A program made the position numbers and the translations under genes. From contig CAZKIP010000007.1 of NCBI GenBank assembly GCA_964552945.1, positions 745 to 64,744 of the forward strand: a DNA stretch of 64,000 nucleotides, in the 5' to 3' direction. Numbering within the stretch: the first letter of the stretch is position 1; each line of letters opens with the position of its first letter. Of this stretch, positions 1-64,000 are shown piece by piece. Source of the DNA: an uncultured Methanosarcinales archaeon. Its GTDB lineage: Archaea > Nanobdellota > Nanobdellia > Woesearchaeales > GW2011-AR9. The notes beneath the pieces are model-generated. The model searched no databases. It had not been told where the DNA came from and worked only from the letters and a program-made list of their open reading frames with translations.

Positions 1-2171
1 GCAGTTTCAATATAGAATCAAGTAATACTACATTTAATGTTTCTATCTTTGATGCAAACATTGAAACGGTAAAATTTGTATTCAACAATGGAACGGGAGC
101 AGATTTCAATGTTACACCACAAAATCAATCAGGGTATTGGGTTGCTAGTTACAATGTTTCAACATTAGATACAGCAACACAAACAGTGAAAGTATATGCA
201 AATGATTCATTAGGACATTTAAATTACACAGTCGAATTGACGTTTACAGTAAGTACAGATTCAGTTCCACCAAATGTAACCTGGACCACACCAATAAACA
301 CAAGTAATTTTTCAAAAACATCTAGTAATCAAACATTTAATGTAAGTATTAACGAAGCCAACGTATATGGAGTGTTATTCATCTTTGACAATGGAACAGG
401 AACAGAGTTTAATATTTCAGCAACAAACCAATCAGGAAAATGGGTCACTTCATACAATGTTTCATCTTTAGACGAAGCAACACAAACAGTTAGAGTGTCT
501 GCAAATGACACCTCAGGAAATGTAAACAACACACAAAAAATTACGATTACAACAGATTTCACACCGCCAAACGTGACATGGATTACTCCAACAAACACAA
601 GTAATTTCTCAATAGCTTCAAGTAACCAAACATTCAACACATCTATCTTTGATGCAAACATTAAAACAGTCTGGTTCTCATTTGATAATGGAACGGGAAC
701 AGATTTTAACATTACAGCAAATAATAACTCTGGGTATTGGGCTGCACCATATAATGTTTCAAGCTTAGCAGAAGGGATACAAACAATTATGATTATAGCA
801 AACGATTCAGCAGGAAATGTAAACACAACACAAAGTATTACAATAACAACAGATTACACTATACCTGTAGTTAACATCACATTCCCAACTAACGGAACCA
901 ATTTCAGTATTGGATCTTATAATCAAACTTTCAATGTAAGTATCCAAGAAAGAGACATAGGAACTGTCTTATTTAATTTTGATAATTCATCCGGAACAGG
1001 ATTCAACCTTACTCCAACAAATCAATCAGGATATTGGGTAGCTAGTTACAATGTTTCAAAGCTAGCAAATGGAACACACCTATTAACAATTTTAGTTAAC
1101 GACACTGTAAACAATAAAAATAATACGCAAACAATAAATTTCACTTTTGATAATAGAACAATGCCTGTCGCTCCTGCCCCTGCAGGTGCAGGAAATACAG
1201 GAAGTAGTGGAGGAGGAGGTTCAAGTAGTAGTTCAGGTGGTAGTGCCGCCCCAGCAGCACCATCTGCTCCTTCACCACCTTCTGCCCCAGCACCAGCAAA
1301 AACTCCAGCAAAAGCCCCAGCAAAAAAAGCTAGTGTAAGTAAATCAGCGGTAGGGAAAGGAGATTCTGTAAGCGCCCAAAAAAGTAAAGCTGGAAGAAAA
1401 GGTATTGCTACAGGTTTAGCTTTATTTCAGGATTTAGGTACAGTAACTGCAAAATATAGTGTTTATGTAATTCCTTTTGTAGGAATTATTTTAATGATGC
1501 TTGGGTTAAGTTATGCGATACCTGTTGCAAGAAGAAGGCTTCGCCATAAAATTCAAAGAGAAACAGTCATGGTTCATTCCCCTTATGTAGAATTAGAAAA
1601 AGAAGAAAGAAAGCCAATTAAACAGTGGGGTTTCCATCCCGATCCTTTGCTAGAAAAAGAATTCGAAGATTTAAACACCCAGATTGCCCACATCAGAAAA
1701 GATAGTGAAAAAGTTCCTTTCCATGCTCGGGTATCTAAAGGTTACGAATTAGCAACAAAAAGAGTTCACAAGGAGTTAGAAAAAATTAAAGGAAAAACTC
1801 TCCCTACTTCACAACCAAGAATTCTTTCTCAATCCGAAAAACACAGAGAACTTTTACAAAAGATGGAAGAAATAAATGCTAAAATTGCCAAATTGAAAAT
1901 GGCTAAGGGAGAAAAATTTAAGGTGATTAGCTCTGCTCCAAAAACTAGTATTAAAAATAAAGTAAAAGAAAAAAGAATCTTTCAAACAATAAGTAGAAAA
2001 ATAAGACCAAGAAGTATGATAGAAAAATACGAAATAACTGCCGCCAGGCAAGTAAAAAGAATAAGTAAAAAAGTTGAAAAGATGACTGTTGCAAATAATG
2101 AGCTTTCATCAATAGATGAAGAGATTGCTAAAGTTAAAAGAAAATTAGAACAACAAAAGAATAAATATTAA
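1..2171 (+). CDS. 5'-partial surface (S-layer-like) protein. At least four tandem Ig-like modules of about 99 aa, each carrying about 11 N-X-S/T sequons. These are followed by a Pro/Ala/Ser/Gly linker, one TM helix and a basic, Lys-rich coiled-coil cytoplasmic tail.
   Basis: The reading frame is open from base 3 and continues the same repeat as ORF 186..2171. The DNA repeat period is about 297 bp (motif starts near 267, 564 and 865). Sequons NVT/NTS/NFS/NQT/NGT recur densely. A TM segment (VYVIPFVGIILMMLGLSYAI) is followed by the tail RRRLRHK and a K/E-rich C-terminus. Confidence 0.6.
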   Translation, partial: SFNIESSNTTFNVSIFDANIETVKFVFNNGTGADFNVTPQNQSGYWVASYNVSTLDTATQTVKVYANDSLGHLNYTVELTFTVSTDSVPPNVTWTTPINTSNFSKTSSNQTFNVSINEANVYGVLFIFDNGTGTEFNISATNQSGKWVTSYNVSSLDEATQTVRVSANDTSGNVNNTQKITITTDFTPPNVTWITPTNTSNFSIASSNQTFNTSIFDANIKTVWFSFDNGTGTDFNITANNNSGYWAAPYNVSSLAEGIQTIMIIANDSAGNVNTTQSITITTDYTIPVVNITFPTNGTNFSIGSYNQTFNVSIQERDIGTVLFNFDNSSGTGFNLTPTNQSGYWVASYNVSKLANGTHLLTILVNDTVNNKNNTQTINFTFDNRTMPVAPAPAGAGNTGSSGGGGSSSSSGGSAAPAAPSAPSPPSAPAPAKTPAKAPAKKASVSKSAVGKGDSVSAQKSKAGRKGIATGLALFQDLGTVTAKYSVYVIPFVGIILMMLGLSYAIPVARRRLRHKIQRETVMVHSPYVELEKEERKPIKQWGFHPDPLLEKEFEDLNTQIAHIRKDSEKVPFHARVSKGYELATKRVHKELEKIKGKTLPTSQPRILSQSEKHRELLQKMEEINAKIAKLKMAKGEKFKVISSAPKTSIKNKVKEKRIFQTISRKIRPRSMIEKYEITAARQVKRISKKVEKMTVANNELSSIDEEIAKVKRKLEQQKNKY

Positions 2172-2175
2172 AAGA

Positions 2176-2697
2176 TTATTCGCTTAAAACGTTTATTTTA
2201 CATGAGCAAGGAAATTTCTTAGAAGCCCTCTTTAAAGCTTCTTTAGCAACCTTAACATTAGCCTTATTCACTCTAACTTCCATTAAAGTTTGACCTTCTT
2301 TAACCCTAGCTGCAGAACCAATAGATTTACCATAAGATTTCTTCATTCCCGTACTCAAACGATCTGCTCCAGCACCACTTGCCAAAGCGTTTTCTCTTAA
2401 GATGTGAAAAGGATAAATTCTGATTTTTAGTAAATAATCTTTTACCAAATTTCTTTCTAATAACCGATTTGAAGTCATTCTTGCCGACTCAATAGCATTG
2501 TGCCTAATATTCATGGCTCTTGTCGCATTAAGAACAACCACAGTATCAAATTCCTTATTTGGAGAACCCATAACAAACTTAATAACTTTCATATGAGGAA
2601 ACCCTCCCCTAACAAAGTTTTTAGTGGTATACTTACTAACTCGAGTGTAAGGCCTCTCTAGGTTCTGATACGCTGCAAACTTTCTTAATTTTGCCAT
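2176..2697 (-). CDS. rpl10e: 50S ribosomal protein L10e (uL16)
   Basis: The stretch GAGADRLSTGMKKSYGKSIGSAARVKEGQTLMEVR matches the conserved L10e/L16 core. The size is 173 aa. Confidence 0.85.
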   Translation of the reverse strand: MAKLRKFAAYQNLERPYTRVSKYTTKNFVRGGFPHMKVIKFVMGSPNKEFDTVVVLNATRAMNIRHNAIESARMTSNRLLERNLVKDYLLKIRIYPFHILRENALASGAGADRLSTGMKKSYGKSIGSAARVKEGQTLMEVRVNKANVKVAKEALKRASKKFPCSCKINVLSE

Positions 2698-2739
2698 TTT
2701 TAGCTGTAGATGGGGCTTATTTATAAAGATTACGGGTAA

Positions 2740-5214
2740 TTAAGCAACAGATTGAGAGAGATGTTGTTGTAAACAAAATTTAAATCTTGTCTTCAAACGA
2801 ATATCCTGTTTATTATTACTTTTACCAAGTTGACCATAAACTCCTCCTGAAGTTCCAGACTTAGGAAATGAAGCCCAAATGGGTGCAATTCTATCCCAAA
2901 TAGGCCAAAAATCATCGCTTTTAATAGCTTGTTTAAGTTTCGTAGTACTAACACCAGTACCATGAGCCAGTTTCAGTGCCCCTTTATCTTGATCTAAAGG
3001 ATAAAACCCATTAACGAATTCTTTATTTTTTTTCAGGCCACTATAAGTGCTCCATAAAAATTGGTACCTTCCAGCCCCAGTACTTCGACAACTTTTAGCT
3101 GAACAATCATTTTTTTGCAAACAAGATTTTTTCCAACAAATCCCTTTATTAGTAATTTCGCCGGTCTCAACAGGATGCCCTTTAAGACTCTTAATTTGTT
3201 TAAAAGTCACCATATAATCGTATCTACCTGCTTTATCTGATCCTAACTCAGCTAAGCCAATTGTATCTAGAAGAGCCCTTTCTTCAGGAGAACCATGCTG
3301 AGCAACACAAGCCCCTTCTTTTGGAGTTAAACCAACGTCTCCTTTTGATGCTCCTGAACTCGAAGAAACCTCCTTTTTTACGGGATACACAACATCAAAA
3401 TCCATCCAACCTTTGTCAACTACAAATATATTGCCTTTGATAGCAGCGTTTAAAGTTAATTTATCACTAACCTTCAACCACGCTTGATCTATTTCCTTAC
3501 ATTTCTTTCCATTTTGACAATTCTGCGGAACCTCTTGAACCGAAGGCACAGAACTTGCTCCAGAACCCCCCCCAGAGGTCCCACTAGCTTTTTTAGACAA
3601 ACCCCACTCTCTTCTTAGCTCATCTATCTGAGAACTACTCAAACCAGTTTGAGCAATATAAACATCTTGATATACCTTAACTCCAACTCTTGCATGGCCT
3701 TCTGAATTCCAATGTCTTTGATCACCGGAATTACAATAAGCACATTTATCCTTATCAATTGGGTCTTCTAAAGCAGGACCTAAATCAATTGCTTTAACAA
3801 CCCCTAATTGATCTTTGTTAAGCCAAGAACCCCTACTATTTAACAACTCATTATTAAATTTCTTTACACAACTGCTTTGCCAATTGTTACGTGGACTTAT
3901 TGTGGTGACATATATCTTTTTCACACCCACTTTTTGAGCTCTATCAACCATTTTTATTAAAGAAGTTTTACTGTAAGTACATTGACCGCCTTTTTTATAA
4001 ACCATATTCCCAGAAGGATTTATTATCAAAATATCTAAGGGGTCGCCATTAGGTTTCAAAAAATTCTCAGTAAGAAATTTCAATTGTCGATTAGGAGCAT
4101 AGCCTCCAATTGCTTCCACATTAATTTTTTGGCTACCTGCACAAAGTTTTTTTCTTAAGTAGTATTTCGCCCAACCATAACCAGGAGCAGTATTGGAAGC
4201 ACCAGTAATCCCCACATACAAGTCCTTGCATTTTTCAGAAGTTTTATCTTCTATAATTCCAGCCCCAATAGTAGAAACAGAAATGATTCCTTTATCTTTC
4301 AAAAATTCCTTCCCTTTTTCATAAATTGTTGCTGCATCGCCACTATACCAAACATTAAAAATTTCTCTTCTGTAAGCCTTGCCACTTTTCCAAAAATATA
4401 ATGTTTCAGCTTTCTCCCACATTAATTCCTGGGAAGGCTTTCCATCAACAACTTTTGAATAAATCCTCCACCCACTTTTATCTTGATAATAAAATAATTC
4501 ATCACCAAAATAAGTAGATGGATATTCTGTATTATCTTCCCAAGTTGTAGTAGGCCCATAAAGTGGGGGTGAAGAAACTTTATCATCTAAACCATTCCAT
4601 CCTTCCAAAGGAGAGGAGTATAATAACCGATTTTTACCTTCAGAAGCTTTCTCTGAATAGATATAAATTCCATCATCTGAAGAAACCCATTGTGCAATCT
4701 TATCTGAATTTTGTAAAATTACTAACCACCCACCTTGACTCCAACTAAAAATGTCAAGAACAAAATCCATTTGGCTAGGAGAAGCTAATAGGAGATAAGG
4801 ATATGGTGCAGAGGGAGGAGTTTGAACAGCAGGCCCAGATTCAAGAAAATTTTCTGGGATAAAACCGTCTTTCCATTCAGCATAAAGTTCTATTTTTCTA
4901 TAACTCTTTTTTCCCTCTTTTAACATAAATTCGTAATGTTTAGTTTTCCAATTAATCTCGCCATCTTTCTTAAGAACCAATAACCACCCTTCTTTAATCC
5001 ATGTCCAACCACCGATCTCTTCACCAGTTGCCAGAAAACTATCTGGATCTCCTGAAAATTCAGGTGCACCAAAAGGTTTGGGTTGAGAATTTGCATCAGA
5101 AATCATCTCATCAGTTAAAAGAGAAATCGCCTTTTCCAAAGTAGGTTCTTCAGCTAAAGAACTAAAAGTAAACATGGAGGCCAAAATTACAAGCAAAATA
5201 ATTATTTTCTTCAT
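2740..5214 (-). CDS. Secreted 824-aa multidomain protein with a central SGNH/GDSL-type hydrolase-like domain and a possible lysozyme or transglycosylase-like C-terminal region.
   Basis: N-terminal signal peptide MKKIIILLVILASMFTFSSLA. The SGNH block III (GxND-like) is ...INPSGNMV. The block V pattern DxxH...G is SGDQRHWNSEGHARVG. Gly/Ser linkers are present. The C-terminal segment STGAGRYQFLWSTY weakly resembles an SLT motif. Confidence 0.55.
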   Translation of the reverse strand: MKKIIILLVILASMFTFSSLAEEPTLEKAISLLTDEMISDANSQPKPFGAPEFSGDPDSFLATGEEIGGWTWIKEGWLLVLKKDGEINWKTKHYEFMLKEGKKSYRKIELYAEWKDGFIPENFLESGPAVQTPPSAPYPYLLLASPSQMDFVLDIFSWSQGGWLVILQNSDKIAQWVSSDDGIYIYSEKASEGKNRLLYSSPLEGWNGLDDKVSSPPLYGPTTTWEDNTEYPSTYFGDELFYYQDKSGWRIYSKVVDGKPSQELMWEKAETLYFWKSGKAYRREIFNVWYSGDAATIYEKGKEFLKDKGIISVSTIGAGIIEDKTSEKCKDLYVGITGASNTAPGYGWAKYYLRKKLCAGSQKINVEAIGGYAPNRQLKFLTENFLKPNGDPLDILIINPSGNMVYKKGGQCTYSKTSLIKMVDRAQKVGVKKIYVTTISPRNNWQSSCVKKFNNELLNSRGSWLNKDQLGVVKAIDLGPALEDPIDKDKCAYCNSGDQRHWNSEGHARVGVKVYQDVYIAQTGLSSSQIDELRREWGLSKKASGTSGGGSGASSVPSVQEVPQNCQNGKKCKEIDQAWLKVSDKLTLNAAIKGNIFVVDKGWMDFDVVYPVKKEVSSSSGASKGDVGLTPKEGACVAQHGSPEERALLDTIGLAELGSDKAGRYDYMVTFKQIKSLKGHPVETGEITNKGICWKKSCLQKNDCSAKSCRSTGAGRYQFLWSTYSGLKKNKEFVNGFYPLDQDKGALKLAHGTGVSTTKLKQAIKSDDFWPIWDRIAPIWASFPKSGTSGGVYGQLGKSNNKQDIRLKTRFKFCLQQHLSQSVA

Positions 5215-5798
5215 TTTATCAATTCAAACATTTTTGTTGTTATTATTTTTTTATTCAATTGGGGATTTTCAATTATAAAATCTACGGAATATTCTCCTGC
5301 CAAAGCTTCTTCAGATAAAGTAAAGTAATCTGCGAAAACTACCACTTCACTTTCCATCATGCTACTACCCGAGAATTGGTGAGAATTTTTTTGATCTGCT
5401 TCAAAGATGGTAAATCCTCTAGGATCTTTAACACGATAATTTCTTTTTAATGATATGACATTGCCAGAAACACTACTCTCAACAGCAAACCACAAATAAA
5501 CTCTCTCTCCTTCTGCAAAAGATTCTTTTTCTTGATCACAATACAAATCTTCATCAACAAAATCACAGAAAAGTAAATCTCTCAAAACTAAAGATCCCGC
5601 TCTATCAAAAGGAATAAATTCCGTATTCAAAATTTTCTGCTGACTTTCTCCATCTTTAACATTAATTACTTCCGTCTTTACTAAAATTAAAATAACCGAA
5701 CTTGTTAAAACTACAATAATTAAAAATATCAGTAAGGAAACGAACACTCCACCTTTTTTATTCATTTTATTTAGCTTCATTTTGGACAACACTTCCAA
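5211..5798 (-). CDS. Membrane-anchored hypothetical protein (N-terminal signal anchor, extracellular domain).
   Basis: One N-terminal TM helix (VFVSLLIFLIIVVLTSSVILILV). There is a 4-bp ATGA overlap with the downstream gene and a 22-bp overlap with the upstream giant gene, which implies co-transcription. Confidence 0.5.
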   Translation of the reverse strand: MEVLSKMKLNKMNKKGGVFVSLLIFLIIVVLTSSVILILVKTEVINVKDGESQQKILNTEFIPFDRAGSLVLRDLLFCDFVDEDLYCDQEKESFAEGERVYLWFAVESSVSGNVISLKRNYRVKDPRGFTIFEADQKNSHQFSGSSMMESEVVVFADYFTLSEEALAGEYSVDFIIENPQLNKKIITTKMFELIK

Positions 5799-8700
5799 TC
5801 GCTCGGATTTTTAATACCTCTTTTTTTCAAAATTGAATCTTGACATTGTAAGGACACACATTTATCTGCTTTAGTTTGATCAAAGGTAGACAACTTAGTA
5901 TCCTGACAACTAAAATCTTCATACTGTGGCAAAGTTTCGCATTTTGTTAAAGCACTTGTTTCCCCACAATACTTTTGGAATCTCTTATCAACATCATTAT
6001 CAATCAAACAAAGATACTTCTTTATTTTCTTATATTCAGTTGTTCCAGTTACATATGCAGGATATCCTCCTTCAGCAAATCCTGGTTCAAAGAATCTACC
6101 AAGCAAACTAATAATTTCTCCTCTGAAATTATCCTTCCCTTGCATCACATAGCTAGAAATCCAATAATATAAAGCACTAGCATCATCTAAATTATTCTCT
6201 TTTAATTTAACAATGGCTTCCGCTTTATTTTGAACTAACTGATAATTATCATTCATAAAATCGTCATGCATCCCTATGGCTACAGCAACTTCTTCTTTTT
6301 GAAGTTGTAATTTTATTTTCTGAGTATGAGAGTTTTTCCCAAAGGAACTTTTTGGAACTAAATTGATTGCAGTAAAACAATTATCTCCTGCTCCAGGTTG
6401 TAATAACTCCACTTTAACATTTAAAGAGCCCACATTACCTTTTGAAGAACTCGTCGAAGGAACAGTTTTATATTCACATTTCCCGTTACTCTTCTCAGGA
6501 TTACCTAGAACTTTCTTAAATCTAAACTCACCTAATGTAAAAACAGCAGCATCTATATCGCTCTTAGTTAAATCAATGTCTCCGCCATAAGATAAATAGC
6601 CATTCTTATTAAGATCATACTTCTTACTATTTCCACCAGGAATAACAGAAACATCATTATTACCAACTCTTAGTTGATATTTGTTATTGCTCTGTTTCTC
6701 AAAAAAGAAAGGCATGTTCACACTTTTTGAAGTTGCTTCATCTGGCCAAGCAACAATCTCCAGTTCTTTCCCATTTCCACCACATCCTGCATCACTCACA
6801 GTATCTCTTCTAACAATCGTACCTACTTTACCACCACTGATCATGTCTGGAGTAACTCTTCCTAAACTTAAACTTGGTGCAACCGTACCTGTGTAACCTT
6901 CTCCCAACAAAACAATTTGTTTATTCTTACCTTTGTTATCGGTAACTTTCAAACAAGCTTTATCATTACCTATTCTAACATAAGGTTTCACAACTATTTC
7001 ATTATTTAAAACAAAAAGGTTAGGGGTCTTACAATCAACAAATTCTTCAGTTTCTTTGTTATAACAACGTAAGAAAGGATGTTCTAAATAAGATTGTCCT
7101 CCTTGAAATAATGTACTTAATTCAGGACAGAGATATCTTCCTGTAGCAAAGTCAACTTGACATTGTGCAAATTCCTTACCTGCTTTATGACTTAAAGGGA
7201 AATAAAATAACCCTCCCTGTGCAGTTTGATATCCTTCATCAAAACACTCTTTAGGGTCTTGACCTGATTCTAAAAATAATTCTAATTTTACATGATCATA
7301 TCTGAAATGACTGCTGATTTGTAGAGGATTTTTGTAAGGAATATCATATGGTTGTAATCTAGTAAGTGATCCAAATTTAGAGCCACTTTGAATTATTTTT
7401 TCCTTATCACCCTGGAATGGAGTATTCTGGTTACTTGCTTTCAAACAATCACATCCTTGTCCATCACAAGATTGATCTATTCCTTTATTTCCTAAATCTT
7501 CTACACCAATACATTTTAAGCTAGTTCTGTATCCTCTTAACCGACATCCTGGAATAATATCCATCCCTAAATTGTAAGTAAATTGAGGTAAACCTTGAAT
7601 TGGGTCAAATGAAGTGAATTCCCTGTTAGCAATTAGAGGAAGAACACTAGTTTTCATAGGTCTTCCATAAGCAGAATCTGTAAGGAAATCAAAATTTGAT
7701 GGAAAGTCATAACCTAAAGCAAACAAACACATTGATTGAGTAAATCCTTCAGAACCAACTCTAAATTGTTGTTCAGCAACAGCACCATAATCATCTTTCA
7801 AATCGCTGGTTGAACCTTTCAACCCTTCTGGGATCCCTTGTCTAAGAGCTTTAAAAAGTTGAGTTGCGTCTCCATCCGTAGGGTCTTTAAGTTCGGGTAC
7901 ATCATCAAATGTAACAGGTGAACATTGGTTTGTTAAAAGAGAAATTCCACTATAGATCCAACTACAAACTGTGTTGGTGAAAAAAGTTTTACAAGAACCA
8001 GCATCCTGAATTGCTGAATTCTTAGCTGCTAAAATACAATTTCTAAATTGAATTAATCCATTCTGTAACAGAGTTAATTGATCTTGGATTCTAGGTAAAC
8101 ACATGGTTTGCCAAGCTGGAACATAATCTCTAGGGTTAATTCTAGCAATTTTTTTATCTCCCACAAAATCGGAGATGTGATCTAAACCAAAAGCGGCGGT
8201 GAAATCTCTTCCACCATAATATCTCCATTCAGGATAGTAAGTTCCTTTATTTCTGCCAGATTCTCTATAAATAGAAGATTGTCGGTAACTCCATTCTTCA
8301 ACAACTTCATTTTCTTTTTTCAAAGCAACCCTAACACTTTTACTTTTCTTTAAAGGAACGTCTTGTTTCTCACATGCACATTGATATTTATCTCCAGTAT
8401 TTTCTTCCACAAAACAATCTTTCGTATAACCAGCAGTGAAAGTTGAAGCATCAACTTTTTTACCAACACTACTTCTTAATTTAAGACCTGAAAGGCTTTT
8501 CTCTTCCTTATAACATCCACCACCAGTCAAATAAGCACCAGATTTTTCATCCAATCTATAACCATCTGAAACTGCACGGAAACCAGATTTAGCTTTACAA
8601 ACATTTTTACAACTTTTCTCTTCAGCAACACAAGCAGGCCCGTTTAGATCTCCTTTAAGAGCCAAAACTTTGGATTTAGTTTGTCCAGGATTTAAGACAG

Positions 8701-11254
8701 GATTCAATCTCCAGATTCCTCTGTTATCTAATTTAGTCACATCCTTTGCACAACTTGGATTAGGATCATTCTCAGTACACCTATAGAAAAAAGTTCCCTC
8801 TGCATCTCTCCAACAAGTAAAAGAACTTTCTTTTTGTTCTTTCTTAATTCTTAAAAGTTCAGATGCTTGAGGATTCTTCTCAAGAATAGTTTGACAGTTT
8901 TCTACAGGAGTTAAATAACGACAAAGGCTTGAAGCAACACATTGCTGTTGCTCTAAAATAACTTTTTGTACCTCAGCTTCATCTTTATCTTCGGTCCATC
9001 TTGCAGGAACGGCTCGACAAAAGAAACGATCACAAACTGCTTTGTATAAAGTATCTAACTTTTGTTCAGATTCCCATGCTGCAGCAGTATCTGGACATTT
9101 TTTAGATAATGATTTCAATTCAAAATTGACTGGCAGATTTGCATTAGGGTTTCCAATTAATTTTTTCCAAGCGGCTATTGTTGAATCTAAATAAAGATCT
9201 AGCTGGCCATTTCCAGTAGGACATTTGTCATCCTTTTTTCTACTAGTCCAAGGTTCATACAAAGAAACTACAACTCTTCTTACTTTAAAAACAGCCCTAG
9301 TTAACCATGAGGAATAACAACTTACTCCTGTCCAAAATACAACTGGTTCAAGAATACTATTAATTCTTTCAATTTGATGAATTGTATAATTTACCGCAGC
9401 CATTCCTTCATTTGCTAAAAAGTCCGGAACCAAAGCAGAACTTTCTATAGGAACATCAACAAAATAACCAAGATCTTTACAATCAACTTGAGTTTTACTT
9501 TTACTCCAAGCATTGTTACCTTCTCTTTCTTGGTAAGTTACCAAAATTTTCAAAGGGATTTTTAATTGTCTTTTTTCAAAATCTTTCCAAAAATCCTCAT
9601 CTATTTCAGAAAAGTCTGAAGCCCTCAAAAGTTTAGTAGAAAGATAATACATTGTCTTATCGGGTTTCACAGACTGTGCATTTAAACTTCCGCTGGGAAT
9701 TAACCTACAACCAGCACTATAATCATCCTTTTCAGCATTAGCTTTAGTACAAGCTGGTTGGAACCTTACATCAATTATTCTATATCCTTGTTCATAAGCA
9801 TTTTTCTCTGCATCAAATTTTCCAATTGCCCCACCATTATAAGTAATGTTATAAACCGCTTGAATCGATTCTCTACCTTCTTCCATCAATTGGGGATTTA
9901 ATTTGAAAGGTTGAGGAGGAAATTGTGGTGGAGAAAAAACATTGAACGCAAAATCTGGTGAAGAACAACTATTAATGTAAACCGTTTTAGTTGCATGACC
10001 TACCTTACCCGTCTTATCTTCAGCCAAAATGTAAACCCTATATTGAAGTCTTTTTGCCGCCGATATTTCGTCCAACTTTGGAATTAATATTTCTTGCAAA
10101 CCTGTAGGAACTTCTCTAGGATGAAGATCTTTCAAAGTAGTTAACGAAAAAGCGCTGAATTCAAATTCTTCAAAGACAAATTTTCCTTCACTATCTGCCA
10201 CTACTTTTATAATTGCTTTTTTGAAATTCAAACGATATTCATCTACACTTGGTCTAAAAACATAAAGGTAAACTTCTGCTCCTGGTTCAGTGGTACCTTC
10301 AATTCCTGTTTCTGCCCTTCCTTCATAATATTCATTTCCTTTAGTAAATTGGAAAGTTACAGAAGGTTTTTCTGTATCAACATTTAGCGTTCTAGTTTCT
10401 TTACTTTCCCATCCGGCCAAATCTGTAGCAATTACTTCTAAAACATTGTCCCCTTCATTCAAATTTATTTTTTGGTCAATTATCGTTCCAGTAAATTCAT
10501 TCACAGAACTATTACTTAAAATTATTTCGATGGTACTATTCTCAGAAACAGTACCTTTCAAAGTAAAACTTTTATCTTCAATAAAATCAGGTATTTTTGA
10601 GATAGTTATTTTTGGTTTTATAGTGTCGGTAAAAGTAATACCTTCCACAGAAGCGGTGTTTCCAGAGAGGTCAGAAGATTCAATTCTGATATTATTATGT
10701 TGATTAGCTAAAAGAAAAATATTTTCAAAAATAAAGGAAGCATCTTTCTCCTCTCCAACAATTTTTGCGGTTACACTATCAACCTGTAAATCGTTAACAA
10801 AAATCTTAACATCTGCATTTGCTTCAGTTTTCCCAGATAAAGCCATTTTGTTTCCTTTGTTAGAAGAAGGAATTACAACTTCAAGAGTTGGAGGAGTTAA
10901 ATCAGGAGCCAGAGTTGTAAAGGAGTAGAACTCACCATTATTGTCATCAACTAAACTATTACTTTCAACTGAATAAAAATAAGTTGTTTCGGATTTTAAA
11001 TTGGAAATTAAAAATTTATGTGAAGAAAGTTGGGTAGAATCTCCCTTAGTAATCAAATTGTCTTTACTCTCACCATATCTAACAAAACTATCGGCAGGTT
11101 CATCGGTAATCCAGCTAATTGAAGCAGTATTATCAGTTACATCTGATTTAACATCAGAGATTTGTAAAGCAGATACCAAAGAGATATTCAAAATAAGCAG
11201 AACTAGTAAAATCAAAAAAAGGTTCGCTTTTTTATTTGTCATCTTGTTTATCAT
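5777..11254 (-). CDS. Giant (1825-aa) secreted cysteine-rich protein with an N-terminal fibronectin-III-like domain. Candidate adhesin or surface-interaction protein.
   Basis: Signal peptide MINKMTNKKANLFLILLVLLILNISLVSA. The FN3-like segment is ...SDVTDNTASISWITDEPADSFVRYGESKD...TTYFYSVES. There are more than 60 Cys throughout the extracellular body. The ORF is uninterrupted over 5.5 kb in an AT-rich genome. Confidence 0.6.
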   Translation of the reverse strand: MINKMTNKKANLFLILLVLLILNISLVSALQISDVKSDVTDNTASISWITDEPADSFVRYGESKDNLITKGDSTQLSSHKFLISNLKSETTYFYSVESNSLVDDNNGEFYSFTTLAPDLTPPTLEVVIPSSNKGNKMALSGKTEANADVKIFVNDLQVDSVTAKIVGEEKDASFIFENIFLLANQHNNIRIESSDLSGNTASVEGITFTDTIKPKITISKIPDFIEDKSFTLKGTVSENSTIEIILSNSSVNEFTGTIIDQKINLNEGDNVLEVIATDLAGWESKETRTLNVDTEKPSVTFQFTKGNEYYEGRAETGIEGTTEPGAEVYLYVFRPSVDEYRLNFKKAIIKVVADSEGKFVFEEFEFSAFSLTTLKDLHPREVPTGLQEILIPKLDEISAAKRLQYRVYILAEDKTGKVGHATKTVYINSCSSPDFAFNVFSPPQFPPQPFKLNPQLMEEGRESIQAVYNITYNGGAIGKFDAEKNAYEQGYRIIDVRFQPACTKANAEKDDYSAGCRLIPSGSLNAQSVKPDKTMYYLSTKLLRASDFSEIDEDFWKDFEKRQLKIPLKILVTYQEREGNNAWSKSKTQVDCKDLGYFVDVPIESSALVPDFLANEGMAAVNYTIHQIERINSILEPVVFWTGVSCYSSWLTRAVFKVRRVVVSLYEPWTSRKKDDKCPTGNGQLDLYLDSTIAAWKKLIGNPNANLPVNFELKSLSKKCPDTAAAWESEQKLDTLYKAVCDRFFCRAVPARWTEDKDEAEVQKVILEQQQCVASSLCRYLTPVENCQTILEKNPQASELLRIKKEQKESSFTCWRDAEGTFFYRCTENDPNPSCAKDVTKLDNRGIWRLNPVLNPGQTKSKVLALKGDLNGPACVAEEKSCKNVCKAKSGFRAVSDGYRLDEKSGAYLTGGGCYKEEKSLSGLKLRSSVGKKVDASTFTAGYTKDCFVEENTGDKYQCACEKQDVPLKKSKSVRVALKKENEVVEEWSYRQSSIYRESGRNKGTYYPEWRYYGGRDFTAAFGLDHISDFVGDKKIARINPRDYVPAWQTMCLPRIQDQLTLLQNGLIQFRNCILAAKNSAIQDAGSCKTFFTNTVCSWIYSGISLLTNQCSPVTFDDVPELKDPTDGDATQLFKALRQGIPEGLKGSTSDLKDDYGAVAEQQFRVGSEGFTQSMCLFALGYDFPSNFDFLTDSAYGRPMKTSVLPLIANREFTSFDPIQGLPQFTYNLGMDIIPGCRLRGYRTSLKCIGVEDLGNKGIDQSCDGQGCDCLKASNQNTPFQGDKEKIIQSGSKFGSLTRLQPYDIPYKNPLQISSHFRYDHVKLELFLESGQDPKECFDEGYQTAQGGLFYFPLSHKAGKEFAQCQVDFATGRYLCPELSTLFQGGQSYLEHPFLRCYNKETEEFVDCKTPNLFVLNNEIVVKPYVRIGNDKACLKVTDNKGKNKQIVLLGEGYTGTVAPSLSLGRVTPDMISGGKVGTIVRRDTVSDAGCGGNGKELEIVAWPDEATSKSVNMPFFFEKQSNNKYQLRVGNNDVSVIPGGNSKKYDLNKNGYLSYGGDIDLTKSDIDAAVFTLGEFRFKKVLGNPEKSNGKCEYKTVPSTSSSKGNVGSLNVKVELLQPGAGDNCFTAINLVPKSSFGKNSHTQKIKLQLQKEEVAVAIGMHDDFMNDNYQLVQNKAEAIVKLKENNLDDASALYYWISSYVMQGKDNFRGEIISLLGRFFEPGFAEGGYPAYVTGTTEYKKIKKYLCLIDNDVDKRFQKYCGETSALTKCETLPQYEDFSCQDTKLSTFDQTKADKCVSLQCQDSILKKRGIKNPSDWKCCPK

Positions 11255-11272
11255 ATTACTTTTTTCTTATCT

Positions 11273-13258
11273 TCATTTGATTATTTCAGGCGAAGATACC
11301 AAGGAACTTTTTCCTTCCAATCCACCTATAAAAGTATAAAGTTCATCTTCTGAAAGATCTTCTTCACCAATGGTGTGGAAAATTATTTTTTTACTTTCTT
11401 TCAAATCAGTCCAGGAAGTAGTCCAATTACCTTTGTAACCTGCAACAAAATCGTCATCTTCAAATACATTAATCTCTAATTGATATGCAAAATCAGCTTC
11501 AGCTAAAAATGATAAGGAGTTATAACCTTCCACTTCCACACCTTTCTTTGAAGAAACAAAGACGGATTCTAAAAATGGTTTACCTTCCACGTTTTTCTTT
11601 AATGAATTCAGGGTAATCATGTAAACTGCGTTCTCACTAAGTTCTTCTCCTGAGCTAATAGTAGTTCCATCTAAATTATATTTTAGAACTTCAATTTTTT
11701 CAACAGGAACTTCAAATAAAGGAGTTAAGTGGAGTTCAACTTGTTTCCCACTCTCTGAAACTACTCTTTTCCAATCTTGTAAATATCCTCCTTTTTCTCC
11801 TCTCAAAATTCCACCAACACAATAAGGAAAATTTCTCGTGAAACCTGCTTGGTAACCACTATCTGCAAAATCAAATTCGGTAGCTCCCATATCACATTGG
11901 TATTTCACACAAGTGAAACTCACATTAACATCTTCTAAAGGTTCAGAAAACTTTACTCCACTAAGTGGGCTATCAACGGTTTCCCATGTAAGAATGGTCA
12001 TTGGAAGTTTTTTATTTGAACAAAACAAATTGCTTGGAGGTAAATTAACTGAGTTTGGATCTCTAGCCACAATTACATTTTCCCTATTTGGCATATTTCT
12101 CTGCAAATGTACGGTAAAAGCTGTATTGAAAACAAAATCAGACCTTTGATCTCTCAATTGAACTAAGACCGGATAAGTTACATCATAAGTAAATTTCCAA
12201 TTTTGTAAACACACTTTTGAAAGAAGATCTGAACCACCCGTCATGCCACTCCTCATTTTTCCTCCAATGTTTGGAGTTACTTGAAAAGTAAAGGGATAAT
12301 TGTTATGATAACGGAAAGTTACCGTTAAATCTTCTTTTTGAAATTCATTTCCTACATCCCAATTATAATGATGTTTGTAATATGAAAATTCTTCAGGAAA
12401 TTCAACAACCTCTGTTCCTTTAACTTTAACTTGCGGAATGTTTACTCTCAACAAATCCTGCAAAGCCATCTTTGCCAAATTTACGTCCCACTCTTTCTCC
12501 TTACAGCTAACTTCAAATCCTGCTAAAGGTAGCCTTGGATGATCTAAAGAAAGTAAATCTTGTGTAAGATCTTCGAATTTGAGGGTGTTAACTTCCTGCT
12601 CAACAACCGCTTTAGCAGTGTCATATAATGATTTAAATCTAGTAGGCGACTCAGCATTATGGTTAATTACTTCCGTAACTAAATCTCCATGTTTATCTCT
12701 AATATCAATTTCCCAATGAACATTGAAAAGAACCCTACTTTCAACTAATTCTGTATCAGAATTTATTTCACTCTTTTCTACAAAATCATAAATTTCACCA
12801 TAAGCCTGCTCACTAAACACACATTCACTTAAATGTGCTTCAAGGTAAGTATCAACCCGTTCTTTAATTTCCAACAAAGAAGGAATTCTCAAATTGGAAC
12901 CATATGCCCAATAAGGAACAACGTTTACAGGAGTTATCTTTAAATGAGAACTCTCATCATTAACAATTTCTAAAGGTACGTCAATGTAACCTCCTTGTAA
13001 AGCTATTTTTTCTAACGCTTCGTCTCCCACTCCCTTAATACAAGAAACGATGAATTCTTCAACAGAACTTTTTTCGGTAGGGATTATTTTTGCAGGAATA
13101 AAATTTACCGCTTCTTTTTGTACCAAGATAACTAGTACTAAAACTAAAACAATAAAAATTCCCAGAATTATGAAAACCGTTACCTGTCCTTTTCCAGAGG
13201 GAGCGAACTTGCTTAAAATACTGCCTATTCTAAGTCCATCTTCCCTCTTTTTGTACAT
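11273..13258 (-). CDS. Membrane-anchored 661-aa extracellular protein, first gene of the surface cluster.
   Basis: N-terminal TM anchor VTVFIILGIFIVLVLVLVILV followed by a large non-repetitive ectodomain. It lies 18 bp upstream of the giant gene on the same strand. Confidence 0.55.
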   Translation of the reverse strand: MYKKREDGLRIGSILSKFAPSGKGQVTVFIILGIFIVLVLVLVILVQKEAVNFIPAKIIPTEKSSVEEFIVSCIKGVGDEALEKIALQGGYIDVPLEIVNDESSHLKITPVNVVPYWAYGSNLRIPSLLEIKERVDTYLEAHLSECVFSEQAYGEIYDFVEKSEINSDTELVESRVLFNVHWEIDIRDKHGDLVTEVINHNAESPTRFKSLYDTAKAVVEQEVNTLKFEDLTQDLLSLDHPRLPLAGFEVSCKEKEWDVNLAKMALQDLLRVNIPQVKVKGTEVVEFPEEFSYYKHHYNWDVGNEFQKEDLTVTFRYHNNYPFTFQVTPNIGGKMRSGMTGGSDLLSKVCLQNWKFTYDVTYPVLVQLRDQRSDFVFNTAFTVHLQRNMPNRENVIVARDPNSVNLPPSNLFCSNKKLPMTILTWETVDSPLSGVKFSEPLEDVNVSFTCVKYQCDMGATEFDFADSGYQAGFTRNFPYCVGGILRGEKGGYLQDWKRVVSESGKQVELHLTPLFEVPVEKIEVLKYNLDGTTISSGEELSENAVYMITLNSLKKNVEGKPFLESVFVSSKKGVEVEGYNSLSFLAEADFAYQLEINVFEDDDFVAGYKGNWTTSWTDLKESKKIIFHTIGEEDLSEDELYTFIGGLEGKSSLVSSPEIIK

Positions 13259-13275
13259 AGAATTAGGTATAGTAT

Positions 13276-13295
13276 ATTGCTTTATAAAGCTTGTG
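13276..13295 (-). promoter_or_regulatory. Archaeal TATA box (TTTATAAAG) about 27 nt upstream of the ATG at 13258. This suggests a leaderless transcript for the surface-protein cluster.
   Basis: The palindromic TTTATAAAG at 13281-13289 is spaced from the start codon at 13258 as expected for a BRE/TATA element. Confidence 0.4.
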
Positions 13296-13406
13296 TTATC
13301 TTATCGTGCACAAAAGCACATTAAAAACTAGCAAAGATCATCAAAATTTTATTTGGAGAATGAACAAAATACTTGTTTTTGAATCTCAAAGAGTGCATTT
13401 AACAGA

Positions 13407-14210
13407 TTATCCGATGTAGCTAACTTCTTTTTTCTTTAATTTCGCGCCTGCTTGACTTGAGCCAATTTCAGAGATATATTCCTTAGTTCTTTTCATTAAC
13501 TCTTTCTCTACGGCAATAATTTCACGGGACATTTTCTTAATATCTATCCCAATTGAAAACTTTAAATCTAATATTTTTAACAACTCTTTAGCACCCTTAA
13601 TACCTAGATACATTGGATGGGCAAAAGTTTCAGCCAATATAGCTACTCCTTTAACTTTTCTTTTCTTACCTAAACCTAACAAAACACCAGAAACTCCAAC
13701 TATTGGGCCAACAACTCCAAAAATATGTTTCTCTTTGAGTCCTTTCACATATTGTCTTAAAAGTGGCTGATTGTTTGCAGTACAAAATACTCTAGGATTC
13801 TCTGGAACACTTTGTAATCCAATACCTCCAGTTGTAATTATCTCAGAACATTGAAATTTTTTTACGATTTTAAGAATTTCTTCACAGAAAATAAAACAGC
13901 TAGTTTCATCTATTGGTTGAATATCTCCTGTTAACAAAAGAAGATCCCTCTTTTTGCTTCTAGGCCCATATTTTTTATAATAAATTTCTATCTTTGGCAT
14001 CTCTACCAAATCTTTCTCATTAACAAACACGGAATGAGGAAATTTATATGAAAAGAATGAGTAGAGTTTCTTTGCTTCTAACTCTTCAATTAAAAAGTCA
14101 ACAGCAATTTTCCCCACATTACCTATCCCCGGAAGACCTTCTATGAACAAAGGTTTTCTTAATTTGGGCAAAACTTTCTCTTCTTGTGTTATTTTCCAAG
14201 GGGAATCCAT
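13407..14210 (-). CDS. PAC2-family protein (proteasome assembly chaperone-like).
   Basis: The N-terminal motif LFIEGLPGIGNVGKIAVDFLIEEL matches the PAC2 GxPGxGxVG signature. The size is 267 aa. Confidence 0.5.
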   Translation of the reverse strand: MDSPWKITQEEKVLPKLRKPLFIEGLPGIGNVGKIAVDFLIEELEAKKLYSFFSYKFPHSVFVNEKDLVEMPKIEIYYKKYGPRSKKRDLLLLTGDIQPIDETSCFIFCEEILKIVKKFQCSEIITTGGIGLQSVPENPRVFCTANNQPLLRQYVKGLKEKHIFGVVGPIVGVSGVLLGLGKKRKVKGVAILAETFAHPMYLGIKGAKELLKILDLKFSIGIDIKKMSREIIAVEKELMKRTKEYISEIGSSQAGAKLKKKEVSYIG

Positions 14211-14248
14211 ATAATTAAGAATAACTTTCTGTTTATATAGTTTTGGGA

Positions 14249-14578
14249 TTAACTTATTTTTAGAATTTTTTTAATTTTTTCAAAATTTGCTTTTATATCT
14301 GGTCCAAAATCCTCAATATTTAGTTTAGAAGCTTGCATTTCAGCCATAATTTTACGATATTTTTCAGGCCCTTTTTTGAGAACAAATGCATCAAGTTCTT
14401 TACTCCGATTTCCTTTAGAAGAGGCCATAGATAAATTCATCCTTAATTGGTTTATTTGTTTAGCGATAGCTGCAATTACGCTGTCACGATCTATCCTTTT
14501 TCCACCAGTTATTCTGGCCCATACACTGCTAATGCCCATTTTATTATAGAAATCGTTTGAATATAAATAAGTTTTCAA
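14249..14578 (-). CDS. Hypothetical 109-aa basic protein.
   Basis: ORF only. No motif recognised. Confidence 0.35.
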   Translation of the reverse strand: MKTYLYSNDFYNKMGISSVWARITGGKRIDRDSVIAAIAKQINQLRMNLSMASSKGNRSKELDAFVLKKGPEKYRKIMAEMQASKLNIEDFGPDIKANFEKIKKILKIS

Positions 14579-14586
14579 AAATTAGG

Positions 14587-14705
14587 CTTAATCCAAAATA
14601 ACACAATTTAGTATACTGGCGCCAATTGAGGCACACGGGGTCTCGTCAAAGAGCCCGTAATCGTGCCGTGCCCCAGTATACTAATGTCCTCTATTCTGGA
14701 TGAAG
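14587..14705. repeat. Copy 1 of a conserved GC-rich nested-hairpin element. Either a candidate structured ncRNA or a MITE-like palindromic repeat.
   Basis: Outer inverted repeat CTTAATCCAAAATA / TATTCTGGATGAAG. Inner stem GTATACTGG (14611-14619) / CCAGTATAC (14674-14682). The interior is GC-rich with GGCAC/GTGCC and ACGGG/CCCGT pairs. The element sits in the intergenic region 3' of the PNP gene. Confidence 0.5.
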
Positions 14706-14713
14706 CCCAAAAA

Positions 14714-15625
14714 TTATGGGTTCAGAACCCTTTCTCTGTAAAGTCTAAAGAAATTTGCTACAACCTTCTCAATTCTTTGTTTCACTAGAGGATCTTCTAA
14801 AACTGCGGTAACTTCGGCATGTGAAGTAGAGTTAGTACCATCCTCTTTTGTTGAGTTGGTTATTAAACTCATCCCAACACAATTCATGCCCCTATTTCTT
14901 GCAGCTTCCACTTCAGGGATAGTTGACATCCCCACTGCTTGTAATCCCATATTCCTGAAAGCAATAACTTGCGCTTTAGTTTCATAAGTAGGACCAATTA
15001 CCGCACCATAAGATCCTAGATGCATCTCTCCAGCTTTCATTAATAAAGCAGTTAATTGTTCATCATAAGCATCATGCATTGGAACAAATCGTTGTAAATT
15101 TTCTTGGTCAATAGTTTTAAAATCCATCATTCTTCCAGATAAAGGACAAGGAATACCCAAAGACATATGGCTTGATAAAGCCATTAATTCTCCTACCTTA
15201 TAACTTGTATCTAATCCTCCTGCAGCATTGGTTACAAAATAATTTGCCACACCTAAATTAGCCATTACATTGACTGCAAAAACGGTCTCTAAAATCCCTT
15301 GATTGAATGGTTTATCAACAACTTCATAAAAATGAGTCCTTCCTTGTAAACCAATAATTGGTACCCCTTCTAATTCTCCAAGGTGTAGATTACCAGCATG
15401 ACCTTTTACTGTAGGTACAGGAAATCTAGGAATTTCACTATAAGGAATTATTCTAGAATTATCTATTTTATCAGCCAATCCTCCCAATCCAGAACCTAGA
15501 GTTAAAGCAAATAAAGGCTTAAAATCACCCATCTGTTCTTTTAAGTATTGAGCTGCTTCATCAACATGAGCTTCATAATTACGTTGAAAATCCAATGCGT
15601 CAGTGAGAATTTTTAATGAGTCCAT
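14714..15625 (-). CDS. Purine nucleoside phosphorylase (trimeric PNP/MTAP family).
   Basis: The motifs GSGLGGL, VKGHAGNLHLGELEGVPIIGLQGRTHFYE and MSTIPEVEAAR match the PNP family-1 signatures. Confidence 0.8.
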   Translation of the reverse strand: MDSLKILTDALDFQRNYEAHVDEAAQYLKEQMGDFKPLFALTLGSGLGGLADKIDNSRIIPYSEIPRFPVPTVKGHAGNLHLGELEGVPIIGLQGRTHFYEVVDKPFNQGILETVFAVNVMANLGVANYFVTNAAGGLDTSYKVGELMALSSHMSLGIPCPLSGRMMDFKTIDQENLQRFVPMHDAYDEQLTALLMKAGEMHLGSYGAVIGPTYETKAQVIAFRNMGLQAVGMSTIPEVEAARNRGMNCVGMSLITNSTKEDGTNSTSHAEVTAVLEDPLVKQRIEKVVANFFRLYRERVLNP

Positions 15626-15680
15626 TTAGGACTATTTACCCCCGTTTTTTATATAGTTAACTGCTAAAAAGTCAAAAAAA

Positions 15681-15911
15681 TTACAAATCAAGAATTATAA
15701 TGCCATTATCAGAATCATCTCTGTCTATGATTTGAGGTTCTCTCGTAGGATCAATTCTCCTATCAATAGAATCTTCGTAACCAGGGGGTATTCTGTTAGT
15801 ATCTGGAACGGGAACTCTTAAAGGAACAGGTTCATATCCTGCAGGTTTATCCTCATCCAAGATGTCATAAATTAATGTGTTTCCAAAGATATTATAGTCT
15901 AATTCTAGCAT
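15681..15911 (-). CDS. Hypothetical small acidic, Pro-rich protein.
   Basis: ORF only. Confidence 0.3.
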   Translation of the reverse strand: MLELDYNIFGNTLIYDILDEDKPAGYEPVPLRVPVPDTNRIPPGYEDSIDRRIDPTREPQIIDRDDSDNGIIILDL

Positions 15912-16038
15912 TTTAGTATAGAAATATGCTTAAATATATAAATGTTACGATTGTTTGGTGACGAAAGTACAAAAATGAGATAGCCCCCTTCTTTTTTCTT
16001 CCCACAACATTTTTAAAAAAACTATCAAATAAAAACCC

Positions 16039-16416
16039 ATGAATAAGGAATTCTGGATTAAAGTTCTCTACATCATCCACATCCCAATAACAGTTTTTTG
16101 GTTTGGGCTATTTCTCATCCCAACTTATTTCTGGGCTGATAGAATGCTTTTTCAATTTTGGTACGCCATAGGACTTGTATCTATCCAATATCTGTGGGGG
16201 ATTCTTGTTTTTAGAAAATTTAGTTCAATCTGTCCTGTAACAACGATGATGCAACTTCTTCGAGGATATGATTTAAATGATGAAAGAAATTATAAACATG
16301 GTTTTATTGCTGAATTCATACAAGACTTAAACCTACCTCTGAAACCTAAACACACAGATTATTTACTTAAAACAACTTTTGTAGTAATAGTTCTTCAATA
16401 TATTTTTTTAGTTTAA
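16039..16416 (+). CDS. Small integral membrane protein (3-4 TM).
   Basis: Hydrophobic helices in a 125-aa ORF. Confidence 0.4.
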   Translation: MNKEFWIKVLYIIHIPITVFWFGLFLIPTYFWADRMLFQFWYAIGLVSIQYLWGILVFRKFSSICPVTTMMQLLRGYDLNDERNYKHGFIAEFIQDLNLPLKPKHTDYLLKTTFVVIVLQYIFLV

Positions 16417-16420
16417 TCGG

Positions 16421-16539
16421 GCTTCTTCCAGAATAACATACCTTTGTATACTGGCGCCCTGACGAAGTCGAGCCGATGAGCGAAGCTCATGATAACGGCG
16501 TGCTCCAGTATACAAATTCACTATATTCTGGATGAAGCA
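16421..16539. repeat. Copy 2 of the nested-hairpin element. It exactly fills the gap between two convergent genes.
   Basis: Outer inverted repeat CTTCTTCCAGAATA / TATTCTGGATGAAG. Inner stem GTATACTGG / CCAGTATAC. Internal pairs CGCC/GGCG. Apical stem ATGAGC-GAA-GCTCAT. About 54% GC in a roughly 33% GC genome. Confidence 0.55.
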
Positions 16540-16544
16540 GTTAA

Positions 16545-17228
16545 TCACATAAACACAGAAACTAAATTACCAATCAAATAACCTATAATTCCAGCCCCTA
16601 TACCAACTAAAACAATTTCTATCCCAGATTTAAACCAATTTCTTTTGGTGTAATAAGTCTTAGATAACCCCACCAAAAATAGAACTATTATTGTAAGAAC
16701 TATCGCATATGTAACCGCGGTCATTCCAGAAGAAAGAATGAACGGAGTAATTGGAAATGCCGACCCTACTAAAAAAGAAAGAAACATTGTAAAAGCATTT
16801 CTAAATGGAAGATCCAACTTCTTTTTTGATATTCCAACCTTTTTTCTAACAAGATAATTACAAATAAATTCGGGATGTTTCTTTCTTGAATGGTCCTTAA
16901 AAAGAGAACCAATCTCTTTTCTAGATAAACCTTCTTTTACCAAAATGCTTTTCATTTCACCAATACATTTTTGAGGATTTTTTTCAAGATACTTCCTTGT
17001 TGAGGTAATTTCCTGTTCATAAACTTCTCTCTGTGACTTAGCGGAAAGATAACTACCTGCAGACATTGAAAAAGCACCGGCAAACATACTTGCTAATCCA
17101 GCTAATACCACCATTAAATTGCTACCACCACCAACATAAACTCCCAAAACTAAACCAAGGTTAGAAACCAAACCATCCTCGATACCAAAAACAAAATCGC
17201 GCATCAATTCGCTTAGACCCCTAGTCAT
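16545..17228 (-). CDS. VIT1/CCC1-family iron/manganese transporter.
   Basis: N-terminal FGIEDGLVSNLGLVLGV motif and hydrophobic C-terminal TM helices typical of the VIT/DUF125 family. Confidence 0.7.
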   Translation of the reverse strand: MTRGLSELMRDFVFGIEDGLVSNLGLVLGVYVGGGSNLMVVLAGLASMFAGAFSMSAGSYLSAKSQREVYEQEITSTRKYLEKNPQKCIGEMKSILVKEGLSRKEIGSLFKDHSRKKHPEFICNYLVRKKVGISKKKLDLPFRNAFTMFLSFLVGSAFPITPFILSSGMTAVTYAIVLTIIVLFLVGLSKTYYTKRNWFKSGIEIVLVGIGAGIIGYLIGNLVSVFM

Positions 17229-17512
17229 TTTAAAACCACCTTACACTCTCCATAAACACATTTAATCTCTCCTTGACCACAATCTGCCGTTTCCGGAACA
17301 CATTCTGTAGTACAAATCATTCCTTTACAATCAGGAGCGTTTTCTTTATTAACTGCATCTTTAGCATGGCAACAAGTTGCCTTTACACAATCTGAATCTA
17401 AGGAACATTTTTTTTCCGGAGCTATTGAAACATTCTCCGTTGTACAAGAAATTAATAAAAAAGAACCAACTAATAAAAACAAAATCATTCCTCTTTTTGA
17501 AACATCCATCAT
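17225..17512 (-). CDS. Small secreted cysteine-rich protein (11 Cys in about 72 mature residues).
   Basis: Signal peptide plus the Cys pattern (CSLDSDC, CC, C..C, C...C). There is a 4-bp overlap with gatD upstream and with the VIT gene downstream. Confidence 0.5.
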   Translation of the reverse strand: MMDVSKRGMILFLLVGSFLLISCTTENVSIAPEKKCSLDSDCVKATCCHAKDAVNKENAPDCKGMICTTECVPETADCGQGEIKCVYGECKVVLK

Positions 17513-18795
17513 TCTACAATATCTTCTTCATAAGATAAACTGTCGTTAATTTCTCCTCTTAAATTTTTCCCAATTAATTTTTCAACTTCCTCTTTTTTAT
17601 AATTGGCTAACAACCAAGATAATTTAACTAAGGTAGTATTGGCTAGCATATCTTTTCCTGAAATAACACCTAATTCCAAAAGATCCCTCCCTTTGTCATA
17701 AACGTTCATGTTAACCCCACCAAAAATACATTGAGTGGTCATTACAACAACACATCCTGAATTGATAACTTTCTTAATAGCAGGATAAATTTTTTCATGG
17801 ATTTTACAAAGTTCATTTGGAACTTGCCCCGGCGTATGTCCTAGGCCAGTTCCTTCGATAACTAACCCTTTGTAACCTTTAAAGAATTCGAATTGTTCAG
17901 GAAACATGTTAACATGAACTTTCAATAAACCAACTTTTTCTTCCAACTTTGGTTTTATTACAAGTTTGTTGTTTTTTGGAAAATCCTTTTGCTCAAAAAC
18001 AACTTTACCATCACTATAACCTACCCTAGCAATGATATTGGTATTTACAGCTTTAAAAGCATCCCTTCTTGAAGAGTGAAGTTTGTACGTTTTTGCTGCA
18101 GGTAGAATTTCTGCAAAGTCATCACTTGAAGAACCATGCATACAAATTGCCACTCCGGAAAAATCTGATTCTGCAATTAATTTAGCTGCACTAATAAGAT
18201 TCATTCCTGCATCACTACTTCCTCTATCCGAAGATCTTTGAGCCCCTACTAAAATAATTGGAATTGGTGAAGATTCTACTATAAAAGAAAGACCTGCTGC
18301 GGCTACAGCCAAATTATCTGTACCTATGCCAATGATAATTCCTTTAACTCCTTTCTTTACATATTTTTCAATGGTTTCCGCTATCAGAGAGATGTGAGCA
18401 AACCTTAGATCATCACTCCACATTTGAGAAATTAATTCTGATTCAACATTGGCTATTTTATTTAGCTCTGGGAACATGGCAAGCAATTCCTCAGGGCCGA
18501 AATTTGAAGTAACTCCTCCAGTTCTATAATCAACCTTAGAAGCGATGGTTCCTCCTGTGTGTAATATGGCTATTGTTGGTAATTCAGGATTTTTTGGAAT
18601 CTCTTGAGAGGTTTTTGTTAGGGGTTTATTTTTTTCAATTATTGTCATTTCTTTAATTTCTTTTTTTGGAAAACCCACGTTGTAGCCATTGTCTAGTTTA
18701 AGTAAGACAACTTCTTTTTTTGGGCTTGGGATTAGAATACCTTCTACTTCTTCCTTCTTGGTAGAAATTTTAACTTTATCTCCTGGTTCGGACAT
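17509..18795 (-). CDS. gatD: Glutamyl-tRNA(Gln) amidotransferase subunit D (GatD).
   Basis: The archaeal GatD N-terminal domain is GDKVKISTKKEEVEGILIPS...LKLDNGYNVGF. The asparaginase-type motifs are ILHTGGTIASKV and LVGAQRSSDRGSSDAGMNL. The size is 428 aa. Confidence 0.8.
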   Translation of the reverse strand: MSEPGDKVKISTKKEEVEGILIPSPKKEVVLLKLDNGYNVGFPKKEIKEMTIIEKNKPLTKTSQEIPKNPELPTIAILHTGGTIASKVDYRTGGVTSNFGPEELLAMFPELNKIANVESELISQMWSDDLRFAHISLIAETIEKYVKKGVKGIIIGIGTDNLAVAAAGLSFIVESSPIPIILVGAQRSSDRGSSDAGMNLISAAKLIAESDFSGVAICMHGSSSDDFAEILPAAKTYKLHSSRRDAFKAVNTNIIARVGYSDGKVVFEQKDFPKNNKLVIKPKLEEKVGLLKVHVNMFPEQFEFFKGYKGLVIEGTGLGHTPGQVPNELCKIHEKIYPAIKKVINSGCVVVMTTQCIFGGVNMNVYDKGRDLLELGVISGKDMLANTTLVKLSWLLANYKKEEVEKLIGKNLRGEINDSLSYEEDIVE

Positions 18796-18915
18796 GTTAG
18801 TTTAGAAATTACTTTAATATATATAGGTTTTGCTAGTGTGTTAATAGTCTTTCTGTAGGAGGGGTTTGTTTATTGTACTGAAAGATTGTTTAGAAACTAA
18901 AAAAGGGAGATATGT

Positions 18916-19197
18916 TTAACCAATATAGGGAAGCAGATCTTTTCCATAATTATTAATTCTCATTGCAACTGAACGGGTAGTCCATGGAGCTTGTTCAAGT
19001 AAATTAAAATAAGAATCAAATATGGTCTTTCCATATCCAGAAACATGACCTTCTCCAATAGTAATCCAGCAATTTCCACCAAAAGCATCAAGTCGTTCTT
19101 GATCATGATCTCGGGGAGGTTCATATCTTGAAAGTTTTTTTCTATTAACATACCCCTCCCAAAATGGTTTCGTTAGATTTACAATCAATTCAAGCAT
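18916..19197 (-). CDS. Hypothetical protein.
   Basis: ORF only. Confidence 0.3.
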   Translation of the reverse strand: MLELIVNLTKPFWEGYVNRKKLSRYEPPRDHDQERLDAFGGNCWITIGEGHVSGYGKTIFDSYFNLLEQAPWTTRSVAMRINNYGKDLLPYIG

Positions 19198-19327
19198 ATT
19201 ATTATATTGAGTTAAATATTATATAAATTCTCCTAAACACTCCTCCCCCTCCTCAATTTCCACAACCAGTTCCTAAAACTTTATAAATATTCTACTTCCT
19301 CAGCAAAGCAAATAGAGGTAATACAAA

Positions 19328-20734
19328 ATGGAAACAACTAACGACTACAAAGTAAAAGATATCACCCTAGCAGACTGGGGAAAGAAGGAAATTAAAATCG
19401 CTGAAAAAGAAATGCCAGGACTAATGGCTCTTCAAGAGAAATATAAAAACCAACCACTCAAAGGAGCAAAAATTATGGGCTCCCTTCACATGACCATCCA
19501 AACAGCAGTCCTAATAGAAACCTTAGTGAAACTGGGAGCGGAAGTTAGGTGGGCTTCCTGTAACATTTTCTCAACGCAAGATCATGCCGCAGCAGCCATA
19601 GCCGCTCAAAACATCCCGGTCTTCGCTTGGAAAGGAGAAACATTGAAAGAATACTGGTGGTGTACCAAACAAGCTTTAACCTTCCCAGATGGTTCCGGTC
19701 CAGACTTAATTGTAGATGATGGCGGAGATGCTACAATGATGATTCATAAAGGAACTGAAATTGAAAGTGACCCTGAACTTCTAGAGAAAGATTACAGCAA
19801 AGAAGGAGAGGATTTCAGAGAATTAATTTTATCATTAAAAGAAACTTTTCAAGAAAATAAAGATAAGTGGAAAAAGGTAGCTGAGAAAGTTAAAGGAGTT
19901 TCTGAAGAAACAACAACAGGAGTGCATAGATTGTACCAAATGCATGAACAAGGAAAACTCTTGTTCCCAGCAATTAATGTAAATGACTCTGTTACCAAAT
20001 CAAAATTTGATAATTTATATGGGTGTAGAGAATCTCTTGTAGATGGAATTAAAAGAGCTACAGATGTCATGCTAGCAGGAAAAGTAGCTGTTGTAGCTGG
20101 TTATGGAGATGTGGGAAAAGGTTGTGCTCAATCTTTGAAAGGGTATGGATGCAGAGTTATCATAACTGAGATAGATCCAATCAATGCTTTGCAAGCAGCC
20201 ATGGAAGGGTTTGAAGTTAAGAAAATGGACTCAGCTGTTAAAGAAGGAGACCTTTTTGTAACCACTACTGGAAACACTGACATTATTGTTCAAAAACATT
20301 TCGAAGCTATGAAAGATCAAGCCATCGTTTCTAACATTGGACATTTTGATAACGAAATTGATATGGATTGGTTGGATAACAAATCTGGCGCAGTTATGGA
20401 GGAGATAAAACCACAGTATGATAAGTACACTCTTAACGGAAAAGAGATTTATATTCTTGCAAAAGGAAGACTTGTCAATTTAGGTTGTGCTACTGGTCAC
20501 CCAAGTTTTGTAATGAGTAACTCCTTTACTAATCAAGTTTTGGCTCAGATAAAATTGTGGGAGAACAAACATGAAGTAGGCGTTACAGTTCTACCAAAAG
20601 AATTAGATGAAGAAGTTGCTAGGTTACATCTTGAAAAAATAGGTGTTGAATTAGAAGAACTTACCGATAAACAAGCTGCTTACTTAGGGATTAAAAAAGA
20701 AGGTCCTTACAAAGCAGAACATTATAGATATTAG
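19328..20734 (+). CDS. ahcY: S-adenosyl-L-homocysteine hydrolase, long form with the roughly 40-aa insertion typical of bacterial and plant enzymes.
   Basis: [19 protein letters not shown], the NAD-binding [13 protein letters not shown], and the insertion segment between HKGTEIE and [10 protein letters not shown]. The size is 468 aa. Confidence 0.9.
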
Positions 20735-20744
20735 AGGTATAAAG

Positions 20745-22043
20745 ATGAAAATTGGAATTATTGGCGGATCTGGATTATACAAAATTGATGAATTAGAAAA
20801 TTCTAAAGACATAGAAGTTAATACCAAATATGGTACACCTTCTTCACTTTTAAAAGTTGGAACAATTAAAGGAATAGAAGTAGCGTTCATTGCTAGACAT
20901 GGAAGAGAACATACAATTCCTCCATCTAAAGTTAACAATAGGGCCAATATACAAGCTCTAAAAGATTTTGGTTGCACCCATATCTTGGCTACAACCGCTT
21001 GTGGAAGTTTGAAAAAAGAAATTGGAAGAGGCCATTTAGTTATCCTAGACCAATTCATCGATTTTACTCGACATAGAAACATTACTTTTTACGATGAATT
21101 CAAACCAGGAGAACACGGGCACACACCCATGGCAACACCTTTCGCAGAAGAATTAAGAGAACTATTAATTCAAAGTTGTGAAGAACTAAATTTAGAATTT
21201 CATAAAAAAGGAACAGTAGTTACAATTGAAGGTCCTCGTTTCTCCACAAAGGCTGAAAGTAAAATGTTTGGTTTATGGGGTGCAGATGTGATAAACATGT
21301 CCATTGCTCCTGAGACAGCTCTCGCTAACGAATTAAAAATACCTTATGCAGCTGTAGCCATGAGCACCGATTACGATTGTTTGTTTGACGACGTTCCTCC
21401 AGTAACTCATGAAGAAGTTATGAAAGTTTTCAGTGAAAATGTGAGTAAGGTAATTAATTTGCTTGTAAAAACTATTCCTAAAATTTCTTTGGAAACTATT
21501 GAGGAAAATGAAGAGGAGTATTACGATTTGAAAAGTTCCATCAGAACAATTCCTAACTGGCCCAAGGAAGGAGTAATGTTTAGAGATATTACAACCTTGA
21601 TAAGTAACCCAGAAGCTTTCAGTTATTCCATCAAAAAATTAAAAGAACAATATCAAAATAAAAACATTACAAAAATTGCGGGGATTGAATCGAGAGGATT
21701 TATTTTCGGCGCTCCCTTAGCTAAGGAAATGGGCATCCCTTTTATTCTAATTAGAAAGAAAGGAAAACTTCCTTCTGAAACTGTTTCTCAAGAATATGAA
21801 TTAGAGTATGGAACTGATGTAATAGAATTACATAAGGACGCAGTTTCTCCTGCAGATAACGTTTTAATTGTAGATGATTTATTGGCAACCGGAGGAACTA
21901 TGAAAGCTGCTTGTCAACTTGTGGAGAAATTGCAAGGAAAAGTTGCAGGGTTATCTGTTGTCATAGATCTTCCAGATTTGAAAGGCAAAGAAAAATTAGC
22001 CAATTATGAGATATTTAGTTTAGTAGAATTTGCAGGAGAATGA
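20745..22043 (+). CDS. Fusion protein: 5'-methylthioadenosine (purine nucleoside) phosphorylase N-terminal domain plus adenine phosphoribosyltransferase C-terminal domain.
   Basis: The N-terminal half (MKIGIIGGSGLY..ARHGREHTIPPSKVNNRANIQALKDFGCTHILATTACGSL) aligns with MTAP. The C-terminal half (NWPKEGVMFRDITTL...VLIVDDLLATGGTMKAA) is a canonical APRT PRPP-binding domain. The ORF is continuous over 432 aa. Confidence 0.85.
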   Translation: MKIGIIGGSGLYKIDELENSKDIEVNTKYGTPSSLLKVGTIKGIEVAFIARHGREHTIPPSKVNNRANIQALKDFGCTHILATTACGSLKKEIGRGHLVILDQFIDFTRHRNITFYDEFKPGEHGHTPMATPFAEELRELLIQSCEELNLEFHKKGTVVTIEGPRFSTKAESKMFGLWGADVINMSIAPETALANELKIPYAAVAMSTDYDCLFDDVPPVTHEEVMKVFSENVSKVINLLVKTIPKISLETIEENEEEYYDLKSSIRTIPNWPKEGVMFRDITTLISNPEAFSYSIKKLKEQYQNKNITKIAGIESRGFIFGAPLAKEMGIPFILIRKKGKLPSETVSQEYELEYGTDVIELHKDAVSPADNVLIVDDLLATGGTMKAACQLVEKLQGKVAGLSVVIDLPDLKGKEKLANYEIFSLVEFAGE

Positions 22044-22091
22044 TAACAATTTTTTCTTAAATTTTATTAACTCTAAGAGTTTAACTAAACC

Positions 22092-22649
22092 ATGATAACA
22101 GAAGTGTATGCAGGTACTAGAAAAGAATGGAGAGGGTGGCTTAGGAAAAATCATAAAAAAGAATCTAAGGTTTATCTTATAAAATATAAAAAACATACTG
22201 GAAAACCTTCTTTAAACAACAAAGAAGCTATGGCGGAAGCTATTTCTTTTGGATGGATTGATACAACCATTAAGCGCTTAGATAATGAACGTTATAGACA
22301 ATGTTTTGTTAAAAGAAAAAAAAGTAGTAAGTGGAGTAACAATACTCTTCGTTATGCAAGAGAACAAATTGCAAAAAAAAGAATGTCAAAGTTTGGTATG
22401 GAGATGTATGAACTTGGAAAATCTAAACCAACTATAGATCATAATCTTCCTAAGAATCCAGAGATACCTTCTGAATTGCTTAAAGAATTGAAAAGAGAAA
22501 AAGCATTGGATAATTTTAATAAACTTGCTCCATCTTACAGAAGATTATACATTTATCAAGTTATTAAAGCTAAGAAACCTGAAACAATAAAAAAATGGAT
22601 TACGTTGGTAGTAAATAAAGTTAAAGAAAATAAAAAACCGCACGAATAA
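22092..22649 (+). CDS. YdeI/DUF1801-like protein (possible).
   Basis: The KEWRGWLRKNHKK...VYL..K and AISFGWID patterns resemble the YdeI/OmpD-associated family. The match is weak. Confidence 0.4.
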   Translation: MITEVYAGTRKEWRGWLRKNHKKESKVYLIKYKKHTGKPSLNNKEAMAEAISFGWIDTTIKRLDNERYRQCFVKRKKSSKWSNNTLRYAREQIAKKRMSKFGMEMYELGKSKPTIDHNLPKNPEIPSELLKELKREKALDNFNKLAPSYRRLYIYQVIKAKKPETIKKWITLVVNKVKENKKPHE

Positions 22650-22654
22650 AAAAG

Positions 22655-23689
22655 TTATTTACTAACTTTCTCAATAGCTTTCCTAATCTCTTCCTCGGCA
22701 GTGAGAGGTTTCTTCTTACCAACTTCCATCTTTGGAGCAACAACAACAGGAGAAGTAGTTTCTTTCTTTTCTTTATGAGAAATTTTCCATGTTTTATCTT
22801 TTATTTTTCCAATAACAGAATCTAAATCGTAACTTGGAGGCTCTGGTTTCCACAATAAAGTTTCATTCAATCCATCTTCTTGAGATCTGGGTAAAACATG
22901 AATTGACAAAGTCCCATCTGGGTTATCATCAGATTTCCCTGACTTAAGAATAATGTTAGTTCCTTGAACTCCCAATCCTTCAAAAACAGCTGTAGCAGCA
23001 AATGAAGCTACAAAAAAAAGATGGCTGGCACTTTCTACAGAAAGTTTGTCAACATTTTCTTCTTCTTTGGAATATATTTCCATGTGACCTTTGACAACAC
23101 CTTTCTCTGGAAGAATGCAAAGAGCTTTTTCATCTTCATAGATTACTTTACCTTTTTTATCAGATAAAAAATCTGGTCTCTCTCCCTTACCTTGATGCCA
23201 AGAAGCGGGATTTCTTCCGAAATGATTATTCATCATTATTGGCATATTGTTTGCCAACATATTTTGTTGTTCAGTTGTTAAGGATTCCTTTCTTTTATTT
23301 AACCAGAAATTGAAAAAACCATCTCCCTTCTCTCTAGGGAAAAAGTGAATTAAAAAGTGAGGTGATTGTTGTCCAGCAACTCCGCCATTGGCAACAAAAA
23401 CGTTTATTCCTGTCGAAACCATCCCATCTTTTATTGCTTTTGAAAGACCTGGAATCATTCCAAAATAATGTTTAAATTCATCTGCAGGAATGTAAGGCAT
23501 GATTGGATAATGTTCTTTAAGCATTACAATTGTATGTCCCTTTATAGCGGGATAGATGTCAAGAACTGCTAGAACTTTATCATCTTCAAAAACTTTTTTT
23601 CCTTCCATCTCTCCGGAGATGATTTTACAAAAGATACATTGCTTCTTTTGTTCAGCTAGTTGGGCTTTTATCTCTGGTGTTAGTTGCAT
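22655..23689 (-). CDS. Tandem HIT-like (histidine triad superfamily) protein with a degenerate triad.
   Basis: The first domain begins CIFCKIISGE...DIYPAIKGHTIVMLKEH like Hint, but the triad region is SPHFLIHFFPR with the middle His replaced. The second half repeats the fold and ends LSIHVLPR. Confidence 0.55.
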   Translation of the reverse strand: MQLTPEIKAQLAEQKKQCIFCKIISGEMEGKKVFEDDKVLAVLDIYPAIKGHTIVMLKEHYPIMPYIPADEFKHYFGMIPGLSKAIKDGMVSTGINVFVANGGVAGQQSPHFLIHFFPREKGDGFFNFWLNKRKESLTTEQQNMLANNMPIMMNNHFGRNPASWHQGKGERPDFLSDKKGKVIYEDEKALCILPEKGVVKGHMEIYSKEEENVDKLSVESASHLFFVASFAATAVFEGLGVQGTNIILKSGKSDDNPDGTLSIHVLPRSQEDGLNETLLWKPEPPSYDLDSVIGKIKDKTWKISHKEKKETTSPVVVAPKMEVGKKKPLTAEEEIRKAIEKVSK

Positions 23690-23827
23690 ATTGGAGTTGA
23701 AAGTGTAATTATTTAAAAATCCTCCCTTTGATTTTTTTGAGGGGCGAGTTATTTATAGTTTTTAGGGGTCTTTTGTTTATACATTCAAAAAACGGAGGAT
23801 TTTTTAAAATATTTAAAATGGCTTAGC

Positions 23828-24058
23828 TTACTTCAATGGAACCTCTCTTTCAACAATAACTAAACTTTCTAAATTAACAAAGCCTCCATCACCACAGTTA
23901 AACTTCCTTTTTAATCCTACTGCTTCTTCTTTAGCTTTTACATCGTTGGGACTTTGAAACTTTTCAATAGCTATTGAATAGTGGCTCCCTCCAAGTATAT
24001 CTCCATACCTACCTTTATCTTGGTTACAAATAAGATACGTTGCCATGTAATCTGCCAT
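23828..24058 (-). CDS. Hypothetical small protein.
   Basis: ORF only. Confidence 0.3.
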   Translation of the reverse strand: MADYMATYLICNQDKGRYGDILGGSHYSIAIEKFQSPNDVKAKEEAVGLKRKFNCGDGGFVNLESLVIVEREVPLK

Positions 24059-24273
24059 ATTTCATTTAGAAGCATAAATTTAATATGTCTTTCTTTTTTT
24101 TAATATATACTTTCAAAACTATTTACTATTACAAAACTTAGTTTTTTCCAATAATTTTATTCTATATTAAAATTAAAAGATACAATGAAAAGTTCTTAAA
24201 TGCTTGTTTCTTAGGATCACAAATAACCCTCGGTTTATTCCCCTCTTTCCAAAATTGAACAATCCTCCCCCAC

Positions 24274-24702
24274 TCACTTCTTATTCAAGAAAGGGAAATA
24301 GCCTCCAACAAAACTAGCCATAACAAGTTGATAAAATTGGTTAATCTTTTTAGAATTCTGCTTATTATACATTACAACATCATCACCTGTCTGGAACCAA
24401 GCAAAATCCTTCCTCCCTATTCCATCTAATCCAGAATCTCTAAAATAAGCGGAAGGTTGTTTCCCCGGCCGTCTAATTGAAACTTTCAAAATTTTTCCAC
24501 TAACTTGTAAATCGTAATCCCAAGCAGGAATTCTTTTCTTAATCCTTTCATCATCAGATCTCGGTTTGTAAACCAACCTCCCTTCTTTACCATCTCGCTT
24601 AACTATTTTTACTGCCTCTCCAACATAATCTCTAGGACTGGCAAAAGAAGGAGTGGATAATAGAAGACCACATAATGTAGTTGCAATAGCAGTTCTAAAC
24701 AT
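24274..24702 (-). CDS. Secreted hypothetical protein.
   Basis: Signal peptide MFRTAIATTLCGLLLSTPSFA. The composition is less Lys/Ile-rich than in neighbouring genes. Confidence 0.4.
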   Translation of the reverse strand: MFRTAIATTLCGLLLSTPSFASPRDYVGEAVKIVKRDGKEGRLVYKPRSDDERIKKRIPAWDYDLQVSGKILKVSIRRPGKQPSAYFRDSGLDGIGRKDFAWFQTGDDVVMYNKQNSKKINQFYQLVMASFVGGYFPFLNKK

Positions 24703-24734
24703 TTAATCTTAAAAAATAACCATACTTAAAAATC

Positions 24735-25328
24735 CTACTTCCTTTTTCTAGCCAATAATTTACTCAAAGCTTTCTCAAGTTCTACCATCTCCTTAGAACT
24801 AAAATCAACCCCACCAGTCTCAGCAATAAACCCAGCTTTCTCCCTAGCAAAATCTGCTTCAACTTTCAAAGAGATCCTTCTTGAATCATAAGATCTGCCC
24901 AAACCTTTTCCAGCAATTTTTGCATCAAAATAAGGAGTTCTCACCAATAGAGAATGTAATCCTTCCACATCTGTAGTAGCTAAATATTCGGTTAAAGAAT
25001 CATTAAAAGGAAAAACATCAACTCCATTTACTAAATCAAAGGCTCTAACCTCGGTTCTAGGATTAGAATTTGGTGAAACAACATCATAAAATAATCTGGC
25101 AGATGCATTCAAAAAATCCCTTACTCCTAATCCAGCATCCCAAATAAGTTTGTAAGCACCCATAGAAACATTTCCCATGCCAACAAACCTCTCACCATTT
25201 ACTTTAAGAAAAAATCTTCCTTGGTTGGTTAAAACTAAATCGTAAGGATCTGAAGAACCTAAATCGTACTCAAAAATAGGGGAGCTACTAGAATCTTCAT
25301 ATATTCTTTGACATATCTTATTAGCCAT
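24735..25328 (-). CDS. Hypothetical protein.
   Basis: ORF only. The composition is atypical for this region. Confidence 0.4.
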   Translation of the reverse strand: MANKICQRIYEDSSSSPIFEYDLGSSDPYDLVLTNQGRFFLKVNGERFVGMGNVSMGAYKLIWDAGLGVRDFLNASARLFYDVVSPNSNPRTEVRAFDLVNGVDVFPFNDSLTEYLATTDVEGLHSLLVRTPYFDAKIAGKGLGRSYDSRRISLKVEADFAREKAGFIAETGGVDFSSKEMVELEKALSKLLARKRK

Positions 25329-25366
25329 AATCTAAGAACACCTAACGCCTTATAAAAAAAATAAAA

Positions 25367-26290
25367 TTATTTTTTCTTACTTTTTTCAACTTGTTTAGTA
25401 AGCTTTAACTTTTTGATTAGCTCTTTGTATCTATTCCTAATAGTTACTTCGGTAACTCCTGCCACATCGGCAACTTCTCTTTGAGTTCTTTTTTCACCAT
25501 GGATTAATGAAGCCACATAAAGTGCAGCTGCAGCAATACCTGTTGGACCCCTTCCTGAAGTTAATTCAATGTCTCGGGCCATTTCAAGTATTTCTACAGA
25601 TTTAGATTGAGTTTCAGCAGATAATTTCAAAGCTGAGGCAAATCTAGGGATATAATCTGCTGGATTTGAAGGTTTTATACTAATTCCAAGTTCTCTGGTA
25701 ACAAATCTATAAGTTCTACCAATTTCCTTTTTCTCAATTCCAGAAGCTTCACCCATTTCATCTAAAGTTCGAGGGATTTCGTGTCTTCTACAAGCAGCAT
25801 ATAAAGCTCCTGCAATAACTGATTCCATTGAACGACCTCTAACTAAACCCTTCTGAACTGCTAAACGATATATTCGAGCTGCTTCTTCTTCAACTGATCT
25901 TGGCAATCTTAAAAATGAGCTAACTCTCTTTAATTCTGCTAAAGCTACCTTTAAATTTCTCTCAATAGCTGTGCTAATTCTAATATTCCATTTTCTTAAT
26001 CGAAAGAACTTATCTCTTTCCCTATCAGAACCAACTTTATAGATATCGGCAGTGGTTCCTACTTCAGTGCCTAAACCCTTATCAAAGGACGTATGGGAAG
26101 ATGGTGCCCCAGTTCTTCTCCTATCTGCTCCTTTATCATCTTCAAAACTTCGCCATTCTTGCGAGAAATCAACCATTCTATCTTCAATTACTAAACCGCA
26201 AGTTCTACAAATAGTCTCGCCTTTCTCGACATTTCTAAAAATGTCTTTACTTCCACATTCAGTACATTCTTTTAAGGTTTTTCGTAACAT
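25367..26290 (-). CDS. tfb: Transcription initiation factor IIB (TFB).
   Basis: N-terminal Zn ribbon CTECGS...CRTCG, two cyclin-fold repeats, and the C-terminal segment TIRNRYKEL. The start was reassigned to the ATG at 26290, which is preceded by GGAG. The track's TTG at 26317 is unlikely. Confidence 0.9.
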   Translation of the reverse strand: MLRKTLKECTECGSKDIFRNVEKGETICRTCGLVIEDRMVDFSQEWRSFEDDKGADRRRTGAPSSHTSFDKGLGTEVGTTADIYKVGSDRERDKFFRLRKWNIRISTAIERNLKVALAELKRVSSFLRLPRSVEEEAARIYRLAVQKGLVRGRSMESVIAGALYAACRRHEIPRTLDEMGEASGIEKKEIGRTYRFVTRELGISIKPSNPADYIPRFASALKLSAETQSKSVEILEMARDIELTSGRGPTGIAAAALYVASLIHGEKRTQREVADVAGVTEVTIRNRYKELIKKLKLTKQVEKSKKK

Positions 26291-26326
26291 CTTTATTTCT
26301 CCAGAATCCACCACCAAATAGTTAAA

Positions 26327-26337
26327 TTTATATATAA
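26327..26337 (-). promoter_or_regulatory. TATA box candidate for tfb.
   Basis: AATTTATATATAATT lies about 40 nt upstream of the tfb ATG, with GGAG 9-12 nt before the ATG. Confidence 0.35.
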
Positions 26338-26414
26338 TTTGCGGAGAGGGTTTATAAACCTTTCGCTTTTTTTGATATAGAAAGCTTTATAAATCATAAA
26401 AATGTTCTCAAAGT

Positions 26415-26567
26415 ATGAATAAAAGAGGTCAATTAGGTTGGATTGAATTTAAATATTTTCTAGCCGGTTTGGTTATTGGAATAATTTTACTACTTGTAGT
26501 AATATATCTAAGCAATCAAGGAGTAATTCCTTTCAAGATACCTTTAATCTGTCCGCTCGCTAAATAA
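26415..26567 (+). CDS. Possible 50-aa small membrane protein.
   Basis: ATG...TAA ORF encoding MNKRGQLGWIEFKYFLAGLVIGIILLLVVIYLSNQGVIPFKIPLICPLAK with one TM helix. It was not in the supplied track (under 60 aa). Confidence 0.25.
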   Translation: MNKRGQLGWIEFKYFLAGLVIGIILLLVVIYLSNQGVIPFKIPLICPLAK

Positions 26568-26681
26568 TAATTTGTTTGTTTTTTCTTTATTAATTTTTAA
26601 CACTACTTATTCTGCAGAATAGAAAAAGTTAATAAGAACTATTTAAACTTGTTAAGAACAAAATATTAAAGAGGTAACAGG

Positions 26682-27242
26682 ATGGATGTAGAAAAAATTC
26701 AAAAGATTAACAAACTTGCTCTTGATTTGGAAAGACAAGGCCTAGTTTCAAATAGAGACGAGGCAATTGCCCAAGCAGAAAAAGTATTTAGTAGCGAAAA
26801 TTCTGAAGCTTACAACTCAATTAAAGATAATGTTGATAATGATAGATTTAATCCACAAATAACACCAAAAGATAACGAAAAACCCTTATCAGAAGATAAA
26901 ATCAAAACAATTCTTGAACAAAATTCTAGCTTTTTGGTAAGAAAGATCAAAGAGTTTCAAGAGAAAATAGAAATGATGGAAAATGAAGTAGGTGTTTTAA
27001 AGGACAAGATTGCTCAACAAAAAATTCCTACAATAGGTGAGCTCATGGCTCAAAGTAAAAGTTCAACCGAAAGCGTTGCTTCAGCTTCTCAAGAACCACA
27101 AGTGAATGAAGCACCCGCTCAACCACAAGCACCAACTAAGGAAGAAATAAACAAAGATGTTCCAAAAAATCATCCTCGATCTGGAACCTACAAAGATGAT
27201 GATGTTTCCATAGAAAAATTTTTCTACATGGGTAGCAAATAA
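26682..27242 (+). CDS. Hypothetical coiled-coil protein.
   Basis: ORF with heptad-like charged segments. Confidence 0.4.
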   Translation: MDVEKIQKINKLALDLERQGLVSNRDEAIAQAEKVFSSENSEAYNSIKDNVDNDRFNPQITPKDNEKPLSEDKIKTILEQNSSFLVRKIKEFQEKIEMMENEVGVLKDKIAQQKIPTIGELMAQSKSSTESVASASQEPQVNEAPAQPQAPTKEEINKDVPKNHPRSGTYKDDDVSIEKFFYMGSK

Positions 27243-27427
27243 ATTTTATTTTTTATTTTCTTATTTTAAAAACACCTCGATTATCACCACCATTTAAAGG
27301 CGACAAATTTCGAAGGACATTTATTGAAACTTCCAAAAAGTTTATAAAAAAAGTAACTACTATGGAATAAAAACTTCAAAGGTGAGTTAAAATTAAAATA
27401 GAAAAATATCTGTGTGTAATCTTATTT

Positions 27428-28894
27428 GTGTTAATTTTAGTTGGCAGTGCAACAGCTGCATTAGAGACTTCTGATGAAGTAATTCTCAATGCAGATTATT
27501 CTAGATTCACAGATGAGGATCAAAAAACTATTGCCGTTGAAGGAACTCTCTCTATTAATAATACAGGAGATGTAGATGAAAAAATTAAACTTTCTGTGTC
27601 AAACCTTCCTTCTGATTACAATTCTTCAGATACTTCTGAAACAACAATTGAAGCAAAAAGTACAAAAGAAGTTAAGTTCACAGTAAATATTCCTCATGAA
27701 GAAGGCCCTGATAAAAAAGAAATTGGAGTTTTAAAAATTCTTAATTCAGCTGGAAGTGAAATAAAATCTCTTAAACTTTTCCAAATATCAAAACAAATGC
27801 TTGAACTTGATGAATTAGAAGTAAAATATACTGCTAAAGATGATGATAGTGAAACTGATGAATTTGGAAATGATAAGGACGAATACTCTTTAGATAAAGA
27901 TGTTAAGCCAGGAACTAAAATTGAACTCCATTTTTCTCTAGAAAACCTTTTTGATGGAAGTTATGATGATGACGGAGAGTTAGAAGACGTAACTATAGAA
28001 ATTGAATCTGATGATAATGACCTTTTCTCAGAAGAATTTGAAGAGATTTATGAAATAGATAACATAGATGCTGATCGTAAAGAAACTTTTTCCGTTGATT
28101 TTATTGTTAACGAAGAAGCAGATGAAGACAATTTTGAACTTGATATAACCATTAAAGCTGAAGATGGACAAAAGATTGATTATAAGATTAAAAAGAAATT
28201 AAACATTGAATTAGGAAGAGAATCAGATGATGTTAAATTAACAAAGTTTGAAATTAAACCAGAGAAGATTACTATATGTGATTCGGAATATACTTTTGAT
28301 GTGGAAATAAAAAATCTTGGAACAAGTTCACAAAGATATGCTGGAATTAGCATTTACAATAAAGATTTAGATATTAATGACAACTTTGCAAATATTAAAT
28401 TAGATGAGTTTTCTGATAGCGATAATAGTTGGAGTAAAACCATCACTCACACAATTAGTAAAGATACTAAATCTAAATCCTATCCTTTAGATATTCGTAC
28501 TTATGTTCAGAAAAGTGAAGTTATGGACATTGTTCAAAAGCAATTGGTCTTTTTGAAATGTGATAAAGAAGAGAGTAAAACAGACACTAGTGGAACCACT
28601 GATAAGAAAGATGAAGTTAAGAAAGATACTTTAAAAGGAATTACTAAAAATACTTCAGTAGATTCCAAAAAATCTGGAACAATTACTAATACTATTACTT
28701 CTAATAAAGAAGGAAGTAAAGCCAATACAGAAGCAACAAAAACTTCTGGTTCAAAAATTTCTTCAGCAGCAATTGTAAAAACTGTAGAAGACCCATATAG
28801 TAAGGCAGATATTTTTGTAGCAATTTTGTTAGTTGCGATTGCCCTTACATTAATCATTATCATTACTTTTTTGATGATTTTACTTAAGCCTTAA
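27428..28894 (+). CDS. Highly acidic surface protein with an N-terminal hydrophobic leader, a Thr/Ser/Lys-rich stalk and a C-terminal TM anchor.
   Basis: The D/E-rich body has CARDB-like beta-strand motifs (FSVDFIVNEEAD, TFDVEIKNLGTSS). The C-terminal TM is IFVAILLVAIALTLIIIITFLMILL. The start is uncertain (GTG at 27428 or CTG at 27410). Confidence 0.5.
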   Translation: MLILVGSATAALETSDEVILNADYSRFTDEDQKTIAVEGTLSINNTGDVDEKIKLSVSNLPSDYNSSDTSETTIEAKSTKEVKFTVNIPHEEGPDKKEIGVLKILNSAGSEIKSLKLFQISKQMLELDELEVKYTAKDDDSETDEFGNDKDEYSLDKDVKPGTKIELHFSLENLFDGSYDDDGELEDVTIEIESDDNDLFSEEFEEIYEIDNIDADRKETFSVDFIVNEEADEDNFELDITIKAEDGQKIDYKIKKKLNIELGRESDDVKLTKFEIKPEKITICDSEYTFDVEIKNLGTSSQRYAGISIYNKDLDINDNFANIKLDEFSDSDNSWSKTITHTISKDTKSKSYPLDIRTYVQKSEVMDIVQKQLVFLKCDKEESKTDTSGTTDKKDEVKKDTLKGITKNTSVDSKKSGTITNTITSNKEGSKANTEATKTSGSKISSAAIVKTVEDPYSKADIFVAILLVAIALTLIIIITFLMILLKP

Positions 28895-28976
28895 TTGGCT
28901 TAATAACAAAAAAACAGGGGGTGTAGTTGTTTAGTTCAAAGTAAATTTAAGAAGCTAAATAACATGAGGTAAAAAA

Positions 28977-31900
28977 ATGAAAACAAGAAAAATTTCAATT
29001 ATTCTGTTTGTAATAATTGCTGTTTTATTAACTGCAAAGGCAGCCCTAGGTGCTGTTGTAATTAATGAAGTAATGCCAGATCCTGGCGCATCGTCTGACT
29101 CAGATGGTGAATATATCGAACTTTACAATGATGGAGCATCTACCACCAATATTGAAGGATGGGAAATCTCCGATGCAAATTCTGCACACACTATTGCTAA
29201 TGGTTCTCCCTTGGAAATTGCTGCTGGAGAATTCCTAGTTCTATGTAGTAATGATGATAAGGCAGCAAATGGAGACATTGGTTGTGCATACGAATACGCT
29301 TCCACTATCAGCTTAGTTAATGCTGGAGATACAATTGAATTAAAAGACACAAGTGCTACTTCAATTGATAAAGTAGTTTATACTGCTGCTTCATTTCCTT
29401 TCACAGCTGGAACTTCTATGGAATTAAAACATCATTCTTTAAATAACACCAATGCTTCAAATTGGAGAGCTTCAACCTCTACCATGAGTAATGGTGACAA
29501 AGGAAGTCCAGGTAAGAAAAATAATCATGCACCAACATTTGATGTTTCTGATGATACAATTCTTGAAGACGCTGGTTTGAAGAAGTATGACTTACATGCC
29601 TCAGTAAGTGATCCCGAAGACTCAAAAAGCGACTTGAAGTTCGTTCTTGATTCGCAATCAAATACCTCACTTGTATCTTGTAGCATCAATGCTACAGATG
29701 GACACAATTTAGAATGTAATACTAAAAAGGACCAATCCGGCGAGTCTACCTTAAACTTAACTGTAACAGATACTTATGGAGATTCAACCAAGGATTCCTT
29801 TAAGATAACTGTAAGCGCAGTTAATGATAAACCTGTAATCACTAAAGCTGACAATTCTACAGCTACAGAAGGTCTTGCTTTTACAAAAACAATTACCGTA
29901 ACTGATGTTGATAATAACCAAAGTGAACTTGGAATTAATCTTGACAAATCTACTGTTGATGGCAAAAGTTTCACAAGCCTTGGCTGGACAAGTGCCGGCC
30001 TAGAAATTACTGGAACTCCTAAAGCCTCCGGTGATATGAAAGTTAGTGTAGTTGCAAAAGATAAAGCAGCAGATTCAGATGCTAAAGAATTTACCTTATC
30101 TGTAAAGCCTGCTCTTGAAATTAACTCCCTTACAATTGATGAAGAATTGTGGGTTGGAGAAGAAATTAATGCATCTCCTGGAGAAGGATTTTCAGTTGAT
30201 ATTGGTTTCATAAATAATTATAATAAAGTACTTGGCCATGTAAAAACAGAAGCAAAAGTTAGTGTAACTGGCTTTGAAAACATGCCTTACAAAGGTGAAT
30301 GTGCTGGAGTAGGTTGTAACAAAGGTTACTGGGCTTTAGAAGAAGGAGAAAGTGCAGATGACTCTTTCACTTTCCAAGTTCCATATTCTGTTAGTGCAGA
30401 TACTTTTGACTTAACCATAAGTGTTAGTTATGATAATTTCTGGAGTAAACTATTCCCTTGGTGGGTTTCAGGTTACCTCCATGAACAGAAAATAACTTTC
30501 AAAGTTGAAAAGAAAGAAGCTGAAGTTCACCTAAATAGTGCAGAGTTAAGTGATGAAGTACTTACTTGTGCCAGAGAACCAACTCTTGATTTAGATCTTG
30601 TAAACACTGGAAAGAACGCTGTTTCTTCAGAAGTTTTAATTTTCGATCAAAAACCTAAAGAAGGATCTTTTGACAAAAAAACAGGAACTTTCAAGGAATT
30701 TGCAAGTAAACCAGAACTTAATTTATCAATTCTTATTGATAAAGATGGTAAATTCTCACAAGGATTATCCTTTGAAGATTCTACCAATGGTAAACATAAC
30801 CTCTATGTTTACATTGTAAATCCTTACTTTAATAGTGATGAAAAATTCATTGGTGATTCAGCAGAACTTGAGTTTGAAGTAGATGATTGTTTGAATGTTG
30901 AAGCTATCGAAGAAGAACTTAAGACAAATAAAGATTCATTGAGTTCCACATCAGTTGATTTATTTGAAACTGATGAAGATGATGAATACATTTACATCTA
31001 TGAAGATATGGATTATGAATCTGTATTAAAATTTGAAATAGATGATCAAGATGATGAAATTATCAAATGCTCAATTGATCCAGTAACTGCAAAATTGACC
31101 TGTGCTCCACCCATCTTATTAATGGCTGGAACATCACTTCTTGAAATAATAATTGAACAAGGAAGTTCAGATTTTACTGAAGAAGTAGAAGTAGTTGTTG
31201 CAAACACTCTGGAAGTAACTAAAGTTCTTGTTGATGCAGAAGAAATAAGTGAAAGCGCAGAAACTAAAGGCACCAACCCTATGGAAGAATTTAGTGTTGA
31301 ATTAACTGTTAAGAACCATTTAGGCCATGCAGTTACCGGTGTTTCCGCAACTTTATCTTCAAATCTTTTCAGTAAAGATTTAGAAAGTAAAAGCAAGAAC
31401 ATTGCAGCTGATCAAAGTGAAACTTTAACTTTTAAAACTACTCTTCCAGAGAATACAGTTGCTGGTAAATACCCAGTAAGCATTTCAATCTCAGGAAAGG
31501 ATTTCAAAGATAACACTATTACTCAAAAAGAGTCATTTACTTTTGATAAAGTTGTTGAACAAGAATCTGCTGATTTAAAAATTTCCAAAGTTACTTTAGA
31601 CAACAAGGAAGTTACCTGTAAACAGGAAACGACTGTAACTGTTGACTTAGTTAATCTTGGAAACAATGATGAAGATGATTTAGTATTAAGTGTTAAAGGT
31701 GGAAAAGAAACTTTTTCAACTGAAGAAAACGATGTAGATGAGATTCTTAAGAATGGAGGAACTCTTTCACATGTTTTCAAATTACCAACTTCAAACTTAT
31801 CATCTGGAACAAACGATCTTACTTTAGAAGTTAGCTACCGAAATGGTGCAGCTTCTGTAAGCAAGAAAATTGATTCAATTGAAAAGAAAAGTTGTATCAA

Positions 31901-33821
31901 GAAAGCTGAACCATCAATTGCTGATGGCAATGGTTGGGTTATTTCAGATGGCCAAGAAATGAATGGTTTTGAAGTTACCTTAGCTGAGAAAGGTTATGAC
32001 AACTTAATCAAATGGTTTGTTAATGGAGTTGTTGATAAAGCTCAAACAGGAACCGAATACATCTTCAAACAAGATGAAGTTGGAGAGTATAAAGTTAATG
32101 CAGAAATTAATGGTGAAAAAACAGTTGTTTGGGAAGTAACCGTTACCGATGTACCTTTATCAGTAGAATTAACAACTAACATTGATGAAGATGCTACACA
32201 TGAAGATTTAGAAGTCTTTGAAGATTTCACAGTTGAAAATAAATATGGTAAAATTGTTTTTAATGAGCCTGTAGATTTAACTGAAATTTTAGATCTTGAT
32301 CAGTACATTAAAATTGAAGCTGATGGAGTAAGTGTTGACACATCTGAAGATGGTGCTCCTGAGCTAAATGTAGCTGCAACTGTTTACTTAAAAAAATCAT
32401 TCAATAACCCAATGGTTTTAATCTCAACAAATATGAAAAAGGAAGATTTCAAAAGATGTCCTGCTGAAGATTGTAAGATTAAAAGTAAATCCGGAAAACC
32501 AGTTACATTTACAGTTGAAGGATTTAGTAAAGCCAAAGTTGTAGAAAACGTAGCAGCAACACCTCAAGTAAGTAAGGAACTTTTATTTGACAATGTTGAA
32601 AGAGGAAAGAACTACACTCTTGATTTCACAGTTAAGAATTTAGGTTCACACGACTCTTTAACAATTGATGATGTAAAGTTAGCTGGTGTAAAAACCGGAT
32701 ACGGACTGAAGTTAACTGCAGTAAGTTTTCCAAAAACTTTAGAAGCTGGAAAAGACGTTGCATTGAAATTATCTGTCCTTTCACCTAAAGAAGAGGCATC
32801 TGGCAAAAAAGAACTTGCTAAATTGCAAATCTTCTATGATGGAAAAATTGCGCCTTTAGAAAAAGCGGTTTCATTCCAAGTAAAGGATTATCTGAGCATC
32901 GATAACTTTGAAGTTAACGGAGACGATAACGGAGATCTTTCTGTTAAAGATTTGAACGAGATTGAATTCGAAGTTAAGAATAGTTATACAGAAGACATGG
33001 AAGATGTTGAAATAACTGTAGAAATTCTTGACGTTGATGGAGACGATCTTGAAGAAGAAGTCGAAGTAGACATTGATAAGAACGATGAAGAAAAAGTAAA
33101 AGTTGAATTTGATCTTTCAAGTGAAGATTTAGATGAAGAAGAATACACAGTAAAGATTACTATCAATGCTGAAGCTAAAGATGATAGTGATCATGACTTT
33201 GAAACAACTAAAACTGTGGACTTAGATCTAAATAAGCACGAAGTAATCATTGAAAGTTTAACTTTCAGCCAAGATACTTTACAATGTCCTGGACAGAATC
33301 ACTTACTAGTTGACTTGAAAAACGTTGGTAAAAGTGATGAAGACGATATTGAGGTTAAAGTTAAGAACAGTGCTCTGGACTTAAGTTTAAGCGATTCAAA
33401 TATCGAATTGGACAAATTTAGCAGAAACGATAACGAATACAGGTCTACTTTCAGCATAACTCTTAACGAAGCTGATAAGACAAGTTATCCACTAACTGTT
33501 GAATTGTACAGAGATGGTAAAAAGGAAGAAAGCAAAACTGCAACTTTAAAATTAAAAGATTGTAAAAAGCTGGAAACTTCCTCAACAACTCAGTCCCAAA
33601 ACCAACTTACCAATGATAACTTGGCGAAGCAATTGCAAGCTCAATTACAGCAGCAATTACAAGCTCAACAAGTACAGCAAGTACAACAGCAGCAAGTTCC
33701 AGTTGTAAAAACATCATTTAGAGATAGTAGAACCTACATGTTATTGTTGGGAGTGCTAATCTTCTTGGTGTTCTTTGCAATGGTTTTAGCAGCAGCAGTT
33801 TTGTTGGTTAAGAAGAAATAA
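28977..33821 (+). CDS. Giant (1614-aa) acidic surface protein. It has a signal peptide, a lamin-tail domain (LTD), multiple CARDB/Ig-like domains, a Gln-rich coiled-coil stalk and a C-terminal TM anchor.
   Basis: The LTD signature is VVINEVMPDPGAS..DGEYIELYN...IEGWEISD. The recurring CARDB-like motifs are DLVNTGKNAVSSEV, DLVNLGNNDEDDLVL and DLKNVGKSDEDDIEV. The stalk is QLQAQLQQQLQAQQVQQVQQQQ, followed by the TM LLLGVLIFLVFFAMVLAAAVLLV. Confidence 0.65.
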   Translation: MKTRKISIILFVIIAVLLTAKAALGAVVINEVMPDPGASSDSDGEYIELYNDGASTTNIEGWEISDANSAHTIANGSPLEIAAGEFLVLCSNDDKAANGDIGCAYEYASTISLVNAGDTIELKDTSATSIDKVVYTAASFPFTAGTSMELKHHSLNNTNASNWRASTSTMSNGDKGSPGKKNNHAPTFDVSDDTILEDAGLKKYDLHASVSDPEDSKSDLKFVLDSQSNTSLVSCSINATDGHNLECNTKKDQSGESTLNLTVTDTYGDSTKDSFKITVSAVNDKPVITKADNSTATEGLAFTKTITVTDVDNNQSELGINLDKSTVDGKSFTSLGWTSAGLEITGTPKASGDMKVSVVAKDKAADSDAKEFTLSVKPALEINSLTIDEELWVGEEINASPGEGFSVDIGFINNYNKVLGHVKTEAKVSVTGFENMPYKGECAGVGCNKGYWALEEGESADDSFTFQVPYSVSADTFDLTISVSYDNFWSKLFPWWVSGYLHEQKITFKVEKKEAEVHLNSAELSDEVLTCAREPTLDLDLVNTGKNAVSSEVLIFDQKPKEGSFDKKTGTFKEFASKPELNLSILIDKDGKFSQGLSFEDSTNGKHNLYVYIVNPYFNSDEKFIGDSAELEFEVDDCLNVEAIEEELKTNKDSLSSTSVDLFETDEDDEYIYIYEDMDYESVLKFEIDDQDDEIIKCSIDPVTAKLTCAPPILLMAGTSLLEIIIEQGSSDFTEEVEVVVANTLEVTKVLVDAEEISESAETKGTNPMEEFSVELTVKNHLGHAVTGVSATLSSNLFSKDLESKSKNIAADQSETLTFKTTLPENTVAGKYPVSISISGKDFKDNTITQKESFTFDKVVEQESADLKISKVTLDNKEVTCKQETTVTVDLVNLGNNDEDDLVLSVKGGKETFSTEENDVDEILKNGGTLSHVFKLPTSNLSSGTNDLTLEVSYRNGAASVSKKIDSIEKKSCIKKAEPSIADGNGWVISDGQEMNGFEVTLAEKGYDNLIKWFVNGVVDKAQTGTEYIFKQDEVGEYKVNAEINGEKTVVWEVTVTDVPLSVELTTNIDEDATHEDLEVFEDFTVENKYGKIVFNEPVDLTEILDLDQYIKIEADGVSVDTSEDGAPELNVAATVYLKKSFNNPMVLISTNMKKEDFKRCPAEDCKIKSKSGKPVTFTVEGFSKAKVVENVAATPQVSKELLFDNVERGKNYTLDFTVKNLGSHDSLTIDDVKLAGVKTGYGLKLTAVSFPKTLEAGKDVALKLSVLSPKEEASGKKELAKLQIFYDGKIAPLEKAVSFQVKDYLSIDNFEVNGDDNGDLSVKDLNEIEFEVKNSYTEDMEDVEITVEILDVDGDDLEEEVEVDIDKNDEEKVKVEFDLSSEDLDEEEYTVKITINAEAKDDSDHDFETTKTVDLDLNKHEVIIESLTFSQDTLQCPGQNHLLVDLKNVGKSDEDDIEVKVKNSALDLSLSDSNIELDKFSRNDNEYRSTFSITLNEADKTSYPLTVELYRDGKKEESKTATLKLKDCKKLETSSTTQSQNQLTNDNLAKQLQAQLQQQLQAQQVQQVQQQQVPVVKTSFRDSRTYMLLLGVLIFLVFFAMVLAAAVLLVKKK

Positions 33822-33872
33822 ATTTTTTTATTTTTTATCTTTTTTTTATTTTTTATTTTTTAAAGCGTTGTT
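33822..33872. terminator. Oligo-T tract between convergent genes. Likely an archaeal intrinsic terminator for both.
   Basis: TTTTTTTATTTTTTATCTTTTTTTTATTTTTTATTTTTT runs immediately after the stop at 33821. Confidence 0.4.
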
Positions 33873-34442
33873 AAAAAGTTCTATTTTATCCCAATTGTTT
33901 TGTAATTTCTCATTGATAATATCTTTTAACCATCCCTTATCTCCAGAAAAAACAAGTTCTTTATTTTTGTAGAAAGGCATTTCTAAGGTATGGCTATCCC
34001 TAATTTCAATAATAATCTTGTTGCTAATGGACAATATTGAAGATTTCTTATAAAATGTTCTTGCTAATTCCAACAAAGATTTTGCTGAATCCAAATCTTG
34101 GCAAGCAATGTGGATGATAAATCCTTCATACCTTAACCAGATAGTATCGTTTGTATCGTTTATATCGTTTATACCCTTTGTTTTGTTTGTTTTATTTATT
34201 TCTTCAACTAAATCTAAGAAACTTTCTTCGATGAAATCGTGACTTACTCTTATCCATTCAGTCTCATTTTTTTTCCCACTACCTTTCCAGAAATAAACCC
34301 TTCCAGAACAAGAAGAAGTAGTATAATAATTGTCTAATTTGTTAATTGTTTCAATAATGCTTAAAGCATGCTTATCAACACTTCCTTTCTTACTTTTATC
34401 CAACTTTTCTAGGAAAGTTTTTTTTTGATTATTAAAAGGCAT
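33846..34442 (-). CDS. taw3: tRNA wybutosine-synthesizing protein 3 homolog (Taw3/TYW3).
   Basis: The SSCSGR motif (TTSSCSGRVYFW) is characteristic of TYW3. The size is 198 aa, and it contains an internal low-complexity insert. Confidence 0.65.
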   Translation of the reverse strand: MPFNNQKKTFLEKLDKSKKGSVDKHALSIIETINKLDNYYTTSSCSGRVYFWKGSGKKNETEWIRVSHDFIEESFLDLVEEINKTNKTKGINDINDTNDTIWLRYEGFIIHIACQDLDSAKSLLELARTFYKKSSILSISNKIIIEIRDSHTLEMPFYKNKELVFSGDKGWLKDIINEKLQNNWDKIELFNNALKNKK

Positions 34443-34495
34443 ATTAACTTTTTAGGCAGAAACTTTAAAAATATTGCTCTAAGTTTGCAATATAA

Positions 34496-35230
34496 ATGAG
34501 ATCCGTCAAAAAAATCCTTATAGATTTGAACACTAACAAAAAATATTACATTAAAGAGCTAGATGACAATTTTCATACCAGTAATGGGGTTATTTCTAAA
34601 AAAGACATAAAAGGGAAGGAAACCTTAGTAGTTTCTGATAAGAATAAGAAGTTTGTTTTGTTAGAACCCTCTTTTATAGATTACTGGGAAAAGTTGCACA
34701 GAGGCCCTCAAATCATGAATCAAAAGGACATTGGAATGATTCTTTCAAAGACGGGGGTAAATAAGAATTCTAAAGTCGTCGATGCAGGTGGCGGTTCTGG
34801 AAGTTTATGCTTGTCTTTAGCAAATGTATGTAAAGAAGTTTTTGTTTATGAAATAAATCCTGAACATTTAGATGTAATCCAGAAAAATGTTAAATTGTTT
34901 GGTGTGAAAAATTTACACTTGAAACAAGAAAATGTCTATAAAGGAATTGCAGAGAAAGAACTTGATTTGATTACTTTAGACTTACCAGAACCATGGCAAG
35001 TTACTGAGCATGCTTCTATCTCTCTTAAAACAGGTGGTTTCTTAGTAGTCTACCTACCAAATTTAGGTCAAATGAAAATGTTTATCGATTCTTGCAAAGG
35101 TTCTAAGATAAGAGTTTTGGAAACTTTAGAACTTCTTGAAAGAAAATGGAAGATTCATGACAAGATTATGCGTCCTGAATTTGACATGCTTGGACACACC
35201 GGTTTTCTTACTTTCTGCAGAAAGTTATGA
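34496..35230 (+). CDS. trmI: tRNA (adenine57/58-N1)-methyltransferase TrmI (Gcd14 family).
   Basis: PQIMNQKDIGMIL, the SAM-binding DAGGGSGSL and the DLPEPW motif match the TrmI/GCD14 family. Confidence 0.75.
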   Translation: MRSVKKILIDLNTNKKYYIKELDDNFHTSNGVISKKDIKGKETLVVSDKNKKFVLLEPSFIDYWEKLHRGPQIMNQKDIGMILSKTGVNKNSKVVDAGGGSGSLCLSLANVCKEVFVYEINPEHLDVIQKNVKLFGVKNLHLKQENVYKGIAEKELDLITLDLPEPWQVTEHASISLKTGGFLVVYLPNLGQMKMFIDSCKGSKIRVLETLELLERKWKIHDKIMRPEFDMLGHTGFLTFCRKL

Positions 35231-35300
35231 AAGGTTTTATAAAGTTGTGAATTAACATTTTATTATAAAGGATTTTTGCGAGTTCTTTTTTTAACTAAAA

Positions 35301-35438
35301 ATGGTAAAATTTAATAAAGTAAAATATTGTTACGGATGTAAGAAAAGATTCTTAATCAAACCTGGTGAACCTAACAGAGGTTATTGTAAAAGTTGCCAGA
35401 AGAAGGTTGATAAGGAAAGAGAAAAAGAAGAAGATTGA
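35301..35438 (+). CDS. Possible 45-aa zinc-ribbon protein.
   Basis: ORF MVKFNKVKYCYGCKKRFLIKPGEPNRGYCKSCQKKVDKEREKEED with two CxxC pairs. It was not in the supplied track. Confidence 0.35.
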   Translation: MVKFNKVKYCYGCKKRFLIKPGEPNRGYCKSCQKKVDKEREKEED

Positions 35439-35477
35439 TTTTATTTATTGTCATCATATTACAGAATGCTTAGAAAT

Positions 35478-35804
35478 TCATTCTACTTCAGAATATTTTA
35501 GATTACTCCCATAAAACTTTTCAACAGGATACTTCTCTTCATTTTCAATCATTTTCTGATCAAACCAGTGGATTAAATCAATATCTAATACATCAGCTAA
35601 TCTCAACAAGACATTTAGCACGTCTGCTAATTCTTTAGCCAATTCCTTTTTATCAAAATGTGATTTAAAACGAAATGGTTCTAAAACTTCACCTGCTTCA
35701 AGAACTAATGCTATTGCAAGATCTTTGGGGTTATGAAATTTTGTCCAATCTCTATCCTCACTGAATTTCCTTACTTTTCCTTTAAGTATGTTTATTTCAT
35801 TCAT
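35478..35804 (-). CDS. MazG-like nucleoside triphosphate pyrophosphohydrolase (all-alpha NTP-PPase).
   Basis: FSEDRDWTKFHNPKDLAIALVLEAGEVLE...ELADVLNVLLRLADVLDIDL is the MazG-domain EExxE/metal-binding helix pair. The start was taken at the internal ATG preceded by GGAGGAAG. Confidence 0.65.
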   Translation of the reverse strand: MNEINILKGKVRKFSEDRDWTKFHNPKDLAIALVLEAGEVLEPFRFKSHFDKKELAKELADVLNVLLRLADVLDIDLIHWFDQKMIENEEKYPVEKFYGSNLKYSEVE

Positions 35805-36624
35805 TTTCTTCCTCCAACACCATCCGCATATACCTCTTTCCAACTGCCATGTTTATCGGCTGTTGCATTATTGCATCCAATAATTCAGGAGGTAGTCCTT
35901 TCTGTAAAAGAATTTGTTCTACTCTATATTGAAGTCGTTCTGCTTCCTGTAAAATTGTGGAATCTACTTTCGCCCAAGAATCTGCAAGATACATCAATCC
36001 AACTTCTAATTCATATCCTAAAACGATTGGAAATAGTTTCTTAACTGCTTCTGTAAAATAATCAGATTGTACCCATTCTTTGGTATATCCTAGGCCTGAT
36101 TCTATAATTTCTAATCGAAGCAATCCCAATTCAAAATGTTTTCCTGCGCAGTTAGCAATGTAATCTATTTGTTTATCAGTTAACCCATGAGTGTGTAGAA
36201 TTACTGATACAAATGGTTCTAAAATTATTTGTTGAGAATATTTTTCATGTCCATCAAAATCAAATTTTCCTTCACCAAGTGCTTTGTTAAATTTCCCAAG
36301 ATCATGAAGTGGTAGTGCAATACCAATTAGTTCTTGTTTTGAAACCCCATCAATTTCTTCTTGTAGGTAATCAATCAATGCTTTGTGTAAATATTTAGGG
36401 ATATCACATAGAAATTTTTTTGTTGACCAATATTCCTGTAATTTTTTAGAGTGAGTTATTATCCCCCACTGATGCCACATTGGCTGGTGCTCTTTTGGTG
36501 AATCGAGATTTTGTAGAAATTTCTGTTTGTCTTCTTCTGGAAGTCTAGCATTTCTTAAAGCAATTTGTTTACTAATCTCCGGTAACTTTTCTTCAAGGTC
36601 CTGTACTATTTCACTAGTGTCCAT
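35797..36624 (-). CDS. HD-domain phosphohydrolase.
   Basis: The ordered His...HD...His...His...Asp pattern is WHQWGIITHS, LPLHDLGK, ILHTHG, AGKHFE and YLADSW. Confidence 0.6.
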   Translation of the reverse strand: MDTSEIVQDLEEKLPEISKQIALRNARLPEEDKQKFLQNLDSPKEHQPMWHQWGIITHSKKLQEYWSTKKFLCDIPKYLHKALIDYLQEEIDGVSKQELIGIALPLHDLGKFNKALGEGKFDFDGHEKYSQQIILEPFVSVILHTHGLTDKQIDYIANCAGKHFELGLLRLEIIESGLGYTKEWVQSDYFTEAVKKLFPIVLGYELEVGLMYLADSWAKVDSTILQEAERLQYRVEQILLQKGLPPELLDAIMQQPINMAVGKRYMRMVLEEENE

Positions 36625-36625
36625 T

Positions 36626-37090
36626 TTAGTCTATCTCCAGACCGCAATATTCTTCAGTAAATTCTGGTCGTTCATTCTTATAAGAATTCAAGATTTCATC
36701 TAGAAACAAAACTCTTCTATCATTCTGAGATTTTTCAGGTACCTCAATTGAAATCCTACCTAAAAACCTTCGATCTTTTTGATGAAACCAAACAATCTGC
36801 TCTTTAAAAAAATCTAAGAACTTGTAAGGAACACTTCCTAAATCTTCTGAAGTTCCATAAAGAGCAATAGTGTCCCCCCTTATTTCAGCATATCCTCCTC
36901 CAAGAACATATTCGAAATCAATTTTGAAAGCCGGTGCTATCATTCGATGTAGAGGAAAATTGTTTTCTGTATGTATCCCATAATAATTAAAGAGGTGCAA
37001 TCTATCACTATTGGTGGGAGATTTTGTTATCACAAATTTTTGTGGGAACTGCTTATCTATGTAAACTGGTTTTAATCCTGCCATTGTCAT
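36626..37090 (-). CDS. Hypothetical protein, operon partner of the HD and MazG genes.
   Basis: ORF with a 1-bp gap to the HD gene. The upstream GTGTGTTGGAGA ribosome-binding motif is shared with neighbouring genes. Confidence 0.4.
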   Translation of the reverse strand: MTMAGLKPVYIDKQFPQKFVITKSPTNSDRLHLFNYYGIHTENNFPLHRMIAPAFKIDFEYVLGGGYAEIRGDTIALYGTSEDLGSVPYKFLDFFKEQIVWFHQKDRRFLGRISIEVPEKSQNDRRVLFLDEILNSYKNERPEFTEEYCGLEID

Positions 37091-37120
37091 TTTTTATCTC
37101 CAACACACCTCGATGCCACC

Positions 37121-37837
37121 TTATTTATTGATTCTAGTATACCCTCTGTTAGCTTCGAGAGTGCTCTCAATATTAACTCCTATATCTCTAAGTCTTGAAG
37201 TTAAATCAGCAGATACCCAAACATTTCTAGAAACATGAAACTCCTGAGAACTTCCATCAACAAGAATTGAAGGCAAGTTTGGATCCCTTGTCTTTCCAGC
37301 TTTTAGTCTGTATCCGGCGCTTAGCAAATTAAGAGTAACTCTTGAATCTCTCTCGCCGGTTCTTGAATGTCCAGTAGAAACATCTAAACTTGGCATAATC
37401 CAATTTTGAATTCTTTGTTGCCATAATCCACTGAATTCCTCTTTCGGAACTATTTCAACATTTTTTTTAGAGTATGGATCAACCAAATTTACTCCAGCCC
37501 CAGAACATCCATATCCAGTTGTTAGAACTGCTTCCTCTGATGCAAACCCTGTCACATCGGGGTCAACCATTACAGGAGTCATATCATAAACATTAAAATT
37601 TTGTTTTACAACACCAATTAGCTGAAAGTCAGGAGTCTCTCCTCCATTTGCTCTGTCTTTTATTACAGAAACCGGTCCATCACAACATTGTCCAGAACCA
37701 ACATAGATTGTTCTTGCATCGTTAGAGATGCCCAGTAAATTTATTCCTGTATCAGAAGCATTACTACCTTCAACAGCATAAATTATCTTTCCATCTAGCA
37801 AAACTTTGTTTTCATTAAACCCATATATTCGCGTCAT
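37121..37837 (-). CDS. Hypothetical protein (Gly/Cys motifs GSGQCCDGP, GYGCSGAG). First gene of the operon.
   Basis: ORF only. No family recognised. Confidence 0.4.
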   Translation of the reverse strand: MTRIYGFNENKVLLDGKIIYAVEGSNASDTGINLLGISNDARTIYVGSGQCCDGPVSVIKDRANGGETPDFQLIGVVKQNFNVYDMTPVMVDPDVTGFASEEAVLTTGYGCSGAGVNLVDPYSKKNVEIVPKEEFSGLWQQRIQNWIMPSLDVSTGHSRTGERDSRVTLNLLSAGYRLKAGKTRDPNLPSILVDGSSQEFHVSRNVWVSADLTSRLRDIGVNIESTLEANRGYTRINK

Positions 37838-38111
37838 TTTATTTTCTCCAACACACCCTCATTTTCTTTGTGCATTTCCAAGAACCCCAGTAGCTTGCAA
37901 GGCAATCCATCTTACCTTCTCTTGAGGCCAAGAAGGATGTTCCCTCTCAATTTTTTCTACCATTTCTTCCATCAAGGTTTGTCTTGTATTGTGCATTTTT
38001 GTTATTCCCCCTAATTATTTTATCCCAGTGTTCCCAAAGAGTAGTTAAAGGTTTGTTGAAGAATCTTCTACAACAGAAAAGTTTAAATAAAATAAATCAA
38101 AATTAAAAAAG

Positions 38112-38837
38112 ATGGACCCCTTCAAAAGTGAATTGTTCAAAGATTTAGAAAAATTAAATTACACAATTAATGAGTCAAAGGTATATCTTACCCTCATTAA
38201 TCTAGGCCCTTCCTTAGCTGGAAAGATTGCCAAAGAAGCAAGATTAGATAGATCTAGCACATATAATGCTTTGAAATCTTTGATAGAGAGAGGAATAGTA
38301 TCGACAGTTTTTGAAAATAAAAGAACCATTTATGTTCCTGAAAAACCAAAAAAGATTGTTGATTATTACAAAGAGAAGGAAGAAATTGCAAAAAGAATCA
38401 TCCCTAACTTAGAAAAACAATTTGAGTTCTCACAAAAAAAAACTAATGTAAAGTTATATCGTGGATTTAAAGGTATGAAAACTATTTTTCAAGACATTTT
38501 AGATACGGGAAAGCCGTATGTAGTTATGGGTTCTGAAGGACATTTTAGTAAATTAATGCCTTATTATGCACCAATGTTTAGAAAGAAAAAGGAAATGAAA
38601 AAAATAAAAAATAAAATATTAGTCAGAGAAGGCAGAGATAAAAAATCTAGAAAATTCGCTGAATATAGAAAAGTTCCCAGCGATGTTGAATCCCCATCAA
38701 CCATTGATATTTATGGGGATAAAGTAGCCATATTTATTTGGGAAGACGAACCAAGAACCATTGTTATCGAGAATAAAGATGTAGCTAGAACCTTAGAAAA
38801 TTATTTTTTATTTATGTGGAAACATGCGAAAAAATAA
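38112..38837 (+). CDS. TrmB-family transcriptional regulator.
   Basis: The N-terminal winged HTH is VYLTLINLGPSLAGKIAKEARLDRSSTYNALKSLIERGIV, followed by the TrmB C-terminal domain. Confidence 0.65.
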   Translation: MDPFKSELFKDLEKLNYTINESKVYLTLINLGPSLAGKIAKEARLDRSSTYNALKSLIERGIVSTVFENKRTIYVPEKPKKIVDYYKEKEEIAKRIIPNLEKQFEFSQKKTNVKLYRGFKGMKTIFQDILDTGKPYVVMGSEGHFSKLMPYYAPMFRKKKEMKKIKNKILVREGRDKKSRKFAEYRKVPSDVESPSTIDIYGDKVAIFIWEDEPRTIVIENKDVARTLENYFLFMWKHAKK

Positions 38838-38893
38838 TGTTACTTATCTTCTTAAACAACAATTCTTAAATAGAAGAGATTTCTCTTAAAAGT

Positions 38894-39319
38894 ATGACAA
38901 TTAAAATAAAAAAATTAAATCAAGAAGCTACTCTTCCAAGATACGCCAAAGAACATGACGCGGGAATGGACCTCTTCTCGAATGAAACCCTCTCTTTACA
39001 ACCCAATGAAAGAAAGTTAATTTCTACAGGGATTTCAATGGCTATACCAAAAGGCTACGTTGGTTTAATCTGGGACAAATCAGGCTTAGCAAGTAAGCAT
39101 GGCTTAAAAACAATGGCAGGAGTCATCGATTCAGGTTATAGGGGAGAAATTAAAATTTTAGTACATAACCTTTCAAATAAACCTTACACCATTGAATCAG
39201 GAAATAAAGTTGCCCAGATGCTCATTCAACCAGTAGAACAAAAACAACTTCTTGAAGTATCCGAGTTAGATGAAACTAACAGGGGAGAAGGTGGATTTGG
39301 AAGTACTGGACTAATTTAA
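38894..39319 (+). CDS. dut: dUTP diphosphatase (dUTPase).
   Basis: The motifs AGVIDSGYRGEI and the C-terminal RGEGGFGSTG (motif 5) are present. The size is 141 aa. Confidence 0.85.
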   Translation: MTIKIKKLNQEATLPRYAKEHDAGMDLFSNETLSLQPNERKLISTGISMAIPKGYVGLIWDKSGLASKHGLKTMAGVIDSGYRGEIKILVHNLSNKPYTIESGNKVAQMLIQPVEQKQLLEVSELDETNRGEGGFGSTGLI

Positions 39320-39642
39320 AGTTGATAAATTGCTTTCAAAAGACTTTCTAAAGAGGTTTTCATTTCCTCACCATCTTCGCTAGAAAAAGCCTCCCTTACT
39401 CCATCAACTTCTTCTTGATACATCTCTTGATCTTCCAATCTTTCAGACATCATTTCAACATAGGAGAGAATTAATTCAGGAGGATTATCTCTTACAACCC
39501 AATCAACGCAATCGGGAATCATTCTTTGGCTATAGAACGCATCCAAACTAATCAAATCAACTCCCACAAAAGCTTTATAGAGAACGTGGTCTGCTTTTCG
39601 GTCGTACCATTCCAAACTATCTACAGGATCTAACTCGGTCAT
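39316..39642 (-). CDS. Hypothetical acidic protein.
   Basis: ORF only. Confidence 0.35.
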   Translation of the reverse strand: MTELDPVDSLEWYDRKADHVLYKAFVGVDLISLDAFYSQRMIPDCVDWVVRDNPPELILSYVEMMSERLEDQEMYQEEVDGVREAFSSEDGEEMKTSLESLLKAIYQL

Positions 39643-39673
39643 AATCTCTCAATAAGAAGATTCTTTTTAAAAC

Positions 39674-41146
39674 TTACTTGATTAAATAACCCTTATCCTT
39701 TCTTAGAAACTCTACCGCTAAATCTAATTTAGATCTACTTTCAGAATAAACAGTATACAAAAGGCCACCTTTTTTAATATTGTCTCCAACTTTAACATTT
39801 AAGTAAAGTCCTGAACCTTTATTTTTTGGAGCGCCCGCAATTCTAGCAATTTTTACAATTGTTTTGTTGTCGATAAAAACAACTTTTCCACTCTTACCAC
39901 TTTTTACTTTCAAATGATGTTCTCCCAACTCTATCTTCTTAGCTTTTCCTTGCAATTTAATAATCTGATTCATCTTTTTCAGAGCTTTCCCACTCTCTAA
40001 AAGTTCAAGAGCAACTTTCTTTCCATTACGGTATCTTCCAGTCATCTCCAAAAGAATTCCAGCCATTTCAACCGCTTTCTTCTTCAAATCTTGCGGAGCA
40101 GTAGGATCATCACGAAGCACATGCATAACGTCCTGGGCTTCCAACAAAGGACCTATGCCATTTCCAATTGGTTGTGTCCCATCTGTAACTATTACTTTAA
40201 CACTCATACCCAATTTTTTCCCCAATGATTCAAATTTTTTCTTCAAACTTTTTGCTTCCTTTTTATTTTTGACTTTAACTTCTGGACCCATAGGAATATC
40301 AATAAGAACATGATTTGCAGTAACTGAAAATTTCTTAGCCATTACTGAAGCAAGAAGTTGTCCTTCTGCATCGATTGAAAGCGGATGTTCTACCTCAATT
40401 ATTTTATCATCTGCGGGAGCCAGGTTCATTGAACCACCATGAACTATGCAAGCCCCAGAAGTTCTAACAATCTTCTTAATTTTTTTCTCAGAAAGTTCTA
40501 CTTTAGCTAGACATTCCATCGTATCTGCGGTACCAGCAGGAGAAGTTATTGCTCTTGAACTTGTTTTTGGGATGGTTAATCCAGCTGCTGCAATTATTGG
40601 AATCACCACCATGGTTGTTCTATTTCCAGGAACACCACCAATACAATGTTTGTCTAAAGTAATTCCTTTAAATTTAATTCTTCTCCCTGTGTTAACCATT
40701 GCTTTGGTCATGTTAACTACTTCTTCACTTGACCACCCATGTGTAAAACCGGCAGCTACAAAATAAGTCATTTCGATAGCAGTTAACCTGTCATTGGTAA
40801 TATCATCAATAATATGAAATAATTCGTGATAATTCAGCTCTTTTCCGTATAATTTAGCTCTTATATGAGCTACAGATTTCGGTTTACCTGTAAATTTAAC
40901 ACTTACAAAATCTTTCTGTTTTACTTTTAAAACATCTAGAACTTCTTCAAATAATCCAATTTGTCCTTCGGGAACTGCTTTATCACTCTCAGAAATATCT
41001 AAGATGCAGGTTATGTTCTTTTTACCATCTCTTACTAAAATTCTATCTCCTGAATGAAGGTCCAATTTCTCTGCATCTATATGATTTAGTATAACTACCA
41101 TTATGCCTCCGGTAGCTATATCCATATCTTTAACACGGAACTTCAT
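39674..41146 (-). CDS. AMP phosphorylase / thymidine phosphorylase family (archaeal DeoA-type with an N-terminal extension).
   Basis: The N-terminal domain is MKFRVKDMDIATGG...VILN. The pyrimidine-nucleoside-phosphorylase core is HCIGGVPGNRTTMVVIPIIAAAG. The size is 490 aa, as in archaeal AMPpase. Confidence 0.7.
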   Translation of the reverse strand: MKFRVKDMDIATGGIMVVILNHIDAEKLDLHSGDRILVRDGKKNITCILDISESDKAVPEGQIGLFEEVLDVLKVKQKDFVSVKFTGKPKSVAHIRAKLYGKELNYHELFHIIDDITNDRLTAIEMTYFVAAGFTHGWSSEEVVNMTKAMVNTGRRIKFKGITLDKHCIGGVPGNRTTMVVIPIIAAAGLTIPKTSSRAITSPAGTADTMECLAKVELSEKKIKKIVRTSGACIVHGGSMNLAPADDKIIEVEHPLSIDAEGQLLASVMAKKFSVTANHVLIDIPMGPEVKVKNKKEAKSLKKKFESLGKKLGMSVKVIVTDGTQPIGNGIGPLLEAQDVMHVLRDDPTAPQDLKKKAVEMAGILLEMTGRYRNGKKVALELLESGKALKKMNQIIKLQGKAKKIELGEHHLKVKSGKSGKVVFIDNKTIVKIARIAGAPKNKGSGLYLNVKVGDNIKKGGLLYTVYSESRSKLDLAVEFLRKDKGYLIK

Positions 41147-41338
41147 AATTTACCCTCCTTAGTGTGAAAGGTCCAACAAACTAGTTTGCTTGTGTCTTTA
41201 ACTTTGAATTTCATTCAGGGCCTCTTTTTTGACTTAAATAAAATAAATGCAGTTTATATAACTTACTTTAGTTAATTGTTACTTTAAAGTAGTTAAATAT
41301 AACAACATTTATATAAAAAGGACCTTTTTTATCTAAAA

Positions 41339-41788
41339 ATGAAAAAATACAACTTAAATGTGGGAAAATTGATTCCAGAAATGGCTAAATCCGCTTTTAA
41401 AAAGTACGCGGTTCCACTTTTTGCTTCATTAGCAACTATTGGATGTGGAGATCTTAACGAGGCTTACAATGGAGAATTTATGAAAGTTGAGCTTAATAGT
41501 AAAGGAACAAAGGGAAAAGTTGTTTTATATGAAAATTCTGGTATTACTGGTAGACAGGAAAAGTTCTTTTTTAGATTATCTTCAGCTCCTTCAGAAATCA
41601 GTGCTATTGATTCAAACCAAGTTCGTTTAACAAAATATTGCGATGACAAAGGGCTTGCAGCAATAGAAACTTGTTATGATAATCGTAAAAATATTGTAGA
41701 TAAAGAGAGATTATTATCAAAACAAGAAGAATTTAAAGGGAAATTATCTGATATTATTAACAATACCGTTGAGCAATTACGTGAATAA
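41339..41788 (+). CDS. Hypothetical protein (possible lipobox-like LATIGCG).
   Basis: ORF only. Confidence 0.4.
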   Translation: MKKYNLNVGKLIPEMAKSAFKKYAVPLFASLATIGCGDLNEAYNGEFMKVELNSKGTKGKVVLYENSGITGRQEKFFFRLSSAPSEISAIDSNQVRLTKYCDDKGLAAIETCYDNRKNIVDKERLLSKQEEFKGKLSDIINNTVEQLRE

Positions 41789-41892
41789 AAAATTCAAAAT
41801 TCCTTATTTTTTACATTTTTTCTATAAACAAGCTAATAAACACCATATTCTTAGAAATGTTTTTAAAGGGGCAGTAATCTTACCTAATCTGG

Positions 41893-41986
41893 CGGGCCTA
41901 TGGTCTAGTGGCTATGACAGTGCCCTTACACGGCATTGATCCCCGGTTCGAGATTTATTTCAAACGAAATTCCGGGTGGGCCCACC
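41893..41986 (+). tRNA. tRNA-Val (anticodon UAC) carrying an 18-nt insertion in the T-loop. Candidate non-canonical intron.
   Basis: Acceptor GGGCCTA / TGGGCCC+A+CCA. D-stem GTC/GAC. Anticodon stem GTGCC/GGCAT with loop CTTACAC. Variable loop TGATC. T-stem CCCGG/CCGGG. The T-loop region is TTCGA-GATTTATTTCAAACGAAA-TT (25 nt instead of 7). The insert itself forms ATTTC-AAAC-GAAAT. Confidence 0.7.
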
Positions 41987-42000
41987 ATTTTTACATCAAA

Positions 42001-42243
42001 ATGAACGCAACAATTCTAACAAAACTTAAACCAACCGATTTAATCCCTTTTTATGGTTGGCACGATTACAATAGAAGAACCAGTAGTATCGAAGACAACT
42101 TATTTGACGTGGAAAAAACGTCAGGAACAGACTATCTTGATTCAATGCGAAGACTCCAAGAAAATCGCTTAATAACTAAAGCAGTTACCTTAGCCCCAAT
42201 TATTGGAGCTGCAGCATACTTTATTACTAAATATACTGTTTAA
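42001..42243 (+). CDS. Small protein with a C-terminal TM helix. The start was moved downstream of the tRNA.
   Basis: ATG at 42001 in the frame of track ORF 41908..42243. The upstream part of that ORF overlaps the tRNA, so it was rejected. Confidence 0.3.
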   Translation: MNATILTKLKPTDLIPFYGWHDYNRRTSSIEDNLFDVEKTSGTDYLDSMRRLQENRLITKAVTLAPIIGAAAYFITKYTV

Positions 42244-42290
42244 CCTCCTCGCTTAAAAACCTTTAAATACCCTTAACATTTCTTTTCAAG

Positions 42291-43037
42291 ATGCAGCAAA
42301 AAATATATGACTTGCTTCTAAACGAAGAAGAAATCTCTTGGAGGACAATTATCTACGATTTAGTTAAATCTGAACAGATGAATCCATGGGATATTAACAT
42401 AACCCTTCTAACTCAAAAATATATTGAAACTATTAGAAAAATGCAGGAACATGACCTCAAAATTTCAGGGAAAATTGTCTTAGCAGCAGCGGTACTATTG
42501 AAAATAAAATCATCCCATCTTGTAAACAACGATTTCAGTAAATTTGACTCGCTCCTTACTCAACATGATGATTTAGAGGATATTGAAGAAGAATTATATG
42601 ACCAAATAGAAGGAAGAGGCAATAGAAGCAAAGAACAATACACTTTAATTCATCGTAATCCTCAACCAAGAAACAGGAAAGTTTCAGTGAATGATCTTGT
42701 AGAAGCCCTTCAGAGAGCTATGACCAGTAAAAAGAGAATTTTGGCTAAAATTAAGCCTGTAAAATTCAATTTTCCAAAAAATAAAGTTGATATCATGGAA
42801 GTAATCAAAGATGTTCTTCACAAAATCCAATATTATACAAAAAAAGATGATAAAAAAGAGATAGTTTTTGACCGCTTACTTCCAATGAAAGCTGGTAGGC
42901 AGGAAAAAGTTTACACCTTTATACCTCTTTTACATCTTGAAAATCAGCAAAAATTGACCATGCGTCAAAAAACTCCTTTTTCTGATATTAACATATCTTT
43001 AAACAATAAAAGAGCTAAGAAAGGAAATTCTACATAA
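42291..43037 (+). CDS. Segregation and condensation protein A-like (ScpA kleisin).
   Basis: The N-terminal segment NPWDINITLLTQKYIETI resembles ScpA. The size is 248 aa. The match is weak. Confidence 0.5.
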   Translation: MQQKIYDLLLNEEEISWRTIIYDLVKSEQMNPWDINITLLTQKYIETIRKMQEHDLKISGKIVLAAAVLLKIKSSHLVNNDFSKFDSLLTQHDDLEDIEEELYDQIEGRGNRSKEQYTLIHRNPQPRNRKVSVNDLVEALQRAMTSKKRILAKIKPVKFNFPKNKVDIMEVIKDVLHKIQYYTKKDDKKEIVFDRLLPMKAGRQEKVYTFIPLLHLENQQKLTMRQKTPFSDINISLNNKRAKKGNST

Positions 43038-43081
43038 CTTTTTTAAAAAAGAAGCCGAATTTAGAGGTTATTAAGTTTTAA

Positions 43082-44938
43082 ATGAAATCTACTAAAAATA
43101 TTAAGGTACCTTCCAAGATTGTTGAGCAAGTTATTGGTCAAGAAGAAGCAGTAAATATTATCAAAAAAGCTGCTCTTCAAAGAAGGCACGTTCTTCTAAT
43201 TGGAGAGCCAGGTACAGGAAAAAGTATGCTTGGATTAGCCTTGGCAGAACTTCTTCCAAAATCAGAATTAAGAGACATTTTATCCTTTCCAAACCCTAAC
43301 GATGAGAATAATCCTTTCATTAAAACCATCCCTGCAGGAGAAGGAAGAGACGAAGTTAAAAAAAATCAACTTGATGGCAAACAAGCCTTAAAAAACAACA
43401 ATTTTCTTCTTTTCATTGTCGCAATTGTAGCATTAATTGCACCTTGGTGGGTTAGAAGTTATTACAATTCAGATTTAATGTTTGCCGCCTTTTTTCTTGG
43501 TGGAATGATGTTTTTAGCCGCATTTGCCATTATGATGAGTATGGGGCAAAGAATGTTCAAAGGTAACCAAAACGTCTTTCCAAAGGTAATTGTTGACAAT
43601 TTTGGGAAAAAACAAGCTCCTTTCTTTGATGCTACCGGTGCACATGCTGGTGCCCTATTAGGAGACGTATTACACGACCCTTTTCAATCAGGAGGTTTGG
43701 GAACTCCTGCTAACCAAAGAGTTGTTGCTGGAATGATACATAAAGCTCATTTAGGAGTGCTATTTATCGATGAAATTGCTACTTTAGCGCCAAGAACTCA
43801 ACAAGAACTACTTTCTGCCTTGCAAGAAAAAAAGTTCCCTATAACTGGTCAATCTGAAAGGTCTGCGGGAGCCATGGTTAGAACTGAAGCGGTACCTTGC
43901 GACTTTGTTTTGGTAGCCGCAGGTAACCTAGAAACAATAAAAAATATGCATCCTGCTCTTCGTTCTAGGATAAGAGGGTATGGTTATGAAGTTTATATGA
44001 ACGAGACAATGATAGATAACAAAACAAATAGGTTGAAAATTGCTCGTTTTGTTGCTCAAGAAGTTAAAAGAGAAGCTGGAAAAATACCTCATTTTGATCT
44101 TACTGGAATAAAAGCAATCATTGAAGAAGCCAGAAGAAAAGCTAACAGAAAAAGTCACTTAACATTACATCTTCGTAGTTTAGGAGGGCTAGTAAGAGCC
44201 GCGGGAGATTTAGCCAAAGAAAAAAATTCAAAAACAGTATCAAAATTGCATGTTAAAGAAGCTAGAAAATTAGCTCGTCCTCTAGAGCAACAAATTGCAG
44301 ACAAACACATTGATCGAAAGAAAGAATATGAAGTAATTGTTACTTCAGGAAAAAAGATTGGTAGAGTTAATGGTTTAGCTGTTATTGGTAGTGGTTCTGC
44401 CCATTCAGGAATCTTACTTCCAATTGAATCTGAAGTTACTATGGGAGGAAAGACCTCTGAGATTATTGCTACAGGTAAATTGGGAGAAATTGCCAAGGAA
44501 GCGGTTAAAAACGTATCCGCAATCATCATGAAATATTTTGGAGAAGACATAAAAGAAACCAGGGACATTTTCGTGCAATTTCTTCAAACTTATGAAGGAG
44601 TTGAAGGTGATTCTGCATCTATTGCGGTAGCTACTTCAATCATATCTGCTTTGAAAAACATTCCTGTAAAACAAGAAGTAGCCATGACAGGTTCATTATC
44701 TGTTCGAGGCGAAGTTCTTCCAGTTGGCGGAGTTTCTTCTAAGGTAGAAGCAGCAATCGATACTGGAATAAAAACAATTATTGTTCCAAAATCAAATTTG
44801 CGAGATATAGTAATTGGAAAAGAGAAGTTAGAAAAGGTTAAACTCGTACCTGTAGAAACCATTGAAGAAGTTCTAGAACAAGCTTTAGATTGGAATGGTA
44901 AAAAGGGGATAAAAAACAAAATTTTTGGTAAAATATGA
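43082..44938 (+). CDS. lonB: Archaeal membrane-bound ATP-dependent Lon protease (LonB).
   Basis: Walker [11 protein letters not shown]. Two TM helices are inserted in the AAA+ domain ([37 protein letters not shown]). The C-terminal Lon protease domain has GDSASIAVA and [17 protein letters not shown]. Confidence 0.9.
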
Positions 44939-45267
44939 AATTATATGATGAGTTAAAAATTCTAACCGGTTTAGGTCAACCAGATTTAGATTATGTTAAA
45001 GCCCAAAGAGTTATTTCTCAACAAAGGATTGCAAGATTTGATGAAGAATTAGAGAGAGGAGTAAATAGTCAAAATTTTAGAGAAGACAATTTTGAAGAAC
45101 GACAATTTCAACCATATTTAGGTATTCCATTGTTTCCTCATCAATCAATATATACCTTTGACAGCGCTCAATTATTAGTTGATAGGGCCAAAAATCAAAG
45201 AAAAAAGGCAATTAAGAGATTAGAAAAATTAGACGGAATTGTAGACAGATTAACCCAAGATGCTTAG
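44935..45267 (+). CDS. Hypothetical protein.
   Basis: ORF with a 4-bp overlap with lonB. Confidence 0.35.
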
Positions 45268-45311
45268 AATTACCGTAATCTTTAAAAACCACCCCCTAAT
45301 TTAATCATAAA

Positions 45312-45689
45312 ATGGCTAGATCACAAGAAAAATCAAACAGAAAAGCTTCTGGAGGGCGTTTACGCTCAGGAAGAACTAAAAGAAAGTACGAATTAGCTGG
45401 TTTTCCTGCTTTAACAAAAATAAGCGAGAAAGTAATTGTTCGTTCCAAAAGAATTATTGGTGGAAACACTAAATTAAGAACCCTTTCTACAAATAACATT
45501 ATTGTTTCTGATAAAAAAGGAAAAACTCAAAAAACTGAATTGGTAAATGTAGTTGAAAATCCTGCTAACCCACACCTAGTTAGACGTAATATTTTAACAA
45601 AAGGAGCAATTGTTGAAACAAAATTGGGTAAAGCAAAGATAACTTCCAGACCTGGTCAAGAAGGAACAATTAGCGGAACATTATTGTAA
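45312..45689 (+). CDS. rps8e: 30S ribosomal protein S8e.
   Basis: KASGGRLRSGRTKRKYELAG, ENPANPHLVRRNILTKGAIVET and TSRPGQEGTISG match S8e. Confidence 0.85.
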   Translation: MARSQEKSNRKASGGRLRSGRTKRKYELAGFPALTKISEKVIVRSKRIIGGNTKLRTLSTNNIIVSDKKGKTQKTELVNVVENPANPHLVRRNILTKGAIVETKLGKAKITSRPGQEGTISGTLL

Positions 45690-46367
45690 TTAAACAATCA
45701 TCGTTCCCACAAATTTTTTTCTTTCTAATACATTCTTAAGATTAGCTAGTTTACGTCCATTAACAATGGCTACTTTCATCCCATATTTCTGGGCCATTTT
45801 ACTGGCAATAGGATCAAAAGGAGCATGCATCCCTGACTTAAAATCATGACCAATTATTTCTAGATAGTCATCCCAGGAAATTTCTTTAATTTTTTTAGCA
45901 TCCTTATATAATCGAGGATCTTTATCATAAACATAATCAGTATTGGTAGTGTTAATTACCAAATCAGCTTTGAATTGTTTTGCAAGAATTACTGTGTCTG
46001 TATCAGTTGAACATCCTGGTTCATAACCTGCTCCCACAATAATTTTTTTATTAGTTTTTATTTTCTTATGGGGGTCATAAATAACTTTAGGATAAGCATG
46101 TTCTTTAAACACAACTCTGACCAATTCAGCGTTAAGACGGGTAGCCATAATACCAATCCAATCTTTATCAAGATGGTTTGCTTTGTTAATTTTTTCTCCC
46201 GCTGCTTGGTAGATTCTACAAGTCCTACCGCCACCACAAACAAGAACAAGTCTATCTCCTTTGTTTATGTATTCAACAAATGCTTTTTTTAATTTTTTCA
46301 AGAAAGGAACGTCTATCTTATCTGGAACAATAATTGAACCGCCTAAAGAAATTACTGCTGTTTTCAT
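45690..46367 (-). CDS. pyrH: Uridylate (UMP) kinase, archaeal type.
   Basis: ISLGGSIIVP, LVLVCGGGRTCR and the amino-acid-kinase fold motifs are present. The size is 225 aa. Confidence 0.8.
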   Translation of the reverse strand: MKTAVISLGGSIIVPDKIDVPFLKKLKKAFVEYINKGDRLVLVCGGGRTCRIYQAAGEKINKANHLDKDWIGIMATRLNAELVRVVFKEHAYPKVIYDPHKKIKTNKKIIVGAGYEPGCSTDTDTVILAKQFKADLVINTTNTDYVYDKDPRLYKDAKKIKEISWDDYLEIIGHDFKSGMHAPFDPIASKMAQKYGMKVAIVNGRKLANLKNVLERKKFVGTMIV

Positions 46368-46822
46368 AATTGAGAGAATATTTTAGTTTTTTTAAATGTT
46401 ACTTTTTATTGTTTTTGTCCACTGCCAGACCCATTATATCTAAAAGATATACGCGAATTAGCTGGTTACTTATAAACCCACTCCCCACTGGTCAACCACG
46501 GCTAGACTATATAAACCACCCCCACCATTAAGAATTTATAAAAAAAGAGGTGGAAAACAATGGTCGATCTTTCAACAAAAACCATCAAAAATTTGTTTGA
46601 GCAACAGATAAAAAATCTAACAATGGATACTGTAGTAAGGAAAGAAGATTTTTTTGACTACCAAATGAGTGGAGGATGGATGTAAAATGAATATAAAAGA
46701 GAGAATAGCTTATTTGCTTGAAAAATATACAGAACAGGGAGTTAATTGTAACCCTTTATTGGAAAGACAAACTTTCCTTGATGATCATGACGCTGCCTTC
46801 GCCTAGACACACCTAACCTTCT

Positions 46823-46851
46823 GGGGACGGAAAATATTTAAAACCGTCCCC
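46823..46851. promoter_or_regulatory. Perfect 8-bp inverted repeat (GGGGACGG ... CCGTCCCC) enclosing a TATA-like sequence, 15 nt upstream of the Sua5/YrdC start.
   Basis: GGGGACGG-AAAATATTTAAAA-CCGTCCCC. The loop contains TATTTAAAA about 29 nt before the ATG at 46867. Confidence 0.35.
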
Positions 46852-46866
46852 ACCTTTTAATTTCAT

Positions 46867-47415
46867 ATGAAAGTTATCAATAAAAAAGACTTTGAAAAAA
46901 ACCTCTCCAAGTTTATCAAAAAGATAAAAGAGGGAGCAATTTTTATTTGTCCAACAGACACAATTTATGGACTTAGTTGTGACGCTGAAAATAGCGATTC
47001 CGTTAAGAAAGTAAGAGAAATAAAACAACGTCCTGATGCCCCTTTTTCGATCTGGGCACCTTCCAAAGAATGGATTGAGAGCAATTGTGAAGTTGAAGAC
47101 GAAATAGATAATTTACCAGGACCTTATACTCTAATCTTGCCTTTAATAACAGATTCAATTGCAGATGAAGTAAATCCAAACTTAAAAACAATTGGTGTTC
47201 GTATTCCGGACCATTGGTTCTCAAAAGTCGTTGAAGAGCTAGGTATTCCTTTGATTACCACTTCAGTTAACTTAGCTGGAGAACCGCACATGACCTCTAT
47301 GGAAACTCTTGATGGGAACATTAAAGAGAAAGTTGACTTTATTATTTATGAAGGTGAGAAAGAAAGTCGGGCTTCTACGATAATTAAAAAAGGGAAAAAA
47401 GAGATTAGAGATTAA
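46867..47415 (+). CDS. L-threonylcarbamoyladenylate synthase (Sua5/YrdC/TsaC domain).
   Basis: ICPTDTIYGLSCDAENS, PGPYTLIL, IGVRIPDH and TTSVNLAGEP are the YrdC-fold signatures. Confidence 0.8.
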   Translation: MKVINKKDFEKNLSKFIKKIKEGAIFICPTDTIYGLSCDAENSDSVKKVREIKQRPDAPFSIWAPSKEWIESNCEVEDEIDNLPGPYTLILPLITDSIADEVNPNLKTIGVRIPDHWFSKVVEELGIPLITTSVNLAGEPHMTSMETLDGNIKEKVDFIIYEGEKESRASTIIKKGKKEIRD

Positions 47416-47421
47416 AATTTC

Positions 47422-48378
47422 TTACAATAATTCTGACAAACAGCTATCCATTTCAGAAAAAAATTGCTCAACTTTTGAAGTATCTTTTTTAGTCAATGCA
47501 GCAGCCACAATTAACTTTTTAATTGGAGTATATATTGACATTCTTAGCCGGAAATTATTTTCATCAAAATCGGAATTTACCTTTTTACAAATAGTCATGT
47601 AATAACCTAACAACTCTTCAGTTGAAATTCTATAAGCCGCAAATTCCCATGCAGGGTCACCTACTAGAGCAAACTCAACATCTAGCACAGCTTTTATTTT
47701 TTTCTCACTTTCATCTGCTAAAAAATTACCTCTACCAATATCTCCATGCAAAAAACGACGGGGACTTTTATTTATCACTCTCCTATATTTCTGTAATAAA
47801 ATTTGAAATTTTAATGTGTACTTATCTTTTTTGTTTTTATCAATTACACCATGTTGAGACAATAATGCTAATGACCTCTTTATCTCGTATTTTAAATAAG
47901 AATACCACGTTTTATGATTACCATAAAACTCATTATCTCCACCTACAATTTTACCAAAACCAGAAAATTCAAATTGATGTAATTTTGCGAGAATCTCAGC
48001 AATATGAGGATAATATTCATGTATATTCTCTATTTCAAGCAAGTTTTTTGCTTCAACCAACTCTTGAACCAAAAATGGACGAGTAATTCCATCATTACAT
48101 GTTACCTTTCCTTTAATGATTGTTCTTGGAACTGGAACATAATGTTTTCTTAAAAAATTAAAAACAAAATCAATCTTCTCGTATTGAGGTATATCCTCTT
48201 GGTTATGGCCTATTTTTAGAATTATTTTTACATCATCCTTGTTTACATAGTACACGTAATTATTAATACTATTAAACTCTCTAAAATCTGCTAAAGAAAT
48301 CCCATATATCCCTTTTGCTCTTAATCTTCTAATAACATAAGCAAAATTGAATGTTGTTTTCATGTTGTTAACAACCAA
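47422..48378 (-). CDS. Aminoglycoside-phosphotransferase-like small-molecule kinase (APH/ChoK fold).
   Basis: The catalytic loop is FLHGDIGRGNFL and the DFG-like segment is DVEFALVGDPAWEFA. Confidence 0.55.
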   Translation of the reverse strand: MVVNNMKTTFNFAYVIRRLRAKGIYGISLADFREFNSINNYVYYVNKDDVKIILKIGHNQEDIPQYEKIDFVFNFLRKHYVPVPRTIIKGKVTCNDGITRPFLVQELVEAKNLLEIENIHEYYPHIAEILAKLHQFEFSGFGKIVGGDNEFYGNHKTWYSYLKYEIKRSLALLSQHGVIDKNKKDKYTLKFQILLQKYRRVINKSPRRFLHGDIGRGNFLADESEKKIKAVLDVEFALVGDPAWEFAAYRISTEELLGYYMTICKKVNSDFDENNFRLRMSIYTPIKKLIVAAALTKKDTSKVEQFFSEMDSCLSELL

Positions 48379-48421
48379 TAAAGACCTATTTAAATATTTG
48401 TAAAAAAGAAGTACTTAAGAA

Positions 48422-49075
48422 TTATAATAACGCAGGTTTATTTTTATTGACAACAATCTCAGAGACTTCCAACCCCTTTGGTAATTCCACCAATGAAACA
48501 AGTAACTTTGCTAAATCTTCTGGGTCCATGTAACCTTTCATTTGAACTCCTCCTCTTAAATTAGAATTAAATCCTCCAGGATAAAATCCAATTACTCTAG
48601 ACTTACAACCTTTCAATTCGGCTTGAAGTGTCTTAACAAAGCCACAAACGGCATGTTTTGAAGCATTATATACAGAATTGTTTGCATCACTTCTAAAAGA
48701 AGCAGTAGAAGCAACCACAACAATGTCACCTTCATTTTTTTTAATTATATCAATTAAAGCATTCACAATTTTGATTACAGAGATAGTGTTAATGTCAAAA
48801 ATTTCATTAATATCAAAATCAATTTCTCCAACATTTGCTTTGGGCATTATCCCCGCATTTAGAATTAATAAATCTAAATCAGTATGATCTTTTCTAATTG
48901 TTTCAATAGAATTTGTAATTTCTTGAGAATTTGAAAGGTCAGTTTTTATATTTTCAATATCTAACTCACATTTTTTACGCGAAAGATTTACCACAGAAAT
49001 GTCTTTGTTGAGAAGAAGTTTAGCTATCTCATAACCAAGTCCACTACTTCCGCCAGTAATTACTACTTTTTTCAT
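48422..49075 (-). CDS. Short-chain dehydrogenase/reductase (SDR).
   Basis: TGGSSGLG, NAGI and the YNASKHAV (YxxxK) motifs are present. Confidence 0.85.
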   Translation of the reverse strand: MKKVVITGGSSGLGYEIAKLLLNKDISVVNLSRKKCELDIENIKTDLSNSQEITNSIETIRKDHTDLDLLILNAGIMPKANVGEIDFDINEIFDINTISVIKIVNALIDIIKKNEGDIVVVASTASFRSDANNSVYNASKHAVCGFVKTLQAELKGCKSRVIGFYPGGFNSNLRGGVQMKGYMDPEDLAKLLVSLVELPKGLEVSEIVVNKNKPALL

Positions 49076-49141
49076 TATATTAAAAAAAAGAAAGAAATAT
49101 TAAAAATGTTGCCCCAATAAATGAGGTATTTCTAATTAGCA

Positions 49142-49522
49142 TTATGGCCAAACTGCAATTATTGCTGCCATAACCATAATCGAAACAACGTTATGAGCAT
49201 TGTTTAAGAACCACAATTTCCATGACTTTCCTTGCCAAAGAACGCTTCCTAAAGTTATTGTTCCAATAAATCCTAGCCAAATTAAAAGTGACGTTTGTAA
49301 AGAAGCATTAAGATTTCCTGCTTGAACAAATAACGCTAAAACGTAAGCCATTACAAGCTGAGAAATGAACGCCCAAACCATATTAATTTTATCAGGTTTA
49401 TCTTTAGGATTTACCCCAGATAACTTCATCCACATTTTTCCAAAAACTTTTGGGCTATACCAAATGAAGCCCACAACCATTCCTACAATAGCCGCAACCA
49501 ATACCGCTAAATAATTTACCAT
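49142..49522 (-). CDS. DUF1761-like membrane protein.
   Basis: GFIWYSPKVFGKMW and four hydrophobic helices. Confidence 0.45.
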   Translation of the reverse strand: MVNYLAVLVAAIVGMVVGFIWYSPKVFGKMWMKLSGVNPKDKPDKINMVWAFISQLVMAYVLALFVQAGNLNASLQTSLLIWLGFIGTITLGSVLWQGKSWKLWFLNNAHNVVSIMVMAAIIAVWP

Positions 49523-49541
49523 TTTTTTATTACACCTCTTT

Positions 49542-50588
49542 TTAAAATTTCATCTTTTCGCCATCAACATAGTAAGTTGGACTTTTAATAACCATATCTC
49601 CATGAAAGATGGTTTTTATTTCTCCGCCAAACCACGCATTACTTCCTATAGCCACATGCCCCGTACCTAAAACCTTTTCATCCATAATCATTGAACCAAT
49701 TAAAACTGCAGCAGGGTTTATACCTATAGCTAATTCTCCCACAAAACGAATTCTTTCGGGATATTTAGCTCTGTCTTCAAACTTTTTAAAAGTTTTCTCT
49801 AGTAGGGGTGCCTGCTTACCTTCCATACCAACAACTCTTCCTTTTTTGATATGAATAATAACTGGTTCTTTTACAAGGACCGCTCCATCCATAGTTTTCA
49901 TACTACCATCAACAACGAGTGTTCCGTCAACTCCATGAAAGCCTTTTGGAGGGATGTAAACTTCTCCTGCAGGCATATTTCCTCCTCTTCCTGGTTCATG
50001 ATAGTCGCCAACATTAGATACAGCTTCCATTCCTTCTACATCAAAGACTAAATCTGTTCCTGCTTCAGTTTTAACTCTTATCGTCTTAGCCTTATCCCAA
50101 ACTTTCTTAATTTTCTTAGCTTTTTTTTGCATTCTTCCATAATTAATAGTCATTGCTTCCATAAAAAAATTGAAATAAGTTGGGCTAACATCTCCTAAGC
50201 CAGTAGCAGAAAGAAACCTATGTCCTTTAGCTTTGCAAAAATTTCTAAAACTTTTTTGTTCACCAAATCTTCCAAATTTATTGGAAAGAGCTAGAATTAC
50301 AATATTTTTATCTTTAAGATTTTTAATTGCATCCACAACATGATTGTCGGCAAACATAAACCCTTTTTTCACTCCTTGAAATAGCAAGTTAACATTCAAC
50401 CCCTTTTTCTTGGCAGCTAAATAATATCCATAGCCTAACATGGAAGAAATATTGTTTTCTCCTACTCCATAATCAGAAATAATGAGAACTTCTTCATTAC
50501 CCCATTTAAGAGAACTTTTTGCAATCTTAGAAAATCTACTAGTATGTTTTTCAAGTTTACTTGTCAATTCTTTAGATAGACCAAACAT
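49542..50588 (-). CDS. Aminopeptidase, M29 (AmpS/PepS) family (probable).
   Basis: The C-terminal region ELAIGINPAAV...GTGHVAIGSN...HGDMV resembles M29 thermophilic aminopeptidases. Confidence 0.5.
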   Translation of the reverse strand: MFGLSKELTSKLEKHTSRFSKIAKSSLKWGNEEVLIISDYGVGENNISSMLGYGYYLAAKKKGLNVNLLFQGVKKGFMFADNHVVDAIKNLKDKNIVILALSNKFGRFGEQKSFRNFCKAKGHRFLSATGLGDVSPTYFNFFMEAMTINYGRMQKKAKKIKKVWDKAKTIRVKTEAGTDLVFDVEGMEAVSNVGDYHEPGRGGNMPAGEVYIPPKGFHGVDGTLVVDGSMKTMDGAVLVKEPVIIHIKKGRVVGMEGKQAPLLEKTFKKFEDRAKYPERIRFVGELAIGINPAAVLIGSMIMDEKVLGTGHVAIGSNAWFGGEIKTIFHGDMVIKSPTYYVDGEKMKF

Positions 50589-50674
50589 AAATGATATTAT
50601 GGAGTTCTATATTAAAAGATTTTGCTATTTTAGAATAGTTTCAGGGTTATTTTGCCTTAAAAAATTTTAATCAC

Positions 50675-51622
50675 TCACTTCTTCCGTATCTTAGATACGA
50701 AAAAACCTTCTGTATCATTGTCTTGAGGCCAAATTCGAATTGTCTTTCCCACATCCTCATGATACTTTTTTCCCAGAAATTCCATAATTGGTTTAGAAGT
50801 CTTCAATCCAGGTAACTTAACTTCAACAATTTCCGCATTGGGAAATTTGTTTAATAAAAAATCAACAACTCCTTCATTTTCTTCCGGCTCCACACTGCAA
50901 GTAGAATAAACCATCTCTCCACCTACTTTAAGATTATTAAAAGCAGTCTCAGCCAATTCTTTCTGCTGCCTAGCTAACTTGGAAATCATTCCAGCATTCC
51001 AAATCCTAATAGTTTTCAAACTTTTTCTAATCGTTCCAGTTCCAGAACAAGGTGCGTCTACCAAAATTTTATCAAACTCAAATTCATGAAACCTTTTCCC
51101 ATGCATTAAAGTAACAACTACGCAAGTTAGCCCACTCCTTTGTAAATTAATCCCTAAACTTTGCAATCTCTGCCCTTTGTAATCATTAGCCACAATAAGA
51201 CCTTTATTTTTCATCATCGCTCCAATTTGAGTAGTTTTACTTCCAGGAGCGGCACACATGTCAAGAACTAAATCTCCTGGTTTTGGATTAAGAACTAGAG
51301 GAGGAATCATGGAAGCGGCTTCCTGCACATAAATTGTTCCAAAATGATATTCTAACAAATTTCCAACATCCCTTCTCTCAGGATTAGATATCCAAAAACC
51401 TTCCTTGCACCAGGGAACTTGGTCAAGTACCCATCCTTTCGCCTCAATAGAAGCTTTAACATCTTTTATAGTACCAAGAAGAGTATTAATCCTAATAGAT
51501 CTTCTTAGAAAAGAGAGTGAATATTTCTTAAACTCTTCCCAATCTGTAAGGAGAGAATATCTCTCGATAAATTTAGGTTTGAAAACATAATTTTCTGTAG
51601 ATGGAATTTGAACAGGTTTCAT
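50675..51622 (-). CDS. NOL1/NOP2/Sun-family RNA cytosine-C5 methyltransferase.
   Basis: The SAM pocket is VLDMCAAPGSKT and motif IV is DAPCSGTG. Confidence 0.85.
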   Translation of the reverse strand: MKPVQIPSTENYVFKPKFIERYSLLTDWEEFKKYSLSFLRRSIRINTLLGTIKDVKASIEAKGWVLDQVPWCKEGFWISNPERRDVGNLLEYHFGTIYVQEAASMIPPLVLNPKPGDLVLDMCAAPGSKTTQIGAMMKNKGLIVANDYKGQRLQSLGINLQRSGLTCVVVTLMHGKRFHEFEFDKILVDAPCSGTGTIRKSLKTIRIWNAGMISKLARQQKELAETAFNNLKVGGEMVYSTCSVEPEENEGVVDFLLNKFPNAEIVEVKLPGLKTSKPIMEFLGKKYHEDVGKTIRIWPQDNDTEGFFVSKIRKK

Positions 51623-51671
51623 TTAGATTTAAAAGCAATAGCCTTTTAAAAAAGCTTCCATAAAATGACTT

Positions 51672-52169
51672 ATGGAAGAAAGGATAAGAAATAGCCTCCG
51701 TAAGTTGAGACATTGTCTTAGAGAATCTCAAGCAGAAAGTAACGGGCAAGATTTTGATGCAAATCGTATATTTTATCTGCAAAATATTTCAATGTTAACA
51801 AGAGACGACACCATCGAGGACCCTTACGCTAATTTTGAAAATGCTGAATATTTCGATCTCTGCTCAACCGCTTCTCAAATTGTATGGGAAAGAAGAAGAA
51901 TTATAAGTCATATTGTTAAACCATTGGTCAACCCTTTTTTACTTCAAGCTGAATTAGGAGAAGAGTACGCATCTAGAAGATTACATTCCACTGCTCATCT
52001 TTCTGTATATCATCACCTTGTTGAAAGAATTGATAAATCTGTTGCCGAAGAAGCAAAAGATGGTTATTTCAAAAAGTTAGCGGCATCCACTGATTACAAG
52101 GCCAATTTAGTTAGAGAACAAGACTTGCTAAAAAGGTATATTGCTGTTTTAAAGAAAGAAAAACTTTAA
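51672..52169 (+). CDS. Hypothetical protein (start uncertain).
   Basis: ORF only. Confidence 0.35.
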   Translation: MEERIRNSLRKLRHCLRESQAESNGQDFDANRIFYLQNISMLTRDDTIEDPYANFENAEYFDLCSTASQIVWERRRIISHIVKPLVNPFLLQAELGEEYASRRLHSTAHLSVYHHLVERIDKSVAEEAKDGYFKKLAASTDYKANLVREQDLLKRYIAVLKKEKL

Positions 52170-52194
52170 AAAAAAGGAAATAAATAATCTAAAA

Positions 52195-52764
52195 ATGTAC
52201 TCAACATACTTATTTGATTTGGACGATACATTAATTGATACAAAAATCTATGCAGAAATTTATCCTGCAATTCTTCAACTAATTAAAGAGAAAGGTTTTG
52301 ATATTGACGAAGAAGCAAAAAAGTTCAATATACCTAAAGAGCCACACGGAAGATATGATTCGGGTGATTTATGCAGAGAATTAGGTTTATTAAATGAATA
52401 TTATAAAATTCTTGAAGAAAAAATTAAAGTTATTAATGTTTTACATGAATCAGTTAAAGAAATTTTTGATCAGATAAAGGGGAAGAAGATTGGAATAGTT
52501 TCCAATTCTATGCGAAAAACCATTGACCTTTATTTGAAAAAATATGGAATTACTATTGACTTTGTTTTTTCACAAGATGACGCAAGATGTAAAAAAAATA
52601 AGGAGGAATTTTGGAAGAAATTAATAGAAAAAGAGAAATTGGTTCCAAACGAATGTTTAGTAATTGGTGATAATCCCCTTGATGACGATGAGATACCAAA
52701 AAAACGGGGATTTAATACATTGTTAATAAAATCTTTAGAAGAAGTCAAAACTTTAATAAACTAA
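52195..52764 (+). CDS. HAD-superfamily hydrolase.
   Basis: Motif I FDLDDTLID, motif II VSNS, and motif IV IGDNPLDD. Confidence 0.75.
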   Translation: MYSTYLFDLDDTLIDTKIYAEIYPAILQLIKEKGFDIDEEAKKFNIPKEPHGRYDSGDLCRELGLLNEYYKILEEKIKVINVLHESVKEIFDQIKGKKIGIVSNSMRKTIDLYLKKYGITIDFVFSQDDARCKKNKEEFWKKLIEKEKLVPNECLVIGDNPLDDDEIPKKRGFNTLLIKSLEEVKTLIN

Positions 52765-52797
52765 AACTATTTTTCAATGACATAAAGAGGTATATCC

Positions 52798-53817
52798 ATG
52801 GTAATCAACGTAGCTATTAATGGGTTTGGTAGAATAGGAAGGATGGTTTTCCGTGTAGCAATGAAAGATAAAGCTATTAACATCGTTGCAGTAAACGATC
52901 TTACAGATAATAAAACATTGGCACATCTTCTAAAATATGATTCTGTTCATGGAATACTTCCAGACAAAGTAGGATTTACTAACGGCTATTTGTTAGTCGG
53001 TAAAAAAAAAATTCAAGTTTTATCAGAAAAAGATCCAACCAACATCCCTTGGAAAAAAATGAAGATAGATGTAGTTGTTGAAAGTACTGGTTTTTTTAGA
53101 GATCCTGTTAAGGCAGCTGCACATTTAACTTCCGGTGCAAAGAAGGTGATAATTTCAGCACCATGCAAATGTGAATCTGGAAAAATGTGTCCAGCAAACA
53201 CTTTGACAATTGTTCTTGGTGTAAACGAAAAAAGATACAATAAGAAAAAACATCACATCATAAGTAACGCTTCCTGTACAACCAATTGTGTTGCACCAAT
53301 AATGAAAGTTTTAGAAGAAAAGATTGGTGTGAAAAGATGTTTCTTTACAACAATTCATGGATATACAGCAGACCAACGTATAGTAGATGGTCCCCATAAA
53401 GATTTAAGAAGAGCTAGAGCTGCTGCAGTAAATGTAGTCCCTACTTCTACCGGTGCGGATATTGCAACTGTTGAAGCCATTCCTTCATTAATGGGGAAAA
53501 TCCGTGGTTCAGCTATTCGTGTGCCAATTCCTGATGGAAGTATAACAGATTTTACCATTGAAATGAAAAAGAGTGTAACCGTTGATCAGATTAATAAATT
53601 ATTCAAAAAGCACGCTGCTGGAAAGATGAAGGGCATCATTGAGTATTCTGAAAATGAGTTAGTTTCTTCGGACATTGTTGGCAACCCCCATTCATCCATC
53701 TTTGATTCAAAATTAACAAAAGTCGTGGATGGAAAATTTTTGAAGATTGTTTCTTGGTACGATAATGAGTGGGGATATTCTAAAAGAATGGTCGATTTAA
53801 TTAAGTATGTAAGTTAA
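52798..53817 (+). CDS. gap: Glyceraldehyde-3-phosphate dehydrogenase, class I (bacterial/eukaryotic type).
   Basis: NGFGRIGR, the active-site SNASCTTNC and the C-terminal WYDNEWGYS. These are class I signatures, not those of archaeal type II GAPDH. Confidence 0.9.
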   Translation: MVINVAINGFGRIGRMVFRVAMKDKAINIVAVNDLTDNKTLAHLLKYDSVHGILPDKVGFTNGYLLVGKKKIQVLSEKDPTNIPWKKMKIDVVVESTGFFRDPVKAAAHLTSGAKKVIISAPCKCESGKMCPANTLTIVLGVNEKRYNKKKHHIISNASCTTNCVAPIMKVLEEKIGVKRCFFTTIHGYTADQRIVDGPHKDLRRARAAAVNVVPTSTGADIATVEAIPSLMGKIRGSAIRVPIPDGSITDFTIEMKKSVTVDQINKLFKKHAAGKMKGIIEYSENELVSSDIVGNPHSSIFDSKLTKVVDGKFLKIVSWYDNEWGYSKRMVDLIKYVS

Positions 53818-53839
53818 GCAAAATAGTTAAGCAAGATAA

Positions 53840-55726
53840 TTAATCAAAATAAATTCTGATAATTCCTTTAACTTTCTGAACTCTTCTAACCATTTCTTTA
53901 AGATGTTCCAGATTTCTAGGGATTACTTTGAAAGAGCATTTAGCGTCAACACCAAGCAACTTAGCTTTCGCTTCCTTAACTTCAAATCCTGCTTGAGCAA
54001 TTGTATGTAAAAGGTCTGCTAAAAGACCACTTCTTTCTCCGGCTTCAACATGGAAAGAGATTCTTTGTGTGTAATTCTCTTTCCATTTAACCGGAATTAA
54101 CTTATCTTCTTTCTTTAAAGCTTCTTTACAATTATCTCTGTGAACAGAAATTATTCTTCTTTTTGTTATTAAACCAACAATGTTTTCTCCTGGCAAAGCT
54201 TGACAACATTTGGCCAAAGTACAAACTGCCCGAGGATATTCTTCAGATGAAACTAAGACTCCTTTTTCTTCTTTTACAACTGGTTTAAATAGACGGAAAT
54301 GGAAAGAAGGTAAATTTTCGTAATCTTTCAAAACTTTTCTTATTCTTTGTCTAGCTTTTGAAGATGAAACTATTTTAATCCAACTTCTTCTTGGTCTTTG
54401 TTTTTTATGAGTAATAATTTCTACAACGTCCCCATTCACAAGTTTATGTCTTAACGGAACAAATTTTCCATTAACCTTCCCTCCAACACATTTGCTTCCA
54501 ATTTCTTCATGAACTGCATAAGCAAAATCAAGAACTGTAGATTCAACAGGTAATTCTTTCAAATCTCCGAGAGGAGTATAACAATAAATTTTATCACCAA
54601 AAACATCTACTTGGACCGATTCCAAAAATTCATTATCTTTTTTCTTTAAATCAAGAACCTCTTTCATCCAAGCAATTTTTTTCTCAAATATTTTGTCAGA
54701 TTTGAAATCCTTATATCTCCAATGTGCAGCAATTCCTTCTTCAGCAAACTCCTCCATCTCTGGAGTCCTTATTTGAACTTCGATTACCCACCCATTGTTT
54801 AATTTAACTCCAGTATGCAATGATCGATAAAAATTAGGTTTTGGATTAGCGATGTAATCTTTCAATCTACCTTCAATTGGTTCAAACTTCTCATGTAACA
54901 ATCCTAAAAAAGTGTAACAATCTTTTTCGGTAGGAACAATTACCCTTATCCCTAACAAATCAAATAAATCATTTAACCTTTTCTTTTTACGAACTACTTT
55001 TTTGTAAATACTGTAGATATGTTTTGGTCTCCCTTTAATCTTTAAAAGATCTAATTTTCCCCTAGACATTTCCTTTAAAAGTTCAATGACCCTTTCTATT
55101 TTATGTTCTCTTTCTTCTCTTGTTTCTTCCAGGAACTCTTGTATTTCAACATGTTTTTTTGGATTGATAATATAAAAAGCACAATCTTCCAACTGGACTC
55201 TTATTCTTTCAACCCCTAACCTATAAGCAAGAGGTGCATATACTTCCAAAACTTCAGAAGCCAACCTTTCTCTTTCATCAGGAGGAAAAACATGGACAGA
55301 ATTTAAGTTATCTAATTTATTTGCCAATTTGATAAAAATAACTCTTAAATCATGCAAGGCTGTAACCATAATTCTTCTTAAGGCATCTCCAGGGACATTC
55401 ACATTGTTAATCTTAATATGTCTTAATGTATTGACCTCATTCAATAAAGAAACAATGTTCTTCCCAAATTTATCTTCTATCTCCTTTTCAGGAATTTTAT
55501 CCAATAAACCATGTAATAATCCTGCCAAAACAGTTTCTGGGTCTGCTTTATTTTCAACTAGAATTTTTCCAACACGAATATTATGTTCAGAAAATAAATC
55601 GCCAGCTAGACGTTTCTCCTTCCCCAACTGTTCTTCTACATAATTAACAGCCTTTTCAAAAAGAAGAAGGTCTTCTTCAGTATAACCCTTGCCTCTACAC
55701 AGCAAAAGAAAAGAATTTCCTTCCAT
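53840..55726 (-). CDS. Long RelA/SpoT-homolog (RSH) (p)ppGpp synthetase. The domain order is degenerate HD, synthetase, TGS, CC/ZFD, ACT.
   Basis: The synthetase motifs are GRPKHIYSIYKKV, DLLGIRVIV, YRSLHTGV and EVQIRT. The TGS is YCYTPLGDLKELPVESTVLDFAYAVH..GD. The zinc-finger domain is CTLAKCCQALPGENIVGLIT..ISVHRDNC. The C-terminal domain is ACT. In the HD motif position, LLHGLLDK has Asp replaced by Gly. Confidence 0.85.
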   Translation of the reverse strand: MEGNSFLLLCRGKGYTEEDLLLFEKAVNYVEEQLGKEKRLAGDLFSEHNIRVGKILVENKADPETVLAGLLHGLLDKIPEKEIEDKFGKNIVSLLNEVNTLRHIKINNVNVPGDALRRIMVTALHDLRVIFIKLANKLDNLNSVHVFPPDERERLASEVLEVYAPLAYRLGVERIRVQLEDCAFYIINPKKHVEIQEFLEETREEREHKIERVIELLKEMSRGKLDLLKIKGRPKHIYSIYKKVVRKKKRLNDLFDLLGIRVIVPTEKDCYTFLGLLHEKFEPIEGRLKDYIANPKPNFYRSLHTGVKLNNGWVIEVQIRTPEMEEFAEEGIAAHWRYKDFKSDKIFEKKIAWMKEVLDLKKKDNEFLESVQVDVFGDKIYCYTPLGDLKELPVESTVLDFAYAVHEEIGSKCVGGKVNGKFVPLRHKLVNGDVVEIITHKKQRPRRSWIKIVSSSKARQRIRKVLKDYENLPSFHFRLFKPVVKEEKGVLVSSEEYPRAVCTLAKCCQALPGENIVGLITKRRIISVHRDNCKEALKKEDKLIPVKWKENYTQRISFHVEAGERSGLLADLLHTIAQAGFEVKEAKAKLLGVDAKCSFKVIPRNLEHLKEMVRRVQKVKGIIRIYFD

Positions 55727-55789
55727 TAATTGTACATATGTCTTGATATATTAAAATCTTTGCGGAATAAAGTATCTATTTTGCTATAT

Positions 55790-57028
55790 TTATCCCCATT
55801 TTTCGATTTTTAGAAGTCGATTGTATTTGGCAGTTCTTTCGCCTCTACAAGGTGCTCCAGCCTTAATTTGACCGGTTCCCAACGCAACAACCAAATCTGC
55901 AATGAACGTATCTGCAGTTTCCCCACTGCGATGTGAAACCATTACCTTCCACTTATTTTTTCTAGCCAATTCAGCAGCTTCAAGAGCTTCTGTTAAAGTT
56001 CCAATTTGATTTACTTTTAGCAACAAACAATTACAACTTTTTTCATTGATTGCTCTTATAATTCTAAGTGGATTTGTTACAGTTAAATCATCGCCAACAA
56101 TTTGTATTTTATTCTTTTTAATCCTTTTGGATTCTTTAGTTAACCTTGCAAAACTATCAAAATCACTTTGATCAAAAGGATCTTCGATAGAAATAATAGG
56201 GTACTTCTTAATCAATTTCAAATAGCGAGTTAATAATTTTTCTTTAGTAAGCTTTTTACCATCAACTACATATTTCCCTTTTGAATAAAATTCAGAAGCA
56301 GCACAATCCATGGCGATGTCAACTTTGTTTTTATAACCAGCTTTTTTTATTGCTTTGAGCAATAGTTTAAGAACTATTTCAGCCTTATGCATCTCTTCAG
56401 GAGCAAACCCCCCTTCATCACCCACATTAGTTGATCCTTTCCCATACTTCTTATCAATCTCTTTTTTCAGCTGATGATACACTTCACTTCCCGCACGTAA
56501 ATTATCTTTATATTTTCTCAGATTGGGAGAAATCATAAATTCTTGAAAACTCAAATTGTTATCTGCATGTTTCCCCCCATTGATAACATTAAAGAAAGGC
56601 CGAGGCAATTTTGTTTTAGTTTTTGTTAATTTATTAAGATATTTGAAAAGTTCAAGATTTTTTGAATTTGCAGCGGCTCTTGCACATGCTAAAGAAACAC
56701 CTAAGATTGCATTAGCCCCTAATTTAGATTTATTATTAGTCCCATCCAATTTAATCATCGCAAGATCAATTTCTTTCTGCTTAGAACAATCTTTACCTTT
56801 CAATAATTTGGCTATTTTTTGAACATTTCTGATAGCTTTCTGAACACCTTTCCCTTGATACCTTTTACCACCATCCCTTAACTCCACTGCTTCATATTTT
56901 CCCGTGCTAGCTCCGGAAGGGACAGCTGCGGTTCCAGAATAGTTTTTAGTAAAAACGGTGACTTCTATAGTAGGATTCCCTCTGGAATCCAAAATTTCTA
57001 TGGCCTTGATATTTTTTATTTTAGGCAT
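55790..57028 (-). CDS. eno: Enolase.
   Basis: IEILDSRGNPTIEV, SGASTGKYEA, and the enolase C-terminal barrel motifs are present. The size is 412 aa. Confidence 0.95.
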   Translation of the reverse strand: MPKIKNIKAIEILDSRGNPTIEVTVFTKNYSGTAAVPSGASTGKYEAVELRDGGKRYQGKGVQKAIRNVQKIAKLLKGKDCSKQKEIDLAMIKLDGTNNKSKLGANAILGVSLACARAAANSKNLELFKYLNKLTKTKTKLPRPFFNVINGGKHADNNLSFQEFMISPNLRKYKDNLRAGSEVYHQLKKEIDKKYGKGSTNVGDEGGFAPEEMHKAEIVLKLLLKAIKKAGYKNKVDIAMDCAASEFYSKGKYVVDGKKLTKEKLLTRYLKLIKKYPIISIEDPFDQSDFDSFARLTKESKRIKKNKIQIVGDDLTVTNPLRIIRAINEKSCNCLLLKVNQIGTLTEALEAAELARKNKWKVMVSHRSGETADTFIADLVVALGTGQIKAGAPCRGERTAKYNRLLKIEKWG

Positions 57029-57082
57029 CGCTAAAGATAAGAAAAGAATTATCCTTAATTAAAGTATTGCTTATTCAACCCC

Positions 57083-57189
57083 ATCCGGAATAACACTTTT
57101 TTGTATAATGTTGCCCTGACGTAGTCGAGCCGATGGGCGTAAGCCCATAATGACGGCGTGCACCAGTATACAAAAACATCCATTCCAGA
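57083..57189. repeat. Copy 3 of the nested-hairpin element.
   Basis: Outer repeat ATCCGGAATA / CATTCCAGAT. Inner stem GTATAATG.../CCAGTATAC. The apical stem is ATGGGC-GTAA-GCCCAT, a compensatory double change relative to copy 2. Confidence 0.55.
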
Positions 57190-57195
57190 TATTTC

Positions 57196-58248
57196 TTATT
57201 CTAAAAGTTTAAGCTTGGGTTTAGAGGTAGATTTAGGTTCAGCTGAGAAAGTTCCAATATCGTTCCTAAAATATTGTGTAGGGACGTACAAACCATCATC
57301 TGTAGTTCTGACCCAATCTTCTTCCAAAAGAAAATTGGCAATTTCTCTTCGTAAAGTTGCGTTCTCCACTATTTTGCTCAAATCTTGCTGCGCAACCCCT
57401 CTACTATCTCTAATTGCAGAATATAGTTTATCAACCTCCTCTTTAAAAGGCAATACAGCACAATTATTACAAACTGGAGCATAAACAATCCTCCCATCTT
57501 CCGCTTCTTCAATTCTTTTAGTTTTATCAAAATAAGGGGCAGAAACATATTTTCCAATAATATTGTTTCCTTTTTTATCATCAAAATCATAAAGAGACAT
57601 CTCACCTGCCAATTCTCCAATATCTGCCTCTTCAACAAAATCAAGAGACCATAATCTTTGAGAATGAGAAGCATCATCACCACAATTTTTTCCTCTAATA
57701 AGAGATTTGCAAACTGGATTCAATTGAATTGAACGTACGTAAGGAAAAATTGCTCTAACATGTCCAAAAGGACGATGTCTGAAATCATACTCTAACCCAG
57801 AAACTCCTAAAGTTATTCCCCTCTTTCTACACCAAGAGATAAATTGGATTGCTTCATTAGCTCCCTTTTCATCAAGGCAAAACAAATTAATTTCATCAAT
57901 CACTACAGCACTAATATCTCTATATTTCCAATGTTTTGCGCCGTCAATAACAATTCTTCCATTCTCTCCTTGATCTGCAATTTTTCTAGAATGAATTTTT
58001 TCCATTCTAAATTCTAAATCAGCAACAATTTCAGGAAAGCCCTGAACGGTTTTGGCAGGATATCCCTCCCTACCATCTACTACTAGTTGATTGACCCCAT
58101 CTCTAGTGTTAAAATGAGAATTATAAGCTACAAAATTTTTTCCGGCATGATGAAAAAGTTCAAGCATGGCAACAACAGCTTTAGTCTTACCCCCATTCAT
58201 AATAGAAAACCAGCCAAAAGATTTCCCTTTAAGATCTTCCACGCTCAT
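57196..58248 (-). CDS. tdk: Thymidine kinase with a roughly 140-aa C-terminal extension.
   Basis: The P-loop is FSIMNGGKTKA (TK-type Y/FSxMNxGKS/T). Walker B is VVIDEINLF. The LEYDFRHRPFG region aligns with the TK lasso. The zinc-ribbon cysteines are NPVCKSLIRGKNC and a later CNNC. The extension has no recognised family. Confidence 0.6.
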   Translation of the reverse strand: MSVEDLKGKSFGWFSIMNGGKTKAVVAMLELFHHAGKNFVAYNSHFNTRDGVNQLVVDGREGYPAKTVQGFPEIVADLEFRMEKIHSRKIADQGENGRIVIDGAKHWKYRDISAVVIDEINLFCLDEKGANEAIQFISWCRKRGITLGVSGLEYDFRHRPFGHVRAIFPYVRSIQLNPVCKSLIRGKNCGDDASHSQRLWSLDFVEEADIGELAGEMSLYDFDDKKGNNIIGKYVSAPYFDKTKRIEEAEDGRIVYAPVCNNCAVLPFKEEVDKLYSAIRDSRGVAQQDLSKIVENATLRREIANFLLEEDWVRTTDDGLYVPTQYFRNDIGTFSAEPKSTSKPKLKLLE

Positions 58249-58347
58249 AAAAAAAGAGATTGTAAAGTGATTAATAAACCTTGTTCTCCCTCAAAGAATA
58301 TGTTTGAAACTATAAAACAATTTAAATGAAGTTCATAAACCTAAATT

Positions 58348-60741
58348 ATGCTTCTAAAGAAAATTGTCTTAGAGAATATTCGTTCCTATACTAGAGAGGA
58401 GATTATCTTCCCAGAAGGCTCAATAATTCTTTCTGGAGACATTGGAAGTGGAAAATCTTCCATTCTCTTAGCAATAGAATTTGCCCTATTTGGAACTTCT
58501 CGCCCAGATTTGCCAGGGGAATTGTTGCTTAGAAAAGGCGCCAAACAGGGGTCAGTTGAATTAAATCTTATTATTAACAATCAAGAGGTTTCGATTAAAA
58601 GAAATTTAAAAAAAGAAAAAGAGAATATTAAACAACCTGCCGGCCATATTATTATAAATAATTTGAAAAAAGATCTTATGCCTGGAGAATTGAAAACAGA
58701 GGTTTTTAAGCTTCTTGGCTATCCTGAAGATTTAATATCAAAAAATAAGAATTATCTCTTTCGCTACACCATCTACACCCCCCAAGAAGAGATGAAATTT
58801 GTTCTACAAGAGAATCCTGAAGTAAGACTAGATACTCTAAGAAAAATTTTTGATATTGACAAATACAAAAATGTGAGAGATAACTTACAAGTTTACTTAA
58901 AAAATATGAGAATGAAAATTGCCATTCTTAATACGAAAACAGAACCCTTAGAAGAAGAAAGAAAGAAGTTGGAAGAAGTTAATAAGGAAAATGAAGAGTT
59001 GCAAAAAAGTTTAACTATTTTATTACCCAAAAAAGAGGAGGCAGATTCTCTAATTGCAAAAAAGAAAGAAGAGATTGCTTTACTAGAAAAAAAGGAAGCA
59101 GAATTTCTAAAAAATGAACAAAATTACAAAAATTCACAAATAATTATTAAAGGTAAAACAGAACAATTAATCCTAGAGCAACAAAAGAAGGAGCAACTTT
59201 CTCTACAAATAAGTGCCTTTTCATTCTCCGGAGATAAAAATGAAATTTCTCGAGAAGTACAGGAATTAGAATTAAAAAGAAAAAAAATTATTTCAGAAAA
59301 AAGTACTTTACAAGAACAAATAAATCAACAGCAACTAAAAATCAGACAACAGCAAGAAGAAATTGCTAAATTAGGAGAAGAGATGCTTCTTCTTCCAGAA
59401 AAGGAAAAAGAAATCGCAACCCTTTCAAACCAAATTGCAACGAAACAAGAATTGCAAGAAAAAAAGAAGCATCTGGAAGAACTTTTCCAGAAAACTTTAG
59501 AAATCTCTGCTAAGAACCTCACCATCCTCAATCAATCAAAAGAACTTAGTAACAAAATCCTTTCTTTAGATAATTGTCCTTTATGTCTTCAAGACGTTTC
59601 TCATAATCACAAAGAGAAAATTTCTAACCAAGAACAAGAAAAAATTAAACAATCGGAAAACCTTCTTTTTGAATCCAACAAAAAAAAGGAAGAAATCTCT
59701 CAACAGAAAGCAGAAGTTTCAAAAAAAATTGAAGAGATTGTTAACAAAGAAAAAATACTTGCCAAATTAAGGATAGAATGTTCTCAATTACAAGAGAAAA
59801 AAAGTTTATTTGAAAAGAAAAAGGAAGAATTACCTCAATTAGCTAAATGGAACAATTTATTGATGGAACAACTTGAAAATCTTCCACAAGACACCAATTT
59901 AGAAAAAAATTTGAAAGAAAAAAGGGATTTATTAGAAAAACTTTCAAAAAAAGAATTCTTACAAAAACAGCTTGGAGAATCATTATCCCTGCAGGAAAAA
60001 TTAAACATAGAAATAAGAAAAATTAATCATGAGAAAGAAGCGTTGGAATTATGGTTATCTCAGCAAGAAAATCCTAAAGAAAAAATAACTTTACTGAGAG
60101 AACTTCTACAAGCAGATATGGATAAGGAAAAAGAATTGGCTTTACAACAGATGGAACTAAAAACCAATCTACAAAACTTAATTCGCAGAGCCCAAGAGAT
60201 TAAAACAACAATAGAAAAATTAAAAGAAGGAAAAAATCAATTGATAAAATATAAAGAACATTACAATTGGCTGGACAAATTCTTTCTCAACCTTACTTAC
60301 GCTATTGAAAAACAAATTATGTATAGCATTCATCGATTATTTAACCAACTTTTTCAGGAATGGTTTGCCATTTTAATTGATGACGATCAAATATATGCAA
60401 AAATTGATGATGGTTTCAGTCCCGTTATTGAACAAAATGGTTACGAGATTGGCTTTAACAATTTAAGTGGCGGTGAGAAAACTTCCGCTGCTCTTGCCTA
60501 TCGGTTAGCCCTGAACAGAGTAATTAATGATGTTATACATCAAATAAGAACCAAAGATGTATTAATTCTAGATGAACCAACCGATGGATTTAGCACAGAT
60601 CAATTAGATAAGGTAAGAGACGTTTTAGATAAATTAAGTTTAAGACAAACAATCATTGTTTCGCATGAGAGTAAGATTGAAAGTTTTGTTGAAAACATAA
60701 TTAGAATTAGAAAAGAAGGACACATTAGCCAGATTGTGTAG
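58348..60741 (+). CDS. rad50: Rad50-like DNA double-strand-break repair ATPase.
   Basis: N-terminal Walker A GDIGSGKSSIL. There is a long central coiled coil with the zinc-hook CPLC near its midpoint. The C-terminal signature is LSGGEKTSAALAY and the Walker B/D-loop is LILDEPTDGF. Confidence 0.8.
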   Translation: MLLKKIVLENIRSYTREEIIFPEGSIILSGDIGSGKSSILLAIEFALFGTSRPDLPGELLLRKGAKQGSVELNLIINNQEVSIKRNLKKEKENIKQPAGHIIINNLKKDLMPGELKTEVFKLLGYPEDLISKNKNYLFRYTIYTPQEEMKFVLQENPEVRLDTLRKIFDIDKYKNVRDNLQVYLKNMRMKIAILNTKTEPLEEERKKLEEVNKENEELQKSLTILLPKKEEADSLIAKKKEEIALLEKKEAEFLKNEQNYKNSQIIIKGKTEQLILEQQKKEQLSLQISAFSFSGDKNEISREVQELELKRKKIISEKSTLQEQINQQQLKIRQQQEEIAKLGEEMLLLPEKEKEIATLSNQIATKQELQEKKKHLEELFQKTLEISAKNLTILNQSKELSNKILSLDNCPLCLQDVSHNHKEKISNQEQEKIKQSENLLFESNKKKEEISQQKAEVSKKIEEIVNKEKILAKLRIECSQLQEKKSLFEKKKEELPQLAKWNNLLMEQLENLPQDTNLEKNLKEKRDLLEKLSKKEFLQKQLGESLSLQEKLNIEIRKINHEKEALELWLSQQENPKEKITLLRELLQADMDKEKELALQQMELKTNLQNLIRRAQEIKTTIEKLKEGKNQLIKYKEHYNWLDKFFLNLTYAIEKQIMYSIHRLFNQLFQEWFAILIDDDQIYAKIDDGFSPVIEQNGYEIGFNNLSGGEKTSAALAYRLALNRVINDVIHQIRTKDVLILDEPTDGFSTDQLDKVRDVLDKLSLRQTIIVSHESKIESFVENIIRIRKEGHISQIV

Positions 60742-61477
60742 GAGAATAATCAACTCTAATCGACAAATTACCTTTCTTGTATCTTTCTGAAATTCTTGTA
60801 AGAGCAATTTCAAAATCGGAGGGGTTTGCAGCAATAATAAGGTCTGTTGTAACTGATCTTGGTTGATCTTGATCCCTTAATTCTGCTCCTAGAGCAAAAA
60901 CATGGTGGTCTTGAAGAGCATCTCCAAACAATGTTCTGACATATTGTCCTAGAACCTTATCTTTAATTCTAAATAAGCGATTTTCCCAATCTTGATTAAC
61001 ATATCTTCCAGAAGTTGTAGATAATGCTCTTGAAATTTCGGCAACTCCAAACCTGTATGATCTTGATACAATTCTTGATAAATAATTGTGGTCTCCAGGA
61101 CGTAGATAACTCTGAGATTCTAAACATTCTTCAGCAGCCCTACGCAACAATTGAGGATCAGAATTATTAATTTCAATGAAAAAATCGATATCACTAATTC
61201 TTTTTTGGTTGTTCTTAATAACTGCTACTCCTCCTTCGATAACTGCAGCATCCCCAACGGCTTGTTCTAGCAACAATTTTCCCCGTTTTACTTGTCTTTT
61301 TTGGTTATTTCTTGAACCTCTACTATGGATACCATTTGTTACCTGTACAATGGCACCAAATCTGTGATATCTTATCGCATCAAGAATTAGCGCGTTGTTA
61401 ACAACAATTCTATTAGGTAATCTGCGGGCAGTATTTTCCGGAAGGGTGTTATTGACAAGAACTCCTCCGTTAACCAT
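60725..61477 (-). CDS. Hypothetical basic protein (Arg-rich, composition atypical for the locus).
   Basis: A 750-nt uninterrupted ORF in an AT-rich genome. The protein is rich in R/V/G/A and poor in K. No family recognised. Confidence 0.35.
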   Translation of the reverse strand: MVNGGVLVNNTLPENTARRLPNRIVVNNALILDAIRYHRFGAIVQVTNGIHSRGSRNNQKRQVKRGKLLLEQAVGDAAVIEGGVAVIKNNQKRISDIDFFIEINNSDPQLLRRAAEECLESQSYLRPGDHNYLSRIVSRSYRFGVAEISRALSTTSGRYVNQDWENRLFRIKDKVLGQYVRTLFGDALQDHHVFALGAELRDQDQPRSVTTDLIIAANPSDFEIALTRISERYKKGNLSIRVDYSPTQSG

Positions 61478-61527
61478 CCAATAGAGATTATGATTTGTTT
61501 TAAAATATTATAGGAACTATAAAATAA

Positions 61528-62352
61528 CTAATCTACTACAGATTTCAAAGAAGCAATCCCTACTTCCAACTGTTCATCAGAAGGTTCTTGCGTAGTAATA
61601 CGTTGCAACCATAACCCTGGAGCTACTAAAGCTCTCACAACAACATTTTTCTGAAATTTAGCACTTAACTTAATCAGTTCATAACTAAGTCCACCGATAA
61701 CCGGTAAAAGGAGAATTCTACCAAATAATTTAATCATCCATGACCCATCTAATAAAGAAAATATCAAGATAGACATCAGAAGAACAATGAAAAGAAAAGA
61801 AGTTCCGCAACGAGGATGAAATCTAGAAAATTTCTTAACATTCTCTAAAGTTAACTTTTTACCTGATTCATAACAATAAATGGACTTATGTTCCGCCCCA
61901 TGATATTGAAATAGGGTTTTCACATCTTTCATAAAAGAGATTATTGCTAAATAACCTAGAAAAAGAATTACTCTAAAAGCGCCATCTAAAGCGTCAAATA
62001 GTAAACCATCTGCATGAATCCATCTTGCAGTGAAAAATGGCAAAAGAACAAAAAATAAGACTGCAAACAAAAATGACATCGAAATTGTGCCTATAATTTC
62101 CTTCTTAGATAATTCCTCTTCTTCACCGAGATTTTGATTACTACTCCAAATTAAAGCTCTAACACCATCGTATAAAGTGTAACCTAATCCTACAACACCC
62201 CTTACAAATAGAACGTTAAATATTTTTGGAAAATTACTGCTTTTTTCTTTCTTAATTTTTATTTTTCCGTTAGGAAGCCTTACAGCTATTGCAAACTTTT
62301 CTTTATTTCGCATCATCACTCCTTCGATGACCGCTTGACCCCCAACTTCCAT
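61528..62352 (-). CDS. DUF1385-family membrane protein.
   Basis: The N-terminal segment GGQAVIEGVMMR, the YHGAEHK motif, and multiple TM helices. Confidence 0.6.
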   Translation of the reverse strand: MEVGGQAVIEGVMMRNKEKFAIAVRLPNGKIKIKKEKSSNFPKIFNVLFVRGVVGLGYTLYDGVRALIWSSNQNLGEEEELSKKEIIGTISMSFLFAVLFFVLLPFFTARWIHADGLLFDALDGAFRVILFLGYLAIISFMKDVKTLFQYHGAEHKSIYCYESGKKLTLENVKKFSRFHPRCGTSFLFIVLLMSILIFSLLDGSWMIKLFGRILLLPVIGGLSYELIKLSAKFQKNVVVRALVAPGLWLQRITTQEPSDEQLEVGIASLKSVVD

Positions 62353-62468
62353 AATATCCCTTAATTATAGATATTTATAAAGGTTTCCGCAGTATATGTA
62401 CCTTCAAATTATAATTTAACTATTCTACTGCAGAAATTATTATTAAGTTGAACTATCTATAAAACTAT

Positions 62469-62807
62469 ATGCGCTATATTGCCCTCCCCTCAGCTATCAG
62501 AGAAGAAAACGAAAGAACCACTTATGGTGCACCATATACTATATTTGCTGTAGATGAGAAAAATTATTTTAGAGTTACTGACCTTTCTGAAGATAAACCA
62601 GTTCGCCACCCATTAAAGTACGGAACTAGAGATTACAATCGTATTAAAAAATGGATTAAAGAAAGAAAATTATTTCAATATCCTAACGCTAGAGCACATG
62701 TAACTTTGGAATGGGTTATTGATAACCTCAAAAAAACTTCCCCAATCCTTCCTGCTTGCTCCCCGAAAGAAGTTCCTCTTCTGAATAACCCAACACAGCT
62801 AGGATAG
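62469..62807 (+). CDS. Hypothetical protein (overlaps the 3' end of polB by about 80 nt).
   Basis: ORF only. Confidence 0.3.
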   Translation: MRYIALPSAIREENERTTYGAPYTIFAVDEKNYFRVTDLSEDKPVRHPLKYGTRDYNRIKKWIKERKLFQYPNARAHVTLEWVIDNLKKTSPILPACSPKEVPLLNNPTQLG

Positions 62808-64000
62808 ATTCAACAGCAGGCATAAGTTGATGTTTAAGATAATATTCTACATCATATTCAGTAACTTCTTCAGGAATCATTGCTCTGTCTCTCACCAACC
62901 CTGAACCTTTACTAATAACGTAAGCAATACTCATTCCTGGGACTATCCTCATTCCTCTATCAGCCAACTTTTGCGCAATTTTTACGTGGGGGCTTATTGA
63001 AGAATACTTACTCAATTCACGAGTTATTTGAGTTTTAATAATCAATTTTGAAATAGGAACTTCTCCTTTTCGAAGTTCTTCAATCTTTTGTTTAACATAT
63101 TGCACAGCTTCTTCATTCTTATTATTCAAAACCAATGATAAAACTTCTTCCTGTACTTCTTTAGCAAAAATGGACCAATTTCTTCTTACCATTTCAAAAC
63201 CGGTAATCTTCATTGAGCCATCTTCCTTAATCAATGCATATTTTTTCTTAGCTCCACGAGAACTTCCTTTCAACCCAACAAAAATTCCCCTCGGAAAGAA
63301 CCCTTCAAACTCTAACTCCATTTTTCCTGGAAGATCTTTGTTTATTTTCTCCATGAAAGACATAGATTGTTTCAACTTCTTTTTCTCTAAAACAATGAAA
63401 CAAGAATCCGTGTCAGCATAAATGACTTTGAAACCATCCAATTGAGCTTCTTCAATAACTTTCATAATGTAATCTCTAGCATAAGCGGTAGTTGAAGCAG
63501 CACTTTCAAAAGAATACCATCTGGCCCCGTAAAAAGCAAGATATCCATAAAATGAATTTGCAAGAATTTTTAGTGCATAAGATCTTGACTCAAGTAAAGG
63601 AGTCATCTTCTGTTGTTTCAATTTTCTTCTATTTGTAATAATATCTTCTAAAACAAAAGGAAGAAACCCTTTCTTATCCTTACAGAACCAATATTGTTCT
63701 CTCCCTGGAACAGTCTCTTTATCTTGACAATTCTCTTTTTTAAAACTTTCAGGACCAATATTGTGAGCGGAAATAATTGTTGGATACAAAGAACGAAAAT
63801 CAAAAATAACAACATCTTCATAAATTCCGGGAGTTGGTTCAAAGACAAAAGCTCCTTGAATAGATTCTTGCATCCTTTGTTCAATTTCATTATTACTTGG
63901 TTTATTTGGAGCAATTACGTTATGATCAATCGCTCTTTTCATAATATAATTCTCTACCAACCTACTGAACCTCATTCTAATTACATCAAAAGTTGGCAAT
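62728..64000 (-). CDS. polB: Family B DNA polymerase, C-terminal (palm/thumb) portion. The N-terminus lies beyond the window end.
   Basis: Motif A is DFRSLYPTIISAHNIGPES. Motif B is KILANSFYGYLAFYGARWY. Motif C is YADTDSCFI. The frame runs open to base 64000. Confidence 0.85.
   Translation of the reverse strand, partial: LPTFDVIRMRFSRLVENYIMKRAIDHNVIAPNKPSNNEIEQRMQESIQGAFVFEPTPGIYEDVVIFDFRSLYPTIISAHNIGPESFKKENCQDKETVPGREQYWFCKDKKGFLPFVLEDIITNRRKLKQQKMTPLLESRSYALKILANSFYGYLAFYGARWYSFESAASTTAYARDYIMKVIEEAQLDGFKVIYADTDSCFIVLEKKKLKQSMSFMEKINKDLPGKMELEFEGFFPRGIFVGLKGSSRGAKKKYALIKEDGSMKITGFEMVRRNWSIFAKEVQEEVLSLVLNNKNEEAVQYVKQKIEELRKGEVPISKLIIKTQITRELSKYSSISPHVKIAQKLADRGMRIVPGMSIAYVISKGSGLVRDRAMIPEEVTEYDVEYYLKHQLMPAVESILAVLGYSEEELLSGSKQEGLGKFF

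Follow-up and report, generated by a model that had tools for sequence, protein, structure and literature searches.

Results

A tRNA-Val(UAC) gene with an enlarged T-loop in a Woesearchaeota locus

The window analysed here, a whole stretch of 64 kb of DNA with a GC content of ~33%, carries a gene for tRNA-Val(UAC) that is flanked by archaeal genes encoding TrmB, a dUTPase, an AMP-phosphorylase-like protein, ScpA, LonB and S8e; genes for TFB, L10e, GatD, TYW3 and TrmI lie at a greater distance in the window. Proteins from MAGs labelled Woesearchaeota, Nanoarchaeota or Nanoarchaeia (DPANN) share no more than 85% identity with the LonB encoded here, and the host, as judged from these genes, is a Woesearchaeota (DPANN) archaeon. 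Many of the closest LonB loci (e.g. L007 and L010–L013) belong to TPA assemblies titled "uncultured Methanosarcinales archaeon", yet they cluster with Woesearchaeota/Nanoarchaeota MAGs at 80–84% LonB identity, and the Methanosarcinales label of these records is probably wrong.

The tRNA gene was read from the sequence at 41894–41987, so that the coordinates of the initial annotation (41893–41986) were shifted by one base. Its elements and flanks are the following.

41860–41867, plus strand: TATA-like box TTTTTAAA, a putative archaeal promoter element lying 34 to 27 nt before tRNA position 1
41894–41987, plus strand: tRNA-Val(UAC) gene including the encoded CCA
41894–41900 and 41977–41983, plus strand: acceptor stem, GGGCCTA/TGGGCCC, all paired
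plus strand: D arm, GTCT-AGTGGCTA-TGAC, read from the sequence
plus strand: anticodon arm, GTGCC/CTTACAC/GGCAT, with the valine anticodon TAC at 41927–41929
plus strand: variable loop, TGATC
41942–41946 and 41972–41976, plus strand: T-stem, CCCGG/CCGGG
41947–41971, plus strand: 25 nt separating the T-stem strands, TTCGAGATTTATTTCAAACGAAATT (7 nt is normal)
41984, plus strand: discriminator A73
41985–41987, plus strand: encoded CCA
41988–41992, plus strand: T-run TTTTT directly 3′ of the CCA, likely an archaeal terminator by its sequence and place

All elements of a class I tRNA are thus found within 41894–41984, and the sole anomaly is the 25 nt between the T-stem strands. The canonical acceptor, anticodon and T-stem sequences read as they had initially been described, and the 25-nt T-loop proposed at that stage was confirmed. 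Exon 1 has the same or nearly the same sequence as in orthologs. An A/T box of similar type and at a similar distance lies upstream of most tRNA-Val(UAC) orthologs examined, and the TATA-like box would serve as the promoter; T-rich tracts follow most of these orthologs, some of which encode the CCA while others do not. The tRNA is overlapped by a 111-aa ORF with a GTG start (41908–42243, plus strand), the 5′ part of which was rejected as spurious; the JGI gene call begins at ATG 42001 and gives an 80-aa ORF without a Pfam family.

The locus is present in several public assemblies; the insert is identical in four independent ones (JGI 3300007504, ENA ERZ23498905, Logan SRR8062318 and SRR9166051), and it is therefore no assembly artefact. 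Three contigs of the same locus from three independent assemblies (L002, L003 and L004; window 41898- and 41923-) stop inside the tRNA gene, at tRNA nucleotide 5 or 30. These contig ends may reflect strain-level variation, for example an intron polymorphism, or a conserved tRNA sequence that breaks the assembly graph.

Removal of 18 nt restores a canonical tRNA

The unspliced gene escaped two standard searches: ARAGORN found no tRNA in the entire 64-kb window, and Rfam gave no match to the gene at the gathering score. In E-value mode, RF00005 matched the 5′ half alone (41894–41944) with 19.9 bits, short of the gathering threshold of 29 bits, as would be expected with an intron in the T-loop; the equivalent body of intron-less orthologs scores 63–65 bits on the same model. 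When 18 nt within the loop were deleted, ARAGORN called tRNA-Val(tac). Removal of 41953–41970 specifically yields a 73-nt cloverleaf of a canonical tRNA-Val(tac).

For an unbiased scan, every BHB-like site in the window was spliced (n = 54,520 candidates, both strands) and ARAGORN was run on each product. The sole tRNA recovered was tRNA-Val(UAC), with an intron at exactly 41953–41970; a second match turned out to be the same gene in a spuriously long form. No further hidden tRNAs were found in the window on either strand by this procedure. Other GC-rich islands, considered as candidate hidden tRNAs, are coding sequence or MITE-like hairpins.

Since both ARAGORN and Rfam miss the gene, a genome annotated with them would seem to be without tRNA-Val(UAC). 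Such an apparent absence in DPANN MAGs would lead to wrong conclusions on translation capacity, completeness and host dependence. In archaeal mode, tRNAscan-SE 2.0 looks for such introns by default, but with BHB models whose training covered Crenarchaeota, Euryarchaeota and Thaumarchaeota (PMC8450103). The intron mode of ARAGORN mis-calls the tRNA-Val genes of relatives with a D-loop intron (L006, L064 and L026) as tRNA-Gly(acc), tRNA-Ala(cgc) and tRNA-Ile(aat), each with a false anticodon-loop intron, so that DPANN MAGs can end up with wrong isotypes.

The intron boundaries coincide with a predicted relaxed bulge-helix-loop motif

The BHB motif was folded, a check suggested in the initial annotation. 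Minimum free energy (MFE) folds of the whole precursor and of the isolated T arm both extend the T-stem by a 4-bp UUCG/CGAA helix between exon and intron (pair probability 0.91–0.98), and both leave an unpaired 3-nt AUU between this central helix and the 3′ strand of the T-stem. The exons, the intron and the parts of the motif are as follows.

41894–41952, plus strand: exon 1 (tRNA positions 1–59), from the acceptor 5′ strand to T-loop nucleotides 54–59, UUCGAG
41947–41950, plus strand: exon strand of the BHB central helix, U54 U55 C56 G57 (UUCG), paired with 41965–41968 in the MFE folds
41951–41953, plus strand: 5′ bulge AGA, predicted 5′ cut after G59, between 41952 and 41953
41953–41970, plus strand: intron, 18 nt, AUUUAUUUCAAACGAAAU, at tRNA position 59/60, from the scan, the deletion and the alignment with L015
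41954–41956 and 41962–41964, plus strand: possible weak lower helix h′, UUU/AAA, closing the loop AUUUC
41965–41968, plus strand: intron strand of the BHB central helix, CGAA, from MFE folds and pair probabilities
41969–41971, plus strand: 3′ bulge AUU, predicted 3′ cut between 41970 and 41971, with U 41971 becoming U60
41971–41987, plus strand: exon 2, comprising U60, the T-stem 3′ strand, the acceptor 3′ strand, A73 and CCA

In BHB motifs, cleavage occurs after the second nucleotide of each bulge. As an internal check, this rule gives the canonical 37/38 introns of relatives correctly (e.g. that of L015). Applied to the window gene, it places the end of exon 1 at UUCGAG (41952), the intron at 41953–41970 and the start of exon 2 at U60 (41971). 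The predicted mature T-loop, as read from these boundaries, would be UUCGAGU, and splicing at 59/60 would join ...GGUUCGAG to UCCGGG, while an alternative register would join ...UUCGA to UUCCGGG. The initial proposal that removing 18 nt restores a 7-nt loop held, but BHB geometry and the TTCGAGT of intron-less orthologs give the loop as UUCGAGU and not as UUCGA..UU.

The lower helix h′ lies directly against the central helix, as needed for a strict BHB; its pair probability is ~0.007 at 37 °C, and the motif is therefore better called a relaxed bulge-helix-loop (hBH/BHL) than a strict hBHBh′. Against the strict two-bulge definition, the 3′ AUU bulge, closed by the T-stem, is clear, whereas the 5′ AGA bulge hinges on the UUU/AAA pairing. 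Without h′, the 5′ cleavage site sits in a loop rather than in a well-formed bulge, and an EndA of strict specificity might cut it poorly. A self-splicing group I or group II intron was not found: the insert has no Rfam match in gathering or E-value mode and is 18 nt long, while the core of such introns would need hundreds of nucleotides.

Because the lower helix is negligible, the EndA of the organism is inferred to tolerate relaxed substrates. A phmmer search with the M. jannaschii EndA, whose sequence was verified against PDB 1a79, found no EndA in the window or the fetched loci, and Pfam annotation gave no EndA, RtcB or archease in the window. A marginal phmmer match in L018 was rejected, as the protein is a GNAT acetyltransferase. 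Two tRNA modification genes lie 7 kb from the tRNA, for a GCD14/TrmI-type tRNA methyltransferase (34496–35230, plus strand) and the wybutosine-pathway methyltransferase TYW3 (33846–34442, minus strand). The GCD14/TrmI family makes m1A58 in the T-loop; A58 is one nucleotide off the splice site, and the order in which modification and splicing take place could be worth attention.

Relatives carry unrelated introns with the same motif at 59/60

Orthologs were collected from 80 LonB-anchored genome loci by insert-independent criteria and by one metagenome scan in which the insert was left free in the pattern, with introns longer than ~40 nt being under-sampled in the metagenome set. Besides the window gene, 16 distinct Woesearchaeota tRNA-Val(UAC) genes from genomes and metagenomes carry an insert of 17–91 nt at the same site, with lengths of 17, 17, 21, 23, 24, 27, 27, 28, 31, 37, 38, 42, 50, 87 and 91 nt. 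The insert sequences are unrelated save for the segment constrained to pair with UUCG. Although the searches did not demand it, a UUCG/(C/U/A)GAA-like helix was present in 16/16 relatives (4/4 pairs in 13 and 3/4 pairs in 3), as was a 3-nt bulge ending in U (16/16). In the longer introns, h′ corresponds to a stable hairpin: the MFE structure is a perfect strict hBHBh′ in L088 and L091, and the strict hBHBh′ lies within ~1 kcal/mol of the MFE under BHB constraint in L089, L093 and L094.

Four intron-less orthologs (L047, L052, L054 and L090) have the T-loop TTCGAGT, which equals the predicted spliced product; among intron-less orthologs generally the loop is TTCGAGT or TTCGAAT and never TTCGATT. 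In 21 distinct spliced sequences, 99.8% of the cloverleaf cells were paired, compared with 28–52% in slid-partner controls, a value inflated by the partial choice of ortholog sets for paired stems; the covariation, 9 pairs with compensatory changes, is not affected by that choice. The 59/60 site is also used in other isotypes of relatives. A tRNA-Ala(UGC) gene in L058 (minus strand, intron rc 160–192) has a 33-nt intron there, and with A at position 57 its helix is UUCA/UGAA, a compensatory change; a tRNA-Gln(CUG) gene in L059 (minus strand, intron rc 5653–5698) has an intron of ~46 nt. The tally of T-loop 59/60 introns thereby gains tRNA-Val of Woesearchaeota, plus tRNA-Ala and tRNA-Gln in relatives.

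Intron position changes on constant exons

Syntenic tRNA-Val orthologs also carry introns elsewhere, at 20/21 in the D-loop (L006, L026 and L064) or at the canonical 37/38 (L011, L015, L021 and L037). In L015, where the T-loop is uninterrupted, a 19-nt intron sits at 37/38. Nucleotide 38 is the sole difference between the mature sequences of L015 and the window, and their alignment shows two clean reciprocal indels, the 18-nt one being exactly at 41953–41970. A similar exchange was seen between two MAG loci, L006:3701-3816 and L009:504-620, whose exons are identical and whose flanks share >90% identity. Their reciprocal indels are likewise clean and correspond to a 42-nt D-loop intron (20/21) in L006 and an unrelated 42-nt T-loop intron (59/60) in L009. 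Moreover, one exon sequence is common to genes with five different 59/60 introns. These position shifts on identical exons indicate a far more rapid turnover of introns than of exons in this lineage.

Clearly related introns were found only between L006 and L064 (both 20/21) and between L019 and L097 (both 59/60), and the window intron resembles other introns solely in the constrained ACGAA segment. Among the introns compared, no homology between introns at different positions, a sign of transposition, was found. Among orthologs with identical exons, the intron lies at 20/21, 37/38 or 59/60 or is lacking altogether. It is, in our estimate, as likely as not that the tRNA-Val(UAC) gene, which in Woesearchaeota precedes scpA-lonB, is a hotspot of ongoing BHB-intron turnover.

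Other features of the window

Three intergenic hairpin elements of ~120 nt were found.

14585–14707: first hairpin element
16420–16539: second hairpin element
~57083–57190: third hairpin element

They consist of nested inverted repeats, the outer being GGCTTC(W)TCCAGAATA / TATTCTGGATGAAGC and the inner GTATACTGG / CCAGTATAC, with a GC-rich apical domain, and their fold z-scores are −4 to −7. The 9-mer CCAGTATAC occurs 5 times against 0.18 expected. Compensatory change separates the copies at 16.4k and 57.1k (AUGAGC/GCUCAU versus AUGGGC/GCCCAU). Each copy is bordered by direct repeats, which are CAAAAATTA (9 bp, perfect) for the first, AGTT(T)AATC for the second and CTTATTC for the third. The elements matched no Rfam family and were absent from 100 fetched loci. 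Their sequence features suggest MITE-like mobile elements that may also carry a structured RNA.

A long RelA/SpoT homolog (53840–55726, minus strand, 628 aa) has HD, RelA_SpoT, TGS and ACT domains in a bacterial-type architecture, and its gene may have been horizontally acquired. Two giant ORFs (5777–11254, minus strand, 1825 aa; 28977–33821, plus strand, 1614 aa) contain small recognisable domains only, those of the 1614-aa ORF being a lamin-tail domain and a Nup98-type S59 autopeptidase domain; both are probably surface proteins of a kind common in DPANN.

Discussion

Taken together, the locus at 41894–41987 is best read as a functional tRNA-Val(UAC) gene whose T-loop is interrupted at position 59/60 by an 18-nt archaeal intron of the protein-spliced type, a reading to which we assign a probability of roughly 90%, with splicing being predicted. 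Structure, orthologs and literature all agree with the initial proposal of a non-canonical archaeal T-loop intron with a bulge-helix-bulge processing motif. The gene would be transcribed from its own TATA-type promoter, and in the precursor U54–G57 would be held in a 4-bp helix with the intron CGAA, stacked on the T-stem. The AUU (3′) and AGA (5′) bulges would present the two scissile bonds in what is effectively a relaxed bulge-helix-loop, which the archaeal splicing endonuclease EndA, presumably one of relaxed specificity, would cut after G59 and before U60. An RtcB-type ligase would then join the exons; with the T-loop becoming UUCGAGU, its tertiary contacts with the D-loop and the T-loop modifications could form.

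This mechanism class is well established, and the kind of intron is already known, with a 59/60 relaxed-BHB precedent in ARMAN-2 and disrupted tRNA genes across DPANN. The pre-tRNA-Cys(GCA) of ARMAN-2 (Ca. Micrarchaeum acidiphilum) has a 13-nt 59/60 intron with a relaxed hBH/BHL motif that is cleaved in vitro by its epsilon2 EndA (Fujishima et al. 2011, PMC3239211), and the tRNA-Pro of the same organism has introns at 53/54 and 59/60 (PMC3239211). The window gene resembles the former in its DPANN host, its 59/60 T-loop site and its very short intron (18 nt here, 13 nt in ARMAN-2), as well as in its upper helix, a 4-bp central helix, one well-formed bulge and another cleavage site in a loop. 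It differs in isotype and phylum, Val and Woesearchaeota here but Cys and Micrarchaeota there, and in that the intron here is predicted from sequence whereas ARMAN-2 EndA cleavage was observed in vitro.

Non-canonical and multiple BHB introns have been described in tRNAs of Thermoproteales and other Crenarchaeota/Thaumarchaeota (Sugahara 2008; Fujishima 2010; reviewed in PMC4033280 and PMC4090602), with reports from Thermoproteales of variable intron positions and of intron "transposition" (PMC4090602). As predicted here, these are protein-spliced BHB introns away from 37/38, the T-loop included, whose position varies between close relatives, which is read there as gain or transposition. The TACK systems have an (alpha-beta)2 EndA with a Crenarchaea-specific loop, whereas the organism here is a marine DPANN archaeon with a small, AT-rich genome. 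With the canonical 37/38 BHB intron, the window intron shares the predicted order of helix, 3-nt bulge, 4-bp helix and 3-nt bulge and the predicted cuts after the second bulge nucleotide; it differs in lying in the T-loop, in a central helix that uses the universally conserved U54–G57 and not the anticodon loop, and in a lower helix that is nearly absent.

As for the enzyme, alpha4 and alpha2 EndA need the strict 3-4-3 motif, and broader enzymes take relaxed motifs (PMC3239211). A DPANN survey that included a Woesearchaeote associated an alpha4 EndA with an "L3" insert with many disrupted tRNA genes (Kaneta et al. 2018, PMC5829648), and the tRNA sets of such DPANN genomes are often incompletely predicted (PMC5829648). 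That work suggests an EndA of the alpha4 type with the L3 loop for several DPANN lineages (PMC5829648).

Three other readings were weighed. The same intron could be cut in another register, at 57/58 or 58/59 with a UUCGAUU product, or be recognized through the internal hairpin AUUUC/GAAAU. ARAGORN also accepts a tRNA-Val with the loop TTCGATT when 18 nt are taken out after loop nucleotide 4 or 5, and the hairpin, which the initial annotation had pointed out, is possible on paper at −7.2 kcal/mol. However, its pair probability is <0.01 against that of 0.91–0.98 for UUCG/CGAA, the conserved helix with which it competes, and the relatives all keep the helix between exon and intron together with a 3-nt bulge that ends in U, with no internal hairpin there; the TTCGATT loop does not occur among the intron-less orthologs, and the scan under the BHB rule picks 41953–41970. 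We regard a different register as improbable. Slightly less probable still is that the gene is decaying or non-functional, or that the tRNA keeps a 25-nt T-loop with a neutral insert. Standard tRNA finders do reject the gene and the lower BHB helix is weak, but the four stems are perfect, and the CCA, the promoter-like box and the T-run are intact. In the 16 relatives, the cleavage motif accompanies every insert at this site although the inserts are unrelated in sequence and length, and neutral insertions would not keep such a motif; the exons, moreover, stay identical while the introns change. Were the insert retained, U54–G57 would be paired in the unspliced molecule, which would abolish the universal T-loop fold.

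That the insert is an artefact or the scar of a mobile element, be it an assembly error, an att-site remnant or a MITE insertion, is the least credible of the three and can practically be set aside. tRNA 3′ halves are common integration sites, MITE-like repeats occur elsewhere in the window, and several assemblies break inside the tRNA-Val gene. Against an artefact stand the four independent assemblies with the same insert, and against a mobile scar the fact that no duplicated tRNA 3′ segment, target-site duplication or integrase was found nearby; 18 nt is also too short for a mobile element, and the insert does not resemble the MITE-like repeats of the window.

The predicted 59/60 intron of the tRNA-Val(UAC) gene adds a member to a known class, in a lineage in which intron position changes rapidly on unchanged exons, which bears on archaeal tRNA intron gain and loss. 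If the hotspot pattern reflects recent gain and loss in natural populations, these lineages would offer a tractable system for how archaeal tRNA introns move. Under the same condition, they would show whether relaxed BHL substrates, the 18-nt intron among them, can be processed by an alpha4-type EndA that has the L3 loop of DPANN.

Follow-up and report, generated by a model that had tools for sequence, protein, structure and literature searches.

A compact long RelA/SpoT homologue with a degenerate hydrolase site and an intact synthetase site in Woesearchaeota-type DPANN archaea

The absence of long RelA/SpoT homologues (RSHs) was given as an archaeal trait in the survey of Atkinson et al. 2011, and the initial annotation of the stretch of DNA analysed here (64 kb in all, referred to as the window) likewise stated that archaea generally lack them. 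The window codes for one such protein, and this raises the question of what a long RSH does in an archaeon and which of the activities of the family, synthesis or hydrolysis of the alarmone, it has retained. For DPANN archaea the general statement did not stand: it is outdated there because Li et al. 2021 (mSystems; PMC8407392) reported RelA/SpoT genes at frequencies of 41.7% in Woesearchaeota, 69% in Diapherotrites, 21.3% in Pacearchaeota and 19% in Nanoarchaeota, with a predicted bacterial acquisition, and we found hundreds of ~630-aa orthologues in MAGs labelled Woesearchaeota or Nanoarchaeota. That paper treats the genes in a single sentence of a census at annotation level ("synthesized and/or hydrolyzed"), in which a dead hydrolase site, a compact helical region, a split into intact and degenerate lineages and a conserved synteny do not feature (PMC8407392). 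Our literature search found no report of a dead hydrolase or a compact architecture in archaeal RSHs. As far as that search reaches, it is the hydrolase loss and the compact architecture that are new here, RelA/SpoT in DPANN being already known (Li et al. 2021). In the searched supplement files of the 2019/2020 RSH census "archaea" terms were absent, though that census may still include such proteins. The small RSHs of archaea (SAS/SAH in Methanosarcina, Methanococcoides and Natronomonas), ascribed to bacterial transfer (Atkinson et al. 2011), are sporadic and single-domain, whereas the RSH described here is long, multidomain, and both widespread and syntenic in a large archaeal clade.

A compact long RSH among archaeal genes

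A long multidomain RSH had been proposed in the initial annotation, and a complete open reading frame coding for 628 aa was found at exactly the coordinates given there (Table 1). The protein contains five domains in the order HD, SYNTH, TGS, zinc-finger/RIS and ACT, and matches the NCBIfam model TIGR00691 (spoT_relA) with 538.6 bits against a cut-off of 499.2. It thus has both the N-terminal half of long RSHs, in which an HD-type domain precedes a RelA_SpoT synthetase (Pfam, TIGR00691 and a TM-score of 0.91, see below), and the C-terminus with TGS, ZFD/RIS cysteines and ACT/RRM that characterises them. The identical protein is present in JGI, NCBI, ENA and Logan assemblies. All of the motif strings noted earlier were recovered, namely GRPKHIYSIYKK at residues 232-243, DLLGIRVIV at 256-264, YRSLHT at 300-305 and EVQIRT at 316-321, as were the TGS, Cys-rich ZFD (CTLAKCC...HRDNC at 502-533) and ACT domains, the latter by Pfam matches. 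The AF2 model had a mean pLDDT of 83, and its ACT domain (pLDDT 87-92) showed a beta-alpha-beta-beta-alpha-beta topology. Among the 120 orthologues in the matches listed, mean column conservation was 0.81 for SYNTH, 0.82 for TGS, 0.74-0.76 for ZFD and ACT and 0.67 for HD.

Table 1 Features of the RSH gene, its product and its neighbours (positions in the window)
Feature	Position	Strand	Basis
Complete CDS, compact long RSH (628 aa)	53840..55726	-	ORF, Pfam and NCBIfam matches
Pseudo-hydrolase domain, residues 26-172	55211..55651	-	Pfam HD_4, 8.8e-29
Degenerate HDxxED motif LLHGLLDK, residues 70-77	55496..55519	-	Alignment to B. subtilis Rel H77-D78-x-x-E81-D82
(p)ppGpp synthetase domain, residues 232-340	54707..55033	-	Pfam RelA_SpoT, 2.8e-39
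TGS domain with His406, residues 380-439	54410..54589	-	Pfam TGS, 1e-20
Shortened helical region and flexible linker, residues 440-500	54227..54409	-	AF2 model, spacer lengths
Zinc-finger/ribosome-intersubunit (ZFD/RIS) domain, residues 501-545	54092..54226	-	PF28438 RelA_RIS, precomputed Pfam
ACT/RRM domain, residues 556-626	53849..54061	-	Pfam ACT_4, 5.4e-08
Type I (bacterial-type) GAPDH gene gap	52798..53817	+	TIGR01534, 422.9 bits (cut-off 367.2)
Enolase gene eno	55790..57028	-	TIGR01060, 527.9 bits
TATA-box-like element TTTTAATATA	55747..55756	-	21-30 nt upstream of ATG

The gene is flanked by gap and eno, and gap is of bacterial type, both as first annotated and as now supported by NCBIfam models; the archaeal type II GAPDH model gave the gap product just 34 bits. 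gap is convergent with the RSH gene at a distance of 22 bp, while eno lies immediately upstream on the same strand across a 63-bp gap. The gap-RSH adjacency is kept in related loci L011, L012 and L004, with gap near RSH in L013 and L014, and the eno-RSH order is kept in L013, L014 and L004. Archaeal markers surround the gene: those upstream are L10e, PAC2, GatD, TFB, TYW3, LonB and S8e, those downstream a Rad50-like gene together with PolB; TFB, L10e, S8e and GatD had already been named in the initial annotation and all four were recovered. GC content is uniform across the window (0.30-0.36). The identical gene block was assembled independently three times, in one JGI and two Logan assemblies (source samples JGI 3300007504, SRR8062318 and SRR9166051), and the order PolB-DUF1385-Rad50-eno-RSH-gap-RsmF-M29-Sua5-S8e-LonB-ScpA is conserved in relatives of 58-63% identity on contigs of 200-370 kb, RSH protein clusters occurring on contigs of up to 930 kb. 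Scans of the 64-kb window for tRNAs and Rfam families returned none, and the archaeal assignment therefore rests on protein markers and synteny.

The same TATA-like element as that upstream of the RSH start codon (Table 1) was found at -28 to -30 in the orthologous loci L013 and L014, with similar T/A boxes in L011 and L017; by chance, 0.7% of 24-nt slices taken at random from the window would be expected to show the pattern. No Shine-Dalgarno sequence was found upstream of the RSH ATG. Judging from these sequence elements, the promoter would be archaeal and the mRNA leaderless or short-leader. A scan for sigma-70 promoters and intrinsic terminators gave no enrichment over shuffled sequences and was dropped in favour of the position-conserved TATA-like box.

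A GTDB genome scan with the single RSH protein yielded seven loci, too few for a census of taxa, which were used as bacterial references; the closest bacterial homologues among them were 37-40% identical. One GTDB relative, from a MAG labelled "Methanosarcinales", carries a Woesearchaeal eno-RSH-gap block with a GC content of 0.41 and was probably mis-binned. In a neighbour-joining (NJ) tree (Kimura distances, 632 columns, 100 bootstraps) bootstrap support was 100% for the query clade and 99% and 92% for the sisters nearest to it, and the query clade with its five nearest representatives formed the sole supported compact grouping (92-100%). Neither the monophyly of the whole compact archaeal RSH set nor a bacterial donor of compact RSHs was supported in this tree (bootstrap of 25 or below for each). 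We provisionally define compact archaeal (DPANN) long RSHs by a length of ~590-665 aa, an end-to-end alignment, a short TGS-ZFD spacer and archaeal gene surroundings, all of which apply to the 628-aa protein. Further compact long RSHs were found in other archaeal contexts, and some members of this wider set keep the hydrolase site. Their hosts were judged from gene context: archaeal marker genes were present in about 7/8 of the sampled non-query contexts (clear in L011, L013, L014, L018, L019 and L021, weaker in L017 and L020, with L022 non-diagnostic).

Could the RSH gene be a bacterial contaminant, the product of a chimeric assembly or bin, or a very recent transfer with no archaeal role? 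The presence within a few kb of three typically bacterial families (RSH, type I GAPDH and DUF1385) might suggest so, as might the relative in the "Methanosarcinales"-labelled MAG, given that binning labels around the RSH family can err. We nonetheless give virtually no credence to this explanation and consider it refuted by the archaeal markers on both sides within one contig of uniform GC, the three independent assemblies, the synteny that contigs of 200-370 kb show between deeply divergent relatives, the archaeal-type promoter box and the distance of the closest bacterial homologues. Chimerism, against which the initial annotation had cautioned, is excluded by the independent assemblies together with the conserved synteny.

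Hydrolase and synthetase sites

Alignment to B. subtilis Rel (6yxa) placed flHDvvED over llHGllDK and klADRlHN over klANKlDN, the equivalents of Rel D78, E81, D82 and D144 being G73, D76, K77 and N136. Two of the four Mn2+ ligands of the HD site are thus replaced (D78 by G, D144 by N). The signature of active enzymes, RHHDEDDN, reads R39 H48 H72 G73 D76 K77 N136 N140 in this protein; in RelSeq numbering, the intact site of bifunctional Rel/SpoT enzymes comprises R44, H53, H77-D78, E81-D82, D144 and N148, for which the RSH has R H H G D K N N. The initial annotation had reported the change of HD to HG and an apparently inactivated hydrolase motif; this proved correct, and the damage extends further, to E81 (D), D82 (K) and D144 (N). 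The full signature was found in 0/120 of the orthologues among the matches listed, as against 103/114 bacterial-length representatives, and the controls for this scoring behaved as they should, E. coli SpoT being intact and E. coli RelA degenerate. Across the same 120 listed orthologues, 95 have G at position 73 and 4 have D, positions 76 and 77 are hypervariable, and none of positions 73, 76, 77 and 136 is conserved. The match to the SpoT equivalog NF008303 reached 403.6 bits against a cut-off of 947. Mutation of the D78-homologous residue of RelSeq is cited in the literature as abolishing hydrolysis. Because two Mn2+ ligands and the catalytic ED pair are lost, the RSH would be unable to hydrolyse the alarmone.

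The HD fold itself is kept, the N-terminal half of the model superposing on S. aureus Rel (7oiw) with a TM-score of 0.91 at 2.3 A. Residues R39, H48 and N140 and a clade-specific KLA[N/T]KLDNL motif are invariant in the 120 orthologues among the matches listed, which we read as a kept ligand-binding or structural role; they could in principle also support a residual or altered activity.

The synthetase motifs, described as intact in the initial annotation, are so at the level of individual residues: R233, K235, D256, K289, D290, Y300, H304, E316, Q318 and R320 are invariant across the 120 listed orthologues. The equivalents of Rel R241/K243, D264 and E323 are all kept, D256 corresponding to D264 and E316 to E323; the D264G variant of Rel is synthetase-dead (PMC7797070). 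The RxKD motif of bifunctional Rel/SpoT enzymes is present as R287-L-K289-D290, with R or K at position 287 in 119 of the 120 orthologues among the matches listed and K289 and D290 invariant. A degenerate hydrolase combined with a putatively active synthetase is the state described as RelA (hS).

The sensing C-terminus and relation to known enzymes

The TGS residue H406 aligns with H420 of B. subtilis Rel, is also equivalent to H432 of E. coli RelA, and is invariant in an 81-sequence alignment; in the bacterial enzymes this histidine stacks on the CCA end of the tRNA (PMC7797070). The ZFD residues C502, C507, C508, H529 and C533 are likewise invariant among the 120 listed orthologues. A full-length helical (AH) domain is lacking: this domain spans ~114 aa in B. 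subtilis Rel (residues 470-583), where specific binding of tRNA depends on both it and TGS (PMC7797070), and the spacer between TGS and ZFD is 63 aa in the RSH. The median spacer was 63 aa in 55 compact sequences as against 135 aa in 118 sequences of bacterial length. Two short helices (448-452 and 456-469) are all that the model shows of the helical region, and they are followed by a stretch with pLDDT below 50 (472-487). This short helical domain, about half of the bacterial length, had gone unmentioned in the initial annotation. Bacterial and archaeal ribosomes differ at the docking sites of RelA. Ribosome/tRNA gating may not be conserved in the RSH, since its helical domain is roughly halved and these docking sites differ.

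The best sequence match was B. subtilis Rel (6yxa; E 1e-113, 38% identity), and over the catalytic half the best structural match was S. aureus Rel (7oiw). The bifunctional Rel enzymes (6yxa; S. equisimilis RelSeq, 1vj7; S. aureus Rel, 7oiw) share with the RSH the domain order HD-SYNTH-TGS-(helical)-ZFD-ACT, the RxKD motif and the TGS histidine. They differ from it in that D78, E81, D82 and D144 are intact and the spacer is 135 aa (the bacterial-length median), and those of Firmicutes/Actinobacteria are ~730 aa long and reside in bacterial hosts. The top Foldseek match of the full-length model was E. coli RelA (5iqr; E 1.4e-39), and by analogy with this enzyme (5iqr and 5kpv, on the ribosome) the RSH would in outline combine a pseudo-hydrolase, an active synthetase and a ribosome/tRNA-sensing C-terminus. 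The likeness to synthetase-only RelA drawn in the initial annotation holds in that sense of a dead hydrolase, but does not extend to membership of the RelA subfamily. The RSH has RLKD where E. coli and Pseudoxanthomonas RelA have EFDD, of the ExDD type; it scores 373.3 bits with the RelA equivalog NF008124 against a cut-off of 728; and RelA has lost even H53 and H77, the equivalents of which are kept here as H48 and H72. Placement among the RSH subfamilies, also suggested at the outset, was carried out with the NJ tree, in which E. coli and Xanthomonad RelA form a group of their own (100% bootstrap) and the RSH falls outside, in the separate query clade. Because of the RxKD motif, the failed RelA equivalog and the separate clade, we conclude that the hydrolase loss is independent of that in proteobacterial RelA.

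Proposed function and significance

Taken together, we consider it fairly probable that the RSH is a vertically inherited gene of Woesearchaeota-type DPANN archaea and codes for a (p)ppGpp synthetase that is monofunctional, its pseudo-hydrolase domain being regulatory and its activity probably still gated by tRNA and the ribosome. Its ancestry would lie in an ancient bacterial long RSH, followed by vertical inheritance in this group. The intact RxKD-type SYNTH domain is predicted to bind ATP and GTP/GDP and to transfer pyrophosphate, and the N-terminal HD domain, having kept its fold and presumably lost hydrolysis, would most likely act as an allosteric or autoinhibitory module in the manner of the RelA pseudo-HD. 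The retention of the TGS histidine, ZFD/RIS and ACT/RRM suggests that uncharged tRNA on a stalled ribosome still gates activity; with a helical domain about half as long as in bacteria, the connector used for such gating would be a shortened one. The alarmone would then have to be removed by a different enzyme, such as a Nudix/MazG-type pyrophosphatase or a small alarmone hydrolase encoded elsewhere in the genome, or else by dilution. An HMM search of all ORFs in the 64-kb window revealed no SAH or second HD/SYNTH domain, the RSH itself being the sole match, and there is therefore no local partner hydrolase. A synthetase without a hydrolase is toxic in bacteria (Atkinson 2011); this toxicity, together with the lack of an SAH/RSH domain in the window, makes alarmone degradation a weak point of the model.

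Other functions have to be weighed against that of a monofunctional synthetase. NCBI and JGI name the orthologues [quoted passage not shown], and a normal bifunctional Rel enzyme with both activities would agree with the RxKD motif typical of such enzymes, the kept HD fold and the lack of a separate hydrolase nearby in the 64-kb window. We find it quite improbable in view of the replacement of D78, E81, D82 and D144 by G, D, K and N, the absence of the full site from all of the 120 listed orthologues when it is found in 103/114 bacterial-length representatives, and the low score with the SpoT equivalog. It is more improbable still that the enzyme, instead of an internal alarmone or in addition to one, makes episymbiont nucleotides (ppGpp, pGpp, (p)ppApp) acting on a host or competitors. 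DPANN archaea are described as mostly ectosymbionts (PMC8407392), some RSH synthetases are described as making pppApp (PMC6491832), and no cognate hydrolase was found in the 64-kb window; but the protein, a long RSH, has the complete regulatory C-terminus, no signal peptide, no toxin-antitoxin-like operon and no sign of export, and its guanine-type RxKD motif and synthetase residues are canonical.

The remaining alternative concerns the C-terminus, which in an active synthetase might no longer read the ribosome or tRNA, being instead autoinhibitory or sensing small molecules or proteins (ACT with amino acids, TGS with a partner protein). This is unlikely in our judgement, although it deserves to be taken seriously: it supposes that bacterial domains could not dock on the ribosome of an archaeon, and in its favour the ribosome of the host is of archaeal type (L10e, S8e), the tRNA-binding helical domain is halved and the connector is predicted to be disordered. 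Some orthologues, moreover, adjoin gap, eno, pentose-phosphate genes or a TrmB-like regulator with GrpE-DnaK-DnaJ. Set against this are the invariance of the CCA-stacking histidine and of the ZFD Cys/His residues, and the standing of TGS and SYNTH as the most conserved domains.

The preferred reading, that of a monofunctional and probably ribosome-gated synthetase, may be taken a step further, though here our view is doubtful rather than confident. Woesearchaeota-type DPANN archaea could run a (p)ppGpp stringent response on an archaeal ribosome, in which a compact long RSH, turned independently into a RelA-like synthetase-only sensor, would read uncharged tRNA via TGS/ZFD/ACT with a minimal connector, and a non-RSH or separately encoded hydrolase would clear the alarmone. 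If true, it would represent the first alarmone system of archaea, as well as a ribosome-sensing module in naturally minimal form. The value of the gene is tempered by the fact that the presence of RSHs in DPANN has already been published and annotated, and that the organisms are uncultured. In a large archaeal clade, strong purifying selection maintains a full-length synthetase that has bacterial-style regulatory domains and has discarded the hydrolase. This second, independent RelA-like subfunctionalisation may inform why a pseudo-hydrolase domain persists, and the RSH provides a clonable protein with which to ask whether any archaeon uses (p)ppGpp, whether a bacterial ribosome/tRNA-sensing module can operate on an archaeal ribosome with half a helical domain, and how cells tolerate a synthetase-only RSH.

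Domain organisation and catalytic sites of the RSH

The RSH gene was found exactly where the initial annotation had placed it (see the table), and all motif strings quoted there were present in its product. E-values of 1e-39 to 1e-161 put a chance match out of the question. The protein passed the NCBIfam subfamily model TIGR00691 spoT_relA (538.6 versus 499.2 bits) and failed the SpoT (403.6 versus 947 bits) and RelA (373.3 versus 728 bits) equivalog models.

Features of the window and of related loci (positions in the window unless stated; marker a, one side of the RSH gene; marker b, the other side; domains and markers from Pfam unless stated)
Feature	Position	Strand	Remark
RSH	53840-55726	-	ATG start, 628 aa
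HD_4	RSH residues 26-172		
RelA_SpoT	RSH residues 232-340		
TGS	RSH residues 380-439		
PF28438 ribosome-intersubunit/zinc-finger domain	RSH		precomputed annotations
ACT_4	RSH residues 556-626		
Large ORF	186-2171	+	661 aa
L10e	2176-2697		marker a
Large ORF	2740-5214	-	824 aa
Large ORF	5777-11254	-	1825 aa
Large ORF	11273-13258	-	661 aa
PAC2	13407-14210		marker a
GatD	17509-18795		marker a
PNP_UDP_1-phosphoribosyltransferase fusion	20745-22043	+	432 aa, one ORF
HIT protein	22655-23689	-	344 aa
TFB	25367-26317		marker a
LTD/S59 ORF	28977-33821	+	1614 aa
TYW3	33846-34442		marker a
MazG-like	35478-35843	-	
Thymidine-phosphorylase family	39674-41146	-	490 aa
LonB	43082-44938		marker a
S8e	45312-45689		marker a
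Thymidine-kinase-like	57196-58248	-	350 aa; also in locus L001
Rad50-like ATPase	58348-60741		marker b
DUF1385 protein	61528-62352	-	6e-82; also L013 4084-4908, L014 3361-4185
Family-B DNA polymerase	62728-63999		marker b
NUDIX hydrolase	L001 159-578		same contig, just outside the window
Pentose-phosphate gene insertion	L014 11878-14269		between RSH and gap
P0123 RSH	L018 5612-7540		hydrolase intact
Small alarmone synthetase	L018 10088-10900	-	270 aa, RelA_SpoT only
eno-RSH-gap block	L004 30-7695		CAYIEX010000061.1

A phmmer alignment with PDB 6yxa (B. subtilis Rel, E 1e-113) gave the residue equivalences, in which Rel R44, H53, H77, D78, E81, D82, D144 and N148 corresponded to R39, H48, H72, G73, D76, K77, N136 and N140. 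The HD-to-HG change described in the initial annotation was present (G73), but the damage to the hydrolase site was wider, involving also D76, K77 and N136. Two of the four RelSeq-type Mn2+ ligands, plus the catalytic Glu-Asp pair, are lost. The hydrolase site in the RelSeq structure of Hogg et al. 2004 reportedly holds four such ligands. Mutation of the residue homologous to Rel D78 abolishes RelSeq hydrolysis (RSH literature). As scoring controls, E. coli SpoT gave RHHDEDDN and RVKD, and RelA of the same species was fully degenerate and had EFDD. The synthetase domain kept all key residues. Among them are E316 (Rel E323) and D256, the counterpart of Rel D264, at which a D264G change leaves the enzyme synthetase-dead (PMC7797070). 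The domain's motif, R287-L-K-D290, was of the RxKD type of bifunctional enzymes, not the ExDD of RelA.

A word-indexed search returned 7973 matches, the best 120 of which were aligned by MAFFT. All of these were of about 630 aa, shared the same architecture and were 56-64% identical to the RSH, which is hence not the isolated rarity it had been taken for. A complete hydrolase signature was found in none of these best 120 of 7973. Position 73 was Gly in 95/120 and Asp in four, position 136 was Asn or Thr in 100/120 and Asp in four, the two Asp residues never occurred together in one protein, and positions 76/77 were hypervariable. The synthetase residues, the RxKD motif, most of TGS and ZFD residues C502, C507, C508, H529 and C533 varied little or not at all. 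Conservation, averaged over columns, was 0.82 for TGS, 0.81 for SYNTH, 0.67 for HD and 0.74-0.76 for both ZFD and ACT. Since three residues (R39, H48 and N140) and the KLA[N/T]KLDNL motif, which is specific to the clade, were invariant inside HD, this domain seems to have been retained for something besides catalysis; by analogy with RelA its role may be allosteric or autoinhibitory.

An 81-sequence alignment served to build an AlphaFold2 model (mean pLDDT 83, pTM 0.62), in which all five domains were predicted with confidence; confidence was low for residues 472-487 and for the linker between SYNTH and TGS (336-377). Foldseek searches of the PDB with the whole chain retrieved ribosome-bound RelA (5iqr, E 1.4e-39), B. 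subtilis Rel and full-length SpoT, and the catalytic half superposed on S. aureus Rel (7oiw) with a TM of 0.91 at 2.3 A.

Archaeal residence and gene neighbourhood

Pfam annotation of 58 window ORFs showed the RSH gene to be flanked on either side by markers of archaeal or archaeal-eukaryotic type. The GC content of the window was flat (0.30-0.36), and a 62-kb JGI contig and two independent Logan assemblies each carried an identical protein in the same gene neighbourhood. Relatives of only 58-63% identity were located on 200-370 kb contigs, their protein clusters occurring on contigs up to 930 kb, and kept the order PolB-DUF1385-Rad50-like-enolase-RSH-GAPDH-RsmF-M29-Sua5-S8e-LonB-ScpA; several were labelled Woesearchaeota, Nanoarchaeota or Nanoarchaeia by their sources. 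Upstream of the ATG we found no Shine-Dalgarno sequence and a TTTTAATATA box at 21-30 nt, which orthologous loci share with equal spacing; of random 24-nt slices, 0.7% would be expected to show such a pattern. The box would fit an archaeal TATA box for a leaderless or short-leader mRNA. The two-sided markers, flat GC, independent assemblies, synteny and TATA-like box rule out chimerism, contamination and recent transfer. Both the enzyme type and the archaeal, non-chimeric residence proposed in the initial annotation are borne out by domains, motif states, markers and synteny. A GTDB representative MAG named 'uncultured Methanosarcinales archaeon' also carried an eno-RSH-gap block (locus L004, GC 0.41), with proteins 57-64% identical to those of the window; most likely the contig is of Woesearchaeota type, wrongly binned or labelled, and its RSH not that of a methanogen.

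DUF1385 lay directly beside the family-B DNA polymerase as a tight pair in every Woesearchaeota-type locus examined. The gene next upstream of enolase and RSH, co-oriented with both, encodes a 350-aa protein that matched thymidine kinase only in part (residues 97-200, 1.7e-11), its long flanks being unmatched; it was absent at this position in syntenic loci of more distant relatives. In one relative (L014), three pentose-phosphate genes, for a 6-phosphogluconolactonase-like protein, 6-phosphogluconate dehydrogenase and transaldolase, were inserted between RSH and gap. In L011, what preceded RSH was instead a GrpE-DnaK-DnaJ block together with a gene for a TrmB-like regulator. The RSH gene repeatedly adjoins bacterial-type central-metabolism and chaperone genes.

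Elsewhere in the window, a presumed surface protein combined an N-terminal lamin-tail domain (LTD, 5e-18) with a Nup98-type S59 autopeptidase match (9e-08, around residues 1072-1145), an unusual pairing of eukaryote-associated domains. Four very large ORFs form a cluster, their few Pfam matches, where there are any, being to the purple-acid-phosphatase N domain, glucodextranase B and bacterial Ig-like domains; their products probably lie on the cell surface or serve in attachment, as is typical of DPANN episymbionts. One nucleotide-salvage ORF fused a purine/uridine nucleoside phosphorylase to a phosphoribosyltransferase domain, enzyme classes that (p)ppGpp is known to target in bacteria. On its Pfam matches, the thymidine-phosphorylase-family protein, which has an N-terminal extension, resembles the AMP phosphorylase of archaea, an enzyme of the nucleotide-salvage/RuBisCO shunt that has often been described from DPANN genomes.

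Compact relatives and phylogeny

An exhaustive search of 50%-identity representatives gave 4983 proteins at E<=1e-30, the best 150 of which split by length. The bacterial-length class (>=680 aa) aligned to the query in two stretches, with RHHDEDDN intact in 103/114, whereas the compact class (about 590-665 aa) aligned end to end. The spacer from the TGS end to the first ZFD cysteine had a median of 63 aa (55 compact proteins) versus 135 aa (118 of bacterial length). Outside the query clade, compact proteins had an intact hydrolase site in 9/30 and a degenerate one in 21/30, with either an xxKD or an xxDD synthetase motif.

The gene context of sampled compact representatives was archaeal, P0232 excepted (not diagnostic). 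Among intact ones, P0123 adjoined two Cdc6/Orc1 genes and TFS, P0174 class-I LysRS, Trm56 and TFE, and P0131 DUF357; of the degenerate ones, P0133 adjoined PAC2, L21e, Rpb4 and an archaeal CCA-adding enzyme, and P0135 SAMP2/TtuA/UbaA-like genes. A separate small alarmone synthetase lay 2.5 kb from P0123, and from this pair some DPANN-type archaea may possess multi-enzyme alarmone toolkits.

In a neighbour-joining tree (632 columns, 100 bootstraps) the query clade had 100% support, and its nearest sisters P0121/P0126/P0132/P0133 (99%) and P0130 (92%) were all hydrolase-degenerate. The tree gave no resolution at its deeper nodes, either for the bacterial donor or for whether all compact RSHs are monophyletic. 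E. coli and Xanthomonad RelA grouped at 100%, far from the query, so that hydrolase loss in the query clade is independent of RelA; the hydrolase seems to have been lost more than once among archaeal compact RSHs. The suggested likeness to synthetase-only RelA thus holds by analogy only, given the RxKD motif, the failed RelA model and the separate clade.

Predicted function and relation to published work

Based on sequence, structure and conservation, we propose that the RSH is a monofunctional (p)ppGpp synthetase, in which the intact SYNTH domain would make (p)ppGpp and the pseudo-hydrolase HD domain would regulate it, while TGS His406 and the zinc finger would keep sensing uncharged tRNA and the ribosome. 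His406 aligned with H420 of B. subtilis Rel and H432 of E. coli RelA. This residue contacts uncharged A-site tRNA by stacking on its 3' CCA, and activation is lost when it is replaced (PMC7797070). The invariance of His406 across the 81-sequence alignment, with that of the zinc-finger residues, argues that such sensing is retained and weighs against a serious if rather improbable rival, a ribosome-independent regulatory role for the C-terminus. This rival draws on the partner ribosome being archaeal and on the helical domain (Rel residues 470-583), which B. subtilis Rel needs because its TGS alone gives no stable tRNA binding (PMC7797070). Here this domain is halved, the TGS-ZFD interval of the model holding just two short helices (448-452 and 456-469).

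Against the proposed monofunctional synthetase stands the toxicity in bacteria of a synthetase without hydrolase (PMC3153485), together with the finding of no second RSH domain in the 64-kb window. The only candidate non-RSH alarmone degraders seen were the MazG-like and HIT proteins and the NUDIX hydrolase; a ppGpp-degrading Nudix enzyme in Thermus is mentioned by Atkinson et al. (PMC3153485).

The reference RSH survey recorded just sporadic single-domain RSHs in a few Euryarchaeota and regards the lack of long RSHs as an archaeal trait (PMC3153485). The presence of long RSHs in DPANN archaea is already in print: a single sentence and a supplementary tree in Li et al. 2021 report RelA/SpoT in genomes of Diapherotrites (69%), Woesearchaeota (41.7%), Pacearchaeota (21.3%) and Nanoarchaeota (19%), with a predicted bacterial origin (PMC8407392). 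In open-access full text and bioRxiv we found no report of a clade-wide dead hydrolase, of independent RelA-like subfunctionalisation with an RxKD synthetase or of the compact helical region, an absence that is not proof of novelty. Public records name the orthologs as bifunctional enzymes, which the clade-wide degenerate hydrolase site suggests is probably wrong. With its function inferred throughout, this directly testable protein would concern specialists in the stringent response and in archaeal signalling.

Follow-up and report, generated by a model that had tools for sequence, protein, structure and literature searches.

Does the base change that distinguishes two apical stems of a repeated hairpin in this archaeal DNA reflect selection on a folded structure, and if so, what kind of element carries that structure? 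Three copies of the hairpin element are present in the window, i.e. the whole 64 kb stretch that was analysed, and the first-pass annotation had built its case on copies 2 and 3. Their apical stems have the sequences described there, ATGAGC (16476-16481)-GAA-GCTCAT (16485-16490) in copy 2 and ATGGGC (57133-57138)-GTAA-GCCCAT (57143-57148) in copy 3, and the compensatory pair is real, with A16479-T16487 of copy 2 replaced by G57136-C57145 in copy 3. The two copies are 74% identical, and one compensated pair between them, taken alone, is suggestive only. Since a single pair in two copies is little proof, we collected about 60 related copies from Woesearchaeota/Nanoarchaeota metagenome-assembled genomes (MAGs) and from metagenomes, with search patterns that fixed one or both strands of P1, the outermost helix of the core. 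The hairpin element turns out to be a MITE, a small non-autonomous transposon, found in DPANN/Woesearchaeota archaea; it has 9-bp duplications and an end in common with an IS5-type insertion sequence (IS), and this main point is absent from the first-pass annotation. The compensatory change belongs to a mobile element rather than to a host RNA gene, and what distinguishes copies 2 and 3 is one case of a family-wide maintenance of the hairpin.

All three window copies lie on the + strand in intergenic DNA and measure 116-123 nt; the ORFs that they overlap are spurious ones only. Copy 1 (14585-14707, 86.4 bits with a covariance model of the core) has P1 at 14611-14619/14673-14681, P2 at 14630-14634/14663-14667 and P3 at 14635-14658, and is flanked by a perfect 9-bp duplication, CAAAAATTA, at 14576-14584 and 14708-14716. 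Copy 2 (16420-16538, 60.7 bits) has P1 at 16446-16454/16505-16513, P2 at 16472-16475/16496-16499 and P3 at 16476-16490, and its degenerate duplications (16411-16419 and 16539-16547) are identical at 6 of 9 positions. The full copy 3 element extends from 57079 to 57194 and includes the span initially noted, 57083-57189. It sits in a 167-nt gap between two minus-strand genes encoding enolase (55790-57028) and a thymidine-kinase-like protein (57196-58248). Its left target-site duplication CTTATTCAA (57070-57078) matches the right one, CTTATTCTA (57195-57203), at 8 of 9 positions, and the latter contains the stop codon of the thymidine-kinase-like gene (57196-57198). In all three window copies (3/3) the stop codon of the neighbouring minus-strand gene lies inside the right-hand duplication. 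The gene content of the window is archaeal, including GatD and a PAC2 proteasome chaperone, its GC content is 33%, and a JGI metagenome contig matches it.

Read along the + strand, copy 3 begins with a left arm (57079-57102) made of a decayed terminal inverted repeat, CCCCATCCGGAAT, and the spacer AACACTTTTTT, which together can be aligned to the family left arm GGyCTGTCCrGAATAACAyCATTTT. There follow the 5′ strand of P1, GTATAATGT (57103-57111), with two mismatches to the family consensus GTATACTGG, and a 5′ junction (57112-57128) composed of TGCC, the optional mini-hairpin CTGAC-GTA-GTC (P1a) and a conserved GA. The 5′ strand of P2, GCCG (57129-57132), leads directly into the P3 apical hairpin (57133-57148), i.e. 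the stem discussed above, after which come a 3′-side bulge AATGA (57149-57153; AAUC, AAUU or UUAU elsewhere in the family), the P2 partner strand CGGC (57154-57157) with the conserved 3′ junction GTGCA (together 57154-57162), the 3′ strand of P1, CCAGTATAC (57163-57171), and a right arm (57172-57194) whose terminal inverted repeat, ATTCCAGATATTT, is decayed. On the + strand the window copies fold with z-scores of -4.4 to -7.9 relative to shuffled sequences.

All testable defining features of a MITE are found in the hairpin element. The window copies are short for a class with a limit of about 300 bp and have no coding capacity, and in alignments that include the flanks most copies show terminal inverted repeats, GGyCTGTCCrGAAT on the left and ATTCyGGACAGrCC on the right, which have decayed in copy 3 of the window as well as in a few copies from MAGs. 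Directly outside these termini are 9-bp direct repeats that differ from copy to copy (e.g. TAAACTATC, CTTAAAAAC and TATTACCGC). The duplication is perfect (9/9) in 24 of 51 elements and 8/9 in a further 16 of 51, while in a control in which left and right flanks came from different elements 8/9 identity arose in 1.3% of cases and 9/9 never. The element is dispersed at non-homologous sites: the 64 kb studied here contain three copies, a single MAG has up to 5-6, and the loci add up to more than 60. When species-representative genomes were searched with a sequence pattern, 33 loci turned up in about 14 MAGs, most of which bear a Woesearchaeota or Nanoarchaeota label; a metagenome scan for terminal repeat, spacer and TTTGTATACTGG gave 40 loci. 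Bursts of copies with identical cores occur within single genomes, and paired changes separate the subfamilies. An orthologous locus free of the insertion was not recovered. The two arms differ systematically, AATAA[AC] being present in 18 of 37 left arms and in 0 of 37 right arms. Literature searches returned no description of this MITE family in DPANN archaea. A small ORF, suggested by some copies in which an AUG comes after an SD-like GGAGG, was rejected: the AUG is unconserved, and the variation in P3 preserves pairing and is not synonymous.

A partner for the MITE was located solely through a pattern scan of metagenomes for the terminal repeat plus box. Besides MITEs, the left-end scan yielded four contigs with the same left end and another continuation, and one of these (L070) carries a whole IS of ~963 bp with a 310-aa ORF starting at nt 55. 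Its left end is GGCTCTGTCCGGAAAAGAATAAATTTGTATACTGG, with GGCTCTGTCCGGAA...TTTGTATACTGG ahead of the ORF, its right end is ...TTCCGGACAGAGCC, and its termini are GGCTCTGTCC. The ORF matches Pfam DDE_Tnp_1 (PF01609) above the cut-off with an E-value of 1.9e-14, and a Y-x2-R-x3-E-x6-K motif is visible. For this transposase 805 homologues were found; most lie on ~1-kb contigs, and one bears the name of a Woesearchaeota transposase. In four further IS copies (L080-L083) the left end follows the same plan of terminal repeat, A-rich spacer and GTATACTGG box, the distance from this box to the ATG being 21-28 nt in the IS copies, and the right end consists of the terminal repeat alone; L083 has a target duplication of 8-9 bp. 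Since the IS and MITE left ends are alike, the left arm of the MITE corresponds to the IS left end through the GTATACTGG box. The CCAGTATAC on the right side of the MITE is not IS-derived, and the MITE core is absent from the five IS copies examined.

The IS903 group comprises elements of about 1 kb with GGC... termini and 9-bp duplications. Like the MITEs of that group, the element described here has no ORF, possesses terminal inverted repeats and 9-bp duplications, and has ends in common with a ~963-bp DDE_Tnp_1 IS; its terminus GGCTCTGTCCAGAATAAC resembles the IS903 end GGCTTTGTTGAATAAATC, which we confirmed in plasmid records. The best NCBIfam model for the partner transposase is NF033579 ('IS5 family transposase', IS5_2; E 1.2e-31), which is also the best model for the IS903B transposase. 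However, the latter scores 356 bits and the partner 110 bits, below the curated cut-off of 140 bits, and pairwise BLASTP between the two proteins gave no significant match. A tblastn search with the IS903B transposase against the MITE loci collected before the metagenome scan likewise found no match. Judged by these sequence features, the partner is probably an IS5-family element of IS903-like design, and its IS5-type transposase presumably moves the MITE in trans. In contrast to known IS5-derived MITEs, the host is a DPANN archaeon and the interior, a conserved hairpin with covarying pairs, is more than the remnant of a simple deletion.

The core between the arms is about 70 nt long and forms one long hairpin, with the same fold in every copy folded. 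P1 (GTATACTGG/CCAGTATAC) is followed by the junction, by P2 with a 4-5-nt bulge on the 3′ side that is present in every copy folded, and by the variable hairpin P3 stacked straight on P2. The 5′ junction consists of CGCC (yGCC), then of N4, a small hairpin or a larger insertion, and then of GAG; the 3′ junction is GUGCy, with CCGTGC invariant in the core alignment. P2 is GC-rich and usually GGCGC/GCGCC. In two respects the helices proposed in the first-pass annotation have to be redrawn. The terminal GTATAC/GTATAC pairing, thought to be retained, is in fact interrupted in copy 3, where the 5′ arm GTATAATGT (57103-57111) has two mismatches with CCAGTATAC (57163-57171). The internal CGCC/GGCG helix finds no support in the family, as copy 3 has TGCC and most copies are without GGCG; the helix of copy 3 that the family does support is GCCG (57129-57132)/CGGC (57154-57157), which corresponds to the P2 of most relatives.

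Covariation was measured on 42 distinct cores in a MAFFT alignment that was not fitted to the structure. Paired cells amount to 93.4% compared with 80.8% in shuffles, and the covariation score is 0.325 versus 0.105, a value reached by 0 of 500 shuffles, these controls ignoring phylogeny; we regard this family-wide comparison as decisive. When the registers are slid by 1-3 columns, pairing drops to 30-56%. Double changes occur at 4 of the 5 pairs of P2, which is 99% paired, and at all 8 pairs of P3; P2 is represented by 8 and P3 by about 19 sequence types, nearly all of them fully paired. The optional mini-hairpin P1a covaries as well (GAC/GUC, GAU/AUC, GGC/GCC). Within the junction, the register CGC/GUG is 99.2% paired and has a fixed G·U pair, C-to-U changes yielding U·G, whereas in a GC/GC register with C·Y included no more than 65.9% of cells are paired, and this register was discarded. 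In a covariance model derived from the cores, sense copies reach 50-95 bits and antisense copies 17-33 bits. Two core patterns run on viral contigs gave 4 chance matches and then at least 120, with no covariance-model match among the 80 loci listed, and the model proved specific, with 0 hits in the 717 kb of viral contigs that fit a loose core pattern; as viral contigs matched by chance only, the hairpin element is not evidently viral.

Base-pairing in P2 and P3 is therefore under selection, a conclusion supported by strong covariation across about 40 independent cores. To this extent the proposal of selection on structure stands, but its second half, that selection acts on structure rather than on primary sequence, does not, because hardly any variation is seen in the P1 box (GTATACTGG/CCAGTATAC) or in the junction (CGCC...GAG, CC-GUGC). 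Protein binding at the DNA level could account for this invariance of P1 and the junction.

The explanation that we favour, and in which we have moderate confidence, is that of a MITE with a covarying core whose intact hairpin is needed for spread or persistence and whose + strand folds, probably as RNA. An IS5-family, IS903-like transposase would mobilise the MITE in trans, each insertion duplicating 9 bp of target, and only copies with an intact hairpin would proliferate or persist. One strand, corresponding to the + strand of the window, would fold, most likely as an RNA made across the element. The folded RNA might then exert its effect in cis or serve as a small RNA, for instance in the stabilisation or processing of transcripts or in recognition by a protein.

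The strandedness of the fold can be examined through the non-canonical pairs. On the + strand, the core pairs contain 19 G·U cells as opposed to 3 A·C cells, one of the latter being an alignment artefact; counted as independent events the ratio is about 14 to 2, an excess of about a dozen events whose P1 share is partly confounded by base composition and by search patterns that fix P1. In P2 and P3 alone, where neither strand was constrained by the search patterns, the numbers are 7 and 1. The terminal-repeat arms show no such bias (~14 G·U versus 9 A·C), as expected for a double-stranded protein-binding site. Because C-to-U and A-to-G changes both contribute, deamination bias alone is insufficient to account for the G·U excess. 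The bias argues for the folding of a single strand, the + strand of the window, and not for a symmetric cruciform or simple palindrome correction. The choice between RNA and cruciform DNA offered by the first-pass annotation can be narrowed accordingly: in a cruciform both strands fold, and a G·T on one of them is an A·C on the other, so that neither the 19:3 ratio nor the fixed G·U pair of the junction would be expected. The folding molecule is most likely RNA, but the G·U bias is compatible with single-stranded DNA as well.

A hairpin that acts at the DNA level is the alternative to be taken most seriously, although we consider it rather unlikely. Such a hairpin could be a cruciform or single-stranded hinge that brings the two ends of so short an element (~120 bp) together in the transposase synaptic complex, or a strand-specific folded-DNA site similar to attC. 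The recent bursts of copies with identical cores, together with subfamilies that differ by paired changes, would fit selection on the ability to transpose, and the orientation of the element is independent of host genes. A G·T wobble would be tolerated in folded single-stranded DNA, being the least destabilising mismatch in DNA, and a weight matrix trained on the window detects no clear promoter from which an RNA could start. Against this possibility, besides the strand bias that disfavours a cruciform, stands the general knowledge that the DDE transposases of the IS5/IS903 type act on double-stranded ends. The resemblance to attC sites lies in a structure conserved over sequence, a variable terminal hairpin, extrahelical bases and strand-specific folding. 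However, the R''/R' signature boxes (RYYYAAC/GTTRRRY) are absent from our alignments, no R/L box consensus, cassette arrays or integrase context is found, and the copies stand alone, with target duplications outside their terminal repeats; an integron attC site was rejected on these grounds.

If the + strand folds as RNA, where would its transcription begin? The element is oriented randomly with respect to neighbouring genes: in co-directional contexts 11 copies are opposite and 7 in the same direction, with 12 copies in divergent and 3 in convergent contexts. With this random orientation, read-through from host genes cannot explain a + strand RNA. The genes of the window have a sharp leaderless-type promoter, with an A-rich segment at -35..-32 and TTTWWAAA at -30..-23. 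The complete IS of contig L070 carries AAATTTGTATA at -34..-24 from the transposase ATG, and a promoter weight matrix, trained on genes of the window (median training score 7.4), sets +1 at the A of this ATG. Given the location of AAATTTGTATA at the promoter position, the P1 box may belong to the transposase promoter, GTATAC occupying the position of a TATA box in at least one IS copy. Within the MITE, by the same matrix, inward-facing sites in the arms are weak (1.4-2.8), and no convincing internal promoter is seen upstream of P1. The outward-reading CCAGTATACAAAA sites score 4.4-4.6 (99th percentile), and the mutated box of copy 3 reaches 8.0 (99.9th percentile), with a predicted start at the edge of the element and facing the enolase gene.

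These observations raise the possibility, in our opinion a fairly improbable one, that the element is a mobile promoter unit in which GTATAC with its T/A-rich flanks is a TATA box derived from the transposase promoter and present on both arms. The invariance of P1 would then reflect binding of TBP/TFB or of transposase, and P2/P3 would be the 5′ structure of short RNAs. Favourable to such a unit are the placement of AAATTTGTATA exactly where window genes have their A-rich/TTTWWAAA promoter, the scores of the outward sites and of the mutated copy 3 box, and the AATAA[AC] asymmetry between left and right arms. It is harder to reconcile with the poor scores of the inward sites and with a GTATAC-ATG distance that varies from 21 to 28 nt among IS copies, unlike the fixed spacing of a TATA box. 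GAG, moreover, is conserved even though, in variant elements, the interval that separates it from the box changes by 7 to over 60 nt, and the transcripts would be without the 5′ strand of P1 and possibly without that of P2.

It is very improbable that there is no structural selection at all, the stems being paired by chance or through palindrome correction (intrastrand template switching or gene conversion) and the covariation stemming from the descent of palindromic subfamilies from common ancestors. One compensated pair in two copies is indeed weak evidence, copy 3 combines uncompensated P1 mismatches with decayed terminal repeats, and the shuffle controls take no account of phylogeny. However, some 19 P3 and 8 P2 stems are nearly all paired, pairing is lost in slid registers, and the same junction is found inside different P1 helices. 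The core is asymmetric, with conserved bulges and junction, unlike a simple palindrome, and template switching would remove G·U pairs and give no strand bias.

Hardly credible, finally, and already largely refuted by the 9-bp target duplications, the terminal repeats in common with an IS, the variable genomic positions and the bursts of identical copies within genomes, is a host family of structured non-coding RNA genes unrelated to transposition (guide RNA, riboswitch-like or ribozyme), despite GC-rich, strongly folding islands in intergenic DNA of 33% GC, helices that vary around a conserved junction and three loci (L003, L025 and L034) with an intact core and unrecognisable terminal repeats; moreover, the signatures of K-turn, BHB and hammerhead are not found, and there is no Rfam match even at E<=10.

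As to Rfam, a search of the window at gathering thresholds gave no match, and at E<=10 the window copies and a consensus-type copy gave generic miRNA-hairpin matches or nothing. A kink-turn of the L7Ae-binding type, in which tandem sheared G·A/A·G pairs come after a 3-nt bulge, was rejected because the junction GA opposite GU has U and not A at position 1n and a bulge of at least 5 nt, not 3. An archaeal bulge-helix-bulge motif needs two 3-nt bulges on opposite strands with a 4-bp helix between them, but one bulge of the core has 2 nt, the other has 7 nt or more, and the CGC/GUG helix between them has 3 bp. The hammerhead-like CUGAYGA occurs in mini-hairpin variants only, as part of that hairpin, with neither a GAAA core nor an Rfam match. 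H/ACA and C/D box RNAs were rejected on their defining features. An intrinsic terminator is not compatible with the arrangement of a U run before P1 and an A run after it, which leaves no U tail on either strand.

The closest functional precedent is bcr1 of the Bacillus cereus group, a MITE-like mobile repeat of ~155 bp with short direct repeats, for which compensatory changes keep the secondary structure at the RNA level and transcription has been demonstrated, according to the summary in PMC3184786. As presented in that summary, bcr1 is likewise a mobile non-autonomous repeat whose structure is kept by compensatory changes. Unlike the DPANN MITE, it is bacterial, has 5-bp and not 9-bp direct repeats and is unrelated in sequence. 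The work behind the summary is reportedly that of Klevan et al. 2007. Other intergenic, multi-copy, hairpin-forming repeats, often located at gene ends and able to alter transcripts, are the Correia elements of Neisseria, the enterobacterial ERIC sequences and REP/BIME, and the DPANN MITE resembles these in being an intergenic multi-copy hairpin repeat. Unlike it, Correia elements contain an IHF site and are flanked by a duplicated TA, and REP/BIME are without terminal repeats or duplications and are moved by RAYT (HUH) enzymes. Correia, ERIC and REP/BIME are not known to have any sequence or junction motif in common with the DPANN MITE.

The family adds a defined MITE with an IS5-type partner to the poorly described mobile DNA of DPANN archaea, and provides a clean natural example of a selfish element whose internal hairpin has been preserved, on one strand, through compensatory changes. 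Should RNA be the molecule that folds, such MITEs would spread structured RNA, and perhaps promoter-like boxes, beside genes in very compact genomes. The three window copies, located exactly at stop codons, could reshape transcript ends or antisense transcription. For annotation, recognition of the family avoids calling GC-rich hairpins novel host ncRNA genes.

A few variants, found with the covariance model and a motif scan, keep the junction and the P2/P3 plan with wholly different P1 helices. One (L076) has P1 GTGGCCAA/TTGGCCAC and arms with a different inverted repeat, GAAATTAATATT..., another (L003) has P1 GTAGAAAGTCAGCTT/AAGCAGACTTTCTAC, and two (L006 and L041) have P1 GTGAGCAG/CTGCTCAC and are nested, inverted, inside the P3 of a GTATAC-type copy. 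P1 helices of at least four kinds thus surround the core, which is also combined with at least one other terminal repeat. Tentatively, and with more doubt than conviction, these combinations may be read as those of a functional structured RNA module that unrelated MITE backbones would have taken up repeatedly, a SINE-like mobile small-RNA gene of DPANN archaea. Were this so, a TATA-like box retained from the transposase promoter might drive the RNA, whose role could be to bind a protein of the host or of the transposon, or to regulate transposition or adjacent genes. In other variants a hairpin has been inserted into P3 or into the 5′ junction, or an unrelated MITE is nested in the element, and one further MITE (L005) has the same terminal repeats and a 9-bp duplication around a different interior.

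The three window copies of the MITE are inserted exactly at gene 3′ ends. In all three the stop codon of the neighbouring minus-strand gene lies within the right-hand target-site duplication, at 14714-14716 in the duplication of copy 1 (14708-14716), at 16545-16547 in that of copy 2 (16539-16547) and at 57196-57198 in that of copy 3 (57195-57203), and the duplication has kept the stop.

On its other side, copy 3 may contain a co-opted outward promoter. The promoter consensus found upstream of about 40-55 window genes is sharp and consists of an A-rich stretch at -35 to -32 followed by TTTWWAAA at -30 to -23. Its spacing to the start codons is fixed, which implies that the majority of mRNAs in this genome are leaderless. 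Read on the minus strand, the mutated 5′ strand of the basal P1 helix of copy 3 (within 57079-57111) gives GCAACATTATACAAAAAA. With a promoter matrix derived from the window's own genes this site scores 8.0, which is above the training median and corresponds to the 99.9th percentile, and the predicted start falls at the edge of the element, roughly 50 nt upstream of the ATG of the enolase gene. It is this combination of score and position that makes GCAACATTATACAAAAAA a candidate for such a co-option.

The transposase system of the main family seems not to be limited to a single cargo. At L005:1145-1307, a related locus, a second MITE has termini identical to those of the main family (GGCTCTGTCC...GGACAGAGCC) and is flanked by a perfect 9-bp duplication, GTATGTGAC, while its interior of ~160 nt is different and folds strongly (P1 GTGGTC/GACCAC, MFE -59.7 kcal/mol). 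Elements are also found nested within one another. Two 'Russian-doll' elements (L006:1024-1164 and L041:4671-4790) contain a complete inner core, with P1 GTGAGCAG/CTGCTCAC and in inverted orientation, which sits where an outer element of the GTATAC type would have its P3 hairpin; in L006 the GAG/GUGC junction is gone from the outer element and kept by the inner one. At L068:934-1168, P3 of a MITE copy is interrupted by an unrelated palindromic element of about 120 nt, GAGAAGTTTG...CAAACTTCTC. Since the same sequence adjoins another MITE copy (L040, right flank), it is a further MITE family of the same organisms.

Three copies (L003:4528-4605, L025:4501-4578 and L034:7891-7968) have a perfectly intact core in arms where terminal repeats and target duplication are no longer visible. 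The core may have been retained after immobilisation. Alternatively, this may be an ascertainment effect, because the search patterns that collected these copies demanded an intact core.

Among the MAG records with the Woesearchaeota-type element, several bear the title 'uncultured Methanosarcinales archaeon' (L003, L014, L025, L033, L034 and further 'binchicken' or SRP loci). To judge from the element that they share and from its AT-rich context, these titles appear unreliable. The window, on an archaeal and apparently DPANN-type contig, also encodes a full-length RelA/SpoT homologue on the minus strand (53840-55726; domains HD_4, RelA_SpoT, TGS and ACT), a protein unusual in archaea. Four coding repeats in tandem, each about 300 nt long (5-1120; 219-nt core, 64-70% identical), are located at the start of a 661-aa ORF (186-2171); a fifth stretch related to them is found at 53525-53559.
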